Below, piece after piece: positions 1 through 64,000 of a stretch of DNA of 64,000 nucleotides (position 1 is the first letter of the stretch; each line of letters begins with the position of its first letter). The stretch covers positions 416,001 to 480,000 of the forward strand of contig CAWDVP010000002.1 in assembly GCA_963805945.1 (NCBI GenBank), read 5' to 3'. The stretch is from Vulcanimicrobiota bacterium (GTDB lineage: Bacteria > Vulcanimicrobiota > Vulcanimicrobiia > Eremiobacterales > Eremiobacteraceae). Both the position numbers and the translations under genes were made by a program. Below the pieces are notes generated by a model. That model had not been told where the DNA came from, searched no databases, and worked only from the letters and a program-made list of their open reading frames with translations.

Positions 1-498
1 ACCATCGCGGCCATGCTCGACATCATCATCGACCTCGAACGCATCGGCGACCACGCGTGCGACATCGCGCAGATCACCAAGAACCTCGCGGCCGAGCCGC
101 AGCTCAAGCCGTTCATCGACATCCCGCTCATGGCCACCGCCGCGCGCGAGATGCTGCGCGAGTCGCTCGACGCCTTCGCCCAGCACGACTCGGAGATCGC
201 GCATCGCGTGCCGGCCAAAGACGACGAGGTGGACCGTCTCTATCGCTCTGTCTTCAAAGAGCTCATCGAGTTCATGGCCAAGGACCCCAAGGCCATCAAC
301 CGCGGCAGCAACCTCATCCTCGTGGCGCTCTACCTCGAGCGCATCGCCGACCACGCCACTAATATCTGCGAACGCGTGGTGTACATGGTCGAGGGCGTGC
401 CGAAGCACTTGAAGCGCTCGGTCGTCGAGATGAACCAGGCGATCGCCAACAGCGAGGCCGTCGGCGCCCGCACCGTGAGCGACCCGGCCGCGACCTAG
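1..498 (+). CDS. phoU: Phosphate signalling protein PhoU (5'-truncated by window edge)
   Basis: DLERIGDHA and YLERIADHATNI PhoU repeat motifs; directly upstream of pstS. Confidence 0.95.
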   Translation, partial: TIAAMLDIIIDLERIGDHACDIAQITKNLAAEPQLKPFIDIPLMATAAREMLRESLDAFAQHDSEIAHRVPAKDDEVDRLYRSVFKELIEFMAKDPKAINRGSNLILVALYLERIADHATNICERVVYMVEGVPKHLKRSVVEMNQAIANSEAVGARTVSDPAAT

Positions 499-501
499 CC
501 C

Positions 502-556
502 CTTAACCCAGCCTTAAGCAAACCATAACATCGCCTTCAAGCCGTTGCGCTACGGT
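502..556 (+). promoter_or_regulatory. Pho-box-like direct-repeat array and putative -10 upstream of pstS
   Basis: TTAAC(503), TTAAG(514), ATAAC(525), TTCAA(536) at exact 11-bp period, each preceded by CC; TACGGT at 551. Confidence 0.8.
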
Positions 557-619
557 CAGTGAGGTGCATTTCTCACTAACACACCGCGCGATTTTGTCGC
601 GTGCAGGAGCGCTCACACC

Positions 620-1651
620 GTGAAGATTTCCCGCAAGGCCCTCGTGGCCGCCGCCATCGTCGCCGGCCTCATCGCCCCGATGGCCGCCTCGGCCGACACC
701 CAGTTCCTCGGCGCAGGTTCGACGTTTGACGCGCCATTTTTCTCGCGCGCATTCTACGCCTACAGCCAAGAGCACGCCGGGGTCACCGTCAACTACGCGA
801 GCATCGGTTCTGGCGGCGGCATCTCGCAGTTCACCGCGAAAACCGTCGACTTCGGGGCCACCGATGTTCCCCTCAGCAAAGCCGAGCTTTCGGCTGCGAT
901 GGACGCCAACGGCGCGGTGGTGCAGTTGCCCGTCACGCTTGGGGGCGTGTGCATATCGTACAACGTGCCGAACATCTCGAAGCACATCAATATGACGCCT
1001 ACCGTTCTGGCGAACATCGCACTTGGCCGGGTCACGAACTGGAGCGATCCTTCCATCGCGGCTCTCAATCCAGGCGTGAAGTTCCCCAGCCTTGCGATCC
1101 TGTGGGTCCACCGCGCCGATGCGAGCGGCACATCGTACATCTTCACCGACTATATGTCCAAGATCAGTCCGGAATGGAAGTCCAAGGTCGGAGTCGGCAA
1201 GTCGGTCAATTGGCCGGTCGGAGTCGGCGCCAAAGGCAACGAAGGCGTCGCTGGGCAGCTGAGCAATTCGCCCGGCGGCATCGGCTATATAGAGCTCGCC
1301 TATGCGCTGCAGAACGACATCTCCTTCGCGGCGATGCAGAACAAAGAGGGGGCGTACGTGCTGCCGTCGATCGACTCGGTTCGTTCGGCGGCCGCGCAGA
1401 AGCCTGATGTCAGCCCGACCGACTTCTCGATCGTGGACCTCGGCGGCAAGGATAGCTATCCCATCTCGGGTTACTCGTGGGTCATGGTGTGGAAGAACCA
1501 AGCGGATCCGGCGCGCGGCAAGCAGCTCGCCGACATGCTCAAATGGTTGGTCACCGGCGGCCAGCAGCTCGCCACAAAGGTGAACTATGTGGGACTGCCG
1601 GAGAACGTGCAACAGGAGGCGCTCAAGGCGCTCGGCTCGATCCATTCGTAG
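620..1651 (+). CDS. pstS: Phosphate ABC transporter substrate-binding protein PstS
   Basis: Signal peptide; GAGSTF, IGSGGG, DFGATD, HRADASGT, YPISGY motifs. Confidence 0.97.
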   Translation: MKISRKALVAAAIVAGLIAPMAASADTQFLGAGSTFDAPFFSRAFYAYSQEHAGVTVNYASIGSGGGISQFTAKTVDFGATDVPLSKAELSAAMDANGAVVQLPVTLGGVCISYNVPNISKHINMTPTVLANIALGRVTNWSDPSIAALNPGVKFPSLAILWVHRADASGTSYIFTDYMSKISPEWKSKVGVGKSVNWPVGVGAKGNEGVAGQLSNSPGGIGYIELAYALQNDISFAAMQNKEGAYVLPSIDSVRSAAAQKPDVSPTDFSIVDLGGKDSYPISGYSWVMVWKNQADPARGKQLADMLKWLVTGGQQLATKVNYVGLPENVQQEALKALGSIHS

Positions 1652-1675
1652 GCGGAATTCCTAAGCGCGGCCGAA

Positions 1676-1722
1676 CAGGCGGTGAGGAATCAGGTGACAA
1701 AGCCTGAGGGGGTCACCGCCTG
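1676..1722 (+). other. Long pstS-pstC intercistronic stem-loop (mRNA stabiliser or partial terminator)
   Basis: CAGGCGGTGA(1676-1685)/TCACCGCCTG(1713-1722) perfect outer stem with inner TCAGG/CCTGA pairing. Confidence 0.6.
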
Positions 1723-1751
1723 ACGCGTTCGCTGCCCCGAAGACGGAGAGC

Positions 1752-2729
1752 ATGTCGCACAATAGCGCCGAACTGGTAGGAGCGAGCTCGGCTTCCGCCG
1801 CACGAATCGCAAGAGCGCGGATCTCGCCCGCCGGCGATCGCGTCTTCATGTTCCTCCTGCACTCATCTGCGTGGCTGGTGCTGGCAGTCGTTCTCGCCCT
1901 GTTCCTGGTGCTGCTGCAGCGCTCGTGGCCCGCCATCCAGCACATAGGGTTGGGTGCGTTCACCTCGCTGTGGGACCCGAACGGCGGGCACTTCGGCGTC
2001 ATGACCTTCGTTTTCGGCACGATCGTCACGTCGATCATCGCTCTTCTCGTCGCCGGCCCTATCGGCATCGGCGCAGCGCTCTTCCTCGCCGAACTGGCGC
2101 CCCGACGACTCGCAACGCCGGTCGCCATGCTCATCGAGCTGTTGGCCGCCGTGCCTAGCGTCGTGTATGGCCTGTGGGGCCTCTTCGTGCTTGGGCCCGC
2201 TATCCGCATCGTCATCGGACCGGCGCTGCAGAAGGTCTTCGGCTTCTTGCCGCTGTTCCAAGGACCGATCTACGGCTTCGGCATGCTGGCGGGCGGGCTC
2301 ATCCTCGCGATCATGGTGGTGCCGACGGTGGCCGCGATCTCGCGCGACGTGTTCGAGGCCGTGCCGAACGATCAACGGGAAGGCATGCTCGCGCTCGGCG
2401 CGACGAAGTGGGAGATGCTGACCAGGGCCGTGCTTCCGTACGCGAGCTCAGGCGTGATCGGCGCGCTGGTGCTCGGCGTCGGCCGCGCGCTCGGCGAAGC
2501 GATGGCGGTGGTCATGGTGATCGGCAACAAACCGCAGATCGCGGCGTCCTTATTCGCGCCCGGCTACACCATGGCGAGTGTGCTCGCGAATGAGTTCACG
2601 GAGGCGACAGGCAAGGTGTACATAGCCATGCTCATCGAGATCGGACTGCTGCTCTTCGTCATAAGCTTGATCGTCAATGTCTTCGCGCGCATCCTGGTGT
2701 GGAACGCGAGCGGCCGGGGTCGCAGGTGA
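1752..2729 (+). CDS. pstC: Phosphate ABC transporter permease PstC
   Basis: ELLAAVPSVVYGLWG, EAA loop REGMLALGATKWE, GRALGEAMAV. Confidence 0.96.
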   Translation: MSHNSAELVGASSASAARIARARISPAGDRVFMFLLHSSAWLVLAVVLALFLVLLQRSWPAIQHIGLGAFTSLWDPNGGHFGVMTFVFGTIVTSIIALLVAGPIGIGAALFLAELAPRRLATPVAMLIELLAAVPSVVYGLWGLFVLGPAIRIVIGPALQKVFGFLPLFQGPIYGFGMLAGGLILAIMVVPTVAAISRDVFEAVPNDQREGMLALGATKWEMLTRAVLPYASSGVIGALVLGVGRALGEAMAVVMVIGNKPQIAASLFAPGYTMASVLANEFTEATGKVYIAMLIEIGLLLFVISLIVNVFARILVWNASGRGRR

Positions 2730-3577
2730 AGGTCTTCGATCTGAAGTCGTTCCGCAAGGCCTGGAGCAACTTCATGGTCGCGGTGAGCGCGCTGTGTGCA
2801 GGTGTGTGCGGCGCGGTGTTGGTGATCGTCGTCGTCTTCGTCATCGGCAAGGGCTACAAGGCCCTCAACTGGAGCTTCTTCACCAAGCTGCCGCTGCCGG
2901 TCGGCATAACGGGCGGCGGCGTCGTCAACGCGATCGTCGGTTCTGGAGAGATTATCGCCATGGCGTCGCTTCTGGCGGTGCCGATCGGCGTCATGGCAGG
3001 CATCTACCTAGCGCTCTTTGGGCGCGGTACGTTGGCCGCGTCGGTGCGCTTCTACAGCGACGTGCTCACCGGCATGCCTTCGATCGCGATCGGCGTGTTC
3101 GCCTACGCGCTCGTCGTCATCCCGACGGGCCACTTTTCAGCGCATTCTGCCGCGGTGGCCCTTGCCGTGATCATGCTGCCCATCGTCGTGCGCACGACGG
3201 AAGAATCCGTCCGCCTCGTCCCAACCGTGATCCGTGAGGGCGCGTTGGCGCTGGGCATCCCCGCATGGAAGGCGACGCTGCTCGTGACGGTGCCGGTCGC
3301 GCGGCCGGGCATCGTGACCGGCGTCTTGCTCGCGGTCGCGCGTGTCGCCGGCGAATCCGCGCCGCTGTTGTTCACCGCGTTCGGCAGCCAGTTCTGGCCT
3401 CACGGGCTTGCATCGCCGACCGCGGCGTTGCCGCTCATCATCTTCCAATATGCGATCTCACCCTATGCCGACTGGCAGCAGATCGCATGGGGCTGTGCTC
3501 TCGTGCTCGTCGTGCTGGTGTTCACGCTTAACCTCGCTGCGCGCTTGGCCTTCTCCGGCCGCGTTTCCGCGAACTAG
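2726..3577 (+). CDS. pstA: Phosphate ABC transporter permease PstA
   Basis: GTG overlaps pstC stop (GTGA); [28 protein letters not shown]. Confidence 0.95.
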
Positions 3578-3596
3578 GGGAGAGAAGAAGTTGATC

Positions 3597-4404
3597 ATGG
3601 TGACCGAGCCAGCGGCGACGAAGACGGGTGCGACCAAGCTTGAGGTGAGGAATCTGAGCGCTTACTACGGCAAGCACCAGGCCGTCAAGGACATCAACAT
3701 GCGTTTCGAGTCCGGCTTGATCACCGCGCTGATCGGCCCCTCGGGTTGCGGCAAATCGACCCTGCTCCGCTGTCTGAATCGCATGCACGAGGTCATCCCC
3801 AACGCGCGCGTCGAGGGCGAAGTGCTGCTCGACGGGGACGACCTCTACGCATCGGGTGTTGATCCGACCGATACCCGCCGGCGTGTCGGCATGGTATTCC
3901 AGCGGCCGAATCCCTTTCCGACGATGTCGATCTTCGACAACGTCCTCGCCGGGGTCCGCTTGGCCGGCAAACCGCCAGGAAGCGCGACGCTCGGCGAGAT
4001 CGCCGAGAAGAGTCTGAGGCGCGCGGCGCTGTGGGAAGAGGTCAAGGACAAGCTCCATAAGGCCGGCACCTCGCTCTCCGGCGGCCAGCAGCAGCGGCTG
4101 TGCATCGCGCGCGCGCTCGCGGTCGATCCCGAAGTGCTGCTCATGGACGAGCCGGCGTCGGCGCTCGATCCGATCTCCACCATCAAGATCGAAGAGCTGA
4201 TGCGCGAGCTGCAAGGGCGCGTACACGATCATCATCGTGACGCACAACATGCAGCAGGCGGCGCGCGTCTCCGACTACACCGGCTTCATTCTCGCGGGCG
4301 AATCGGCGACCGGCGAACTGGTCGAGTTCGACGTCACCTCGAAGATGTTCACCACGCCGAAAGACAAGCGGACCGAGGACTACATCACCGGCCGTTTCGG
4401 CTAA
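3597..4404 (+). CDS. pstB: Phosphate ABC transporter ATPase PstB (one apparent +1 indel near 4213)
   Basis: [26 protein letters not shown]; continues in another frame as [15 protein letters not shown]...[10 protein letters not shown]. Confidence 0.93.
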
Positions 4405-4437
4405 AGGTCGGTCCACCGCGGGGTCGAATCTCCCCGC

Positions 4438-5256
4438 GTGTCCCCTCTTTCGGAGCGTTCTCTCGTCGCGCTCGCGCGCGTATGCGCCGCGTTCGTCGTC
4501 GTCTTCCCCGGGCTCGTCATCCTCACGCTCGCCATCGGCACGGCGGTCGCGGTCGCGCGCGGCCTCGCCTCGATCGGCTTCGCGCACGGCCTCGTCATCG
4601 GCGCGACGACGCTCGGACTCGCGGTCGTCGCGGCGACCGCCGGTTCGGCTGCGGGCGTGGCGAGCGCCTTGTTCACCGTCGAGATCGCGCCGGCGCGGCT
4701 GCGGCAGACCGTCAAAGCGCTTGTCGGCGCGCTCCACGCCGTGCCCGCGGTCGGCTTCGGGATCGCCGCTGCGGGCGCGCTGCTGCTTCCCGCCGCCACG
4801 CCTTCGCCGCTCGCGACCATCGCGCTCGCGGCGCTCGTCCTCACGATCATGATCGCGTCCGTCGTCTTCGCCCAGACGCGCGGCGAGCTGGCGCGCGTGC
4901 CCGCCGCGATGCGCGAGTCGGCGCATGCGGCCGGCGCCGACGGGATGGCGATCGCGCTGCGCGCGATCTTGCCGGGCATGCGGGCATCGCTCGCCGGCAT
5001 CTGGTGGTCGGCCTTCGCGCTCGCGCTCGGCGAGGCGACCGCGCTCTCGATGATCTTCAGCGCCGCAAGCAGCAGAGTCGCGTCGAAGGCGGCGTGGGCG
5101 ATCGACGGCACGCTGGCGAGCATCCTGCTCAACTCGGGCGCGAACGGTTTTGGCGCGCAGACGTTGGGGTTGGCGCCGGTCGCGCTGTGCCTCGCCCTTG
5201 TCGTGCTCGCGGCGGTCTTCTTCGGACGCCGCGCGATGGGCACGCAATGGCGATAG
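4438..5256 (+). CDS. Divergent PstC-like ABC permease
   Basis: Multi-[16 protein letters not shown]-like [17 protein letters not shown] mirror PstC motifs. Confidence 0.75.
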
Positions 5257-6086
5257 ACGCGACGCGTCCGCAGCCGGCGGTCGAACGATTCGGTTCTCCG
5301 GCGCGCGCCTTGTTGTTCCTGTCCACCGCCGCGCTGTGCGCCTCCGGCATCGGGCTGATCGGCTGGCTGATCGCCGCCGCATTGCCCAGCGCGCTGCCGC
5401 AGCTTCATCCGGCCGATGGTGTCGGCGTCATCGGTCCGCTCGGCGCGACCATCTACGTCGTCACCTTCGCCCTTCCGTTGACGGTGCTGGTCGGCGGGCT
5501 GGCGGGTGCGAGCATCGCTGAAGGGCGTCTGTTCGGCTCGCGGAAGCCCGCGTTTCGCGCCGCGTTCGACTTCATCGGCAGCCTGCCGACCATCGTGGTC
5601 GCCTTCGCGGTGCTCGTCGCCGCCATCATGCTGGGTCTGCGGCCTTCGCTCAATCTCGGCGCGTGCGCGGTCGCGCTCGCCAACCTGCCGCTCATGGCGA
5701 CGCTCACCGCCGGAATCCTCGCCGATGCGTCGCGCGACTCGAGTGAGGCGGCGACCGCGCTCGGCGCTTCGCCGTCGTTCATCATCTGGAGAGTGGCGTT
5801 CGTCCGAGGCAGCCGCCGGCTCTGGGCCGCCGTCGTCAGCATCGCGACCCAGATGACCGGCGCGGCGGCGGCCGTCATCCTGCTCGCGAGCGCCCATACG
5901 TCGACCCTCGGGACCACGCCGCTCGGCTCGTGGCCGCTCGCGGTGCAGATATGGACGCGCTCCACCGACGCCGCGGCATACGGCGCGACCGCCGCGAGCA
6001 CGATCGTGCTGATCCTCTGCGTCTGGCTGCTCCAAGAGCCGCTGCGCTCAGGGGTCGCCTCGGGCGCGGCAGAGGCGAACAAGTGA
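5247..6086 (+). CDS. Divergent PstA-like ABC permease
   Basis: C-terminal part of the 3342..6086 ORF starting [26 protein letters not shown]; overlaps neighbours at both ends. Confidence 0.72.
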
Positions 6087-6859
6087 GTCAGGAACGCACG
6101 CCGCTCGAGACCAAGATCGAATTGCTGGGCGTCAGCGTGTGGTACGGGCAGCTGCAGGCGCTGCGCGACGTCAGTTTCGACGTGCCGTCCAAGACGACGA
6201 TCGCGCTGATCGGGCCAGGCGGTGCGGGCAAGACGACGCTGTTGCGTGCGCTCAACCGGATGCACGACCTGGACCATGACGTGCGGGTCGCCGGCAGCAT
6301 CAAGATCGACGGCGCGGAGATCCTGGGAGCCGGCGTGGATATCGGCCGGCTGCGGCGCAACGTCGGCATGCTCTTCGCGGCGCCCACCATGCTGCCGTCG
6401 AGCATCGCCGACAACGTGACCTTCGGCCTGGCGGCCCAGGGCGTGCGCGATACGCGCGTGCTCGACGAGGCGTGCGAACGCGCGTTGCGGCGCGTCGCGC
6501 TCTGGGAGACGCTGCGCGGGCAGACCGCGGCGCCGGCGGTCTCGCTGCCGCTCGACGTGCGGCAGCGCATCTGCCTGGCGCGGACGCTCGCCCTCGATCC
6601 GGACGTGCTGCTGCTCGACAACCCGACCGCCCTGCTCGACTCGAACGCGGCGCTCGCGGTCGAGGACATCATCGCCCGCTTGCGCCGGGATCATACGGTC
6701 ATCATCGCCACCAACGACCTCCAGCAAGCCGCCCGGCTGGCGGACGTCACGACGTACATGGCACACGGCGAGATCGTCGAAATGGGCGATACGACGCTCG
6801 TCTTCAGCAAACCGACGGACGCGCGGACCGAGGCGTTCTTGTCGGGTAGGGCTTCATGA
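6083..6859 (+). CDS. PstB paralog with degenerate catalytic motifs (probable pseudo-ATPase)
   Basis: Colinear with PstB ([24 protein letters not shown]); Walker A GPGGAGKT kept, but signature LPLDVRQR, Walker B LLLDNP, switch ATND. Confidence 0.85.
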
Positions 6860-6869
6860 GGATACGACC

Positions 6870-8279
6870 GTGAGAACTGATACGCGACCTGCTTCGGCGC
6901 TCGGGCCGCTGCGCGACGACGGGATGTTCTACTACGACTCCGCGCTCGAGGTCGTCGGCGCGACGCCGCTCGTGCGCTTGCAGCGCGTGATGGGCGACGC
7001 GTACTGCACCGTGCTCGCGAAGATCGAGTTCGTCAATCCCGGCGGCTCGGTGAAGGACCGGCCTGCGCTCGCCATGGTCGCGGATGCCGAGCAGCGCGGC
7101 CTGCTCAAACCCGGCGGCACGATCGTCGAGCCCACGTCAGGCAACACGGGCGTCGGACTCGCCATGGTCGCCGCCATCAAACGCTATCGCTGCATCCTCG
7201 TCATGCCCGACAAGGTGAGCGAGGAGAAGATCCGCCTCCTGCGCGCCTATGGCGCGGAAGTCGTCATCACGCCGACCAAGGTGCCGGCGAGCAGCCCGGA
7301 GTCGTTCTACGGCGTCGCCGCGAAACTCGCGAGCGAAATCCCCGGCGCCTTCATGCCTAACCAGTTCGCGAACGCGATCAACCCGAAGTCTCACGAGCTG
7401 ACCACCGGCCCTGAGATCTGGGAGGCCACCGCCGGCAAGATCACCCATTACGTGAGTGGCATCGGCACCGGCGGGACCATCTCCGGCGTCGCCCATTATC
7501 TAAAGAAGAAGAACGCCGCCATCATGGTGGTCGGGGCCGACCCCGAGGGCTCGATCTACTCAGGCGACACCGCCAAGTCGTACAAGGTCGAGGGCATCGG
7601 CGAGGACTTCTTGCCGGCCACCGTCGACCTCAAGGCGATCGACCGCATCGAGCGCGTGTCGGACAAAGAATCGTTCCTCATGGCGCGGCGGGCGTGCCGC
7701 GAGGAAGGCCTGCTCGTCGGCGGTTCGTCGGGCACGGCGCTCGTCGCGGCGTCGCGGCTCGCACGCGAGCTGCCGGCTAGCGCGATCGTCGTCGTGCTCC
7801 TGCCGGACAACGGCCGCGGCTATCTGTCGAAGATCTTCAACGACGAGTGGATGACGGCCAACGGCTTTCTCGGTGAGCAGGGCCGCGGCGCCACAGTGGG
7901 CGATGTCCTGCGCGCACGCGGCAAAGGCGAACCGCCGCCGCTCATCACGCTGGCGCCGGAAGATCCGGTCAAGCGCGGCATCGAGCTCATGCGCGAATTC
8001 CAGATCTCCCAGATCCCGGTGGTCGATCGCGGCGAGATGGTCGGCAGCATCAACGAGGTCGCCGTGATGCAGTTGATCTACGATCGCGCCGACGTCGCGC
8101 ATCAGGCGGTCAAAGACGTCATGGGCCGGCCGTTCCCCATCCTCGAAGAGCTCGACGAAGTCGAAAAGGCGTACAAGGAGCTGTCGCTCGGCCATGCCGC
8201 CGTCGTCGTCGCCCGCAAGGGCGTGCCGATCGGCGTCTTGACGAAGATGGACATCATCGCGCATCTCTCGGGAAGTTAG
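6870..8279 (+). CDS. cbs: Cystathionine beta-synthase with C-terminal CBS (Bateman) pair
   Basis: NPGGSVKDR, EPTSGNTG, GIGTGGT, EGIGEDF plus C-terminal CBS domains. Confidence 0.92.
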   Translation: MRTDTRPASALGPLRDDGMFYYDSALEVVGATPLVRLQRVMGDAYCTVLAKIEFVNPGGSVKDRPALAMVADAEQRGLLKPGGTIVEPTSGNTGVGLAMVAAIKRYRCILVMPDKVSEEKIRLLRAYGAEVVITPTKVPASSPESFYGVAAKLASEIPGAFMPNQFANAINPKSHELTTGPEIWEATAGKITHYVSGIGTGGTISGVAHYLKKKNAAIMVVGADPEGSIYSGDTAKSYKVEGIGEDFLPATVDLKAIDRIERVSDKESFLMARRACREEGLLVGGSSGTALVAASRLARELPASAIVVVLLPDNGRGYLSKIFNDEWMTANGFLGEQGRGATVGDVLRARGKGEPPPLITLAPEDPVKRGIELMREFQISQIPVVDRGEMVGSINEVAVMQLIYDRADVAHQAVKDVMGRPFPILEELDEVEKAYKELSLGHAAVVVARKGVPIGVLTKMDIIAHLSGS

Positions 8280-8286
8280 GACACGC

Positions 8287-9423
8287 ATGCACTTCGCCAC
8301 CAGGGCCATCCACGTCGGCCAGGAGGCCGACCCGACCACCGGCGCGACCATCGTACCGATCTACCAGACCACCACGTATACGCAAGCCGCCCCCGGACAG
8401 CACAAGGGCTTCGACTATTCGCGCACCATCAATCCGACGCGCCTGGCGCTCGAACGCTGTCTCGCATCGCTCGAGAACGCGCGCCACGGCCTGTGCTTCG
8501 CCAGCGGCATGGCGGCGACGTCGGCCGTCGCGAACCTGCTCTCGCCGGGCGACCACGTCGTCGTCAACGACGATCTGTACGGCGGCACGTTCCGCCTCTT
8601 CGACAAGGTGAACGCGCGCTTCGGGCTCGAGTTCAGCTATGTCGATGCGACCGACGCGGGCAGAGTCGCGAGCGCGATGCGACCGAACACGAAGATGGTC
8701 TGGCTGGAGACGCCGACCAATCCGCTGCTGCGCCTGGCGGACATCGGCGCGATCGCGCAGCTCGCCCATGCGCGCGGCGCGAAGGTCGCGGTCGACAACA
8801 CGTTCGCGACGCCGTTCCTGCAGAACCCGCTCGATCTCGGCGCCGATATCGTGGTCCACTCGACGACCAAATACATCGGCGGCCACTCGGACGCGCTCGG
8901 CGGTTTCGCCGCGGTCAACGCGCCGGAGCTGTACGAGCCGCTCAAGTTCTATCAGAACGCTGCCGGCGCCGTGCCGGGGCCGTTCGATTGCTTCCTCACC
9001 ATGCGCGGCGCGAAGACGCTGGCGCTACGCATGCGCGAGCACGATCGCAACGCGCGCGCGGTCGCGGATTTCCTCGCCGGGCATGCCGGCGTCGAGCGCG
9101 TCTACTACCCCGGACTGTCCTCGCATCCGCAGCACGACTTGGCCAAGAAGCAGATGCGTGGTTACGGCGGCATGGTCTCGTTCACGCTCAAGGGACCGGT
9201 CGACCGCGCGCGGACGTTCGCCGCGGCGACGAAGCTGTTCTCACTGGCGGAAAGCCTGGGCGGCGTGGAGTCGCTCATCTGCCATCCGGCGACGATGACC
9301 CACGGCTCGATCCCCAAAGACGTGCGCGAGGCGCGCGGCGTCACGGATGGTTTGCTGCGGCTGTCCGTGGGCATCGAGGACGAGGACGACTTGATCGCCG
9401 ACCTCGAGCAGGCCCTCAAGTAG
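8287..9423 (+). CDS. Cystathionine gamma-lyase/gamma-synthase (Cys/Met PLP family)
   Basis: YSRTINPTR, LETPTNP, DNTFATP, HSTTKYIGGHSD, AESLGGVESL. Confidence 0.93.
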   Translation: MHFATRAIHVGQEADPTTGATIVPIYQTTTYTQAAPGQHKGFDYSRTINPTRLALERCLASLENARHGLCFASGMAATSAVANLLSPGDHVVVNDDLYGGTFRLFDKVNARFGLEFSYVDATDAGRVASAMRPNTKMVWLETPTNPLLRLADIGAIAQLAHARGAKVAVDNTFATPFLQNPLDLGADIVVHSTTKYIGGHSDALGGFAAVNAPELYEPLKFYQNAAGAVPGPFDCFLTMRGAKTLALRMREHDRNARAVADFLAGHAGVERVYYPGLSSHPQHDLAKKQMRGYGGMVSFTLKGPVDRARTFAAATKLFSLAESLGGVESLICHPATMTHGSIPKDVREARGVTDGLLRLSVGIEDEDDLIADLEQALK

Positions 9424-9434
9424 AGGACGTCGTG

Positions 9435-9451
9435 CCCGAGCGAAGCTCGGG
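9435..9451. terminator. Hairpin between convergent genes
   Basis: CCCGAGC-GAA-GCTCGGG. Confidence 0.45.
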
Positions 9452-10276
9452 TCAACCGCCGAGCAGTCTGCTCACCTCTGCGGCGTGGCGCGCCACCTCC
9501 GTCGCGATCTCGGTGAGCCGCTCGCGGTCCACGTGGCGCGAGAAGCCGGCCACCCAAATGACTGCGACGAGCTGACGGCCGGGGCCGAAGATCGGCGCCG
9601 CCGCTGCCCGCATGCCGTCCACGTACTCGTCGATGTCGGTGGCGGCGCCGTCGACCGCCGCCTTCTCGATCGCTTCTTTATACAGCGTGGTATCGCGCAC
9701 GGTGTTGGCGGTGAACGCCGGCAGCCGCACATCGGTGAAGAACACCGCGCGCCGCCGCTCGTCCCAAGCCGAGACGACCGCTTTCCCCACGGCCCCCGCC
9801 AGCAAGGGGATCGCCGAACCTATAGGGGCTGAGATCGACATGGTCGGCCGTCCATGGACGAGGTCGAGGATGGTCACATGGTCCTCGGCAGGGACGCCGA
9901 GAAAGCTGGTCTGCTCGGTGACCGCGGCGAGGTGCTCCAAGGCGGGCCTCGCCAGCTCGCGCAGATCGCGCTGGCCCGCCGATCTGGAGGCGAGGGCATA
10001 CAGGCCCGCGCCGAGGCGATAGCGCTTCGTGCCGTTGCCGGCTTCGACGATGCCGAGCGACTCGAGCGTCGTCACCAGACCGTGCACCGTGCTCTTGCCC
10101 AGGCCTAGCGTGCGCGCGAGTTGGGAGACGCCGAGGGGTTCGGATGATTCGCTCAGCGCCCCGAGCAGCCGGAATGCCTTGTCCACTGCGGGGACGACTG
10201 CTGCAGGGCGCTCCTGCTCGGCTGCCTCGTCCTCGCCGTTCTCGGGGCTAGGCTTCCCGTTCGGTGGCGTGAACAT
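9452..10276 (-). CDS. IclR-family transcriptional regulator (start uncertain, up to 10351)
   Basis: VPAVDKAFRLL..LGVSQLARTLGLGKSTVHGLV HTH; GAVGKA and EYVDGMRAAAAPI effector domain. Confidence 0.92.
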   Translation of the reverse strand: MFTPPNGKPSPENGEDEAAEQERPAAVVPAVDKAFRLLGALSESSEPLGVSQLARTLGLGKSTVHGLVTTLESLGIVEAGNGTKRYRLGAGLYALASRSAGQRDLRELARPALEHLAAVTEQTSFLGVPAEDHVTILDLVHGRPTMSISAPIGSAIPLLAGAVGKAVVSAWDERRRAVFFTDVRLPAFTANTVRDTTLYKEAIEKAAVDGAATDIDEYVDGMRAAAAPIFGPGRQLVAVIWVAGFSRHVDRERLTEIATEVARHAAEVSRLLGG

Positions 10277-10352
10277 CTTGTAGGGGGTTGGCGGCCGGGG
10301 GACTGGCGGCCTGCGCATCAGAAGCCCGAGCCACCTCAGGACAATTCGCAAC

Positions 10353-10372
10353 GGCCGACCGTAGGGTCGGCC
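10353..10372. repeat. Degenerate family-A REP-like palindrome in iclR/tldD intergenic region
   Basis: GGCCGACC-GTAG-GGTCGGCC; stem matches the 48562-48583 REP but the GTAG head is absent. Confidence 0.5.
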
Positions 10373-10390
10373 TTATGATGGGGACCACAA

Positions 10391-11842
10391 GTGCAATTCG
10401 AGAGCGAGGCCCAGCGCGCGCTCGACACCGCGACGGCCAAAGGCGCAGATTACTGCGACGTCCGCTTCGGCGTCAACCGCGACGAACACGTCGAGGTGCG
10501 TAACGGCGTCGTCGCCGGTCTCTCCGACGGATCGAGCAGCGGCTTCTCGGTGCGCGCGTTCGTCAACGGCGCGTGGGGCTTCAGCTCGAGCGCATCGCTC
10601 GAGCCGGCGGAGATCGACCGCGTTGCCGCGCAGGCCGTCGCCATCGCGCGCGCCAGCGGCGCGGTGCAGACGCACCGCATCGAACTGCGGCCTGCCGGCA
10701 AGTGCGTCGACACGTACAAGACGCCGCTCGAGATCGATCCGGCGGGCATCTCGACGAGCGAGCGCGTGGCGTATCTGCTCGCGGTCGAAAAAGAGATCCG
10801 CGCGGCGAAGGGCGTCACCGTGGGGCGTGCCTGGATCGACGTGTGGCACACCAAGAAATGCTTCGCGAGCACCGAGGGCAGCCGCATCGAGCAAGACCTC
10901 GTCCAGTGCGGCACCGCGCTCTCGGCGTTGGCGGTCGGCGACGGCGACGTGCAGGATCGCCAGTATCCGGGCACCGCGGGGCTCTATCAGACCGGCGGCT
11001 ACGAGATCGTCAATTCCGCCAATCTGCTCGACAACGCGCGGCGCGCCGGCGAAGAAGCGGTCGCGCTGCTCACCGCGGACCAAAGCCCGAGCGGCACGAT
11101 GGACATCGTCCTCTCCGGCGATCAGACGTCGCTGCAGATCCACGAGTCCATCGGCCACGCGCTCGAGCTGGATCGCGTGCTCGGCTGGGAGGCGAACTTC
11201 TCCGGCCTGTCGTTCGCGACGCTGGACAAACTCGGCTCGTTCCGCTACGGCAGCGACATCGTCAACGTCGTGTGCGACATGACCTGTCCGAAGGCGCTTG
11301 CGACCGAGGGCTACGACGACGAGGGCACGCCCGCCACGAGCGTCGATCTCATCCGCAACGGCATCTTGGTCGGCTACATGGCCGGGCGCGACACCGCGTC
11401 CGCGGCGAAGGTGGACCTCGCAGGCTGCGTGCGCGCCGAGTATTGGGGACGGCTGCCGATGATCCGCATCGGCAACGTGAACCTCAAGCCGGGCACGGCC
11501 TCGCTCGACGAGTTGATCGGCGACGTCAAGCAGGGCATCTATATGGAAGCGAACCGCTCGTGGTCCATCGACGACAAGCGCCTCAACTTCCAGTTCGGCT
11601 GCCAGCTAGGCTACGAGATAAAGGACGGCAAGAAAGGCCGGCTGCTCAAGAATCCCACGTATGCCGGCATGACGCCCGAGTTCTGGAAGTCGTGCGACGC
11701 GATCGGCGACGCCTCGACCTGGGTGGCTTGGGGCACGCCCAACTGCGGCAAGGGCGAGCCGATCCAGACCGCGCGCTCGTGTCAAGGCGCGTCGCCCACG
11801 CGCTTCCGCAACGTCAGCGTCGGAGTCGGCTATGGGGGCTGA
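10391..11842 (+). CDS. tldD: TldD metalloprotease subunit
   Basis: HESIGHALE metal motif, YDDEG, CGKGEP. Confidence 0.93.
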   Translation: MQFESEAQRALDTATAKGADYCDVRFGVNRDEHVEVRNGVVAGLSDGSSSGFSVRAFVNGAWGFSSSASLEPAEIDRVAAQAVAIARASGAVQTHRIELRPAGKCVDTYKTPLEIDPAGISTSERVAYLLAVEKEIRAAKGVTVGRAWIDVWHTKKCFASTEGSRIEQDLVQCGTALSALAVGDGDVQDRQYPGTAGLYQTGGYEIVNSANLLDNARRAGEEAVALLTADQSPSGTMDIVLSGDQTSLQIHESIGHALELDRVLGWEANFSGLSFATLDKLGSFRYGSDIVNVVCDMTCPKALATEGYDDEGTPATSVDLIRNGILVGYMAGRDTASAAKVDLAGCVRAEYWGRLPMIRIGNVNLKPGTASLDELIGDVKQGIYMEANRSWSIDDKRLNFQFGCQLGYEIKDGKKGRLLKNPTYAGMTPEFWKSCDAIGDASTWVAWGTPNCGKGEPIQTARSCQGASPTRFRNVSVGVGYGG

Positions 11843-13172
11843 TTTCATCAACGACCGCGCCGCCGCAGAGGCGGTGCTCGACCGCGCGCTCGCGGCCTCC
11901 ACCGCCGACGAGACCGAGGTGCTCGTGCTGGGCAGCGAGAGCGCGCTCACCCGCTACACCCACAACTACATCCATGAGAACATGGTGGAGCGGAACTGGC
12001 AGCTGTCGGTGCGCGCGGTGATCGGCAAGCGCGTCGGCGTGGCCGCCACCAACCAGCTGGATGAGGCGGGCATCGCGGACGTCGTCGCGCGGGCCGTCGA
12101 GATCGCGCGGCTCACGCCTGAAGACGAAGATTTTCCGGGCCTGCCGTCGGATGCGAGCGCCTGCACGGAGGTCGCGGCGTGCGACGAGGCGACCGCCGCG
12201 CTCTCGCCCGAAGCGCGCGCCGACGCGGTCGCGCAGATCGTGCGCGTGATGCGGCAGAACGACCTGTACGCCGCCGGCTACGTCTCGAGCCGTCACGACG
12301 CCATCGCGCTCGCCAACTCGAAGGGCGTGCGCCGCTACTTCCGCGGCTCCGACAGCGCGATCAACATCAAGGCGATCGGCGCGACGTCGAGCGGCTATGC
12401 CGAGGGCTATGCGCGCCGCTTCTCCGATCTCTCGCCGAGCAAGCTCGCCGAGACGGCCGCGCGCAAGGCGGTCCAAGGCGCGTCGCCGCAGGTGCTCGAG
12501 CCGGGCAAGTACACCGTGATCTTCGAGCCCGCGGCGTTCCGCGAGTTCCTCGGCTACCTCTCGTGGATCGGCTTCGGCGCGCAGCCGTTCGAGCAAGGCT
12601 CGTCGTTCATGAGCGGCAAGATCGGCGAGCGCATCGCCGGCGAGAACGTGACGATGCGCGATGACTTCACGCAGCCGCTCGGACTCGGCTTACCCTTTGA
12701 TTTCGAGGGTGCGCCGCGCCGGCCGGTGACGCTCATCGAGAACGGCATCGCCAAGGAGGTGGTGTACGACTCCTACTACGCGGCGAAGCTCAAGCACGCG
12801 AACACCGGACACGCATTGCCGGCGCCGAACTCCGACGGTCCGCTGCCGCTCAACGTCGTCGTCGCGCCGGGGACGCGCACGCTGGCCGAGATGATCAAAG
12901 GCGTCGAGCACGGCGTGCTGGTGACGCGCACTTGGTATATCCGGCTCGTCGACCAACGTCAGACGATCATCACTGGGATGTCGCGTGACGGGCTGTTCCT
13001 CATCCAGAACGGCGAGCTCGCGCACGGGCTCAAGAACATGCGCTTCAACGAGTCGATCCTCGGCGCGCTCGGGCGCTGCGAGCTGAGCAGCGAGCTCGTG
13101 CGCTCGGAGAGCCACGTGCTGCCGGCCGCCCGCTTCGACGACTTCCACTTCACCAGCGGCACCGAGTTCTAG
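11832..13172 (+). CDS. tldE: TldE/PmbA family protein
   Basis: Overlaps tldD; LEPGKYTVIFEP, PFDFEG, TGHAL, TGMSRDG; lacks HExxxH. Confidence 0.9.
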   Translation: MGADFINDRAAAEAVLDRALAASTADETEVLVLGSESALTRYTHNYIHENMVERNWQLSVRAVIGKRVGVAATNQLDEAGIADVVARAVEIARLTPEDEDFPGLPSDASACTEVAACDEATAALSPEARADAVAQIVRVMRQNDLYAAGYVSSRHDAIALANSKGVRRYFRGSDSAINIKAIGATSSGYAEGYARRFSDLSPSKLAETAARKAVQGASPQVLEPGKYTVIFEPAAFREFLGYLSWIGFGAQPFEQGSSFMSGKIGERIAGENVTMRDDFTQPLGLGLPFDFEGAPRRPVTLIENGIAKEVVYDSYYAAKLKHANTGHALPAPNSDGPLPLNVVVAPGTRTLAEMIKGVEHGVLVTRTWYIRLVDQRQTIITGMSRDGLFLIQNGELAHGLKNMRFNESILGALGRCELSSELVRSESHVLPAARFDDFHFTSGTEF

Positions 13173-13176
13173 CGCG

Positions 13177-13698
13177 CTACTGCGTCGCTCCGGGTGAGGG
13201 CGAGACCGCGGGCGTCGGCTCGGTCACCGGCCGCCGCGGCTCGTGCGACGGAAGAAATATCTCTTTCTGCAGGCCGAACTCGTACGCGATCTTCAGCGCG
13301 CTGGAATTGAGCGCCGCGCCGTGCGCATCGGTCGGGCACGACACGTCCGGCGAACGCTGGCCGCGCCACCACACGAAGGTCCGCGTGCCGAACGACACGC
13401 TCTTCATGCAGCCCACCGTGGGCAGCTGCGACAGCGGCATCGCCGCGTCGAGGTTCGCGAAGAGCACCAGCGCCAGATCTTCGCTCAACTGCGTCTTCTT
13501 GCGCGTCGTGCCGCTCACATACTCGGCATCGCCGTTGCGCTGGATGACGATGCGATAGCCGAGCGCATTCGTCGAGCCTGTGTTGAGGATCACCGCAGCG
13601 TCGTGCGGCACCGGCAGATAGGGCACGGGCTGCGCCGCCGATGCGGGCAGCGCGCACGCGCAGGCGAGCAAGGCGGCGAGGGCAAGCGTTTTCTTCAT
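13177..13698 (-). CDS. Secreted hypothetical protein
   Basis: Signal peptide MKKTLALAALL...ASA; AAGGA RBS; ILNTGSTN, CMKSVSFGT, SPDVSC. Confidence 0.75.
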   Translation of the reverse strand: MKKTLALAALLACACALPASAAQPVPYLPVPHDAAVILNTGSTNALGYRIVIQRNGDAEYVSGTTRKKTQLSEDLALVLFANLDAAMPLSQLPTVGCMKSVSFGTRTFVWWRGQRSPDVSCPTDAHGAALNSSALKIAYEFGLQKEIFLPSHEPRRPVTEPTPAVSPSPGATQ

Positions 13699-13778
13699 AT
13701 CTTTTCCTTTAACGTGAGCGGGCCGCACGGCGTTTCAGCAGGCGTTAAAGGCCCGTGAGGAAAATTCTTCTGTCCCGA

Positions 13779-13862
13779 GCCGAAGTGGCGAAACTGGCAG
13801 ACGCGCAAGTTTCAGGTATTTGTGTCCGCAAGGACGTGCAGGTTCAAGTCCTGTCTTCGGCA
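13779..13862 (+). tRNA. tRNA-Leu (anticodon CAG), CCA not encoded
   Basis: Acceptor GCCGAAG/CTTCGGC+A; anticodon arm CAAGT-TTCAGGT-ATTTG; long variable arm GTCC-GCAA-GGAC; T-loop TTCAAGT. Confidence 0.96.
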
Positions 13863-13903
13863 AGTTCTTCGTGCGCGGCGCTCAACGCGCCAGAGGGGAT
13901 CAC

Positions 13904-16163
<2,260 letters not shown>

Positions 16164-16192
<29 letters not shown>

Positions 16193-16836
16193 CCGCGGGC
16201 GCGTCGTAACCGCGTACAGACGTGGTCAGGTGCCGGCGGTAGCGGCGCTCGACGGCGCGCAGCAAGAGATCCACTGAGATGGCTAACGCCGCCGAGACGA
16301 GCGCGCCTGCGACCGCCTTCTCCGGATAGTCATGCTCGATGCCGTCGAGCACGAGCGTCCCCAACCCGCCGGCGTTGATCCAGGCCGCCACGGTCGCGAT
16401 ACCGATGAGCGACACGGTCGCGAGGCGCACCCCCGCGATGAACACCGGAGTGGCGAGCGGGCGCTCGACACGCCACAACGTCTGCGCAGCGCTCATGCCC
16501 ATGGCGCGCGCGGCTTCGACCGTGGCGGCGTCGACGCCGTCGAGCGCCGTCGCGGTGTTGCGCACGAGGATCATCTGCGCGTAAGCGGCAAGCGCGACGA
16601 CCGCTGTCCAAAAGCCAAGCCCGAGGAGCGGGATGAGCAGCGCGAAGAGCGCGAGGCTCGGGATCGTGTAGATCACCCCGAGCACGCCGTAGACCGGCAC
16701 GGTGAGGGCACGGTAGCGCGCGGCGATGCCCGCGGGCAGCGCGACGCAAGGGCTAGCGCGAGCGCCACGCCGAGAGCGCCACGTGCTCGAGGCCTAGGCG
16801 CGCGACCAGCAGCGGATGATGGACGAGATAGCTCAT
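16164..16836 (-). CDS. OpuC/Osm-type osmoprotectant ABC permease (5' part frameshifted; 3' end uncertain)
   Basis: YTIPSLALF, EAARAMGMS, INAGGLG; ATGA overlap with the ATPase at 16833-16836. Confidence 0.8.
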
Positions 16837-17810
16837 GGCCTCTCCCCGCGCCCGCCGCATGCGCGGCGGCTAGCATCCGCTCGAGGGTGAGCGTGCCGGT
16901 GTGGCGCCGGACGCGTCGACGACCCGCAGCCGCAACGCGCCCGCGGCGAGCATGGCCGAGAGCGCCATCCGCAGATCGCCGCTTGCCACGATCGATGGGC
17001 CGTCGCCGCGCGCCCGCGCCATCGTCAAGGGCGACGTCTGCCACCGCCATGAGGCTGAAACGGCGTACAAGTCGCCTGCGTTGACGAGTTCGCCGACAAA
17101 TGCGTCTGCCGGGCCGTGCCAAGAGGTCGAGCGGCCGCGCGTATTGCACGATGCGGCCGGCGCGCAGACGATGAGCGATCGGCCAGGCGCAGCGCCTCAT
17201 CGACGTCATGGGTCACGAAGAGCACCGTCTTGTGCAGGCGCTGAGTGCGGCGAGATCATCTCGGCCTGCAGGCGGGCGCGCTCGATCGCGTCGATCGCGC
17301 CGAACGGCTCGTCCATGAGCAGGATGTCGGGATCGGCGGCAAGCGCGCGCGCCAGGCCGACGCGCTGCTGCTTCCGCCCGAGAGCGCGCGGGATACCGCG
17401 CCGCGATAGCGCGGCGGGTGAGATCACGAGCGCCAGCATTTCGTCGACGCGCGCGCGGGTGCGCGCGGCATCGCCAGCCGAGCAGCGACGGCACGACCGC
17501 GGTGTTCTCGGCGACCGTCATGTGCGCGAACAGGCCGACCTGCTGGATGACGTAGCCGATGCCCGGCGCAGCGCGACCGCATCGACCGTCGCGACGTCGC
17601 CGCCATTGACGACACGCGGCCGGACGTCACTCGAAGAAGCGATTGACGGTCTTAGCAGCGTGTCTTGCCGCTGCCCGAAGGTCCGAGGAGCACGACGAAC
17701 TGCCCGCGCGCGACCTCAAACAGACGTCATCGACGACGCGCGGGCCCGACCGGGGCGATATTCCTTGACGACGTGTTCGAAGGCGATGCCGTGTCGGGTC
17801 TCAGGCGTCA
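16833..17810 (-). CDS. OpuC/Osm-type ABC ATPase (heavily frameshifted, approximate ends)
   Basis: Fragments [66 protein letters not shown]. Confidence 0.8.
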
Positions 17811-18703
17811 GCGAGGGACGTGGCCGGTCGGCTACTGCGAGGAAGTCGCGGCGACGTCGGCGGGCTCTTCCTGTCGCCGTCGACGCGCCAATTCAGACGG
17901 CGCATCGTCGCGTCGGTGAGGAACGGCGCCAGCGCGTTGAGCGCGCCCGCGATCTCGGGAAGCGCCGCGAGCGCGTCGGCGCGGACGACCGGCGCGACCT
18001 GGTAGGGCGGGAAGAAATGTTGTCGTCGTCGAGCACGACGAGATGGTCTGCATCGATCTGCCCGTCCGTGCCGAAGGCGACGACCACGTCGACGTCACCC
18101 CCAGCAGGGCACTATACTTGAGCCCGATGTCGATAGTGCACGACTCGCGAAAGGCGAAGCCGCCATAGGCTTTGACAGCCCGGGGAGCCCATCGGGCCGA
18201 TCGAGGAATTCATGAGGCGCTCCCAAGCGCAGCTGCGGCGCGAGGCTTCGCGCACTCCGACAGGTCGAAGAGGCGAAGCTCGGCGGTATGCTGCGTCGTC
18301 GCCAGCGCCTGCGTGTCGTTCATCGGCGCCGGCTGAGCCAAGTCAGATCGTAGCGCGCCGCGTACTGCGACTTACGACTGGTAGACCGCCTCGCGGTTGC
18401 GCATCGGCGCGTGCTTGAGCAGGACGAGCAATGCGGTGCCGGTGTACTCGGGGTAGAGATCGATGTCGCCGCGCGCCAGCGCGGCCATCGCGACCTGCGT
18501 GCTGCCCAAGTCGAGCCTGCGCTGCACCGGTCAAGCCGCGGTTCTCGAGCGCCAGGGCGTAGATCTCGCCGAGCAGCAGCTCTTCGGTGAAGTTCTTCGA
18601 ACCGACCTTAATGCGCGCGCGGTTGGCGCACGCGGCGGGGAGCAGCGCGCCTGCGGCGAGCATGGCGAGCGCATCACGGCGCGTGATGAGAAGGTGAGCT
18701 CAT
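17800..18703 (-). CDS. Glycine betaine/quaternary-amine ABC substrate-binding lipoprotein (frameshifted)
   Basis: IKVGSKNFTEELLLGEIY, GDIDLYPEYTGT, VVAFGTDGQI, LDDDN. Confidence 0.8.
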
Positions 18704-19346
18704 GCGGCGATCGCGCGCGGCGTGAGCCGCCGCTGTGCGAGCGAGAGCAGACCCTCAGCCGCCAACGCGAGCAGCGCGACCGCAGATCGCCCCGGTCAGC
18801 AGTTCGCCGATGTTGTCGTTCTGCAGTCCGGCGACGATCAGGTCGCCGAGCCCACCGCCGCCGATGAACGCCGCGAGCGTCGCGGACGCGATGACCTCGA
18901 CCGCGGCGGTGCGGACGCCGGCGAGGATCACGCCGGCGCGGCGAGCGGCGTCTCGACGCGTCGAAGACCTGGCCCGGCAGCATGCCCATGCCGACCGCCG
19001 CCTCGAACCGCGGCGCGATGACCGACGCATAGCCGAGGTCGGTATTGATGAGGATCGGCGGGATGGCGAGCAGGATGAGCGCGACGAGAGCCGGCTTCGT
19101 CCCCAGGCCGAGCACCGGCAGCATGAGCGCGAGCACCGCCAGGCTCGGGATCGAACGGAGCCCCGTCATGAAGCCGACCACGCCTGCGCCGGCGGGCCGG
19201 CGCGACGTCCATATGCCGAGCGGGATGCACACGGCGGCCGCGACCAGCAACGCGCTCACGCTCAGGCCGAGATGGACGTACAGCGCGTGCAGCAGCGTCC
19301 GCTCGTTGGCGAGCACATAAGCGACCATCTGCGCAGGCCCCGTCAT
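18700..19346 (-). CDS. OpuC/Osm-type ABC permease (3' part frameshifted)
   Basis: RSIPSLAVL, IPPILINT, EAAVGMGM, AFIGGGGLG. Confidence 0.82.
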
Positions 19347-20044
19347 GGCGTCGCACCTTCAAGCCGGAGCGCCGCGCGTACCTCTTCATCCGAGGCTTCG
19401 TGGAAGTCTTCGTAGTAGCGCCCCACCGCGAACTGCCGCTCGCGCGCCGGCTGCAGCACCACGAGCCGGTCGCACGCCGTGCCGAAGCGTTCGAGGTAGT
19501 CGGCAGGCGCCACCGGGACCGCGCACACGATGCGGCGCGCCTCGAAGCGACGCGCATACGCGATCGCGCACAGCATCGTCGCGCTCGTCGCGATGCCGTC
19601 GTCGATGAGCACGACGGTGCGCCCTTTGATGTCGAGCGGGGGCCGGCCCTCGCGCAACTGCGCCTGGAGGTCCCGGGCGCGCCGCGCGGCGTCGTCGATG
19701 CGCGCTTGGAGATCGACCGGCGCGAGTTCGCGGGCGTATTCGGTGAGCACCACGTCGCCGGCTGCGGAGACGGCGCCGAGCGCGAGCTCCGGCTGGCCGG
19801 GATGGCCGACTTTGCGCACGACGCACACGTCGAGCGGCGCATGGAGCGCCCGCGCGATGGGAGCGGCGACGAGCACCCCGCCGCGCGCGATGCCGAGCAC
19901 CGCGGGCCGCTCTTCATCCTGGAGCCGGAGCGCGAGCAGCGCGCCCGCGGCGTTACGGTCTTTGAAGATTAGGAGCGTTCGGCGCCGGGAAGGCGCGCAC
20001 GCCGAATTGGTTCGCGGCGACTCGTTCGGCGACGAACGAATCAA
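19343..20044 (-). CDS. Phosphoribosyltransferase-like protein (true start probably near 19969)
   Basis: FKDR..AG, RGGV, RKVGHPGQPELALGAV, VLIDDGIATSAT PRT motif, VGRYYEDF. Confidence 0.88.
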   Translation of the reverse strand: MIRSSPNESPRTNSACAPSRRRTLLIFKDRNAAGALLALRLQDEERPAVLGIARGGVLVAAPIARALHAPLDVCVVRKVGHPGQPELALGAVSAAGDVVLTEYARELAPVDLQARIDDAARRARDLQAQLREGRPPLDIKGRTVVLIDDGIATSATMLCAIAYARRFEARRIVCAVPVAPADYLERFGTACDRLVVLQPARERQFAVGRYYEDFHEASDEEVRAALRLEGATP

Positions 20045-20390
20045 GGCGGAAGCGTTCCTCTTCGCTCATGTGGACGAAGCTCACGCCGTAGCGCGCGTGG
20101 AAGCCCTGATCGCCGGGGCGTGCGTACACGACGCGGCCCGACAGTTCGTAGCGCTGGTCGCGGCCGAAATACATCGACAGGCCGAGCTGTTCGCCCACGC
20201 GCAGGCGCTGGTGGGTGCGCAGGCATGCGCCGCCGGACGAGACGTCCTGAAGGATAGCCGGGCCCTCGCCGCCGTCGATCAAGCGCAGTCTGATAGGCTC
20301 GCTCATCGCGAGACGCGTGGATAGACGCGGCTTGGTACCGCGTGCGTCTGTCTTATTCTTCGATTTGAACAGAAAGCCGAAAATGGACAT
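19953..20390 (-). CDS. PilZ-domain c-di-GMP receptor
   Basis: RxxxR (RLSTR) and DxSxxG (DVSSGG); GRVV..R, YGVSF. Confidence 0.85.
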   Translation of the reverse strand: MSIFGFLFKSKNKTDARGTKPRLSTRLAMSEPIRLRLIDGGEGPAILQDVSSGGACLRTHQRLRVGEQLGLSMYFGRDQRYELSGRVVYARPGDQGFHARYGVSFVHMSEEERFRLDSFVAERVAANQFGVRAFPAPNAPNLQRP

Positions 20391-20491
20391 GGTCGGGCGT
20401 GCGCCCCTAGTCCGCCCCTCTCGGTCCAGTCCCCCAGGTCTTAATGATACGGTCCCGTGCTAGGGGTGTCAAGCGAAAGCCCGTTTGGTCG

Positions 20492-22516
20492 CTAGCCCGC
20501 CTCTTGAGGGAAACCGATGAGCCGGCCCACGAGCAGTTGTCCGTCGAGCACGAACGCGTTGCCGCCCGCGGCCCGCGCGATGCGTTTGTAGCGGGCGGTC
20601 TTGCCCGCGAGCCCCGCCAGGTTCGGTAGCGGCGATTGCAAAGCGGTGATGCCAACCACCGAGAGTCCGACGCCGGGCGGGACGGTCGAGAAATCGCCGG
20701 CGGGACCGATGTCTCTGCCGAGCGGCGCCGTTTGTTTCGCGAAGCTGTCGAGGATCTTGCGTCCCAGCCACTCGACCTTGTCCGGTGCGCATAGGATGGC
20801 GAAGTTGACGCCGCCCAGATGACCGACGAGCGCCTGCCGGTCGTCGGATTCGCCGACGACGATGGAGAGCGTCCTCGCGAGCATGGCGATCACCTCATCG
20901 CCGCGCTCGACGCCGTAGCGTTCGTTGTACGTGCGGAAGTTGAGCAGATCCGCGTGCAGCACCGCGAACGGCGTCTCCGTGGACGCACGCCGATCGATCT
21001 CTTGCTGTAGCGGGATGCGGCCGGGCAGACCGGTGAGCGGATTGGCGCTGCGCGCCATCGTCGCCTGGAACTCGGTCATCGTGTGGAGCAGATCGCGCAC
21101 CGACACGACGCCGGAATAGACGCCGTTCTCGAGCACGACGATCTCTTCGTACATCTCGGTACGGCGGCGGTGCGTCACCTTGCGCGCCACGTCTTCGATC
21201 GAATCCTTCGCGTCGACGGCGATGTACGAGTCGTCCATGACCAGCCGCGCGGGCCGCTTCGCGTAGATGGCGACGCCGAAGGGATGCGACAAGCGTTCGT
21301 ACAGCTTCGTTCGGCTCACCAGCCCGACCGGCGCGCCGAACTCGGTGAGCACGATGCTGTCGAGGTCGGAATTGCGGTCGAAGATCTCCAGCAGCTCGCT
21401 TGTGTAGGCTGTCGGCATGAGTGCGGGCGCGCGTCGCGCGATGGTGTTGATGGCCATGCGCTTGGGCATGGGTGCGGCGCGCTGCAATGCGAATTTCTCG
21501 CGGATGAACGCGGTGATCTCGGGCCGCGGCTCGATGAAGCCGGTTGACGGGCGGCCCAACAAAAAGCCTTGGCCGAGATCGACCTGGATATCGATGATGG
21601 TCGCGAGCTCGTCAACGGTCTCGATGCCTTCGGCGAGCACCTTCGCGTCGATGCGTTTGGCGAAGATGATCAGGGCCGACACGAGCGCGCTCTTGGCAGG
21701 GTCGCTATCGATGCCGCGCACGAGCGCCATGTCGAGCTTGATGTAGTGCGGCCGCACCTCGGTGACCGCACGCAGGCTGTTGTGTCCGGCGCCGGCGTCG
21801 TCGATCGCGACCTTGAAGCCCTGGCGGTAATAGTAGAGCAGTGCGTCCTTGAGCAGGGCGAAGTCGGCGACCGCCTGTTTCTCGGTGATCTCGAGGACGA
21901 CGCGCTCTTGCGCGAGCCGGCTCTGCTCCATGACCTCGCGCGACAGCCCGGCGTTCTGCTCTTCGAGCACGCGTGGGCTCAGGTTGAGGAAGAGAAAGCA
22001 GCCGCTCGGTATGCCCGCCGCAGCGGCGATGGAGCGGAAGCGGCACACGCGCTCGAGGCGTTGCGTCTCGCCGGCGGCGGCGGCGGCGGAGAACAGGGCG
22101 TCCGCGGTCTCGAGACGCGTGCCGATCGGTCCGCGCGAGAGCGCTTCGTAACCGTAGACACTGCCGTCGCTGAGATCGATGATGGGTTGGAAGACCGAAC
22201 GGATGCGGTTCTCGTTGAGCACCTGCTCGAGGTCGTCGTCGCGTTCTGCGGTCCGCGGCGGCGGTTCGAAGATGGTTGGCACGGCCTGGACCGGTCGCGG
22301 CGGCGGCGGTGTCGGCGCTTGCGGCGGCGCGGGAGTCGGCGACTGGATCGCGGGCGGCGATGTCTCGGCCGCTTGCGCGTTCTCAGGGATCTGTTGGGCC
22401 GGCGGCTCTGCGATCGCGCCTTCGGCCGACGCAGGCAGCGGCGATCGCTCGCCGGTGACGAACCCGAGCAGTCTGCTGAAGCGGCCTTTTATGCGCTTGG
22501 ATGATTCGTCGAACAC
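20492..22516 (-). CDS. EAL-CBS-GGDEF protein (phosphodiesterase; GGDEF degenerate)
   Basis: FQPI, YEALSRG, IDDAGAG, IKLD, AEGIET, QGFL; CBS pair; NPLTGLPG; A-site GHLGGVNF. Confidence 0.9.
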   Translation of the reverse strand: MFDESSKRIKGRFSRLLGFVTGERSPLPASAEGAIAEPPAQQIPENAQAAETSPPAIQSPTPAPPQAPTPPPPRPVQAVPTIFEPPPRTAERDDDLEQVLNENRIRSVFQPIIDLSDGSVYGYEALSRGPIGTRLETADALFSAAAAAGETQRLERVCRFRSIAAAAGIPSGCFLFLNLSPRVLEEQNAGLSREVMEQSRLAQERVVLEITEKQAVADFALLKDALLYYYRQGFKVAIDDAGAGHNSLRAVTEVRPHYIKLDMALVRGIDSDPAKSALVSALIIFAKRIDAKVLAEGIETVDELATIIDIQVDLGQGFLLGRPSTGFIEPRPEITAFIREKFALQRAAPMPKRMAINTIARRAPALMPTAYTSELLEIFDRNSDLDSIVLTEFGAPVGLVSRTKLYERLSHPFGVAIYAKRPARLVMDDSYIAVDAKDSIEDVARKVTHRRRTEMYEEIVVLENGVYSGVVSVRDLLHTMTEFQATMARSANPLTGLPGRIPLQQEIDRRASTETPFAVLHADLLNFRTYNERYGVERGDEVIAMLARTLSIVVGESDDRQALVGHLGGVNFAILCAPDKVEWLGRKILDSFAKQTAPLGRDIGPAGDFSTVPPGVGLSVVGITALQSPLPNLAGLAGKTARYKRIARAAGGNAFVLDGQLLVGRLIGFPQEAG

Positions 22517-22638
22517 GCCGTTCTATCTATATAAGCGGACCCTGCGAGAACGCGATGCCGTACCTAGGTCATCGGAATGGCAGGCATTGGACATTAGGCG
22601 CGAACCCCTGTTCGGCCTTGAAGTGAGCGCGAGGGTGC

Positions 22639-22881
22639 CTACTTATTGAAATAGTCGGCGTTGATCTGGGTGTATTCTTTCCACTGCTCGGGCACTTCGG
22701 TCTCGTTGTAGATCGCCGTGACCGGGCAGGCCGCGACGCATGCGCCGCAATCGATGCAGGTCGTCGGATCGATGAACAGCATCTGGTCTTCGTCGCCGCC
22801 CTTGATGCAGTCGACAGGACAGACGTCGATGCACGACTTGTCTTTGACGCCGATGCAGGGCTGGCAGATGACGTAGGTCAC
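22639..22881 (-). CDS. Ferredoxin (7Fe/4Fe-4S type)
   Basis: CIGVKDKSCIDVCPVDC and CIDCGACVAACP. Confidence 0.95.
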   Translation of the reverse strand: MTYVICQPCIGVKDKSCIDVCPVDCIKGGDEDQMLFIDPTTCIDCGACVAACPVTAIYNETEVPEQWKEYTQINADYFNK

Positions 22882-22900
22882 TTCAGGTCTTGGGCCTCCG

Positions 22901-23758
22901 ATGATCGAGTGCCACGCCCTCTTCTACGCCGCCCGCTCCGGACCTACTGCGCACGCGCGCCGAAGGGCCCGCCGCATGCGCGTGGAAGCCGCCGCGGTGG
23001 CGCACACGATTTCCATCGGCCGTTATACGGACATCGTTCGCAGGCTCGACGCGATCGGCCGGCGCCCGGGCTTCACGCTGACGGTGCTGGGCGTCTTGCG
23101 GCGCTCCGGCTACGCGCTGCCGTTCTTCATGGTGCGCGCGGGCCCCGCGGCCGGACCGCAATTGTGCGTGAGCGCGGGCATGCATGGCGACGAGCCCGCC
23201 GGCGTCGAGGCGCTGCTGGCGTTCCTCGAGCTGCCGTCGCAGCCGGCCATCGGCGTCACCGCCTTCCCATGCATCAACCCGGCCGGCTTCATCGCAGGCA
23301 CGCGGCGCAACGATCTCGGCCTCGATCTCAATCGCACTTTCGGCCAAGAGCGCGGACCGCAGGAGATCGAGCTCGTGCGCGCGGCGCTCGACGGCCGGCG
23401 CTTCGACGCCGGCGTGGATCTGCATGAGGATTCCGAGGCGCGCGGCTTCTATCTGTACGAGCACGTGCGCGCGCCGCGGCATGAGCTCGGGCCGCGCATC
23501 GTCGCCGCCGTACGCGCGATCGGCTTGCCGATCAACGACGTGCCGACGATCGAGGAGCGCCCGCTCGTCGACGGCTGCGTCGAGCCCGCCGACGAGACGC
23601 TCTCGCCGCTGGTCGGGTTCTTCTCCATCTACCTGTTCGACCGCCACAGCGATCAGACGCTCGTGCCGGAGTCGCCGCCGCGGCTGCCCATGCCGGCGCG
23701 CGTCGCGATGCACATCGCGACGCTCAACACGGTGATCGCCGCGCTGCCGCCGTCGTGA
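22901..23758 (+). CDS. M14-type zinc carboxypeptidase/desuccinylase-like protein (start may be 22976)
   Basis: AGMHGDEPAG, INPAG, RRN..DLNR, DLHED. Confidence 0.85.
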   Translation: MIECHALFYAARSGPTAHARRRARRMRVEAAAVAHTISIGRYTDIVRRLDAIGRRPGFTLTVLGVLRRSGYALPFFMVRAGPAAGPQLCVSAGMHGDEPAGVEALLAFLELPSQPAIGVTAFPCINPAGFIAGTRRNDLGLDLNRTFGQERGPQEIELVRAALDGRRFDAGVDLHEDSEARGFYLYEHVRAPRHELGPRIVAAVRAIGLPINDVPTIEERPLVDGCVEPADETLSPLVGFFSIYLFDRHSDQTLVPESPPRLPMPARVAMHIATLNTVIAALPPS

Positions 23759-24603
23759 GGATCCTCACCGGCACGTGCGGCTTCTCGTACCGCGACTGGG
23801 TCGGCCCGTTCTATCCGCCCGGCACGCGTAGCGCCGACATGCTCGAGCTCTACGCGCGGCGTTTCCCGGCCGTGGAGATCGACAGCACGTACTACGCGAT
23901 TCCGAAGCCGCAGCTGTTCGAGCGCATGGCCGCGCGCACGCCCGAGGCGTTCGTGTTCTCGGTGAAGGCGCCCGGCGCGATCACGCACGTGCCCGCGAGC
24001 GGCGAGCCGCTGGCGGCCGACGTCGAAGCGTTCCGGGCGTGTCTCGAGCCGCTGGTCTCGGCGGGCAAGCTCGGCGCGATCCTCGCGCAGTTCCCGCATA
24101 GTTTCCGACCCGATGCCGACGGCTACGCGCGGCTCGAAGCGATGCGCGCGTGGTGGCCCGAGCTGCCGATCGTGTGCGAGTTCCGCCATCGCGACTGGCA
24201 GCGCGACGGCGTCTTGACGCGGCTGCGCGAGCTGTCGTTCGGCTGGTGCAACGTCGACGAGCCGCAATTCGCATCGCTGCTGCGGCCCGGCGCGGAGTCG
24301 ACCTCGCCGATCGGCTACGTCCGCTTCCACGGCCGCAACTACGAGAAGTGGTGGCGCCAGGAACGCGCGTCGCACGAGCGTTACGATTATCTGTACGCTG
24401 AGACGGAGCTCGAGACGTGGATCCCGCGCATCGCCGACGTCGCCGAGCACACCGACACGACGTTCGTCTTCTTCAACAACCACCATATGGGCCGCGCGGC
24501 CGCCAATGCGCTCGACATGCGCCGCCTGCTTACGCCGCTCACCGGCGAGATCGTCGAAGCGGCAGGGCCGACTGCCGATCTTGCCGACCCGCGTCTATTC
24601 TAG
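23755..24603 (+). CDS. DUF72 family protein
   Basis: GTCGFSY.DW.G.FYP, VEIDSTYY, QFPHSF, EFRH, YVRFHGRN, FFNNH. Confidence 0.93.
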   Translation: MRILTGTCGFSYRDWVGPFYPPGTRSADMLELYARRFPAVEIDSTYYAIPKPQLFERMAARTPEAFVFSVKAPGAITHVPASGEPLAADVEAFRACLEPLVSAGKLGAILAQFPHSFRPDADGYARLEAMRAWWPELPIVCEFRHRDWQRDGVLTRLRELSFGWCNVDEPQFASLLRPGAESTSPIGYVRFHGRNYEKWWRQERASHERYDYLYAETELETWIPRIADVAEHTDTTFVFFNNHHMGRAAANALDMRRLLTPLTGEIVEAAGPTADLADPRLF

Positions 24604-24604
24604 G

Positions 24605-25354
24605 TCATGACGACTCGGCGGTCGCGGGTAAAGTCGGCGGGGATTCGGCAGGCGGCGCGGGCGGCGGCAATGCCGCGATACGCCTGGACAGCAGCGCGCC
24701 GCCGAGCAGATCCTGCGCGATGTGCGCGATGATGCACGGCCACAGCGATCCCGTCAAGAGGTAGATCAGCGCGAACAGCAGCCCGAGCACCGTCGTGCCG
24801 ATGACGCCGGCCCGGCCTTGGTATGCGTGCGCGAGTCCGAACGCCATGGTCGACAGCACGACCCCGAGCGCCACGCTGCCGGTGAGCTGCGCGATCACGT
24901 TGAGCGCGTACCCGCGGTAGAGGAACTCCTCGCACAGGCCGGCGGAGCAGGCGAGCGGCACGAACCACAGCCAGTCCGCGGTGCTCAGCGGGATGATGAG
25001 CCGGATCTTCTCCGCGTATGACGGCTCGATGGCGCCGCGTCGCAGCGTGCCGGCGAGCGCGATCGCGACGACGGCAAGACCGGCGAGATAGTAGAGCGGC
25101 TCGCGCGGCGGCACGAGTCCGACGTCGCTCGGGTCCTGGCCGTGCAGCCGCAGCGCGTACACCGCGAGGGCGGTGAGCGACCACAGGATCAGCATGGTGC
25201 GCGCGTAGCGGCCGTGCTTGGTGCCGCGCGGGTTTGCCGCGGCGCGGCGCGCGGCGAAGGCGCTGAGCAACGGCGCGACGATGAGGATCAACGCCAACGC
25301 GGCGACGAGGACGACGCGCGGCAGGTGCGTCAGTTCCTGAAGTGAAGGCCACAC
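24605..25354 (-). CDS. CPBP (CAAX/Abi) intramembrane metalloprotease
   Basis: EEFLYRG, FGLAHAYQG, IIAHIAQD. Confidence 0.9.
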   Translation of the reverse strand: MWPSLQELTHLPRVVLVAALALILIVAPLLSAFAARRAAANPRGTKHGRYARTMLILWSLTALAVYALRLHGQDPSDVGLVPPREPLYYLAGLAVVAIALAGTLRRGAIEPSYAEKIRLIIPLSTADWLWFVPLACSAGLCEEFLYRGYALNVIAQLTGSVALGVVLSTMAFGLAHAYQGRAGVIGTTVLGLLFALIYLLTGSLWPCIIAHIAQDLLGGALLSRRIAALPPPAPPAESPPTLPATAESS

Positions 25355-26571
25355 GCGTCCGACGTCCCCTGCCCCGGAGCGAAAATCCTGTGTTGAAGCG
25401 CGCGCTCGGTATCTTGAGCATCGGCCACCTGGCGGTGGACATCACCGGCGGCGCGCTGCCCGCCATCCTGCCGTTCCTGCAGACCGAGTTCAAGCTCTCG
25501 TACCTGCTGCTCGCGGCGGTCATCACCGTCTCGAACGTGACCTCGTCGGTCGTGCAGCCCGTGTTCGGCCTCGCCTCCGACAAGGCGGCCGCGCGCTACT
25601 TGCTGCCGCTCGGCGTGCTGCTCGCGGTGGCCGGCTTCGCGTTCATCGGCCTCGCGCAGAACTATCTGTGGCTGCTCGTCGCGGTGGCGGTGTCCGGCAT
25701 CGGCTCGGCGATCTATCATCCGGAGGCGTCGAAATCGGCGTCGTATGTGGTCGGCGAGAAGCGCGCCACCGGCATGTCGATCTTCTCGGTCGGCGGCAAT
25801 ATCGGATTCGCGCTCGGCCCGCTCGTCATCATCGGCATCATCGCGCTCGGCGGCCTGCACGGCATGTGGGTGCTGGCGATCCCCGGCGCGCTCGTCGCGG
25901 CGCTGCTCGCGACAATCCTGCCTGCGATCGCACGCGCGCAAGCCGCGCACGAGAAGCACGCCGCCGCGCGCGGGGGTCGCACGCAACGCGGCCCGATGAC
26001 GCTGCTCATCGCCGTCGTCGCGCTGCGCTCGGTGGTGTACGGCGGATTGCTCGCGTTCGTGCCGCTCTACGCGGTCAACGTGCTGCACCGCGATCCGCAC
26101 GCATCGGGTTTTCTGCTCACCGCTATACTGGGCGCAGGCGCGGCCGGCACGATCGTCGCCGCGCCGATCGCGGACCGCTTCGGCAAGCACGCCACGATGG
26201 TGGCGAGCCTCGCGCTCGTGGCGCCGCTCATCGCGGCCTTTCTGTTGCTGCCCGGTCTGCTCGGCGTCATCGCGATCGCGCTCGCGGGCGCGTGCCTCAT
26301 CGGCACGTTCACCCTGACTCTGCTGCTCGGCCAGGAGTTCATGCCCAACCGGCTCGGCCTCGCGTCCGCGTTCATGATCGGCTTCACCTCGGGACTCGGC
26401 GGCCTCGGTGTCGCCGCGCTCGGGTATGTGGCGGATGTCGCCGGTTTGACCGCCACGATCTGGTCGCTCGCGGGCATCGCGGTCGCCGGCGTCGCGCTCA
26501 CGCTGCCGCTGCACGCGCAAGAAAAAGCCGGCGATGCCTCGCCGGCCGATATGCGGACCGCCGCTCGCTAA
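25342..26571 (+). CDS. MFS transporter (Fsr-like)
   Basis: About 12 TM; QPVFG..SDK, AIYHPE, SVGGNIGFALGP, ADRFG. Confidence 0.9.
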   Translation: MKATRVRRPLPRSENPVLKRALGILSIGHLAVDITGGALPAILPFLQTEFKLSYLLLAAVITVSNVTSSVVQPVFGLASDKAAARYLLPLGVLLAVAGFAFIGLAQNYLWLLVAVAVSGIGSAIYHPEASKSASYVVGEKRATGMSIFSVGGNIGFALGPLVIIGIIALGGLHGMWVLAIPGALVAALLATILPAIARAQAAHEKHAAARGGRTQRGPMTLLIAVVALRSVVYGGLLAFVPLYAVNVLHRDPHASGFLLTAILGAGAAGTIVAAPIADRFGKHATMVASLALVAPLIAAFLLLPGLLGVIAIALAGACLIGTFTLTLLLGQEFMPNRLGLASAFMIGFTSGLGGLGVAALGYVADVAGLTATIWSLAGIAVAGVALTLPLHAQEKAGDASPADMRTAAR

Positions 26572-26575
26572 AGCG

Positions 26576-27664
26576 CTACGAGCGCAGGTTCAAGGTCGCG
26601 GTCGTTCCCGTGTTGGTGTTCGGATCGACGGACGTGATACGCACGCTGACGTTGCCGCCGCTGGTCGCCGCCGCGAGGCTCACCTGAGCCGAGAAGTTGC
26701 CGTTGCCGTCAGCCACGACGTCGGTCGAGTACGTGCCGGTGCCGACGCGGAGGATGCCGCCGAACAGCGCGGAGGCCGTCGCGGCGATATGCACGCGCGC
26801 GTATGCCGTGGTGTTGCCCGACACGGTGAACGTGCTGCTGACGGTCGAGCCGTCCTGCGGCGTGAGGTTGTTGAGGGGAATGTTGGCCGCGCTGCCGCCG
26901 GAATTGAAGGCCCAGGAGCGGTCAAAGCCGACGCCGTTGCTCGACTTGCCGATCACCTCGACCGTGTGGCGCGCCGCCGTCAGATTGTAGGACGGGGTGA
27001 AGAGGATGTCTTGAGCCGACACATATGCGGTGCTCGACACGTCGCGCCCATCGAGCGCGATGCGCACGCTGTTCGGATCGACGGTTGAGCTGAACGATGC
27101 GGAGATGGCCGGGCGCGAGGATTGCACCGTGCTGTTCGCGCCGGGCCGCAGGTTCGACAAGGTGATGGTCGCCGGCGTCTGGGTCTGCGAGACCGGCGGC
27201 GGATAATTGCCGTTGCCGTTGCCGCCGTTGATCGTCACCGTCTGAGAGTTGTCGTCCCATTGGACGTTCGCGCCCAGCGCTTCTGAGATGAATCGCAGCG
27301 GCACGAGCGTGCGCGCGCCGATGAGGAACGGCGCTTGGTCGAGCATGCGCTGCTGCCCGTCGACGATGCCCTGCGTCGAGCCGATGCGGACCTGGATGGA
27401 ATGGCCCGAACCAGTCGCGTTGATGATGCCGTTGTCATACACCACGCTTGCGCCGAGCTGTTCGAACACGCCGCGCAGGGGCACGAAGACGCGTCCGCTG
27501 CGCACGATCGCCGGCTGGTCGAGCTGCACCGTCTGACCGTTGACGACGACGCGGACGTCGGCTCGAGCGATCTGCGGCGCGAAGACGAGGAAGAGCGCGA
27601 CCGCCGCCGCGAGCGGCACGAGAAGGAACGCGGGACCACGAGTGGTTCTGAACCTAGTAAGCAT
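26576..27664 (-). CDS. Secreted protein with copper-amine-oxidase N-terminal (stalk) domain and Ig-like domains
   Basis: GGAGG RBS; GRVFVPLRGVFEQLGA and RTLVPLRFISEALGANVQWD repeats; beta-rich C-terminus. Confidence 0.88.
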   Translation of the reverse strand: MLTRFRTTRGPAFLLVPLAAAVALFLVFAPQIARADVRVVVNGQTVQLDQPAIVRSGRVFVPLRGVFEQLGASVVYDNGIINATGSGHSIQVRIGSTQGIVDGQQRMLDQAPFLIGARTLVPLRFISEALGANVQWDDNSQTVTINGGNGNGNYPPPVSQTQTPATITLSNLRPGANSTVQSSRPAISASFSSTVDPNSVRIALDGRDVSSTAYVSAQDILFTPSYNLTAARHTVEVIGKSSNGVGFDRSWAFNSGGSAANIPLNNLTPQDGSTVSSTFTVSGNTTAYARVHIAATASALFGGILRVGTGTYSTDVVADGNGNFSAQVSLAAATSGGNVSVRITSVDPNTNTGTTATLNLRS

Positions 27665-27723
27665 ACAGGCCTCCAATGAAGATGGTATACCCGGCGGCAT
27701 GCATGCGCAAACCTGCGACAGGA

Positions 27724-27773
27724 ATTACTTTGCACAGCAAAGTAATAGCAGCGAAAGCCTTTGCCTCGCAAAG
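27724..27773. promoter_or_regulatory. Two palindromic operator-like sites in a divergent intergenic region
   Basis: ATTACTTTGC-ACA-GCAAAGTAAT (27724-27746) and CTTTGC-CTC-GCAAAG (27759-27773). Confidence 0.7.
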
Positions 27774-27792
27774 CGATAAGGGAGAGGGAATC

Positions 27793-28953
27793 GTGGAGCG
27801 CTTCGATGTCGGCGTCGTGGGGGCCGGTCTCGCCGGTTTGTGGTGCGCGCGCGAGCTGGCACGTCGCGGGCTGCGCGTCGCGCTGATCGACGCGAAGCCG
27901 AGCGTCGATGCACGCGTGCGGACCACCGGCATCTTCGTGCGCCGGACGTTCGAGGAGTTCGACCTGCCGCGCGGCTGCCTCGGACGCGCCGTGCGCCGCG
28001 TCGTGCTCTACTCGCCGCGCAAGCGCGCCTTGTCGCTCACGAGCGAGCGCGACGAGTTCCGCATCGCCGACATGCGGCTGCTGTGCAACTCGCTGTTGTA
28101 CGACTGCGTCCGCAGCGGCGTGCGCTGGCTGCCCGCGACGATCGTGCGCGATCTGCGTCCCTGGGACAGCGGCACGCTGCTCGATCTCGAGACGCCGGGC
28201 GCGCGCGACACGCTTGCCGTCCGGTTCGTCGTCGGGGCCGACGGCGCGCGCTCGAAGGTCGCACAGGCGCTGCACCTCTCGCGCAACCACGACTTCATCG
28301 CCGGCGTCGAGGATGTCTACGACCTCACCGAGCCGTCGCGACCGGCGCTGCATAGCTTTCTCGACTCGACCCTCGCTCCAGGCTACATCGCGTGGGTCGC
28401 GTGCGACGGCGCGAGCGCGCACGTCGGCGTCGGCGGCGCCGCGCCGGGTTACGCGCCGGCGGCGGCGTTGCGTCGTTTCTCAAGCACGCTCGGCGGGATC
28501 CTCGATCTGCGCCGCGCGGTCCGACGCGAGCGGCGCGCCGGGCTCATACCCGTCAATGGCGTGCTGCCGCACATCGTCTGCGGCCGCGGCCTGCTGGTCG
28601 GCGACGCCGCCGGCGCCGTCTCGCCGCTCACCGCGGGCGGCCTCGACGCGTGCTTGCGCCTCTCGGACTATGCGGCGACGGCGGTCGCCGCGTATCTGCA
28701 CGGCGGCGATGCGCGCGCGCTTGCGGGATATGACGGAAAGCGTTTTGCCGCGCGCTTCATCGCGCGTCGCTTCATGCGGCACGCGCTGCGCGTCGCGAGC
28801 GCAAGCGCGCTCGAACTGGCCTGTGCCGCCCTGCGTTCGAGAGCGTTGCGAGCGTTCGCCGAGCACATGTTCTTCGGCCACGGTTCGTTCCCAGATATGG
28901 AACCCCGCCGCGTGCGTCGCTTGGAGCGCCTCTCCCACAGGCCCGCTCGCTGA
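27793..28953 (+). CDS. FAD-dependent oxidoreductase (geranylgeranyl reductase-like)
   Basis: VVGAGLAG, VGADGARS, VGDAAGAVSPLTAGG; RBS before GTG 27793. Confidence 0.88.
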   Translation: MERFDVGVVGAGLAGLWCARELARRGLRVALIDAKPSVDARVRTTGIFVRRTFEEFDLPRGCLGRAVRRVVLYSPRKRALSLTSERDEFRIADMRLLCNSLLYDCVRSGVRWLPATIVRDLRPWDSGTLLDLETPGARDTLAVRFVVGADGARSKVAQALHLSRNHDFIAGVEDVYDLTEPSRPALHSFLDSTLAPGYIAWVACDGASAHVGVGGAAPGYAPAAALRRFSSTLGGILDLRRAVRRERRAGLIPVNGVLPHIVCGRGLLVGDAAGAVSPLTAGGLDACLRLSDYAATAVAAYLHGGDARALAGYDGKRFAARFIARRFMRHALRVASASALELACAALRSRALRAFAEHMFFGHGSFPDMEPRRVRRLERLSHRPAR

Positions 28954-28973
28954 ACGCGCCGAAGCCGAAGAAC

Positions 28974-29417
28974 ATGCATAGCTCACTCTCGCGCTTCGCG
29001 CGCCTTCCGTTCTTGCTCGTCGCCGCCGGCATCGCGCTGGCCGCCTCGACCTCGCTCATCGGCTGCAAGCCGACCAGCAGCACCATCCCGGCCTGGCTGA
29101 CGGCCGACGATTCGTTCGTCATCCACGACGCGACCCGGTATAACACCCAGGATACGAACGACGTCTCGACCCTGGTCGTCGTCATCGAGACGACGTATAC
29201 CAACAAGACCTCGATCCAGCAGGCGATCCGGCCCGAGCGCTTCCAGCTGCTCGATCTCAACATGGGGACGCAGTACAACGGCATGAACGGCGGCAATATC
29301 CACGTGCCGCAGATGACCTACTCATACCTCGATCCGGGCAAATCGATCGATCTGACGCTCGGCTTCCGCGTGTCCACCTCGATCTCGTCCGCTCGTCTCG
29401 CGTATACGCCGCTATAA
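28974..29417 (+). CDS. Putative lipoprotein (DUF4352-like beta sandwich)
   Basis: Signal peptide with LIGC lipobox; F.L.D, LDPGKS..LTLGF.V pattern. Confidence 0.65.
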   Translation: MHSSLSRFARLPFLLVAAGIALAASTSLIGCKPTSSTIPAWLTADDSFVIHDATRYNTQDTNDVSTLVVVIETTYTNKTSIQQAIRPERFQLLDLNMGTQYNGMNGGNIHVPQMTYSYLDPGKSIDLTLGFRVSTSISSARLAYTPL

Positions 29418-29449
29418 GCAAGGACGCGCGACGCCCTTCACCCGGAGAC

Positions 29450-32202
29450 GACGCAGCGCGACGGCTGCTGCTCATCGACACCTACGCGTTGGTCTATCGC
29501 GCCTTCTTCGCGCTGCCGCCGCTCACGACGAAGGACGGACGGCCTGCCAATGCGGTGTACGGCTTCGAGCGCATGCTCAACCGCATCGTCGGCGACGAGC
29601 GGCCGACCCACGTGATCGCATGTTTCGACGCAGGCATCCCAGCCGAGCGGCTCGCCGCGGCGCCGCAGTACAAAGCGAACCGGCCGGCGACGCCGGACGA
29701 TCTCGAATCGCAGTTCCCCATCGTGCGCCAGGTGTTGGAGGCGTGGGGCATCCCCATCGTCGAGGTCGAGGGCGAAGAGGCCGACGATTGCATCGCCACG
29801 CTCGCAGCGCAGGCGTCGCGCGAGGGCGTGCAGACGATCGTGGTGACGGGCGACAACGATCTGCTGCAGCTCGTCGACGACCGCGTCACGGTGGTGCTGA
29901 CCCGCCGCGGCATCTCCGACTTGGCGCGCTACGACGTCGCCGCGGTGCGCGAGCGCTACGGCCTGACGCCGGCGCAGCTGCCGGACTATCGCGGGCTCAA
30001 GGGAGACCCGTCGGATAATCTCGCCGGCGTCCCCGGCATCGGCGAGAAGACCGCGGTGAAGCTCATCGCCGCGTACGGCTCGCTCGATGCGCTGCTCGCG
30101 CGAGTGGACGAAGTGACGCCCCCGCGCATCGCCGGCCTGCTCGCCGAGCATGCGGCGCAAGCGCGCGCGTGCCGCGACGTGTCCATCGCCAAGCGCGATC
30201 TGCCGATCGCCGTGCGCTGGGACGAGTGCGAGCTGCGCACCTCGGATCCGAGCGCCCGCAATAAGTTGTTCGCCGAACTCGGCTTCCGCTCGCTGCAGCA
30301 GGGTCCGGCCGCTCCGCCGACGCGCAGGCGCACGCCCAATGCGCGCGGCGACGACCAACGCCGCCGCGTTGACCGACGTCGTCGTCCGCGCGACGCCGCC
30401 CATCGAGCTCATGACGACCGCCTATCGCCTCGTCGTCGAGCCGGCGCGGGTGCTCGGGGTGCTCGCGGCGGCGCGCAACGCGAGCGAGTGGGCCTTGTGC
30501 GCCTTGCCCGCGCCGGCCTCGTGGCGCGACCCGGAGCCGATCGCCTTCGCGATCGCGCGTGCGCCGGGCATCGCCGAGGTCATACCTTCGATCGTGCTGT
30601 TGCACGATGCCGCCGTGCGCGAGACGTTCGCCGCGCTGCTGGCGGACGGCAGCGCGAAGATCGTGCACGGCGCCAAGTCGCTCGCCGGCTGGTTCGCCGC
30701 GCGCGACCTCGCGCTCGCCGGCGTCGCGTTCGACGCCCAGCTCGCGCACGGTCTGCTCGACACGAGCCGCGTCGACCCGACGTTTGCCGAAACCTTGGAG
30801 TTCGCCGGCGCCCAGAGCATCTACCGCCCGTTGGGCGCGACGCAATCGAGCATGGAGCTGTTCGCGCCTGCCCCCGAGCTCGCCGCCGCGCACGCCTCGG
30901 CGGCGGATGCGCTCGTGCGCGCGACGCCACGGCTGCGCGGCGCTCGTCGACGATGCCGGCATGGGAGCGCTGCTGCGCGACGTCGAGCAGCCGCTCGCAG
31001 CGGTGCTCGCGGCGATGGAGCGTACCGGCTTCCGGCTCGATCTCGACGAGCTGGCGCGCATCCGCGGCCACCTCGAACGCGTCATGTCGGAGACCTCGGC
31101 CGCGATCTTCGCGATCGCCGGCGCCGAGTTCAACATCAACTCGCCCAAGGCGCTCGGCGAAGTGCTCTTCGAGAAGCTCGGGCTGCAGCACGGCGGCAAG
31201 ACGAGGACCGGCTACGCGACCGGCATCGAAGTGCTCGCGCCGCTCGCCGCCGACAACCCGATCGCCGCGAAAGTGCTGGAGTTCCGCGAGGTGTCGAAGC
31301 TCAAGTCGACCTACGTCGACGCCTTGCCCGCGCTGCTCGATCCAGCGACCGGCCTGCTCCACACCACCTTTCATCAGCTCGGCGCGGCGACCGGCCGTCT
31401 TTCGAGCAGCGATCCCAACTTGCAGAACATCCCGGTCCGCAGCGCGCTCGGCCGGGAGATCCGGCGCGCGTTCTTCGCACCGCTGCCGGGCGAGGTGCTG
31501 CTCGCGGCCGACTACTCGCAGATCGAATTGCGGCTGTTCGCGCATCTCTCGCGGCGATCCCGAACTCATCGAGGCGTTCAGACGCGGCGAGGACATCCAC
31601 GAGTACACCGCGCGCGGCGTGTTCGCGCGTGGCCGCCGAAGCGCCGATCGCACGCAGAACTGCGCCGGCGCGCCAAAGCGGTCAACTTCGGCATCCTGTA
31701 CGGCCAAGGCGAGTTCGGCCTGTCGCAGAGCGTCGGCTTCTCGCGTGCGGAGGCGCGCGAATTCATCGGCGCGTATTTCAGACGTTTTCCGCAGGTGCGC
31801 GGGTATATCGACGGCGCGCTCGAGGTCGCGCGCGAGCGCGGCTACGTCACGACGTTGATGGGCCGCCGGCGCGTGCTGCCCGATCTTCGCTCGCATAACC
31901 CGGCAGCGCGTGCCGCCGCCGAGCGCATGGCGATCAACGCGCCGCTGCAAGGCAGCGCCGCCGATCTCATCAAGGCCGCGATGCGCGACGTCGCGCGGCG
32001 ATTCGAAGCGCAAGGGCTTTCGGCGCGTCTCGTGCTGCAGGTCCACGACGAGCTGATCGTCGCGACGCCGCCGCAGGAACTGGACGCGGTCCGCGCTACG
32101 CTGGCGGACGCGATGGAACATGCCATGGAGCTGCGCGTGCCGCTCGTCGTCGACTTCAAGGCCGGTCCGACCTGGGGCGAAGCGGAAGCGGCTGTGGTCT
32201 AG
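29450..32202 (+). CDS. polA: DNA polymerase I (several apparent indels; start codon not evident)
   Basis: LLLID..YRAFFALP, EADD, GDPSDN..GVPGIGEKTA, TGRLSSSDPNLQNIP, ADYSQIELR, KAVNFG, LQVHDEL. Confidence 0.93.
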
Positions 32203-32208
32203 CCTCGT

Positions 32209-33019
32209 ATGCCCGAACTGCCCGAAGTCGAGACCATCGCGCGCCATCTCCATCCGAAGATCGCCGGCAGGCGCATCGCGTCGATCGAAGCGCTGTGGGC
32301 GCGCAGCATCGACCACCGCGGCTCGCCGGCACGCACGATCGAAGGCGACACGATCGCCGGGGTGCACCGGCTCGGCAAATTCGTCGCGCTCGAGCTCGCG
32401 AGACGAGCCGCGCCCTGCACGATCCATCTGCGCATGACCGGCCGGCTCATCGTCGATGCGCCCGCGGCGCTGCCGCACACGCGCGTCGCGATCGCGTTCG
32501 CGGACGGCGGCACGGCTCGACGTTCTCCGACGCGCGCAAGTTCGGACGGATGCGCATCGTCGAGGGCGACCCGCGCGCGGTCCTCGGCATCGGCGTCGAC
32601 CCGTTCGATCCCGCGCTCACGCCGGCACGCTTCGGCGAGATGCTGCGCGGCTCGCGCGCGACGATCAAAGCCTGGCTGCTCGACCAGCGCAAGCTCGCCG
32701 GCATCGGCAATATCTACGCCTGCGAGGCGCTCTTCTATGCGGGCATCCGGCCGACGCGCAAGGCCGGCCGGAAAACTCACATGTCGCGGAGCGTTGGCGC
32801 TGTTGCGCGCGCTGCGCAAAGTAATGCGAAAAGCCATATTCATCGGGGTTCTAGCGTCGACGACTACGTCGATGCGGAAGGGAAACGAGGGCGAGTTTCA
32901 GAAGAAAGTTGACTGTCTACGGGCGTGGTGGTTTGCCGTGTCGCCGCTGCGCAGCGACGGTCCGGCGGGTTGTCCTCGCGCAAAGGGGGACGTTTTTCTG
33001 CCCCGTGTGCCAGCACTGA
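32209..33019 (+). CDS. mutM: Formamidopyrimidine-DNA glycosylase (frameshifted)
   Basis: MPELPEVET, HLRMTG, LLDQRKLAGIGNIYACEALF, C-terminal zinc finger TFFCPVCQH*. Confidence 0.92.
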
Positions 33020-33084
33020 TCAATTCGTTCCACGCAGCATCACAGACGAAATAACTCGGAAGAGGGATAGGTTAACTTTTGTTA

Positions 33085-34302
33085 ATGACAGACACGCCGG
33101 CGACCGCGGAGACCCAGATCCCAGCGGACACGCAGCCGCAAGACGAGTTCGCGCTCGAACAGCAACTCTACGAAGCGAGCCTGCGCACGCTCGACGAAGG
33201 ACAGGTCCTCACCGGCGTCATCGTCGCGAAGACGCATGACGAGCTGCTCGTCGACATCGGCGGCAAATCGGAGGGCATCGTCACCGGGCGCGAATTATCG
33301 CCGGGCATGCGCGTCGCAGACCTCAAGGTCGGCGACACGCTCGAGGTGCTCGTATACCGCATCGACGGCGACGGCGATGGCGCGATGTACCTCTCGGAAC
33401 GGCGCGCGCGCGCGCTCAAGACATGGGAGCGCGTGCTCGAAGCGCATGAGAACAACGAGGCGATCACCGCCACCGTGACCCAAGTGGTCAAGGGCGGCGT
33501 GCTCGTCGATCTTGGGATGCGCGGCTTCGTGCCCGCCTCGCAGATACGGCGCCATCCGGTCGGCAATCTCGAAGAGATGGTCGGCAAGGTGCTGCGCCTC
33601 AAGGTCATCGACCTCGACCACAAACGGCGGCGCGTCGTGCTCAGCCAGCGCGTCGTGCTCGAAGAAGAGCTCAACCAGAAGAAGCAAGAGCTGCTCTCCA
33701 CGCTCGAACCCGGCCAGATCCGCGAAGGCACGGTCGTGCGGCTCGCGGACTTCGGCGCGTTCGTGGATCTGGGCGGCGTCGACGGTCTGATCCACAACAG
33801 CGAGCTGTCGTGGTCGCGCATCAAACATCCCAGCGAAGCGGTGCAGATCGGCGATAAAGTGCAAGTCGAGATCATGAAGTTCGACTCGGAAGCACGCAAG
33901 GTCAGCCTGTCGCTCAAGCACTCGCTCGCGGATCCGTGGAAGACCGTGCCCGATCAGCTGCAAGAAGACCAGATCGTGCCGGCCACGCTCATCAAGGCGA
34001 CCGCCAACTATCTGTTGGTGGAAGTGCTGCCCGGCGTCACCGGCATGGTGCCGAAGTCGGAGTTCGATGCCGCCAATCCGCCCGCGATGGGCGAGCAGGT
34101 CAACGTCAAGCTGCTCTCCATCAACGTCGGCTCGCGGCGCATCAACGCGAGCGTCCTCAAGGCGTTGCCCGAGGGCGAAGCCGCGCGTGTGAGCGCGATG
34201 GCCGAGGCTGCGGCTGCGGCTGCGGCGAGCGCGGACGGCGTGCCTGAAGCCGCGACGACGGACGAAGCCTCAGCTGAAACGACGGCAGACGTACCGACAT
34301 AG
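33085..34302 (+). CDS. rpsA: 30S ribosomal protein S1 (short form)
   Basis: VDIGGKSEG, GFVPASQ, FGAFVDLGGVDGLIH S1 repeats. Confidence 0.92.
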   Translation: MTDTPATAETQIPADTQPQDEFALEQQLYEASLRTLDEGQVLTGVIVAKTHDELLVDIGGKSEGIVTGRELSPGMRVADLKVGDTLEVLVYRIDGDGDGAMYLSERRARALKTWERVLEAHENNEAITATVTQVVKGGVLVDLGMRGFVPASQIRRHPVGNLEEMVGKVLRLKVIDLDHKRRRVVLSQRVVLEEELNQKKQELLSTLEPGQIREGTVVRLADFGAFVDLGGVDGLIHNSELSWSRIKHPSEAVQIGDKVQVEIMKFDSEARKVSLSLKHSLADPWKTVPDQLQEDQIVPATLIKATANYLLVEVLPGVTGMVPKSEFDAANPPAMGEQVNVKLLSINVGSRRINASVLKALPEGEAARVSAMAEAAAAAAASADGVPEAATTDEASAETTADVPT

Positions 34303-34326
34303 GTCGCGAGCTCGCGAACAATGTCA

Positions 34327-34354
34327 ATGTAGGGGCCGATCTTCAGATCGGCCC
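34327..34354 (+). repeat. REP element, family A
   Basis: ATGTAG head + GGGCCGATC-TTCA-GATCGGCCC. Confidence 0.8.
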
Positions 34355-34371
34355 GTTCTCATGACGGCTCC

Positions 34372-34959
34372 ATGGTGATCGGCCTCACCGGCGGCATCGG
34401 TTCGGGCAAGTCGACGGTGGCCACGCTGTTCGAGGCGCGCGGCGCGCGCGTCATCGACACAGACGAGGTCGCGCGCGAGGTCGCCATGCCTGGCAGCGCG
34501 GTGCTCGCCGCGATCCACTACGAATTCGGCGAAAGCGTCATCGCTCCGGACGGCAGCCTCAAGCGCGCCGAGCTCGCGCGCATCGTCTTCTCCGATCCGC
34601 GCCGGCGCGAGCGGCTCAACGAACTGACGCATCCGGCCATCGTCGAGCGCACGCTCGAGATGATCGCGCATCAGCCCGCCGACGCGAAGGTCGTCGTCGT
34701 GGTGCCCTTGCTGTTCGAATCGGGCTTCGACAAACGCTGCGACGTCACGATCGCTATCGTGGCGGACCCGGCGTCGCGCCGGACGAGAGTGGCCACGCGC
34801 GACAAGGTGTCGGAAGAGCACGTCGCGGCGCGCATGAACGCGCAGCTGCCTGACGAGGAATACGAACGCAAAGCGGATCACGTCATCCGCAACGACGGCA
34901 GCCTCGCGGATCTTGAGAACTCGGTCGACGCCGTATGGCGCAAGCTGGGATCGAGCTAG
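34372..34959 (+). CDS. coaE: Dephospho-CoA kinase
   Basis: IGLTGGIGSGKST, LNELTHP, VPLLFE. Confidence 0.96.
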   Translation: MVIGLTGGIGSGKSTVATLFEARGARVIDTDEVAREVAMPGSAVLAAIHYEFGESVIAPDGSLKRAELARIVFSDPRRRERLNELTHPAIVERTLEMIAHQPADAKVVVVVPLLFESGFDKRCDVTIAIVADPASRRTRVATRDKVSEEHVAARMNAQLPDEEYERKADHVIRNDGSLADLENSVDAVWRKLGSS

Positions 34960-34970
34960 CAGCGTTCGAC

Positions 34971-34996
34971 ATGGAGCGGTCGAGTGCACTCGACCG
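34971..34996 (+). repeat. REP element, family B
   Basis: ATGGAG + CGGTCGAG-TGCA-CTCGACCG. Confidence 0.75.
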
Positions 34997-35014
34997 AATC
35001 AACGGAGGCGCGCG

Positions 35015-35347
35015 TCACGCGCGGACCAAGACCCGCCCCCGCTTCTTCGGATCGCGAGCTCTGCGAATCGTGATCTCAACGTCCTGACCCAACGCGTTGA
35101 GCACGCGCAGCAGGCGTTCGATCGAGAACTCTCGCGTATCCCCGCGCATCAAGCGAGATACTTGGGGCTGTGTCAGCCGAACGGATCGCGCGGCCTCTTG
35201 CTGGCTCGCCTGCTTGCGCGCCAGCAGTTCCGCGATGGCGTCCACGATCTGCGCCTTCGCTAGAGCCTCCTCGGGCAGATCGAGGCCGATATCAGCGAAC
35301 ACATTGCCGCTCCCACGCGTCACGCCCTTACGGCCGGTCTTCGCCAT
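35015..35347 (-). CDS. XRE/HTH antitoxin (HigA-like)
   Basis: GSGNVFADIGL, SQQEAA...TQPQVSRLMRG, FSIERL. Confidence 0.9.
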   Translation of the reverse strand: MAKTGRKGVTRGSGNVFADIGLDLPEEALAKAQIVDAIAELLARKQASQQEAARSVRLTQPQVSRLMRGDTREFSIERLLRVLNALGQDVEITIRRARDPKKRGRVLVRA

Positions 35348-35726
35348 GTCGCTTCTCCACACGCTCTTGTGCTGTTCTAAGGCGCCGTCTGATCAGATCC
35401 AACTCGCGTTTCGGCGTGCCGGCGCCTGTCAACGCCTTCTTCTGGAAGGCGTGTAGCACGTACACGATCTCGTGTGTGGTCGTGCAGGCCGCGCGGTACG
35501 TCCTGCGGCCCGAATCGTCATCCACCGAGATCTCAAGCACTGCGCGCAGATCGCCCTTCATCGGCTTGCAATCCACGTGGCTCTTGCCGCGCTGGATCTG
35601 GCGCAGCGCGTAACCCGTCACGAGCCTGACTTCCGTCGGAAACGAAGAGAGATCATCTCTTGATGAACCGACGAATTCTAACGGGCGGTCAGGTTTCGCT
35701 GCAGAGGGCGCACCTCTCGATATCAA
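35328..35726 (-). CDS. RelE/HigB (Gp49-like) toxin
   Basis: FVGSSRDDL..FP, KPMKG, TYR, VYVLHAFQKK, TPK.ELDLI..RL; toxin-first order. Confidence 0.88.
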   Translation of the reverse strand: MISRGAPSAAKPDRPLEFVGSSRDDLSSFPTEVRLVTGYALRQIQRGKSHVDCKPMKGDLRAVLEISVDDDSGRRTYRAACTTTHEIVYVLHAFQKKALTGAGTPKRELDLIRRRLRTAQERVEKRHGEDRP

Positions 35727-35730
35727 GAGT

Positions 35731-35759
35731 GTTATACCATATCCGGCCTAAACATGCAA
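35731..35759 (-). promoter_or_regulatory. Sigma70-type promoter of the TA operon
   Basis: Minus strand TTGCAT-17 nt-TATAAC with TG extended -10. Confidence 0.7.
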
Positions 35760-35839
35760 GGGCGTGCCCCGAGCGCGTGCAGCACCATCGCGACTCTTGA
35801 TTCACGGAAATGGGCGAGGGCGTCTAGTGGACGAAGCGG

Positions 35840-36580
35840 CTATTCGCCGAGGAGCTGGCTCACCGTCACGAACGTGTAACCCTGCGCGCGCAGCTGCGCG
35901 ATGATCTCCGGCAACGCCATGATGGTGTTGTACTGCCCGCTGTGCAGCAGCACGATGCCGCCCGGACGTGCCTGCTCCACCACCCGGTCGATGGTCACGT
36001 CGACCGGCAACATCGAGTTGTCCTTCGGCGAGTCGTCGGGCGCGTCGCTCCATAAGATGGTGCGGTAGCCGAGGCGCCGCGCGATGTCGACGACGCGCGT
36101 GTCGTAGCGGCCGTGCGGCGGCCGGAACAAGGTCGGGCGCGCGCCGGTGTACGTCTCGAGCAGCGTGCCGCAGCTGGTGATCTGCTCCTCGATCTCCGCG
36201 TCGGTCAGCCCTGTCAGCGAGTAATGATTGAAGGTATGGTTGGCGATCTCGCTGCCGGTCGCGACGATGCGTTCGACGAGCTGGGGATACTCTTGCATCG
36301 TCCGGCCGACGAGGAAGAACGTGGCGGGCGCGCCCGCGGTCTCCAACTGGTGCACCAGCAACGGCGTATAGAAAGGATACGGGCCGTCGTCGAAGGTGAG
36401 CGCGATCTCCTTGCGCTGCATCGGCACCGACCACACCCGGCCGTCGGCGAGGGCGCCGGTGTGCCGGCCCTCTTGCATCGCGGATGCGAGCTCGGGCCCG
36501 ACATCGGTGGACTGCGCGATCGCGGGCAGTGCCGGGGCGAGCATGAGGCACGCCGCGAGCGCGAGCCACATGCGCCTCAT
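35840..36580 (-). CDS. Secreted polysaccharide deacetylase (CE4/NodB)
   Basis: TFDDGP, ATFF, NHTFNH, FRPPHG, IVLLH. Confidence 0.92.
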   Translation of the reverse strand: MRRMWLALAACLMLAPALPAIAQSTDVGPELASAMQEGRHTGALADGRVWSVPMQRKEIALTFDDGPYPFYTPLLVHQLETAGAPATFFLVGRTMQEYPQLVERIVATGSEIANHTFNHYSLTGLTDAEIEEQITSCGTLLETYTGARPTLFRPPHGRYDTRVVDIARRLGYRTILWSDAPDDSPKDNSMLPVDVTIDRVVEQARPGGIVLLHSGQYNTIMALPEIIAQLRAQGYTFVTVSQLLGE

Positions 36581-37281
36581 CTCGGCACCTGCGGCGAGAT
36601 CCAGACGCGGCCGAACGCCGACAGGAACGCTTCATCTGCAAGGCCGCGGTCGCGCACCGCGAGATACGTCGTCCGATCGGCCGACACGGAGAACACCGTG
36701 CTCTCGGTGCTGACGGCGGTCACCTTGTCCGCGGGGATGGTCGCCCATACATCGACCGTCTGCAGATCGGGGAAGCGCTCGAACGCGGTGCGCACGAGGG
36801 TGGCGGCCTCCTGCTCCATCTCTTCTTCATCGATGTCGCGCATGGTGTGCGGCACGCGCGCGGAAAACCGGATGCCGGCGGCCTCGTACGAGCCCGCATC
36901 GGAGACGAAGACCTTGAGGATGTTGTGCTTCGGCAGCACGGGATACGCCGCGTGGAACAGTTCGTCTTCGCGCAGCGGCTCGTAGCCCTCGATCCACGGG
37001 CGCTCGGCGAACGGGGTGGTGCCCGGCGCGATCTCACGATCGGTCATCGGCTCTGAGACCTCGCCGCGGCCGGTCGACTCAGACGCCGAGAGCGCTTGCC
37101 CGACGGTGCCCGGCGGGAGTTCGCCGCCCGGCTGCGAGGCCGCGGATGCAGCATGGACGACCGCGCCGCTCACCACGTGCGGGCTATGCGTCGTCGCCCT
37201 AGCAGCGCCGCAGACGCACAACACGACGGCGGCGCCCAGCGCGCCGGCCAACGGGATTTTCACGAACTCACAACGCCGCAT
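36577..37281 (-). CDS. Secreted hypothetical protein
   Basis: Signal-like N-terminus; stop overlaps deacetylase start (ATGA). Confidence 0.7.
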   Translation of the reverse strand: MRRCEFVKIPLAGALGAAVVLCVCGAARATTHSPHVVSGAVVHAASAASQPGGELPPGTVGQALSASESTGRGEVSEPMTDREIAPGTTPFAERPWIEGYEPLREDELFHAAYPVLPKHNILKVFVSDAGSYEAAGIRFSARVPHTMRDIDEEEMEQEAATLVRTAFERFPDLQTVDVWATIPADKVTAVSTESTVFSVSADRTTYLAVRDRGLADEAFLSAFGRVWISPQVPR

Positions 37282-37510
37282 ATAGTCGATCGGTTCCAGT
37301 GCTCACGTCACGCCAAGCGCCGCGGCGGTCAATACTGACCCGGCGGCAGAGGGTTTCCTTCACGAAAATAGGCCAGGGGCCCTCGGGACCCGCACCGTTT
37401 TGGCGCCAGGGCGCGTTTCTCTGACAAGCAGACAGCCGCCCGGAAGTCGGTGCGCCCGGGCGTCGCAAGGTCTGCACCCTCACCGAACACGAGGATGGCA
37501 CAGCAAACGC

Positions 37511-37834
37511 ATGCATGAAGACGACCAGGCACCGACTCCCGCAGCCGAGGTGACCGAATCGATCACCGTGGCGATGACCGTCCGCGAGGCCGGCAAGCGC
37601 GGCGGCGATGCGGTCCGCAAGAAGTACGGCCCTTCGTTCTACGAAGAGATCGGCCGCAAGGGCGGCCGGCGCACCAAGGAGCGCCACGGCGTCGGCTTCT
37701 ACGGCAGCATCGGCCAAAAAGGCGGCAACGCGGTCAAGGACAAGTACGGCTCAGGCTTCTACGAAGAGATCGGCCATAAGGGCGGCCAGAAGGTCAAGCA
37801 GCTCATCGAAGAGGCGAAGCGCGCGGCCTCCTAA
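37511..37834 (+). CDS. KGG-repeat general stress protein (GsiB/YciG-like)
   Basis: MTVREAGKRGG followed by three FYxxIGxKGG repeats. Confidence 0.88.
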   Translation: MHEDDQAPTPAAEVTESITVAMTVREAGKRGGDAVRKKYGPSFYEEIGRKGGRRTKERHGVGFYGSIGQKGGNAVKDKYGSGFYEEIGHKGGQKVKQLIEEAKRAAS

Positions 37835-37840
37835 AAGCGG

Positions 37841-37876
37841 CGGCGGCGGGGGAAACCTCGCCGCCGAACTTCTTCT
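37841..37876 (+). terminator. Intrinsic terminator-like hairpin
   Basis: CGGCGGCGGGG-GAAA-CCTCGCCGCCG followed by a pyrimidine tract. Confidence 0.6.
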
Positions 37877-37889
37877 AGCGGGGTGAGCC

Positions 37890-38978
37890 TTGGCATCGTC
37901 TCTCGATTCGATCAACCGGGCGGTCGCCGATCCCGGCGATATGATGGGCGCGATCCTCGCTCTGCCCGAGCAATGCGTCCGCGCCAAGCTCATCGCGAGC
38001 AGCGCCGATCTAGGCCTACTGCAGAACAGATCGTTTCCTAACGTCGTCATCGCCGGGCTCGGCGGCTCTGCAATCGGCGCCGACCTGCTGCGCTCCATCT
38101 ACGAACCTTTCTTGCGCGTGCCGGTCGTCGTCTCGCGCGACTACCACCTGCCCGGCTTCGTCGACGCGGACACGCTCGTCATCGCCGCCAGCTACTCCGG
38201 CAACACCGAAGAGACGCTCGCATCGTACGCCGCGGCGCGCAAAGCGAACGCGTCGGTGCTCGCCATCACGACCGGGGGCGAACTGCTCACGCAGGTGCAC
38301 CGAGACGGCCAGACCGCGATCGAGATCCCCGGCGGCCTGCAGCCGCGCGCGGCGATCGGCTCGTCGCTCGTGCCGCTCATCGTGAGCATGACCCGGCTCG
38401 GGCTGATGCCCGGGCGCCTCGCCGACGAGATCGACGAGATGATCGCGACCCTCATCCGCGTGCGCGATGAGAACGCGCCGGACGTCGCGAGTCCGCGCAA
38501 TAGTGCCAAACGATTGGCAGAGCAGTGGCTCGGCAAGATCCCCGTCATCTACGGCTCGCAGGGCGAGCGCGGCGTCGTCGCCTATCGGTGGAAGTGCCAG
38601 ATCAACGAGAACGCCAAAGCGTTCGCGGTCGCCAACGTGCTGCCGGAGCTCGACCACAACGAATCGGTCGGCTGGAGCGGCGGCGAGCGCCAAGGGCGGG
38701 CAGAGCAGCCGCTGAGCGTCGTCTTCTTGCGCGACGATCGCGAGCCGACCGCCATCAGAAGGCGCGCCGAACTCACCAAGCAGATCGTCGAGAAGCGGGC
38801 TGCGTCGGTCGCCGAAGCGTGGGCGTCAGGCGAGAGCGTGCTCGCGCGCGCCATGTCGCTCGCCTACCTCGGTGATTTCGCCTCGTGCTACTTGGCGTAT
38901 GCCTACGGCGAAGATCCGACGCCGGTCAAGGTGATCGATTGGTTGAAGTCGGAGCTGGCCCGCCCGCCCCGACCCTAG
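37890..38978 (+). CDS. Bifunctional phosphoglucose/phosphomannose isomerase
   Basis: GLGGSAIG, SYSGNTEET, QPRAA, RWKCQINENAK, PELDHNE, DPTPV..I..LK. Confidence 0.93.
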   Translation: MASSLDSINRAVADPGDMMGAILALPEQCVRAKLIASSADLGLLQNRSFPNVVIAGLGGSAIGADLLRSIYEPFLRVPVVVSRDYHLPGFVDADTLVIAASYSGNTEETLASYAAARKANASVLAITTGGELLTQVHRDGQTAIEIPGGLQPRAAIGSSLVPLIVSMTRLGLMPGRLADEIDEMIATLIRVRDENAPDVASPRNSAKRLAEQWLGKIPVIYGSQGERGVVAYRWKCQINENAKAFAVANVLPELDHNESVGWSGGERQGRAEQPLSVVFLRDDREPTAIRRRAELTKQIVEKRAASVAEAWASGESVLARAMSLAYLGDFASCYLAYAYGEDPTPVKVIDWLKSELARPPRP

Positions 38979-38979
38979 C
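38928..38979 (+). repeat. 52-bp direct repeat, copy 1 (3' end of pgi/pmi)
   Basis: 44/52 ungapped identity with 39291-39342; 21-bp identical core GCTGGCCCGCCCGCCCCGACC. Confidence 0.9.
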
Positions 38980-38987
38980 AGATTCTA

Positions 38988-39279
38988 ATGGAAGCAAAAT
39001 TGTTCGGACAATCAAGATTGTTTCGCTGGGGACCAGCCCTACTTCTACCCGCCGTGATTCTGTGGACCTTGGTAGCGTATTACTTTCCAGGTGGCCAAGC
39101 GTGGGCGGGCTACGTAGTGTGGCCAACGGCCCCGGCTATCGCGATCGCTTGGCACATCACTCTTTTGTTTCGAGACAAAGACAAGGCTTTTGCAGTGGCT
39201 ATTCGCGGGCGTGAACATCGGCGCGGTGACGTACGCCTCGTTCATGGCATCAATGTTACTGTTCCACGAGAGTCTTTAG
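38988..39279 (+). CDS. Small 3-TM membrane protein on a lower-GC insert (probable 1-bp excess in T-run near 39187)
   Basis: Two TM segments in the listed ORF; removing one T gives KALQWLFAGVNIGAVTYASFMASMLLFHESL*. Confidence 0.55.
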
Positions 39280-39288
39280 ATCTCGCGA

Positions 39289-39894
39289 TTAGGGCGATAG
39301 TTTGGTTGAACTGGGGGCTGGCCCGCCCGCCCCGACCTTAGCGATCGATTTGCCGGTCGTGATCATGCCCGTGGCGAGGTTCGCCGAGAGATGGTCCGTG
39401 CGTATCGCGACGCCGTGGTAGCTCAGATCGGTGGGACCTGGGCAGGTGAGCGTCTGCGCCGCGGTGTTCCAGACCAGCGCGTCCGTGACGAAATGCTGCT
39501 TGTCGGGTAGCCCGAGCGACCACACGCGCACGCCTTTGCTCGCGTTGTAGTTCAGACTGCGCGAGTCCACGATGATCTCGCCTGCCGCGATCTTGTACGT
39601 CGGCTTGCCGCGCAGGTAGTAGGTGGCCGCCGCGTCGTGATACGTCGAGACCGAGCCGTCGATGCTGAACTCGGACTTCGCGGCAGAAAAGCGCCAACTC
39701 GTCTTGCCATCGTGCAAACCCTGGCCGGAGATGCCGGTCACCTCGATCTTCGCGTTGGTGGTGGCGGGCACGAGGTCGGCCGTCATGAGCCCGCTGATCA
39801 GGAGATAGATCAACAGCCCGCAGAACGCGATGCCGGCGACGGCGACCCACGTCTCCCAGCGGCGCAGCAGGCCGCGCCGCACCAACACCATCAT
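39289..39894 (-). CDS. lptC: LptC-like LPS export protein
   Basis: Single N-terminal TM, then beta-jellyroll pattern (W.FSA, TDALVWN..QTL, L.ANL..G); start overlaps lnt stop. Confidence 0.72.
   Translation of the reverse strand: MMVLVRRGLLRRWETWVAVAGIAFCGLLIYLLISGLMTADLVPATTNAKIEVTGISGQGLHDGKTSWRFSAAKSEFSIDGSVSTYHDAAATYYLRGKPTYKIAAGEIIVDSRSLNYNASKGVRVWSLGLPDKQHFVTDALVWNTAAQTLTCPGPTDLSYHGVAIRTDHLSANLATGMITTGKSIAKVGAGGPAPSSTKLSP
39291..39342 (+). repeat. 52-bp direct repeat, copy 2 (encodes the 3' end of lptC on the minus strand)
   Basis: Matches copy 1 at a 363-bp offset. Confidence 0.9.
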
Positions 39895-41417
39895 AGCCGC
39901 TGCGCCAAGACGCGCCGCCGCGCCGAGACGCGCCGAACCGGCGCCAGCGCCGCCGCGAGCAAGATCAGCAGCGCCAGCCCCTCCAGCCAGGTCGCGCCGA
40001 AGCGCACATACGGCGTGTCGATCGGCGGCCCGATGTGCGCGATGAGGATGTCCGAGACGTCGAGCGGCAGCTGGCCGACGATCCTCCCCTTCGGGTCGAT
40101 GACCTGCGAGATGCCCGTGTCCGCGCCGCGCACCACCCAACGCCCGGTCTGCACCGCGTCGATGGCCGCGAGGTCGGCATGGATGACCGGTCCGGAGGTC
40201 GCGCCGAACCACGCGTCGTCGGTGATGATGAGCAACGCCGTCGCGCCGAGCACCGCGCCGGCGCGCGCGTATGACGCATATGCCGACTCGAAGCAGATGA
40301 GCGGACTGAAGCGATGGCCGTCCACGTCGAGCAGCGTCGCGCCGGGGCCATGGCGGAACGCCGATGCCGCGTCGAAGCCGTGGATGCGCCGGAAGAAGTC
40401 GTCGAACGGCAAGAACTCGGCGAACGGCACGAGGATGTGCTTGCGATACACGCCCTGCAGCGACCCGTCGGGATCGAGCGTCAGCGCGACGTTGTAGAGC
40501 ACGCCGCGCTGCGGCGACTCGACCGCGCCGGCGACGAGCCACACCTTTTGCGCGCGCACCAGACCGCGCAGCTCGTTGAGCAGCGCCGGTTTCTGCAGCG
40601 GATAATCGGTGATCGCGGTCTCAGGCCAGATGACGATGTCCGCGCCGCGCGCCGCGGCGCGCTTCGTCAGATTCGTGTAGATCGCGATGGTGTGCGCGAA
40701 GATGGCGGGTGACCACTTGGTGCGCTGCGAGATGTCGCCTTGCACGATCGCGACCGTCGCGTTCGGCGCTGGGAGCGGGATGCTCGTGCGCGCGGCGTCG
40801 CCGAGCGCGATCAGCACGATGAGGCAGCCGAGCGTCGCGGCGCCGATCGCGCGGGTCGCGCCGTCGCCGAACAGGATGCCCGCCACCGCGCCGTTGCTCA
40901 ACGCGATGATCGCCGTGAGCCCGTACATGCCCGCATACGCGGCCATCGGAAGCAGCCACGCGGCATGCGCCGCGACCGCGCCGAGATGCGCGAACGGCAT
41001 GCTCACCGCGCCGTTGGTGCGCAGCGATTCCATGATGAGCCAGGCGGCGGGCGCCGCGAAGATCATCGGCAGGCGGAACGAACCGCGCGCTATGAGCGAG
41101 GTCGCCACCGCGGCGACGGCGACGAAGGAGCTCTCGCCTAGCGACAGCAGACCGAGCGCGAGGAAGCGCAAGTTGCCGATCTCATCGCCGATCGAGTAGA
41201 CCATCCACGCGTCGAGCATCGCGAACAGGATGGTGCCGGAGATGAGACTCCAGCCAAGCGCCGCCTTCCAGGACGACACGGACCATAGCCAGAACAGAGG
41301 CGCCAGCGCGACGAACGCCAGCGGCGTGTACTCCGTCTTCGGAAACGCCAGGGCGAGGATCATCGGGCAGGTAAACGCCACCGCCAAGCGGACAATGAAT
41401 GGACTTGACTGACTCAC
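39891..41417 (-). CDS. lnt: Apolipoprotein N-acyltransferase
   Basis: LAFP, VQGDI, WPET, YRKHILVPFAE, LICFES (E-K-C triad), DAWFG, TGIS. Confidence 0.95.
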   Translation of the reverse strand: MSQSSPFIVRLAVAFTCPMILALAFPKTEYTPLAFVALAPLFWLWSVSSWKAALGWSLISGTILFAMLDAWMVYSIGDEIGNLRFLALGLLSLGESSFVAVAAVATSLIARGSFRLPMIFAAPAAWLIMESLRTNGAVSMPFAHLGAVAAHAAWLLPMAAYAGMYGLTAIIALSNGAVAGILFGDGATRAIGAATLGCLIVLIALGDAARTSIPLPAPNATVAIVQGDISQRTKWSPAIFAHTIAIYTNLTKRAAARGADIVIWPETAITDYPLQKPALLNELRGLVRAQKVWLVAGAVESPQRGVLYNVALTLDPDGSLQGVYRKHILVPFAEFLPFDDFFRRIHGFDAASAFRHGPGATLLDVDGHRFSPLICFESAYASYARAGAVLGATALLIITDDAWFGATSGPVIHADLAAIDAVQTGRWVVRGADTGISQVIDPKGRIVGQLPLDVSDILIAHIGPPIDTPYVRFGATWLEGLALLILLAAALAPVRRVSARRRVLAQRL

Positions 41418-41443
41418 GACGCTCCCCGTTCGCGCCCTGGCGC

Positions 41444-42169
41444 ATGGCGTCCGCCCTGCTCGCGGCGGCGCTGTTGGCCTCGTGCGGGCGCGGCCCGTTG
41501 ACCCCGCCGCCCATCACCACGGGCGGCACCATCCAGCTGCAGCTGTACGTCGCCGGCAACATCGTACCGGCGCAAGGCGACTACATCATCGCCGTCAACG
41601 CCGTGACCGCGTCCGGCGGCTCTGTCAATCCCGGCGAGAACGCGGGCATGCCCACCGTCGCGGAAGCGCAATCCGGTTCGTTCACGCACTGGGATCAAGA
41701 GTTCGTGTACGGCTTCGACACCACGACCGCGCCCAACGGCTTCAACTACAACTACAAGGTCGTCGGCGGCGGCGGCGTGGCGGTGTTCGTGCCCATCATC
41801 CTCACCTCGAACCAGTTCATCTTCATCCCCAGCCTGTCGGCGGGCACCGGCAGCAACAACGCGCTCTCGATCACGCTGCCGCTCTCGTCGCTGTCCATCC
41901 GCGCCAACCCGAACGGCACGAGCCCGGCCACCGTGACGACGCCGCCGGCGGTCATGCTGCACGTCAACTACATCACGCTCGATACGAGCCATGCGCCGCA
42001 GGATCAATTGGGCTGCTGCAGCCTGCTCACGAGCGGGTTCGATCTGCAGATCGACCTGACGAAGTCGAACACCTATTTCAGCCAGCTCACGACGCCGCCG
42101 ACCAAGCAAGGCCCGTCCAACCCGAACCTGTTCATCACCGGCGGCCAGATCATCGTCACACCGCCCTGA
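41444..42169 (+). CDS. Hypothetical lipoprotein
   Basis: LLAAALLASC lipobox; beta-rich; host-like codon usage. Confidence 0.7.
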   Translation: MASALLAAALLASCGRGPLTPPPITTGGTIQLQLYVAGNIVPAQGDYIIAVNAVTASGGSVNPGENAGMPTVAEAQSGSFTHWDQEFVYGFDTTTAPNGFNYNYKVVGGGGVAVFVPIILTSNQFIFIPSLSAGTGSNNALSITLPLSSLSIRANPNGTSPATVTTPPAVMLHVNYITLDTSHAPQDQLGCCSLLTSGFDLQIDLTKSNTYFSQLTTPPTKQGPSNPNLFITGGQIIVTPP

Positions 42170-44506
42170 TCACGGGTTGCCGAAGCTCTGCGGCAGCAGC
42201 GATGAGCCCGTCAGGCCGAAGTTGATCGCCTGTGTCGGGAACGCGAGCAGGTTCACCGAGATGTCGAGCTCGTGCAGCGCCTGGCGATAGGCGAGGCGGA
42301 TCTGGTAGCAATCGTTGACGGTATGGGTGAGGAAGTAGTTCTGCCCTTCTAGACCGTGCAGCTTGAAATCGTAATTGCCGAGGAACTGCAGGTAATCGTT
42401 GCGCCCGAGCGGCGTCGACATCGTGATGTTCAAGGGACCGTAGCCGCCGCCGTGCGGGTCGTATGAATCGCCGAGCAGCACGCTCGAATAGACGGTCGGC
42501 AGCACGCTGAGCTGGTAGTTGATCGAGCCCAGGTACTTGTTCTTGAAATCGTAGTTGGTGCTGGCGGTGAAGCGATAGGCGCTGCCGTTGTACACGTTGA
42601 GCACGTCGTTGATCTGGTCGAAGCCGGAGAGCAGATCGAAAGAGCGCATCGGGGTGTAGCCGCGCACGCTCTGGTCCTGATAGGCGAGCGTGTTGTCGGC
42701 GTGCCGGCCGAAGAACTTCTGCAGCGAGAGCTGCTCGGTGATCGCGCCGCGCTCGTCGCCCGTGCCGTAGAGATCCTGGCGCACGCCGGCCTGGACGTTG
42801 AACGTCGCGCTGTCGCCGATGCGATAGATGGCGCTGCCCAGCTGACCGTTGATCTCGTGCCGCGACGTGGTGACGTTGTCGTACTGGTCGTCGTAGACGC
42901 CGTCGATGAGCGTGAACTGCACCGGCATGCGGATGTTGGTGATGTTGAACGGCCGGCTGCGGATCGTCAGCTCGGGCACGCGCTGCAGGCCGACGACAGG
43001 ATTGGTGAGGGTCTGCGACGGCCCGGTGATCGTGGTCTGCCCGTGATTGGTCGAGACGACGAGATCGGCGTCGAACGCGCGCGCCGAGTAGCGCGTGTCG
43101 TTCGAGAACAGGATCGAACGGGCGAAGGTCGAGGACTGCAGCAGCGTGCCCTCCGCGGAGACCACCTGCGCCCACTGCAGCTGGAGCGAGACGTTCTCGG
43201 AGAAGACCGGCGAGAACGAGATGTTGTGGTTGAGCAGCGCGCCGAACGAGCTGTTCGGTCCGGTCGTCGTCGCCGTGCCGCCGTAGCTGGTGGAGCTGCG
43301 CGCGCCGTTGTGCGTGACGTTGACGTTGGCGGACAGCGTCGGCGGGATGGACGTGAGCAGCGTCTGGCTGTTGTAGCTCGCGTTCGCGCTCAGCGTGACG
43401 TGATGCGCGAACGTGCGCTGGTAGGTGAGCGTCGAGGAGAACGAGTTCTTCAGCCCGGTCACCGATTGCTGATAACCGTTGCTGCGCAGATTGTAGACCG
43501 TCAGCTCGCCCGAGCCGAGGCCGTCACGCCGCGAGAAGTAGAAATCCGCGCCGAGCCCGATGCCCGCCTTCTGGAAATAATCGACGTGATAGGTGCCGTA
43601 GAAGTACGGGCTGCCGTAGAAATTGATGTAGTTCTTGATGAAGAAGCCGTAGATCGAGTTGTAGCCGATGCGCGGCGCGATGGCGGTCGGCCGCCGCGCG
43701 CCCTCCTGGTTGAGCGGCACGACCAAGATGCCGAGACCGGCCACGAGGTACTTGCCGAGATACAGCGCCGGGCTGTGCGCGATCATGCGATCGCTCGGGC
43801 GTATCTCGATCTCCTTGCCGGTGACGTGGTAGGCGACATGGTGCAGGTCGCAGGTGGTCACCCAGCCCTTCGTGAGCACCGCATGCCCGTTGTGATCGAT
43901 GACGATGCGCTCGCCCTTGTAGTAGAGGAAGCCGTGGATGCGCTCCGACTGGTAGGCGACCGATGAGGTCTGGCCCTCGACGCCGTCCATGATGATGCGG
44001 TCGTGCGCCACGTCGTACTCGAGCGCTTGCGCGGTGGCCGAATCGCCGTTTGCAGACAGATAATGCACGTGGCCGGCGGCGTGGACGATATGCGTCGCCG
44101 CGTCGTAATGCGCGCGATCGGCGGTGATGTTCGAGTCGCCCGACACGATGACGACGTGGCCGTCCGCGTCCATATCGCCGTTCGTCTTGCCGTAGACGCG
44201 GTCCGCGGTGATCTGGCCGAAGCCGGGCGGCGGGGTGGGCGAAGGCGCCGGCGTCGGTGTGCCCGGCGAGCCCGAAGGAACGGGGATCGGCGTCGGCGTC
44301 GCGCCGTGGTGCGTGGTCGTCGGATAGAGGCCTGCGTCGGCGTCGGCGGGCGCGTACGTCGCCGCCGGCGTCGCGGGGATCGGAGACGGTGTTTCTCCCT
44401 GCTGCGCGTCATGCGCCGCGGCTGGAACGCTTGCGAAGCAAAGAACGAAGACCGCCGCGAGAGGTGCGGCGGCGATGGTCGGGGCTTTCGCGTGCCGCAG
44501 CCGCAA
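42170..44506 (-). CDS. lptD: LptD-like outer-membrane LPS assembly protein
   Basis: Signal peptide; OstA-like jellyroll (ITADR, A.GHV), TTCD..HY, P.IGYNS..GFF; long amphipathic beta-strand region. Confidence 0.8.
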   Translation of the reverse strand: MRLRHAKAPTIAAAPLAAVFVLCFASVPAAAHDAQQGETPSPIPATPAATYAPADADAGLYPTTTHHGATPTPIPVPSGSPGTPTPAPSPTPPPGFGQITADRVYGKTNGDMDADGHVVIVSGDSNITADRAHYDAATHIVHAAGHVHYLSANGDSATAQALEYDVAHDRIIMDGVEGQTSSVAYQSERIHGFLYYKGERIVIDHNGHAVLTKGWVTTCDLHHVAYHVTGKEIEIRPSDRMIAHSPALYLGKYLVAGLGILVVPLNQEGARRPTAIAPRIGYNSIYGFFIKNYINFYGSPYFYGTYHVDYFQKAGIGLGADFYFSRRDGLGSGELTVYNLRSNGYQQSVTGLKNSFSSTLTYQRTFAHHVTLSANASYNSQTLLTSIPPTLSANVNVTHNGARSSTSYGGTATTTGPNSSFGALLNHNISFSPVFSENVSLQLQWAQVVSAEGTLLQSSTFARSILFSNDTRYSARAFDADLVVSTNHGQTTITGPSQTLTNPVVGLQRVPELTIRSRPFNITNIRMPVQFTLIDGVYDDQYDNVTTSRHEINGQLGSAIYRIGDSATFNVQAGVRQDLYGTGDERGAITEQLSLQKFFGRHADNTLAYQDQSVRGYTPMRSFDLLSGFDQINDVLNVYNGSAYRFTASTNYDFKNKYLGSINYQLSVLPTVYSSVLLGDSYDPHGGGYGPLNITMSTPLGRNDYLQFLGNYDFKLHGLEGQNYFLTHTVNDCYQIRLAYRQALHELDISVNLLAFPTQAINFGLTGSSLLPQSFGNP

Positions 44507-44512
44507 CCGGCG

Positions 44513-45742
44513 CTAGCGCTCTTCGAGCAGCAACAGGGCGAGACCGACGCCGCCCATTGCGATGTTCGGGAACCAGGCGGCGAACACCGGCGGCATCGCG
44601 CCGCTCTTGCCGAGCGCGTTGGTCGCCGCCATCAGCATCCAATACGCCAGCAGGATGATCACCGCGAAGATCGCCGCGATGCCGCGGCCGCGTCTGCCGA
44701 AACGGATGCCCATCGGCAGCGAGATGAGCACGCCGATGAGACACGCCGCCGGCATCGCGTACTTCTGCTGCAGCGACATCTCGAGCTGGGTCACGTCTTG
44801 GCCGCCGGTCTTGAGGTTCTGGATCTGCATCCGCAGCTCGCGGGCGTTCGTCTCGAAGGGGCTTTGCGGCGAATACAGCAGGCTGGTGTCGCCGAGCGGG
44901 AACTCCAGCCGGTCGAAATGCTTCACCTGCGTCACCGTGCCCTGATAGCCGGTGGTGGTGACGACGCCGTCGTAGAGCGCGAGCTTGCCGTTGAGCTGGC
45001 GGCCGCTGCGCGCGGTGAGCGTCTCGGGCCAGTAGCCGGCGCCGATGTTGAACACCTGCACGTTGTGCATCATGCCGGTGCCGGAGTCGACCGACTGGAT
45101 GTAGATGACGTGCTGCCCGTCGACCGTGCGGAAGAACTGGTACGGCTGGATGATCGCCTGCGTCGAATGGAAGGCGATCTGGCGGAACAGCTCCACCGAC
45201 TTCGTCTGCGCGTGCGGCGCGATCTGCTCGTTGATGCCGAACGCGACGAGCGTCATGAGCACGCCGAGGACGTAGCACGGCAGCGCGATCCGCTGCAGGC
45301 TGATGCCGCTCGTGCGCATCGCGGCGATCTCGTTGTCACCCGCGAGGCGGCCGATGCCGAGCAGCACGCCGAACAGGCATGAGAACGGCAGGATCAGGTA
45401 CATGAGCGCCGGCAGCTGGAGCACGAGATAGCGCGCGATCAGCACGACGGGCACGCCCTTGTTGATCACGTATTCGGCGGCGAGGAAGAGCATGTTGATC
45501 AGCATGAACAAGGTGAAGGCGGCGATCGCGAAGCCGAACGGCGCCGCGAGCTCGCTGAAGAGGTAGCGGTCGAGGATCGTCAGCTTGAAGAAGCTCGGGA
45601 GGCCGCGCTTGGGCTGCGGCTCCTGCTCGCCGTCTCCCGGGATCCACCGGAAGTCCTCGGGCGACTCCGCCGGAGGTTCGATCGAGGGGACACCGAGGGT
45701 GGTGGAACGGTGCAGCTGCCGGCCGAACGCGCCGAACATCAT
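44513..45742 (-). CDS. LptF/LptG family permease
   Basis: ILDRYLFSEL, GRLAGDNEIAAMRTSGIS, KYAMPAAC, AAWFPN. Confidence 0.92.
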   Translation of the reverse strand: MMFGAFGRQLHRSTTLGVPSIEPPAESPEDFRWIPGDGEQEPQPKRGLPSFFKLTILDRYLFSELAAPFGFAIAAFTLFMLINMLFLAAEYVINKGVPVVLIARYLVLQLPALMYLILPFSCLFGVLLGIGRLAGDNEIAAMRTSGISLQRIALPCYVLGVLMTLVAFGINEQIAPHAQTKSVELFRQIAFHSTQAIIQPYQFFRTVDGQHVIYIQSVDSGTGMMHNVQVFNIGAGYWPETLTARSGRQLNGKLALYDGVVTTTGYQGTVTQVKHFDRLEFPLGDTSLLYSPQSPFETNARELRMQIQNLKTGGQDVTQLEMSLQQKYAMPAACLIGVLISLPMGIRFGRRGRGIAAIFAVIILLAYWMLMAATNALGKSGAMPPVFAAWFPNIAMGGVGLALLLLEER

Positions 45743-45746
45743 CCGC

Positions 45747-46259
45747 CTACTTGTGCGCTACGGGCGCGTGGTACAGCGACAGCACGCTGTTGACGTACGC
45801 GGCGGTCTCGGCGTACGGCGGGATGCCCTTGTAACGCGCGACGGCTCCCGAACCGGCGTTGTACGCCGCGAGCGCGAGTGAGACGTCGCCGTGGTACTCG
45901 CGCAGCAGATCGCTCAGATGTTTGGCGCCGCCCGCCACGTTCTGCTGTGGATCCCACGGGTCGAGCACGCTGTAGGAGCGTGCGGTCGCCGGCATGAGCT
46001 GCATGAGCCCCATCGCGCCGGCGCTCGAGACGGCCGACGGATCGCCGGCGGACTCGACGCGGATGACGGCTGTGACGAGCCGCGGATCAACGTGATTGGC
46101 TTTGGATTGCGCGGCGACGATGGTGTCGAGCTGGCGCTGCGGCATCGAATGAGGACCCTCGCCAAAGGGAAGGAAGCCGCCGCCGCTGCAGCCCGCAAGG
46201 ACCGCGGCGAGGCTGACGAGCGCCGTGCGCCAGAATGCCCCTGAAGCGGCATCCGCCAA
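45747..46259 (-). CDS. Lytic transglycosylase (SLT) lipoprotein
   Basis: LAGC lipobox; VES, AVSSAGAMGLMQLMP, ALAAYNAG, ET..YV. Confidence 0.93.
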   Translation of the reverse strand: MADAASGAFWRTALVSLAAVLAGCSGGGFLPFGEGPHSMPQRQLDTIVAAQSKANHVDPRLVTAVIRVESAGDPSAVSSAGAMGLMQLMPATARSYSVLDPWDPQQNVAGGAKHLSDLLREYHGDVSLALAAYNAGSGAVARYKGIPPYAETAAYVNSVLSLYHAPVAHK

Positions 46260-46362
46260 GACTCATGAGCTCCCTTCGTCGTTCTCTGGCCCTGGTTTTC
46301 CACGTCCCGCGGCTCTCTACATCTATAGTATCGGCCGCAGTGCGGGTGCTCACGAAGGTCTC

Positions 46363-46388
46363 ATGGAGCGGTCGAATTCATTCGACCG
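46363..46388 (+). repeat. REP element, family B
   Basis: ATGGAG + CGGTCGAA-TTCA-TTCGACCG. Confidence 0.78.
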
Positions 46389-46392
46389 ACGC

Positions 46393-46692
46393 TTACGCCT
46401 GCGTCCGCCGCCCCGCGATCGTCTTGTAGCAGTCCTGGCAATAGACCGGCTTGTCCGGCCGGGGCGCGAACGGCACTTGCGTCGCCACGCCGCACTGCGA
46501 GCAGATCGCGTCGTGCATCGTGCGCTCGCCGGAAGCGCCGGAGCGGTCGCGCTTGCGCGCTTGGCGGCAGGCCGGGCAACGGGTCGGCTCGTGCTCGAAG
46601 CCTCGTTGTGCGAAGAACTCTTGCTCGCCGACGGTGAACGCGAATTCGGCGCCGCAGTCGCGGCATGTCAGCGTGCGGTCTTGTAACGCCAC
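46393..46692 (-). CDS. Zinc-ribbon / CxxC-x17-CxxC domain protein
   Basis: LTCRDCG..F.FT.GEQEFF..RG...P.RCPACR; C.QCG....VPF.P....PVYC.DC; GAGG RBS before GTG. Confidence 0.9.
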   Translation of the reverse strand: MALQDRTLTCRDCGAEFAFTVGEQEFFAQRGFEHEPTRCPACRQARKRDRSGASGERTMHDAICSQCGVATQVPFAPRPDKPVYCQDCYKTIAGRRTQA

Positions 46693-46842
46693 TATACGCC
46701 TCGAATTCCACCATCTGGAAATACTAATGGCGCCCGAGACCATGGTGGAGATGGTCGCGCACGCGCCCCTACGCTAGCACAGGTCGCGACACAAAATCAA
46801 CCTTGCAGGCCATGGGGAAAGGCCGCGCGTAAGTCAACGACT

Positions 46843-48522
46843 ATGCGTCTTCACACATTCTCCCTCAGCGCGGCTGCCGCGCTCGCCCTGCTGTCTGCCG
46901 CACCGGCCCTCGCCGCCCCGCCGGCGGTCGGCTCGCTCGCGCCGGACTTCTCGCTTGCCACCACGACCGGCAAGGCGGTCAAGCTCTCCAGCCTGCGCGG
47001 CCACGTCGTCGTGGTGAATTTCTTCGCCACCTGGTGCCCGCCGTGCCGGGCGGAGACGCCCGATCTCATCAGCGCATCCGGGGCGTTCGCGCCGCGCGAC
47101 GTCACCTTCGTGGGCGTCGACGTCAAAGAATCGGCCCAGCTCGTCTCCGAGTTCGCCTCCGCCAAGGGCATCGGGTACACGCTCGTGCTCGACACTGACG
47201 GCAAAGTGAACGACGCGTACGACGTGCGCGCGATACCGACGACCTATGTGGTCGGCCGCGACGGCCGCATCCAATACCGCCAGGTCGACCAGCTGTCCAA
47301 CGCCGTGCTGGCAAGCGCGCTCAACTCCGTGCTCGCGGGCCGGACGCCGAACGAGTCCGCTCTCGCGCTCAAATTCGATGCCATCTCCGGCGACGCCACC
47401 GCTCAGGTCAACGCCCTGCTCGCCCAAGCCCGCACCGCGCAAGCCCGCCGCGACAAGGCGGCAGCGCTTGCGGCTGCAAGTCATGCCATCGACGCCGGCG
47501 TCGCCGCGAACAAGAAGCTTGACGATCTGCAGAGCGCCGACGATCAGGCGTCGATCAACTACTTCTCGAGCACGCGCGAGCGCGATACGCTCGGCGCGGT
47601 GCTCGCATCCGCCTATGGCCTGCGCGCGACGCTCGCGTCTAACCCGAAGACGCGCGACGCCGATCTCGAGCAAGCCGCGCTGCTGCTCGGCCAGAAGGCT
47701 GAGGACGAAGAGCGTTTTGCAGAAGCGATGGGCTACTTCAAGCAGGCGGCGCAGCTCGCGCCCAAGGACACCAAGGCGCTCGACGGCGAGTACCTCGCCG
47801 CGTACGAACTGCGAGATTATGCGACCGCGCTCGCCATCGCGCAGGCGGAGGCGCGCATCGCGCCCACCGACCCGGAGAGCTGGCTGACGCTGGCGTCGTC
47901 GTACAACTCGCTCAAGCAGTACCCCAGCGCGACCAGGGCGGAGCAGAACGCGCTGATCCTCGCCGGCGTCGATTACGGCTTGCATCCATCGAAGAAGCGC
48001 GACTCGTATGAAGTCGGCCGCGTGTATCTCAAGATGGGGCGCACCACCATTCTGGCCGGCGATGCGACCACCGCCGGTGCGTATCTGGCCAACGCCTCGA
48101 AGTACGCGCCGGGCACCATCGTCGCGCAGCAGGCGGACGAGCAGCTCGCCGCGCTCTCGCCGCAGCCGGTGTACGTCGCGGTATCGGGCGCCAGCGCGGT
48201 GTCGGCCCAGGCCTCGCAGCCGGCGAAGCTATGGGTGACGGTGCGCAATCCGGCCGCGCAGGAGCGGCTGGTGCATCTCTCGGCGGTCAACGTGCCCAAG
48301 AAGTGGGTCCTCTCGTTCTGCTACGATAAGGTCTGCGATCCGTACAAGAGCGACGTGACGATCGGTGCGAACGCGACCCGCCGCGTCGAGCTCCAGGTCG
48401 TGCCGCTCTCGCCGACCAAGGGCGCGTGGGGCATGACGCTGGCGCCGACCGGGGTCGATCAGATGGACGTCAACGTGGACGCAAAGACGGCGAAGACCAG
48501 CATCACGGTGCTCGCCTCGTAA
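46843..48522 (+). CDS. Exported TlpA-like thiol-disulfide oxidoreductase with TPR region and C-terminal beta domain
   Basis: Signal peptide; APDF.L, NFFATWCPPC, IPTT; TPR-like helices; FCYDKVC in C-terminal domain. Confidence 0.85.
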   Translation: MRLHTFSLSAAAALALLSAAPALAAPPAVGSLAPDFSLATTTGKAVKLSSLRGHVVVVNFFATWCPPCRAETPDLISASGAFAPRDVTFVGVDVKESAQLVSEFASAKGIGYTLVLDTDGKVNDAYDVRAIPTTYVVGRDGRIQYRQVDQLSNAVLASALNSVLAGRTPNESALALKFDAISGDATAQVNALLAQARTAQARRDKAAALAAASHAIDAGVAANKKLDDLQSADDQASINYFSSTRERDTLGAVLASAYGLRATLASNPKTRDADLEQAALLLGQKAEDEERFAEAMGYFKQAAQLAPKDTKALDGEYLAAYELRDYATALAIAQAEARIAPTDPESWLTLASSYNSLKQYPSATRAEQNALILAGVDYGLHPSKKRDSYEVGRVYLKMGRTTILAGDATTAGAYLANASKYAPGTIVAQQADEQLAALSPQPVYVAVSGASAVSAQASQPAKLWVTVRNPAAQERLVHLSAVNVPKKWVLSFCYDKVCDPYKSDVTIGANATRRVELQVVPLSPTKGAWGMTLAPTGVDQMDVNVDAKTAKTSITVLAS

Positions 48523-48555
48523 TCACTCCGCCGCCTCGTAATCACCTCGCCGCCG

Positions 48556-48628
48556 ATGTAGGGGCCGACCTTTAGGTCGGCCCTTCTTTCAAGGCCCTCA
48601 GGTGCGACCTGAAGGTCGCACCCTACAT
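48556..48628. repeat. Inverted REP doublet (REPIN-like), family A
   Basis: ATGTAG-GGGCCGACC-TTTA-GGTCGGCCC (48556-48583) and the inverted copy GGTGCGACC-TGAA-GGTCGCACC-CTACAT (48601-48628). Confidence 0.85.
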
Positions 48629-48685
48629 TAAGGCGTTGGTCCCAGCCCTCAAACAGGTGTGTCCCACTAGACAAACTACCGATAA

Positions 48686-48729
48686 GTGGAGTATAGTGGG
48701 GCAAAGTGGCTCACTGTGGGGCTTGGTGC
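48686..48729 (+). promoter_or_regulatory. MraZ-binding direct repeats upstream of the dcw operon
   Basis: GTGG at 48686, 48696, 48706, 48716 and GTGC at 48726, exact 10-bp period. Confidence 0.85.
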
Positions 48730-48736
48730 CTCTATT

Positions 48737-49176
48737 ATGAGTTCTCTCCCGAAATTCACGGGACAATTCGAACATTCCCTCGACGAGAAAGGTCGGCTGA
48801 CCATTCCCGCCCGCTTCCGCGCGCGTCTCGGCGACCACTTCGTCCTGACCATCGCTCCGCCCGAGCCCTGCCTTGCGATGTACCCGGACTCGGCCTGGTC
48901 CGAGTTCTGCGCCAAGCTCGAAGCCGCCCCGCGCAAGGATGCGCAGTACCGCAGCTTCGTGCGCCATCTCTTCGCGCACACCGAAGAGGTCACGCTGGAC
49001 GCAGGGACGGTTGCTCATCCCGCCCGCGCTGCGCGAGTCACGCACATCTGGAACGCGACGCGGTGCTCGTCGGCGCGCTCACGCGGATCGAACTATGGTC
49101 GTCGGCGGCCTGGCTCAAGGCGAGCGCCGCGCCGGACCACATGGCCGACCTGATGACCGAACTTGGACTCTACTAG
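48737..49176 (+). CDS. mraZ: MraZ transcriptional regulator (frameshifted)
   Basis: F.GQFEHSLDEKGRLTIPARFR; second repeat D.QGRLLIP..LR, G...RIELW. Confidence 0.92.
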
Positions 49177-50123
49177 CCATGCGCCGGTCATGCTCGCGGA
49201 GATCATCGACGCGCTCGCTCCTGCAGCAGTGCAAAGACGGTTTCTGCAGCTGGGCAAAGTGCGGCTCCGCTCTTCGTCGACGCACGTTCGGCGCAGGCGG
49301 ACACACGCCGCGATCCTCGACTGCATCCCCCGCAGCCGCGTCATCGCGATCGACGCGGACCCGGAAGCCTATGCTCGGGCGCGTGCGCTGCGCGATGCCT
49401 ATCCCGGTCGCCTCACGCCCGTGCACGCCAATTTCTCCAGACTCGCCGATGCGCTGGAGAGCTCGCCATGCGCGACGTAGACGGCATCATGTACGACCTC
49501 GGCATGTCGTCGCTGCAGCTGGCCGACGCCGCTCGCGGCTTCGCCTTTTCCGGCACGGGCGAGCTCGACATGCGCCTCGACCCGACTTCGGACGCGGCGA
49601 GCGCCGCGCAGCTGCTCGCCACCGCGCGCGAGGGGGAGACGCGGACATCATCTGCGAATTCGGCGACGAGCGCCACGCGCGGCGCATCGCGCGTCAGATC
49701 GTCAAACGGCGCGAGCGCTCGCCGCTGCGGACCACCTCGGATCTCGTCGCGGCGGTGCTCTCGCGCCCAACGGCAAGCCGCGCGCAAGCGCCGCTCGGCG
49801 ATCCATCCGGCGACGCGCACCTTCCTGGCGCTGCGCATGGCGGTCAATTCGCGATCTCGCGCAGCCTCGAGCACAGCCTCGCAGACGCGGTGCGCTGCGT
49901 CCGGCCCGGCGGCCGCATCGTCGGTCATCAGTTTCCATTCCGGCGAGGATCGCGTCGTGAAGCATCAGTTCGCCGCATGGCGGCGCGCCGGCGAAGCCGA
50001 GGTGCTGACCCGCAAGCCCGTCTCGCCGACGCAGACCGAGGTCGCGGCCAACCTGCGCGCCCGCAGCGCCAAGCTGCGCGGTGGCGGAGCGCATCGCAGC
50101 GCCGCTGCAGGGGAGCGAACTGA
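49163..50123 (+). CDS. rsmH: 16S rRNA m4C1402 methyltransferase (frameshifted)
   Basis: HAPVMLAE, FGAGGH, DLGMSSLQL, LDMR, HPATRTF.ALRMAVN, ISFHSGEDR.VK, RARSAKLR. Confidence 0.9.
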
Positions 50124-50124
50124 C

Positions 50125-50584
50125 ATGGCCGCCGCGCGGCATCCAAATAAGATAGAAACGACAGGTCGCCTCCGCCGGTGCCGGCGGGAGCCGCGCGCCG
50201 CGGCGCACCGGCCGCGTGGTGCGCCGCACCAACGCGCAGACCGCCCGGCTCATCGCATCGATCCGGCGCCGTCATCATGGTGCTGGCGTATGTCGGCCTG
50301 ATCGCCGGGCTCGCGCAGCAGACCTATCGCCTCGACGCCGACCAGACGCAGCAAGCATCGCTCATCCTCACCAACAACGCCCTGCATCAGCCATCGCGGC
50401 GCTGCAGTCGGTGGCGCGGCTCGAAGCCGCGGCCAAGGCGCTGCACATGACCGAGCGCGCACATCGCCGTCATCGTCTTGCCGGCGACAAGCGCCAAGCC
50501 GACGACCACGGCGCTCGGCGCCAGGCTCGCGAGGTGAAACGCTTGTTGTTCGCGCCGTTGCGCGCGCAGCGGCGACGGCCGTGA
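50125..50584 (+). CDS. ftsL: FtsL-like cell division protein (frameshifted)
   Basis: Position between rsmH and ftsI; single TM, then coiled-coil fragment LQSVARLEAAAKALHM. Confidence 0.55.
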
Positions 50585-52408
50585 AAGACAAAGAGCGCAG
50601 CCGGCTGCGCGTCCGCGCCTTCCCATCTTCTGGGCGTTCGTCTTCGTGAGCGGCTTGCTCGGCCGCCCGGCTCTACATCGTCCAGATGCGCGACGGCAAG
50701 CCTCGCCGCGCTCGCCGTCGAGCAGCAGCAAGCGACCTTTCCGATGAGCGGCCGGCGCGGCACATCGTCGACCGCTTCGGCATGGTCTTCGCGAGCACGT
50801 CGCCTCCGTGCAGGTGTTCGCGCAGCCGCCCGACGTGCGCCGACGCTCACGCCGGACGCGCTTGCGCTCGCGCCGCTGCTCGGCCGGCCGGCGCCGCTGC
50901 TGGAACGTCGAGCTGAGCGAGAAGACCACCTTCGTGTTCCTCGATCGCAAGCGTCCGCAGGCGATCGCCAAGGCCATCGATCGCCTGAAGCCTCACCGGC
51001 GTCGGCACGCGCGAAGAGCCGACTGGGCTGCGCGTGCGACCGCAGTGCCGCATCGGATCGACAGTCATGGGATTCACGGGCATCGACAATCAAGGGCTCG
51101 CCGGCATCGAGTATCAGTTCAACGATGTGCTCGGCGGGACGGCCGGGGACGCGTCACGAGGAGACGGACGCGGCCGGCGACCGATGCCGTTCGGCCGCGA
51201 GTCGTGCGGGCGGCCGCACGCCGGCACGACCGTCGTGCTGACCATCGACCGCACGCTGCAGTACGCGGCCGAAGAGATACTGAGCGCAAGACGGTGCGCG
51301 CTACCACGCGCGCGACGGCGCGAGCCGATCGTCATGCGCGCTAGCACGGGCGAGATATTGGCGCTCGCCAATTACCCCGAACTTCGATCCGAGCCGATTC
51401 GCCGCGTCGCCGGCGGACGCGTGGAAGAACCGCGCGATCACCGATCCGTACGAGCCCGGCTCCACGTTCAAGCTCATCACCGCCACCGCGGCGCTCGACT
51501 CGGGCAAAGTCACGCTCGTCGACACGTTCGCCGCGCAAGTCAACGAGATCGACGTCGGCGGCGCGTCATCCACAACGCCGATGACGGCCTCATGGCGTCG
51601 GGCCACGAGCGCGAGACGCTCGACTGACATCATCACCTATCTCGCACAACGTCGGCGCGGCGCAAGTCGCGCTGCGCGTCGGGCAAGCAGACGATGTGCG
51701 ACTACATCAATCGCTTCGGTCTCGACGAGCCGACGCGGCGTCGACCTGCCGGGCGAGAGCGCCGGCATCGTCGGAACTCGCCGGACGAATGGTGGGGGTC
51801 GCGCTCGGCCACGATCGGCGTTCGGCCAAGGCGTCTCGGTGACCGCGCTCGCGATGGCGCGCGCGTACGCCGACGATCGCCAACGGCGGCACGCTCATGC
51901 GGCCGCTCATCGTCCGCGAGCTGCGCGACGCCGGACGGCACATCATCAGACAATATCCGACCCGCAAGCCGGTGCGCCGCGTCATGTCGCCGCAGACCGC
52001 GGCGGCATTGCTCACCATCCTGCGCGACGTCGTCAAAGCGCGGCACGGGCACGAACGCGTCGCCATCCCGGGCTATGCGATCGCCGGCAAGACAGGCACG
52101 GCGCAGATGGTGATCGGCGGCGGCTACGGCCGGGCGCGTACACGCGTCGTTCATCGGCATCGTGCCCGCCGACAAGCCGCAATACGTCATCCTGGTGAAC
52201 GATCGAGCGGCCGCAGCGGCGCCTACTACGGAGGCATCGTCGCCGCGCCGGCCTTCCGCGAGCTGGCCCGGCGCGTGCTGTGGCGCGAGGGCGTCCTGCC
52301 GCAGCACAGCGCGCCGGCGGTCGAAGTCGTCGGGGGCGACCGACGGCACCTGCTCCGGCTCGCGGGACGACGCGGGAGCCGAGACGAAGCGATGAGAAAA
52401 CGGCTGTG

Positions 52409-52409
<1 letters not shown>
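50581..52409 (+). CDS. ftsI: Class B penicillin-binding protein FtsI-like (heavily frameshifted)
   Basis: [40 protein letters not shown] (SxxK), [12 protein letters not shown]. Confidence 0.88.
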
Positions 52410-53912
<1,503 letters not shown>

Positions 53913-53916
<4 letters not shown>

Positions 53917-55310
53917 GCCGCCTGACGCTCGGACACTTCCTCAGCGCGTCGGGCGGCGGCTGGTGCGCGACGACGCCGCGACGGCGACGCCGACTTCTCG
54001 CCGAGCACGGACTCGCGCAGCCTGCGACGCCGGCGATGCGTTCGTCGCGCTGCGCGGGCCGAACTTCGACGGGCATGACTTCGTCCGCGCCGCGCTCCCG
54101 CGGGCGCCGGCGCGCTCGTGGTCGAGAAGCTCGACATGGTGCCGGCCGGTTGCGCCGTGCCGGTCGTCGTCGTCGCAGATACGAAGGAAGCGTATCTGGC
54201 GGGGCCGCAGCCGCGCGACGCCTCGCGACCCGCACGCACGTGGTCGCGGTCACCGGCAGCAACGGCAAGACGACGACGAAGGCGATGGCGGCTGCAGCTC
54301 ATCGGCAAGTTCCGCCGCGTCGTGGTCGGCACGCCGCAGAACGAGAACAACGAGCTCGGCGTGGCCAAGCTGTGCTACGCGTCTGGGCGACGATTCCGTC
54401 GAGGTCGCGATCGTCGAGTTCGGCGCGCGTCACCCGGGCGAGATCGAGGAGCTGGTCGCGATCGCCGCACCGGATGTCGGCATGCTTGACAACATCGGCG
54501 AGGCGCATCTCGAGTACTTCACCGACCGCCGAGCTCGCGCGCACGAAGTTCGCGCTGTTCGAGCAGGGCGCGCGCGCCGTCTGCAACGCCGCCGACGAAT
54601 GGACGCGCATGCTCGCGGCGAGGCCGGCATCGACGCGCGCGCGCTGTGGGCCGGCTGTGCGGCGATGCGGACGTCCCCGGGCTCGTGATCGAAGCGGGTG
54701 AGCCGAACGGCGGCACGGGTCGCGCGATCTCGCTCGGCGCCTCGCATGCGTTTGCCGCCTGGCATCTGCTGGGCGAACACCATCTGCGCGACGCGCTGCT
54801 CGCCGCCGGCGCGGCGCTGCAATGCGGGCTGAATTCGATGAGGCCATTGACGGTTTCGGCGACCTGCATCTGCCGCCAGGGCGCTTCGAATCGCATGCGG
54901 CGCCGGGCGGCGCCACGATCGTCTACGACGCGTACAACGCGAGCCCCACATCCATGCGCCATTCCTTGCTGCGCACTTCGCCGCGATTCCCGCGCGCCGC
55001 CGCATCGCGGTGCTCGGGCAGCATGGCAGAGCTCGGCGAAGGCGCGGCAGCCGCGCACAAAGCGACCGGTGCGGAGCGGCGCAGGCCGGAATCGACGAGC
55101 TGTACTGCGGCGGCGAGCGTGCACAGGCGCTGGCGGCCGGCGCGATCGCGCGCGGGCATGTCCGCGCACGCGGTCCTCACCTATCTGACGAATGAGGAGA
55201 TCGCCGCAACGCTGCGCGCGCGCTTGCGCGAAGGCGACGCGTGCTGCTCAAAGGCTCGCGCGTGCAGCGATGGAGGAGATCCTGGAGGCGTGCTCATCGA
55301 GTGGCCTATG
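53913..55310 (+). CDS. murF: UDP-MurNAc-pentapeptide synthetase (frameshifted; 3' end 55300-55377)
   Basis: LRGPNFDGHDF, AVTGSNGKTTTK, NENNELG, GARHPGEI, NIGEAH, DAYNASP.SM, LG.M.ELG, LKGSR. Confidence 0.9.
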
Positions 55311-55419
55311 GAGCGGCCTATGGAGCGGTCGACTTCAGTCGACCGTCCGAATGGTGACGCCGCAGACGGTCGAATAGATTCGACCGCTGCATCTCATCGA
55401 ATACATTCGACCGCTACAT
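55308..55419. repeat. Cluster of family-B REPs inside the dcw operon
   Basis: ATGGAG-CGGTCGAC-TTCA-GTCGACCG (55320-55345), inverted copies at 55367-55392 and 55397-55419, and a duplicated head at 55308. Confidence 0.8.
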
Positions 55420-55429
55420 CGTTCACGGT

Positions 55430-56128
55430 GCGGGCGCCGGAACTGCCGGCGCGCATCCCGCGTTCCCATCCGCACCGCTCGTGATCGTTCCGGAGAAGAT
55501 CTTGCCGCGGTGGTCGCCGCTGCGTGCGCGGCATCAGCCCGCCGGACGACGTCGTATGCGTCTCGGAGACGGTCGGTGGCGATCGCGCAAGGCCGCTCGA
55601 TCCCCGCAGAGTCGATCCGGCCGAGCGGCTCGCCGACATGCTCGCAGAGCGTGCCGGGTCGTATGCCACGATGAATCAGCCCGAGTCCATGCAGCTCGTG
55701 CATCGAGAACGTCGGCGACGCTCAAGGTGCTGGCGGCTGCAGCCGCCGGCGCTGGCCGGTCGCCTCGTCGGCCGGCGCGGCGATTTCTATCGCGTCCTCG
55801 GACCGGCCGTGGCGGAGATCGACGGCTATACCGGCACGATGCCGCCGTACGAGCGCCACATCGTCCTCGGCCCGCGCGAGACCGGACACGGCCGCCGCAG
55901 CACGATCGCGCAGGCATGCGGCGCGCACGCCGCGGTGGTGGACGCGAACGATCTCAGGAAGGTCGAAGGTGCTCGGCGCAAGCGCAGCGGGTCGGACGCG
56001 CGATGCCGTGCGGCGAGTGCCTGCGCCACAATCCGCCGGCAACAGCGACCAGCAGACGCCGGTGGTCGTGCTTTTGAAATACCGCCCGGCCGGCGGCGCG
56101 CCCGCGCAGTCGCCGTTGTCGCGCATGA
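55430..56128 (+). CDS. F420-0:gamma-glutamyl ligase (CofE)-like protein inserted in dcw (frameshifted, start uncertain)
   Basis: Stitched frames: VPIRT..GEDL, DDVVCVSET.VAIAQGR, GDFYRVLG...AEIDGYTGTMPPYERHIVLGP, AVVDANDL, N.AGNSDQQTPVV. Confidence 0.78.
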
Positions 56129-57100
56129 TGTCTGGATGCGCAGATCATCCTCGGGTTCGCCATCGGCGGCGTCGTCGCCGCGGTGGTGGTCCCCGCCACC
56201 ATCGGCTGGCAGCGCCGCCGCGATGCTCGGCCAGCATGATCTACGAAGACGGGCCGTCAGTCGCATGGCGTGAAACAGGGCACGCCGACGATGGGCGGCA
56301 TCGCGTTCGTCGGCGGCGGCGGCGATCGGTTCGCGCTGGGCGGCGCCTCTCGCGCAGTCGAGCACGATTGCCTCATGCTGATGCTCGTCGTGTGCGCGGG
56401 CGCGATCGGCTTCGCCGACGACTATCTCAAACTGTCCTGCGCCGCCCCCTCGGGCTGCGCGCGCGCTGGAAGTTCTTGCTGCTCTTCGTGCTCGCCGCGG
56501 GCTTCGTGGCGTACGAGGCCCAGGCGGACCCGCACCATTTCACGTCGCTGTGGTTCACCGGCTGGGTGACGCTGGCGCCGTGGCTGTGGGCGCTCCTCGC
56601 CGTCTCGCGATCGTCGGGCGCCGCCAACGCGGTGAACCTCACCGACGGGCTCGACGGGCTCGCCGCCGGCACGGCGATCCCCGCCGCTGCTGCTGCTCGG
56701 CTTCATGGCGCCGAGCACGCTCGCGGTGGCGGTCGTCGGAGCCGCGACGGGCTTCCTCTACTTCAACACGCATCCGGCGCGCATCTTCATGGGCGACACC
56801 GGCTCGCTCGCGCTCGGCGCACTGCTCGGCGGGCTGGCGATCCAGATGGACTGGCTGCTGCTGCTCGCCGGTGCTCGGCATCGTCTTCGTGGCGGAGGCG
56901 CTCTCGGTGATGGCGCAAGTGCTCGAGCTTCAAGCTCACGGGCAAGCGCATCTTCCGCATGACGCCGCTCCATCACCACTTCGAGATGCTCGGTTGGCCC
57001 GAGACAACGCGTCACGCTCGTCTTCATCCTTGCGTCCGCCGCCGCGAGTTTCATCACGTTCTTCGGCTTGCTGCTCGCGCTCACGCGAGGCCATCACTGA
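56125..57100 (+). CDS. mraY: Phospho-MurNAc-pentapeptide transferase (frameshifted)
   Basis: [56 protein letters not shown]. Confidence 0.93.
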
Positions 57101-57103
57101 CAG

Positions 57104-58513
57104 ATGCCGAACGACGCTGCAGTGATGTTCCACGACGGCGACCGGGCGCTGGTGATCGGCGTCGGCCGCAGCGGCATGGCCACGGCGGCTGTGCTGCGCT
57201 ACCGCGGTCTTTCCGTCACCGCGTACGACGACAAAGCGCCGGATCGAGCTCACGTGCGCAGCGCGCCGACCTCGCGCGCATCAGAGTGGAACTCGTCGGC
57301 CCCGAAGCCCTGCGCCGCGCTTCCGAGGGCGCGAGCACGCCATCCTCTCGCCGGGCGTGCCGCTTCAACAGTCCGGCGGTGCTCGAGGTCCAGCGTGCCG
57401 GCGTCCAGGTGATCTCCGAGATCGAAGCCGCCTATCGCATCGCGCAAGGCGCCGATCATCGCCATCACCGGCAGCAAGGGCAAATCGACGACCACCGCGC
57501 TCATCGGCCATCTGCTGCGCGCGGCCGGCATTCCGAGCGCGCGTCGGCGGCAACATCGGCAATCCGCTCATCCTCGAGACAGCCGCCGCTGCGGCCGACG
57601 AGTGGGTCGTCGCCGAGGTCTCGAGCTTCCAGCTCGAAGGCATCTCCACGTTCCGCCCGCGCATGAGCGCGCTGCTCAACCTCACCCCGGATCACCTCGA
57701 TCGCTACCCTTCATGGAAGAGTACCGCGAAGCCAAGTATCGCATCTTCGCCAATCAGAGGCGCGGGCGACGTGTTCATCGGCAACGCTGCGGACGAGCAT
57801 TCGCGGCGCCCTGCGCACGGGCGCCGGCCGGCACGGTCCCATGCCGGCGTTCTGGTTCGCCGCCGACGAACGGACCGCTGCTCGCGATGTCGCTGCCGAC
57901 GGGAACATCGTATGGCGCGCGACTAGGACGTGGCCGCCATCCCGCTCCTCGACGTCGCGGATCTGCGCATCCGCGGCGCGCATAACATCGCCAACGCCAT
58001 GGCCGCATCGCTTGCCGAGCTTGCTGGCGGGCGCGCAGCATCGAGGCGGTGCGCGAAGGGCCTGCGCTGCTTTGAGCCATGCCGCATCGTCTGCAGCTCG
58101 TCGCGGAGCACGCGCGGCACCTGGATCGACGACAGCAAAGCTCCAAATCCGGATGCGGTCGTCAAAGGCGCCTGCAGTCGTTCGACACCCCGATCATCCT
58201 CATCGCCGGCGGCACGCAGCAAGAAGACCGATTTCGCCGAGATGGCCGGCCGCGTCGCAGCGCGCGAAGCTGGTCGTGCTCATCGGCGAGAGCGCGCGCG
58301 AGATCGCGGCGCTCATCCAAGCGCCGAGCGTCGTTCGCGCAGAACATGGAGGAGGCGGTCGGACCGCGGCCGCAGAGCGCGCCGAGCCGGCGACGTCGTC
58401 CTGCTCTCGCCCGGCTGCGCTTCGTTCGACATGTTCGAGAGCGCCGAACAGCGCGGCGAGCGTTCGCCGAGCCGCGGTCGCGCAGCGCGTCAACGCCGGA
58501 GCGAGCCGCATGA
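57104..58513 (+). CDS. murD: UDP-MurNAc-L-Ala:D-Glu ligase (frameshifted)
   Basis: [57 protein letters not shown]. Confidence 0.92.
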
Positions 58514-59655
58514 TGCAGCGCCGCGCGCCGGACGCGATCTTGCTCGTCATCACCGGCCTGCTCACCGCGGTCGGCGCGATCATGGTGTTCTCCGCCTCGT
58601 CGGTCGTCGGCATCACGCAGTACCACGACGCGGCGCATTTCTTCAAGCGCGAACTGCTGTGGATCGGGGTGGGCGCGCGCCGCCTGCTGGCTCGGCATGA
58701 AGCTCGACTACGGCGGAGCTGCGCCGCGCCGCGCCCTGGTTGTTCGGCGTCGCGGTCGTGCTGCTCGTCGGCGTGCTCTTCCCGCACATCGGCACCATGG
58801 AGGGCGGCGCGCGGCGCTGGTATGCGTTCGGCTCGTTCTCGTTCGAGCCGTCGGAGTTCGCCAAGCTGCGCCATCGTGCTGTTGCATCGCGCAAGCCTGG
58901 TCGCGCGATCGCGAAGATGGCGCGCGCGTTTCGCGCGATCGGTTTTCCCGCGCTCTTCTGGGTCGGCGTGTGCTTCATGCTCGTGCATGCGCCAGCCGGA
59001 CTTCGGCACGGCGACGCTCTTCTTGATGACCGCGTTCGTGATGCTGTTCGTCGGCGGTGCGCGGATCACGCATCTCTTCATCGACGCTCGCCGTCGCCGT
59101 GCCCGCGCTGCTCGCGTTCGTCTTTTCGAGCCAGTACCGGCGCGAACGCTTCACCGCGTTTTTCACCCGTGGCAGGATCCGCAAGGACGCGGCTACCACA
59201 TCCTCCAGTCGCTCTATGCGCTTGGATCGGGCGGCCTGTTCGGCGTCGGCCTGGGGCAGAGCCGCCAGAAGTTCGGCTATCTGCCCGAGCAGTACACCGA
59301 CTTCATCTTCTCGGTCATCGGCGAGGAGCTCGGGCTCATCGGCGCGGTCGCCGTGCTGGCCCTGTTCCTGCTGCTCGCGTATCGCGGGTTGCGCATCGCG
59401 ATGAAGGCCGAGGATCGCTTCGGCTTCTTCCTGGCGGTCGGCATCACCGCGCGATCGCGCTCCAGGCGTTCATCAATATCGGCGTCGTCACGTCGACGTG
59501 GCCGGTGACGGGCGTGCCGCTGCCGTTCATCAGCTACGGGGGCACGTCGCTGGTCATGAGCTTGTTCGGTGTCGGCCTGCTGGCCAGCATCTCGCGCGGT
59601 CGATCGCGGGCGGCGCTTGCCGCGGACGAACGGACGAGGGATCCACGCAGTGCGC
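58510..59655 (+). CDS. ftsW: SEDS peptidoglycan glycosyltransferase FtsW (frameshifted; end approximate)
   Basis: MVFSAS, GARRW, EPSEFAK, QPDFGT, YLPEQYTDFIFSVIGEELG, TGVPLPFISYGG. Confidence 0.92.
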
Positions 59656-60845
59656 ATCCTGCTCACCGGCGGCGGCACGGGCGGTCATCTGTACCCCGCG
59701 CTGTCACTAGCACAGGCGCTCTCCGGCGCGCCCGCTGACCCTGGGGTCTGCGACCCGAACGACGAGCCGCGATTGGGTTTTCCCAACGACGCACATCAGC
59801 TGATGTTCGTGGGGACGCGCGGCGGCATGGAAAAGGCCATCGTCGAGCGAGCGCATCTCGCCGCTGCGTACGTGCGCAGCCGGCCGTTGTCGCGGACCTC
59901 GTTCGCCGCCGCCGCGAGCGGGCTTGCCGCCAACGTCGTCGGCACGGCGAGGCGATGCCCATCGTCCGGAAGTTCAAGCCCGAAGTCGATCATCGCCACC
60001 GGCGGCTACGCGAGCGTGCCCGTGGTGATGGCCGCGGCCGCGCTGCGCGCGTCGGGCGCGCTGCGCGCCAAGATCGTGCTCATCGAACCCAACGTCGAGC
60101 CGGGCCTCGCCAATCGCCTCATGGCCGCGCCGCCGACGAGGTGTGGGGAGCCTATCCGAAGAGACGGCCGCGTTCTTTCGGCCGCAAGTTCGTCGCCACG
60201 GGCATCCCGGTGCGGCCGGAGATCTACGCGCCGGCCCGACCCAGGTCGAAGCGCGGCGCAGCCTCGGGCTGGATCCCGGAAGCTCACCACCGTCATCGTG
60301 TTCGGCGGCAGCCAGGGCGCGCGCCAGATCAACGTCGCGGTGAGCGGCATGGTGGCGCGGCGCCGCCTGCCCGCGGCCTGGCAGGTCTTGCACATCACAG
60401 GTGAGCGCGATTACAGTGGATGGCGACCGAGCGCAAGGTCGAGGCGAACGCCAACCGCTACCAGCTGGTGCAGTACCAGGACAAAATGGAGCTAGCCTAC
60501 GCGGCGGCAGATGTGGCCGTCTGCCGAGCCGGCGCCTCGACCCTGGCCGAGCTGGCCGTGGTCGGCCTGCCCTCTATCCTCATGCCCTACCCGCACGCCG
60601 CCGACGACCACCAGCGCAAGAACGCCGACGTCTTCGTGCGCCACAACGCGGCGGTGCTCGTCGAGGACGCCAAGCTCGACGCCGACTCGCTCTACTGGGC
60701 GCTCACCGGGGTGCTCGAGGCCGACAAACTGGCGGCGATGCGCTTCGGCGCGGTGTCGCTGTCGCATCCGCGCGCGTTGCAGACGATGATCGAGCGGATC
60801 ATCAAAGGGCAGATCGGTGTGACCCACGTGACAAAGCATGCGTAG
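59650..60845 (+). CDS. murG: MurG glycosyltransferase (frameshifted)
   Basis: TGGGTGGHLYP, TGGYAS, EPN..PGLANR, FGGSQGA, CRAGASTLAE, HQ..NA. Confidence 0.93.
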
Positions 60846-60894
60846 TGCCACCGAAGGGGGCGGATGCTGGGACACCTAAACAAGTCCACCTGAA

Positions 60895-62314
60895 ATGATT
60901 TCGTACAAACACGTCCATTTCGTCGGTATCGGCGGCGTCGGCATGAGCGCCATAGCGCGCGTGCTGCTCGCCATGGGCATCGCGCGTGTCCGGCTCCGAC
61001 CTCAAGACCACCAACACGCTCGAGAAGCTGCGTCTGCTCGGCGCGCGCGTCCATCTCGGCCACGGCTCGGGCAACATCAAGGGCGCCGACGCGGTGGTCA
61101 TCTCCTCCGCCATCCCGCTCGACAACCCCGAGGTCGTCGCCGCGCAGCGCGCGCACGTGCCGGTGCTGCAGCGCGCCGAGATGCTCGCGCAGATCATGGC
61201 CGACAAGCGTTCGGTGGCGGTGTCGGGCACGCACGGCAAGACCACCACGACCTCGATGATCTCGCTCGTGCTCGACGCGGGCGGCTTCGAGTCGACCGTG
61301 CTCATCGGCGGCGAGGTGAACGATCTCGGCGCCAACGCGCGGCTCGGCAGCGGCGACGTCGTCGTCGCGGAAGCCGACGAGAGCGACGCGTCGTTCCTGC
61401 GGCTCACGCCCACCTATGCTGTCGTCACCAATATCGAGAACGATCATCTCGGCTACTATCGCGATCTCGAACATCTCATCGAGACGTTCTCGCTTTTCAT
61501 CAACCGCGTGCCGCCGCATGGCTGCATCATCGCGTCGGCCGACTGCAAAGCGGTCGGCGAGCTCATCCGGCGCTTCCACGAATCCCCCAAACTGCTCGGC
61601 GATCCCGCCGTCATCACCGCCGGCTTCGCGTCTGCGGCGACGGTGCGCGCCGACGACGTCCGCCTGGCCGATTTCGGCTCGCGCTTCGCGGCGTATTACC
61701 GCGATGAGCCGCTCGGCGACCTGGCCCTACGCGTGCCGGGGCGCATCAACGTGCACAACGCGCTGTGCGCGCTCGCCGTCGGGCTGCAGTTCGGCGTGCC
61801 GTTCGAGAAGATCGCGCACGCGCTCGGCCGCTTCCGCGGCGTCGCGCGGCGCTTCCAGATACTGTACGACGGCGACGCGCTCAAGATCGTCGACGACTAC
61901 GCGCACCACCCGACCGCGGTCGAAGAGACGATCGCGGCGGCGCGGGCGTATTGGCCCGGGCACATCGTCGTCGCGTTCCAGCCGCATCGCTACAGCCGCA
62001 CCGCATACCTGTTCCGCGACTTCGCGCACGCGCTGCTCGGCGCCGACGAGATCATCGTCACCGACATCTACGCGGCAGGCGAAGTGCCGCTGCCGGGCGT
62101 GCGCGCCGAATCGATCGTCGAGTGCGTCCGCGATCTCAACGCCGCGAAGAAGGTGACGTACCTGCCCAAGCCCGCGGACGTGCTCGCGTACCTGCAGCGG
62201 ACCGTCGGCTCGGGCGATCTCGCGCTCACCCTCGGCGCCGGCGACATCGGCGGCGTCGCGCACGAGCTGGCGGCGTCGCTTTCGGCCGCGGACGCCGGCG
62301 TCGGTTCAGTGTGA
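60895..62314 (+). CDS. murC: UDP-MurNAc:L-Ala ligase (one indel near 60985)
   Basis: HFVGIGGVGMS, SGTHGKTTTTSM, EADESD, TNIENDHL, DDYAHHPT, FQPHRYSRT. Confidence 0.95.
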
Positions 62315-62324
62315 GGCGCGCGCG

Positions 62325-63245
62325 TTGAGCAGCTTGACCCCGCACGCCGGCTTCGAATTGAACGACGCGCAGCGCGACCTGCTCAAGGCGACGCTCGGCA
62401 AGAGCATCGAATTCGACGTGCCGCTGGCGCCCAAGACGTCGATGCGAGTCGGCGGACCGGCGGCGGCGTATGCCGAGGTCGGCGCCATCGTCAACCTGGC
62501 GGCCGGCTTGAGCTTGTGCGAACTCGAGAAGATCCCATGGACGATCATCGGCTTCGGCAGCAACCTGCTGGTGAGCGACGCGGGCTTTCCCGGCTTGGTC
62601 GTGCGGCTCGTCGGCGATTTCACCAAAGTGACGATCAACGGCTCGATGGTGCGGGCCGGCGGCGCGACGCCGATGGTCTCGCTGTGCCGCGAGGCCGCGC
62701 TCGCGGGTCTTGCCGGCACGGAGGCGCTGGTCGGAATCCCCGGCACGGTCGGCGGCGCGGTGCGCATGAACGCCGGCACGGACGTCGAGTTCGGCGACAT
62801 CATCAAACGCGTCGAAGTGCTCGTCGCGGGCGAGCCGATGCAGGGCTTCACGCTGCCGGAGTTCGCATACCGCCGCTCCTCGCTCGACCGGCGGGCGGTC
62901 GTCACCGCTGCCGAGCTCGAGCTGCACCCTGGCGACACCTCCGAGCTGCAGGCGGAACTGAAGCGCCGCATCGCGCACCGCAACAAGACGCAGCCGCTGG
63001 ACCTGCCCAACTCGGGCAGCATCTTCCGCAATCCAGAAGGTGACTATGCCGCCCGGCTCATCGAGAGCGCCGACTGCAAGGGCCTGACGATCGGCGGCGC
63101 GCAGGTCTCGGAAAAGCACGCCAACTTCATCGTCAACCGAGGCGGCGCCACGTGCGCGGACGTGCTGGCCTTGATCGAGCAAGTACGGGAGGCTGTCAAG
63201 CAGCGCCACGGCGTCGAGTTGGAGCTCGAGGTCCACGTCCTCTAA
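62325..63245 (+). CDS. murB: UDP-N-acetylenolpyruvoylglucosamine reductase
   Basis: RVGGPA, G.GSNLL, GIPGTVGGAVRMNAG, QPL..PNSGSIFRNP, HANFIVN, LELEV. Confidence 0.96.
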   Translation: MSSLTPHAGFELNDAQRDLLKATLGKSIEFDVPLAPKTSMRVGGPAAAYAEVGAIVNLAAGLSLCELEKIPWTIIGFGSNLLVSDAGFPGLVVRLVGDFTKVTINGSMVRAGGATPMVSLCREAALAGLAGTEALVGIPGTVGGAVRMNAGTDVEFGDIIKRVEVLVAGEPMQGFTLPEFAYRRSSLDRRAVVTAAELELHPGDTSELQAELKRRIAHRNKTQPLDLPNSGSIFRNPEGDYAARLIESADCKGLTIGGAQVSEKHANFIVNRGGATCADVLALIEQVREAVKQRHGVELELEVHVL

Positions 63246-63344
63246 CGCCCCCTGTCCCGCAAGAGGATGACGTTTCGTCGAGTCGGAAACGGACGGGCGT
63301 CGGGGTGCGATTACCGCATGCCCATCATGAGGAGGCTCTTCAAC

Positions 63345-64000
63345 ATGAGAAGCTGGTCCAAGCTTTTCTTAGTGGCGATTTTCGTCGTGGCATTGCGCGC
63401 TCCGGCCGGCGCAGTCACCTTCACGGCGACCATCAGCGCCGTGCCCACCACGTATAACGGCTCGTGCCCGGGCGCCATCAAGTTCACGGGCGGCGTGAGC
63501 GCGTTCAACTGGGCTGCTGGCGAGAAGAAAGAGATCCAGTATCAATGGATCCGCAGCGATAGTTCGAAGTCGACCATCAAGACGCTCGACTTCAGCGACG
63601 GCTCGAAATCCAAATCGGTCTCGACGACCTGGACGTTGGGCGGCCCCGGCACGCAGTACAAAGGCTACGAGACGCTCGCCGTGGTGTATCCGCGCTCGGG
63701 CATCTCGAACCAGGCGCATTTCACGCTGAACTGCACCGGCACCGCGGTCACGGTCGTGGTGATCCAGATGGCGACGCCGCCACCGGTCACCCTCAGCGCG
63801 ATGCTGCAGGCCCATCCGGTCTCGGCGCCCGGCCCGTGCCCGTTCCCGTTCCAGTTCTTCGGCAGCATCACGGCCGGTGCGTTTCCGGCGGGAGTGACGC
63901 CGGAAGTCGACTATCAGTTCGTGCGCAGCAGCGGCGAGAAGTCCGACGTGCACACGCTGACGTTCGACGCGGCCGGCGGGACCAAGAAGATCAGCGACGT
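63345..64000 (+). CDS. Secreted protein with tandem Ig-like beta repeats (runs off window; absent from ORF track)
   Basis: AGGAGG RBS; signal peptide MRSWSKLFLVAIFVVALRAPAGA; repeats GSCPGAIKFTG..IQYQWIRSD and GPCPFPFQFFG..VDYQFVRSS. Confidence 0.8.
   Translation, partial: MRSWSKLFLVAIFVVALRAPAGAVTFTATISAVPTTYNGSCPGAIKFTGGVSAFNWAAGEKKEIQYQWIRSDSSKSTIKTLDFSDGSKSKSVSTTWTLGGPGTQYKGYETLAVVYPRSGISNQAHFTLNCTGTAVTVVVIQMATPPPVTLSAMLQAHPVSAPGPCPFPFQFFGSITAGAFPAGVTPEVDYQFVRSSGEKSDVHTLTFDAAGGTKKISD

What the first reader, a model, noticed from the sequence alone, without database searches (positions are those of the whole stretch)
55430..56128. CofE/F420-ligase-like gene wedged between murF and mraY: candidate peptidoglycan-precursor amide ligase
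Seen in sequence: the dcw order is canonical except for one extra ~230-codon gene between murF and mraY. It appears coupled to mraY through ATGA at 56125-56128, and frameshifts hide it in the ORF track. Stitched frames give PIRT..GED, DVVCVSET..AIAQGR, FYR..G....IDG.TGT.PPY...IVLGP, AVVD.NDL and N.AGN....TP. I recognise this as the CofE-like subfamily annotated 'F420-0:gamma-glutamyl ligase' in organisms such as cyanobacteria and Firmicutes. No other F420 gene is in the window. Established: CofE is an NTP-dependent ligase that activates a carboxylate to form an amide. Some diderm Terrabacteria (Selenomonas, Veillonella) amide-link cadaverine or putrescine to the D-Glu alpha-carboxyl of the lipid intermediate in an ATP-dependent step that helps tether the outer membrane, and glaucophyte plastid peptidoglycan carries N-acetylputrescine there. 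Inference: a position between the last soluble ligase and the lipid-I enzyme suggests this fold modifies the stem peptide (diamine, amino acid or amide addition) and is a new wall-modification enzyme.
Basis: partly seen in the sequence, partly recalled or inferred. Interest (0 to 1): 0.85.

Follow-up and report, generated by a model that had tools for sequence, protein, structure and literature searches.

The report
CofE-like domain fused to MurF
In this soil bacterium of the phylum Eremiobacterota, the last soluble cell-wall ligase MurF carries an extra enzyme-like domain related to a cofactor-F420 ligase, always encoded just before mraY, so it is probably an undescribed step in cell-wall precursor synthesis.

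Summary
The coding region is real, but it is not a separate gene. A frameshift-aware alignment reads window 53913-56124 as one MurF + linker + CofE-like protein, 625 of 731 residues identical to a 734-aa metagenomic fusion, with 30 frame hops and no stop in the path. Neighbouring dcw genes are equally frameshifted, so this is assembly noise, not decay.

Clean homologs pass Pfam PF01996 but fail NCBIfam's CofE equivalog cut-offs. A confident AlphaFold model matches only CofE in the PDB.

In 80 Eremiobacterota-type loci the gene follows murF in 78 of 78 testable loci and precedes mraY in 79 of 79, mostly with 4-nt overlaps. It is more conserved than MurF or MraY. MurF fusions form one clade that includes the window's nearest relatives.

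More distant relatives are fused to Amidase_3, AsnB-type amidotransferases, a polysaccharide deacetylase or membrane anchors. They occur in Negativicutes, Armatimonadota, Cyanobacteria and Sericytochromatia.

No F420 gene was seen in the window. The best reading is an NTP-dependent amide ligase dedicated to murein precursors. Its substrate and amine partner are unknown, and the chemistry is inferred, not shown.

The parts
52409..53912 (+). murE (meso-DAP type), directly upstream; frameshifted in the window
   Evidence: Frameshift-aware alignment to the L003 MurE: 375 of 494 residues identical, 19 frame hops. The L003 protein scores NF001126 495 bits against a cut-off of 373.
53913..55299 (+). 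MurF part of the fused gene (UDP-MurNAc-tripeptide:D-Ala-D-Ala ligase)
   Evidence: Aligned to residues 1-~460 of the fusion P0001, with 18 frame hops. P0001 scores TIGR01143 327.9 bits against a cut-off of 288.6. The window frame piece gives a partial TIGR01143 hit at E 2.9e-15.
55300..55418 (+). Linker of ~40 codons, read in one frame without a stop. It holds a 12-nt tandem repeat (55299-55328) and, by eye, a 27-nt imperfect duplication (~55371-55424).
   Evidence: The linker residues ERSTSVDR.N.DAA.GR..STA are shared with P0001. The linker of the L003 fusion is modelled as disordered, pLDDT <50 at residues 468-510.
55419..56124 (+). CofE-like (PF01996-fold) domain, the finding itself, with 12 frame hops
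   Evidence: alignment. All family-invariant residues seen are present. Homologs pass Pfam PF01996 at 49-54 bits against a cut-off of 25. AF2 model pLDDT 92.1. Foldseek 2phn_A E 3.4e-10, TM 0.57.
56125..56128 (+). ATGA: mraY start codon overlapping the stop codon of the fused gene
   Evidence: The overlap is conserved in L003 and L009. A start codon at the 4-nt overlap position is available in 63 of 80 loci.
56125..57099 (+). mraY, directly downstream; frameshifted in the window
   Evidence: Alignment to the L003 MraY: 204 of 319 residues identical, 12 frame hops. PF00953 and TIGR00445 partial hits in the window frame. The L044 MraY scores TIGR00445 241 bits against a cut-off of 192.
57104..58512 (+). 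murD
   Evidence: Alignment to the L003 MurD: 314 of 464 residues identical, 19 frame hops. The L003 protein scores TIGR01087 396.6 bits against a cut-off of 212.
59650..60836 (+). murG
   Evidence: Alignment to the L003 MurG: 330 of 394 residues identical, 8 frame hops. Glyco_tran_28_C hit in the window.
60956..63242 (+). murC then murB; this stretch reads almost cleanly
   Evidence: Mur_ligase, Mur_ligase_M and Mur_ligase_C hits in one frame, and FAD_binding_4 plus MurB_C in another.

Best explanation
The window, from an Eremiobacterota (Vulcanimicrobiota) genome, encodes a MurF whose C-terminus is joined by a flexible ~40-residue linker to a ~235-residue CofE-fold domain. Its stop codon overlaps the mraY start codon.

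CofE-fold enzymes activate a substrate carboxylate with GTP and condense it with an amine (PMC8498797 and PMC10861534, passages read). My reading is that this subfamily is not an F420 enzyme. I take it to be an NTP-dependent amide ligase dedicated to the murein precursor pathway. It would act on MurF's product, UDP-MurNAc-pentapeptide, or on lipid I/II at the membrane face. It would convert a free stem-peptide carboxylate (D-iGlu alpha or meso-DAP epsilon) into an amide with an amine partner that is not yet known: a diamine, an amino acid or ammonia.

Shown: gene structure, fold, subfamily identity, phylum-wide synteny, strong conservation and the fusion partners. Inferred: catalysis, nucleotide use, substrate, site and amine.
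For: 1. One reading of MurF, linker and CofE-like domain: 625 of 731 residues identical to fusion P0001, with no stop in the path.
2. Fold: AF2 pLDDT 92.1, pTM 0.89. The only PDB matches at E<=0.001 are five CofE chains of entries 2phn, 2g9i and 7uld, at TM 0.53-0.57; the next hit is at E 0.87.
3. Pfam PF01996 is passed by 5 of 5 clean homologs tested.
4. Synteny: murF lies directly upstream in 78 of 78 loci that hold upstream DNA, and mraY directly downstream in 79 of 79 that hold downstream DNA (80 loci examined). A start codon at the 4-nt overlap is available in 59 of 80 loci (murF to cofE-like) and 63 of 80 (cofE-like to mraY).
5. It is more conserved than MurF in 63 of 63 loci and than MraY in 62 of 63, with median identity to L044 of 67.8% against 56.6% and 58.6%.
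6. Fusions to MurF: 12 full-length and 1 partial among the 120 proteins listed, and L003 and L009 among 78 loci. All 14 fused rows sit in one 15-row clade.
7. Relatives at 35-45% identity are fused to other wall enzymes. Among 60 proteins scanned, 6 carry Amidase_3, 7 carry GATase and/or Asn_synthase, and 1 carries Polysacc_deac_1. About 40 Amidase_3 fusion clusters were seen. Others carry N-terminal membrane anchors.
8. Polar invariants (T24, D49, Q62, R64, D139, D178, N180, D181, N206) are kept from Eremiobacterota to Negativicutes and cyanobacteria. VDAN aligns with TDTN (D150-N152) of A. fulgidus CofE.
9. There is precedent for PF01996 reuse outside F420. Chlamydia CT611 complements E. coli folC (PMC1971073, passage read).
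10. MurE is the meso-DAP type, so two free stem carboxylates exist.
Against: - No biochemical evidence of any kind exists.
- Only the N-terminal third aligns well to CofE by sequence.
- In the SKAEGR motif of CofE, K and E are replaced by I and Q (AIAQGR).
- The C-terminal ~55 residues of CofE, which include R234 that stacks on F420 (PMC10861534), appear to have no counterpart (weak alignment at 7.4 bits). The active site may therefore be remodelled or lost.
- The roles of D150 and neighbouring residues as metal ligands are recalled, not read.
- The fused model gives pTM 0.65 with a disordered linker, so no fixed MurF-to-domain docking is predicted.
- Some fusion partners have no obvious tie to the stem peptide: TPR, PlsY, CDP-alcohol phosphatidyltransferase, HD, adenylate kinase and GNAT.
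- No peptidoglycan chemistry is reported for the one cultured member of the phylum (PMC9758169, passages read).
- dcw linkage outside Eremiobacterota was not tested.
Confidence: 0.5

Rival explanations
1. Non-catalytic adaptor or regulator. On this reading the CofE-like fold has lost ligase activity. It binds a nucleotide or the precursor and couples MurF output to MraY at the membrane.
For: Sequence divergence from CofE beyond the first ~80 residues. K and E of SKAEGR are replaced. The C-terminal CofE segment seems to be missing. It is tethered to MurF by a disordered linker. Relatives carry membrane anchors or are fused to membrane enzymes.
Against: Conservation is higher than for MurF and MraY. 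A set of invariant Asp, Asn, Gln, Arg and Thr residues spans phyla, which is more typical of an active site. The Asp aligned to CofE D150 is kept.
Confidence: 0.15
2. Mpl/MurC-like ligase. On this reading it joins a free or recycled stem peptide, or L-Ala, to the D-lactyl carboxylate of UDP-MurNAc. That carboxylate is chemically close to the phospholactyl carboxylate of F420-0 that CofE uses. The product would feed MurF.
For: It would explain both the MurF fusion, since the product would be MurF's substrate, and the Amidase_3 fusions, since that enzyme frees the peptide from MurNAc. The Amidase_3 fusions show no N-terminal hydrophobic signal by eye. CofE chemistry on a lactyl carboxylate is described in PMC1971073 and PMC10861534 (passages read).
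Against: A salvage step would hardly be the most conserved gene of the dcw core. murC is present and intact in the window. Membrane-anchored and AsnB-fused relatives are not explained. The gene order places it after murF, not before.
Confidence: 0.12
3. Supplier of MurF's dipeptide substrate, that is, a D-Ala-D-Ala (or D-Ala-X) ligase that replaces or supplements Ddl.
For: The acyl-phosphate plus amino-acid chemistry is the same. It is fused to MurF. No Dala_Dala_lig family was hit among 41 long ORFs of the window. The dcw cluster runs murC-murB and then a hypothetical gene, with no ddl.
Against: ddl may lie elsewhere in the genome; whole genomes were not searchable here. Cyanobacteria and Bacillota that carry relatives have ordinary Ddl (established knowledge, not tested here). 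Amidase_3, AsnB and membrane-anchor fusions do not fit.
Confidence: 0.05
4. Bona fide CofE that adds glutamates to F420-0, placed in the dcw cluster by chance. A variant of this rival is a CT611-type folylpolyglutamate synthase.
For: Source annotations read 'coenzyme F420-0:L-glutamate ligase'. The proteins belong to PF01996 and have the CofE fold. CT611 is a precedent for folate use.
Against: NCBIfam CofE equivalogs score 35-47 bits against cut-offs of 180.65, 274 and 304 in 6 of 6 Eremiobacterota-type proteins, and P0459 from a Negativicute hits none. No F420 or folate family was found among 41 window ORFs. The position between murF and mraY is invariant. The protein is fused to MurF. The segment that carries R234, which contacts F420, appears absent.
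Confidence: 0.04
5. Decayed pseudogene or assembly artefact with no function.
For: Twelve frame hops fall within ~700 bases. No Pfam hit was found on the raw frames.
Against: The frameshift density is the same in the essential neighbours murE, mraY, murD and murG and across 48-61 kb. There is no stop in the aligned path, identity to P0001 is 85%, and all invariant residues are kept. Intact orthologs are present in all 80 loci.
Confidence: 0.02

Closest known systems
[quoted passage not shown]
   Same: Same Pfam family (PF01996) and same fold (TM 0.53-0.57, 23-25% identity). The N-terminal ~80 residues align by sequence. VDAN aligns with TDTN at CofE 150-152.
   Different: It fails the CofE equivalog cut-offs. 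The SKAEGR motif reads AIAQGR. It seems to lack the last ~55 residues of CofE, including R234 (PMC10861534). It sits in the dcw cluster or is fused to MurF, not with F420 genes. Its substrate is unknown.
Chlamydia CT611 (FolC2), a COG1478 CofE homolog that replaces FolC
   Same: A PF01996-family member working outside F420 synthesis, identified from gene context and the absence of cof genes (PMC1971073, passage read).
   Different: CT611 clusters with folate genes, whereas this one clusters with murF and mraY.
MurT/GatD and AsnB/LtsA-type amidotransferases (stem-peptide carboxylate amidation)
   Same: The proposed task is the same: activate a free stem-peptide carboxylate on a precursor and form an amide. 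Some relatives of the domain are fused to AsnB-type enzymes.
   Different: The folds are unrelated: Mur-ligase-like plus glutaminase, or Asn synthetase, against the CofE fold. The comparison rests on established knowledge of those systems, not on a test made here.
Bifunctional Mur enzymes (MurE/MurF, MurF/alanine racemase, MurC/Ddl)
   Same: A Mur ligase fused to another enzyme of the same pathway. NCBIfam models for these fusions appear among the hits of the MurF part.
   Different: The added domain here is not a known murein enzyme. It is joined by a long disordered linker.
Polyamine-modified peptidoglycan of Negativicutes (cadaverine or putrescine on D-Glu, bound by the OmpM SLH domain)
   Same: An amide on the D-Glu alpha-carboxylate whose enzyme is not named in the papers read (PMC10628300, bioRxiv 10.1101/2021.05.31.446380 and PMC5020339; passages). 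Family members occur in Negativicutes of the Sporomusaceae.
   Different: No link between this family and polyamination has been tested. Cyanobacteria, which also carry members, are described as using pyruvylated wall polymers instead (same papers).

Membership tests
Pfam PF01996 / CofE fold | Profile HMM score above the gathering cut-off (25 bits) | tested here: met
   Met by 5 of 5 clean homologs, including the 85%-identical fusion P0001 at 51 bits, and by L040 P0486. The window's raw frame translations gave no hit because of the frameshifts.
Pfam PF01996 / CofE fold | Three-dimensional similarity to solved CofE | tested here: met
   The model of P0019 has pLDDT 92.1. Foldseek gives 2phn_A at E 3.4e-10, probability 1.00, TM 0.57/0.55. 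All 5 matches at E<=0.001 are CofE chains.
Pfam PF01996 / CofE fold | Intertwined homodimer with the active site at the interface | tested here: inconclusive
   A two-copy prediction returned no verdict. This is neither for nor against.
Bona fide CofE/FbiB (F420-0:L-glutamate ligase) | Score above NCBIfam equivalog cut-offs (TIGR01916 180.65; NF009809 274; NF009810 304) | tested here: not met
   Scores are 35-47 bits in P0019, P0061, P0054, P0070, P0001 and the L044 protein. P0459 hits no family.
Bona fide CofE/FbiC-linked pathway | Other F420 genes (cofC/fbiD, cofD/fbiA, cofG/H/fbiC) nearby or in the genome | tested here: not met
   None was found among 41 long ORFs of the window. The immediate neighbours are murF and mraY in the 80 loci. 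Genome-wide presence could not be tested.
Bona fide CofE | C-terminal domain-swapped hairpin with R234 that contacts the F420 chromophore (PMC10861534) | tested here: inconclusive
   The alignment to 2g9i ends at CofE residue 194 of 249, while the query has only ~11-22 residues left. That stretch scored only 7.4 bits, and the Foldseek alignment is not printed.
Bona fide CofE | GTP- and Mn-dependent addition of L-glutamate to F420-0 | not testable with these tools
   This needs an enzyme assay.
MurF (N-terminal part of the fused gene) | TIGR01143 above its cut-off of 288.6, with three Mur ligase domains | tested here: met
   P0001 scores 327.9, P0070 318.6 and L044 MurF 320.4 bits. PF01225, PF08245 and PF02875 are all present. 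The window frame piece gives only a partial hit.
dcw cluster core gene | Fixed position and co-orientation within the cluster across relatives | tested here: met
   78 of 78 loci have murF upstream and 79 of 79 have mraY downstream. Stop/start overlaps are frequent. This was tested within Eremiobacterota-type loci only.
CT611/FolC2-type folylpolyglutamate synthase | Clustering with folate synthesis genes | tested here: not met
   The flanking genes are murF and mraY. No folate family was found among the window ORFs scanned.

The most novel reading that the evidence does not exclude
This subfamily may be the enzyme that amide-links polyamines, or another amine, to the D-Glu alpha-carboxylate of the murein stem. 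That modification tethers the outer membrane through OmpM in Negativicutes, and none of the papers I read names its enzyme. If so, a CofE-fold ligase would be an ancestral envelope enzyme of diderm Terrabacteria. In Eremiobacterota it would be hard-wired into the dcw operon and, in one clade, into MurF itself.
Probability: 0.15. Interest if true: 0.9.

Novelty: new variant of a known kind. Interest (0 to 1): 0.72.

Why it matters
All known cytoplasmic steps of murein precursor synthesis use Mur ligases, ATP-grasp enzymes or amidotransferases. A CofE-fold ligase that is a fixed member of the dcw operon, more conserved than MurF and MraY, would add a new enzyme class to a pathway studied for sixty years.

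It would also correct a widespread annotation, 'coenzyme F420-0:L-glutamate ligase', in organisms where this reading would have no F420 role for it.

The family appears in Eremiobacterota, Armatimonadota, Cyanobacteria and Sericytochromatia, and Negativicutes. That gives a concrete, testable candidate for stem-peptide modifications of diderm Terrabacteria, including the polyamine link that anchors their outer membrane.

Cultured strains carry the gene or belong to lineages that do: Vulcanimicrobium alpinus, Thermosinus carboxydivorans and Sporomusa. The question can therefore be settled by muropeptide mass spectrometry and a simple in vitro assay.

Tried and rejected
- **Raw frame translations.** Pfam and NCBIfam on the raw frame translations of 55358-56907 and on short in-frame pieces gave no PF01996 hit. 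Homolog-guided reading was needed.
- **First genome scan.** It was repeated with the 12-sequence alignment A2. Because only the best 80 of 511 confirmed loci are kept, all 80 are Eremiobacterota-type. Gene context in Negativicutes, cyanobacteria and other phyla stayed unchecked.
- **Cluster members.** Accessions and taxa of the distant fusion proteins therefore rest on the few source names.
- **Homodimer prediction.** Two copies with alignment A3 returned 'no answer' at score 0.00 (the first collection attempt failed). I draw no conclusion from it.
- **MraY fusions.** CofE-like and MraY share one ORF in L040 (P0486, 556 aa). P0209 and P0145 look similar, but their MraY parts are patchy and interrupted by wrong-frame text. 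I treat the MraY fusion as unproven and probably due to indel errors.
- **Literature.** 'cofe + peptidoglycan + murf' gave 0 papers. 'PF01996' gave 4, none on this subfamily. 'cadaverine + peptidoglycan + Selenomonas ruminantium + lipid intermediate' gave 0. 'peptidoglycan + polyamin + Veillonella + ligase + F420' gave 0. 'polyaminat + peptidoglycan' gave 12, none naming the enzyme by title or abstract. One cyanobacterial search was badly framed and useless.
- **Papers not held.** Nocek 2007, Bashiri 2016, Kojima 2010 and Kamio & Nakamura 1987 are not held. The CofE metal-ligand residues and the biochemistry of cadaverine transfer therefore remain recalled.
- **Rejected readings.** A pseudogene and bona fide CofE.
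Full report
**What is in the sequence.** The window has about 68% G+C. Between 49 and 63 kb it carries a division and cell wall (dcw) cluster. The six-frame ORF list is a patchwork there. Pfam and NCBIfam on the raw frames of 55358-56907 found only MurF C-terminal and MraY fragments and no F420_ligase. A single in-frame piece, 55740-55964 (75 aa), searched against longer proteins, gave 341 hits at E<=1e-3. The best was at E 7.9e-29. Most are ~238-aa PF01996 proteins, and the named sources are Candidatus Eremiobacteraeota. Twelve full-length proteins of 717-747 aa, and one partial, combine the three Mur-ligase domains with PF01996.

**Fusion, not a separate gene.** A frameshift-tolerant alignment of the 734-aa fusion P0001 to window 53900-56140 runs from 53913 to 56124. 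It gives 625 of 731 aligned residues identical, 30 frame hops and no stop in the path.
- Eighteen hops lie in the MurF part and 12 in the CofE-like part.
- The linker (about 55300-55418) is read in one frame and shares ERSTSVDR.N.DAA.GR..STA with P0001.
- The linker holds an in-frame 12-nt tandem repeat and, by eye, a 27-nt duplication.
- The nearest genomic relatives, L003 and L009, are 75.6% and 73.4% identical in DNA over ~11.4 kb. They have murF and the CofE-like domain in one stop-to-stop ORF. L003 gives a clean 744-aa protein.
- ATGA at 56125-56128 is conserved in L003 and L009 as the stop/start overlap with mraY. The window has one extra base just upstream. MraY homology starts at 56125.

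**The frameshifts are noise.** Against L003 proteins, murE shows 19 frame hops, mraY 12, murD 19 and murG 8, with no stops in the paths. GC3-phase switches number 6-13 per 2 kb between 48 and 61 kb, against 1-4 in most of the window and 6 at 14-20 kb. murC and murB at 60.9-63.2 kb read almost cleanly. The CofE-like part keeps every residue that is invariant in the family.

**Family and fold.**
- Five clean homologs pass PF01996 at 49-54 bits against a cut-off of 25, but only profile positions 2 to ~82-131 of 218 align.
- NCBIfam's CofE equivalogs score 35-47 bits against cut-offs of 180.65, 274 and 304.
- By sequence, PDB hits are A. fulgidus CofE only, at E ~3e-5 over residues 16-92. With a 62-row profile the hit is at E 2.4e-7, with 'vaivDaN' on 'VIITDTN'.
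- An AlphaFold2 model of P0019 has pLDDT 92.1 and pTM 0.89.
- Foldseek finds only CofE chains at E<=0.001. 2phn_A scores E 3.4e-10, TM 0.57/0.55, 23% identity, and the next hit is at E 0.87.
- A weak alignment of a relative to 2g9i in native numbering places D-A-N on D150-T151-N152. It ends at CofE residue 194 of 249.
- The paper on CofE complexes names G153-C155 and the partner chain's R234 as the front face of the F420 pocket (PMC10861534, section 8 read). The part that bears R234 thus seems to have no counterpart, but the alignment is too weak to be sure.
- The roles of D109, D150 and E208 as metal ligands are my recollection. The papers that would show them are not held.

**Synteny and conservation.** A genome scan with alignment A2 found 511 confirmed loci. 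The best 80 were kept. By title, 61 are Eremiobacterota/Vulcanimicrobiota-type, 8 are unlabelled and 11 bear other phylum names, but all 78 loci kept in the tree nest among Eremiobacterota rows (L015 and L023 were dropped).
- murF lies directly upstream in 78 of 80 loci. L005 and L074 have under 240 nt of upstream DNA.
- mraY lies directly downstream in 79 of 80. L015 ends at the match.
- In three loci (L017, L029, L061) the best MurF match is truncated, and I did not look further.
- A start codon at the 4-nt overlap position exists in 59 of 80 loci (murF to domain) and 63 of 80 (domain to mraY). The script picks the candidate start nearest the stop, which favours overlaps, but chance would give about 5%.
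- Gene labels were checked on L003 and L044: MurE (meso-DAP type), MurF, MraY, MurD and FtsW pass their cut-offs, and MurG falls just below its own.
- Relative to L044, in the 63 loci that cover all three proteins by at least 80%, the CofE-like protein is more conserved than MurF in 63 and than MraY in 62.
- In a quick tree of 94 rows (L015 and L023 dropped), the 14 fused rows sit in one clade of 15 with SH-aLRT 92. The fifteenth row is L005, which lacks upstream DNA.
- A model of the L003 fusion has two confident domains, a disordered linker (residues 468-510) and pTM 0.65. This indicates a flexible tether rather than a docked pair.

**The wider family.** phmmer of P0019 against 1.84 billion representatives gave 672 hits at E<=1e-3 and 79 at E<=1e-30.
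- Pfam on 60 of the best 150 showed the domain, at 35-45% identity, fused to several partners. Six proteins carry Amidase_3, seven carry GATase and/or Asn_synthase, and one carries Polysacc_deac_1. At least eight carry TPR repeats. CDP-alcohol phosphatidyltransferase, PlsY, HD, adenylate kinase and GNAT occur once each.
- Many ~400-aa forms have an N-terminal hydrophobic helix followed by Arg residues.
- Source names place Amidase_3 fusions in Firmicutes/Bacillota MAGs.
- Anchored forms occur in Armatimonadetes, Sericytochromatia, a Pseudanabaenaceae cyanobacterium and Eremiobacteraeota.
- Standalone ~222-aa forms occur in Thermosinus carboxydivorans, Sporomusa carbonis, Methylomusa anaerophila and a 'Negativicutes bacterium' (lineage). 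They share all invariant motifs with the window's protein.
- The Atlas adds clusters from Chloroflexota and Cloacimonadota as leads.
- These names are few and unsystematic.

**Literature.**
- V. alpinus is diderm with thin peptidoglycan. The passages I read give no wall chemistry, and 'F420' does not occur in its text (PMC9758169).
- CofE activates a carboxylate with GTP and adds L-glutamate at a dimer-interface site (PMC8498797 and PMC10861534, passages and one section).
- A COG1478 homolog, CT611, replaces FolC (PMC1971073, passage).
- Negativicutes tether the outer membrane through OmpM to peptidoglycan that carries cadaverine or putrescine on D-Glu. Cyanobacteria and Deinococcus-Thermus use pyruvylated polymers. 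None of the passages names the polyamine-adding enzyme (PMC10628300, bioRxiv 10.1101/2021.05.31.446380, PMC5020339).
- Searches for this family in a peptidoglycan context found nothing.

**Interpretation.** The evidence shows a CofE-fold protein that is a fixed, strongly constrained member of the murein precursor operon, tethered to MurF in the window's clade. Its relatives are repeatedly joined to wall enzymes. The evidence does not show what it does.
- I commit to an NTP-dependent amide ligase acting on a stem-peptide carboxylate of the nucleotide or lipid precursor (confidence 0.5).
- The rivals, in order, are a non-catalytic coupler, an Mpl/MurC-like ligase on the lactyl carboxylate of UDP-MurNAc (which would explain the MurF and Amidase_3 fusions well), a Ddl substitute, a true CofE or FolC2, and a pseudogene.

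**Left unchecked.** Supplementary tables of the OmpM papers were not consulted.

Noticed in passing
window 48000-61000 (and 14000-20000): Indel-type frame errors are concentrated in patches. GC3-phase switches number 6-13 per 2 kb across the dcw cluster, against 1-4 in most of the window. A second patch at 14-20 kb has 6, and the glutamate dehydrogenase ORF there holds only its N-terminal domain. murC and murB right after the first patch are clean. This looks like locally poor consensus in a long-read or strain-mixed assembly.
   Followed up: partly
L040:5992-7662: The CofE-like domain and MraY lie in one 556-aa ORF with no Met at the junction. P0209 and P0145 look similar, but their MraY parts are patchy wrong-frame text. 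This is either a real fusion or a one-base indel error; I could not tell which.
   Followed up: partly
window 55299-55328 and ~55371-55424: The MurF-to-domain linker holds an in-frame 12-nt tandem repeat of 2.5 copies and, by eye, a 27-nt imperfect duplication. Linkers of L003 and L009 are unalignable with it at the DNA level. The tether therefore evolves fast by in-frame duplication.
   Followed up: partly
window 63246-63998: After murB the cluster continues with an ORF for a probable secreted protein that hits no Pfam family, not with ddl or ftsQ/A/Z. No D-Ala-D-Ala ligase family was hit anywhere among the 41 ORFs scanned.
   Followed up: no
window 39894-46262, minus strand: Outer-membrane-related genes lie just upstream of the dcw cluster: apolipoprotein N-acyltransferase (Lnt), a 780-aa ORF with no Pfam hit (42173-44512), LptF/LptG and an SLT lytic transglycosylase. 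This fits a diderm envelope.
   Followed up: no
window 15221-16189: An ORF gives a strong match to Methyltransf_33, histidine-specific SAM methyltransferase of the EgtD type, at E 3.6e-108. It hints at ergothioneine or a related betaine pathway.
   Followed up: no
L007, L009, L011, L013, L019, L027, L037, L038, L068, L071, L075: These contigs are titled Casimicrobiaceae, Binatus, Proteobacteria, Acidiferrales, Rhodospirillales, Dormiibacterota, Alphaproteobacteria or Limnocylindria. They carry the Eremiobacterota-type murF-cofE-like-mraY arrangement and nest among Eremiobacterota rows in the tree. They are probably mis-binned or mislabelled.
   Followed up: partly
P0419 (411 aa, Candidatus Eremiobacteraeota MAG): Eremiobacterota also hold a second, membrane-anchored ~400-aa paralog of the domain, of the type seen in Armatimonadetes and Sericytochromatia. 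Its ~170-aa N-terminal region hits no Pfam family in relatives.
   Followed up: no
window 35843-36631, minus strand: A standalone polysaccharide deacetylase (Polysacc_deac_1, E 5.7e-37) is present. The same family is fused to the CofE-like domain in one distant relative, P0206.
   Followed up: no
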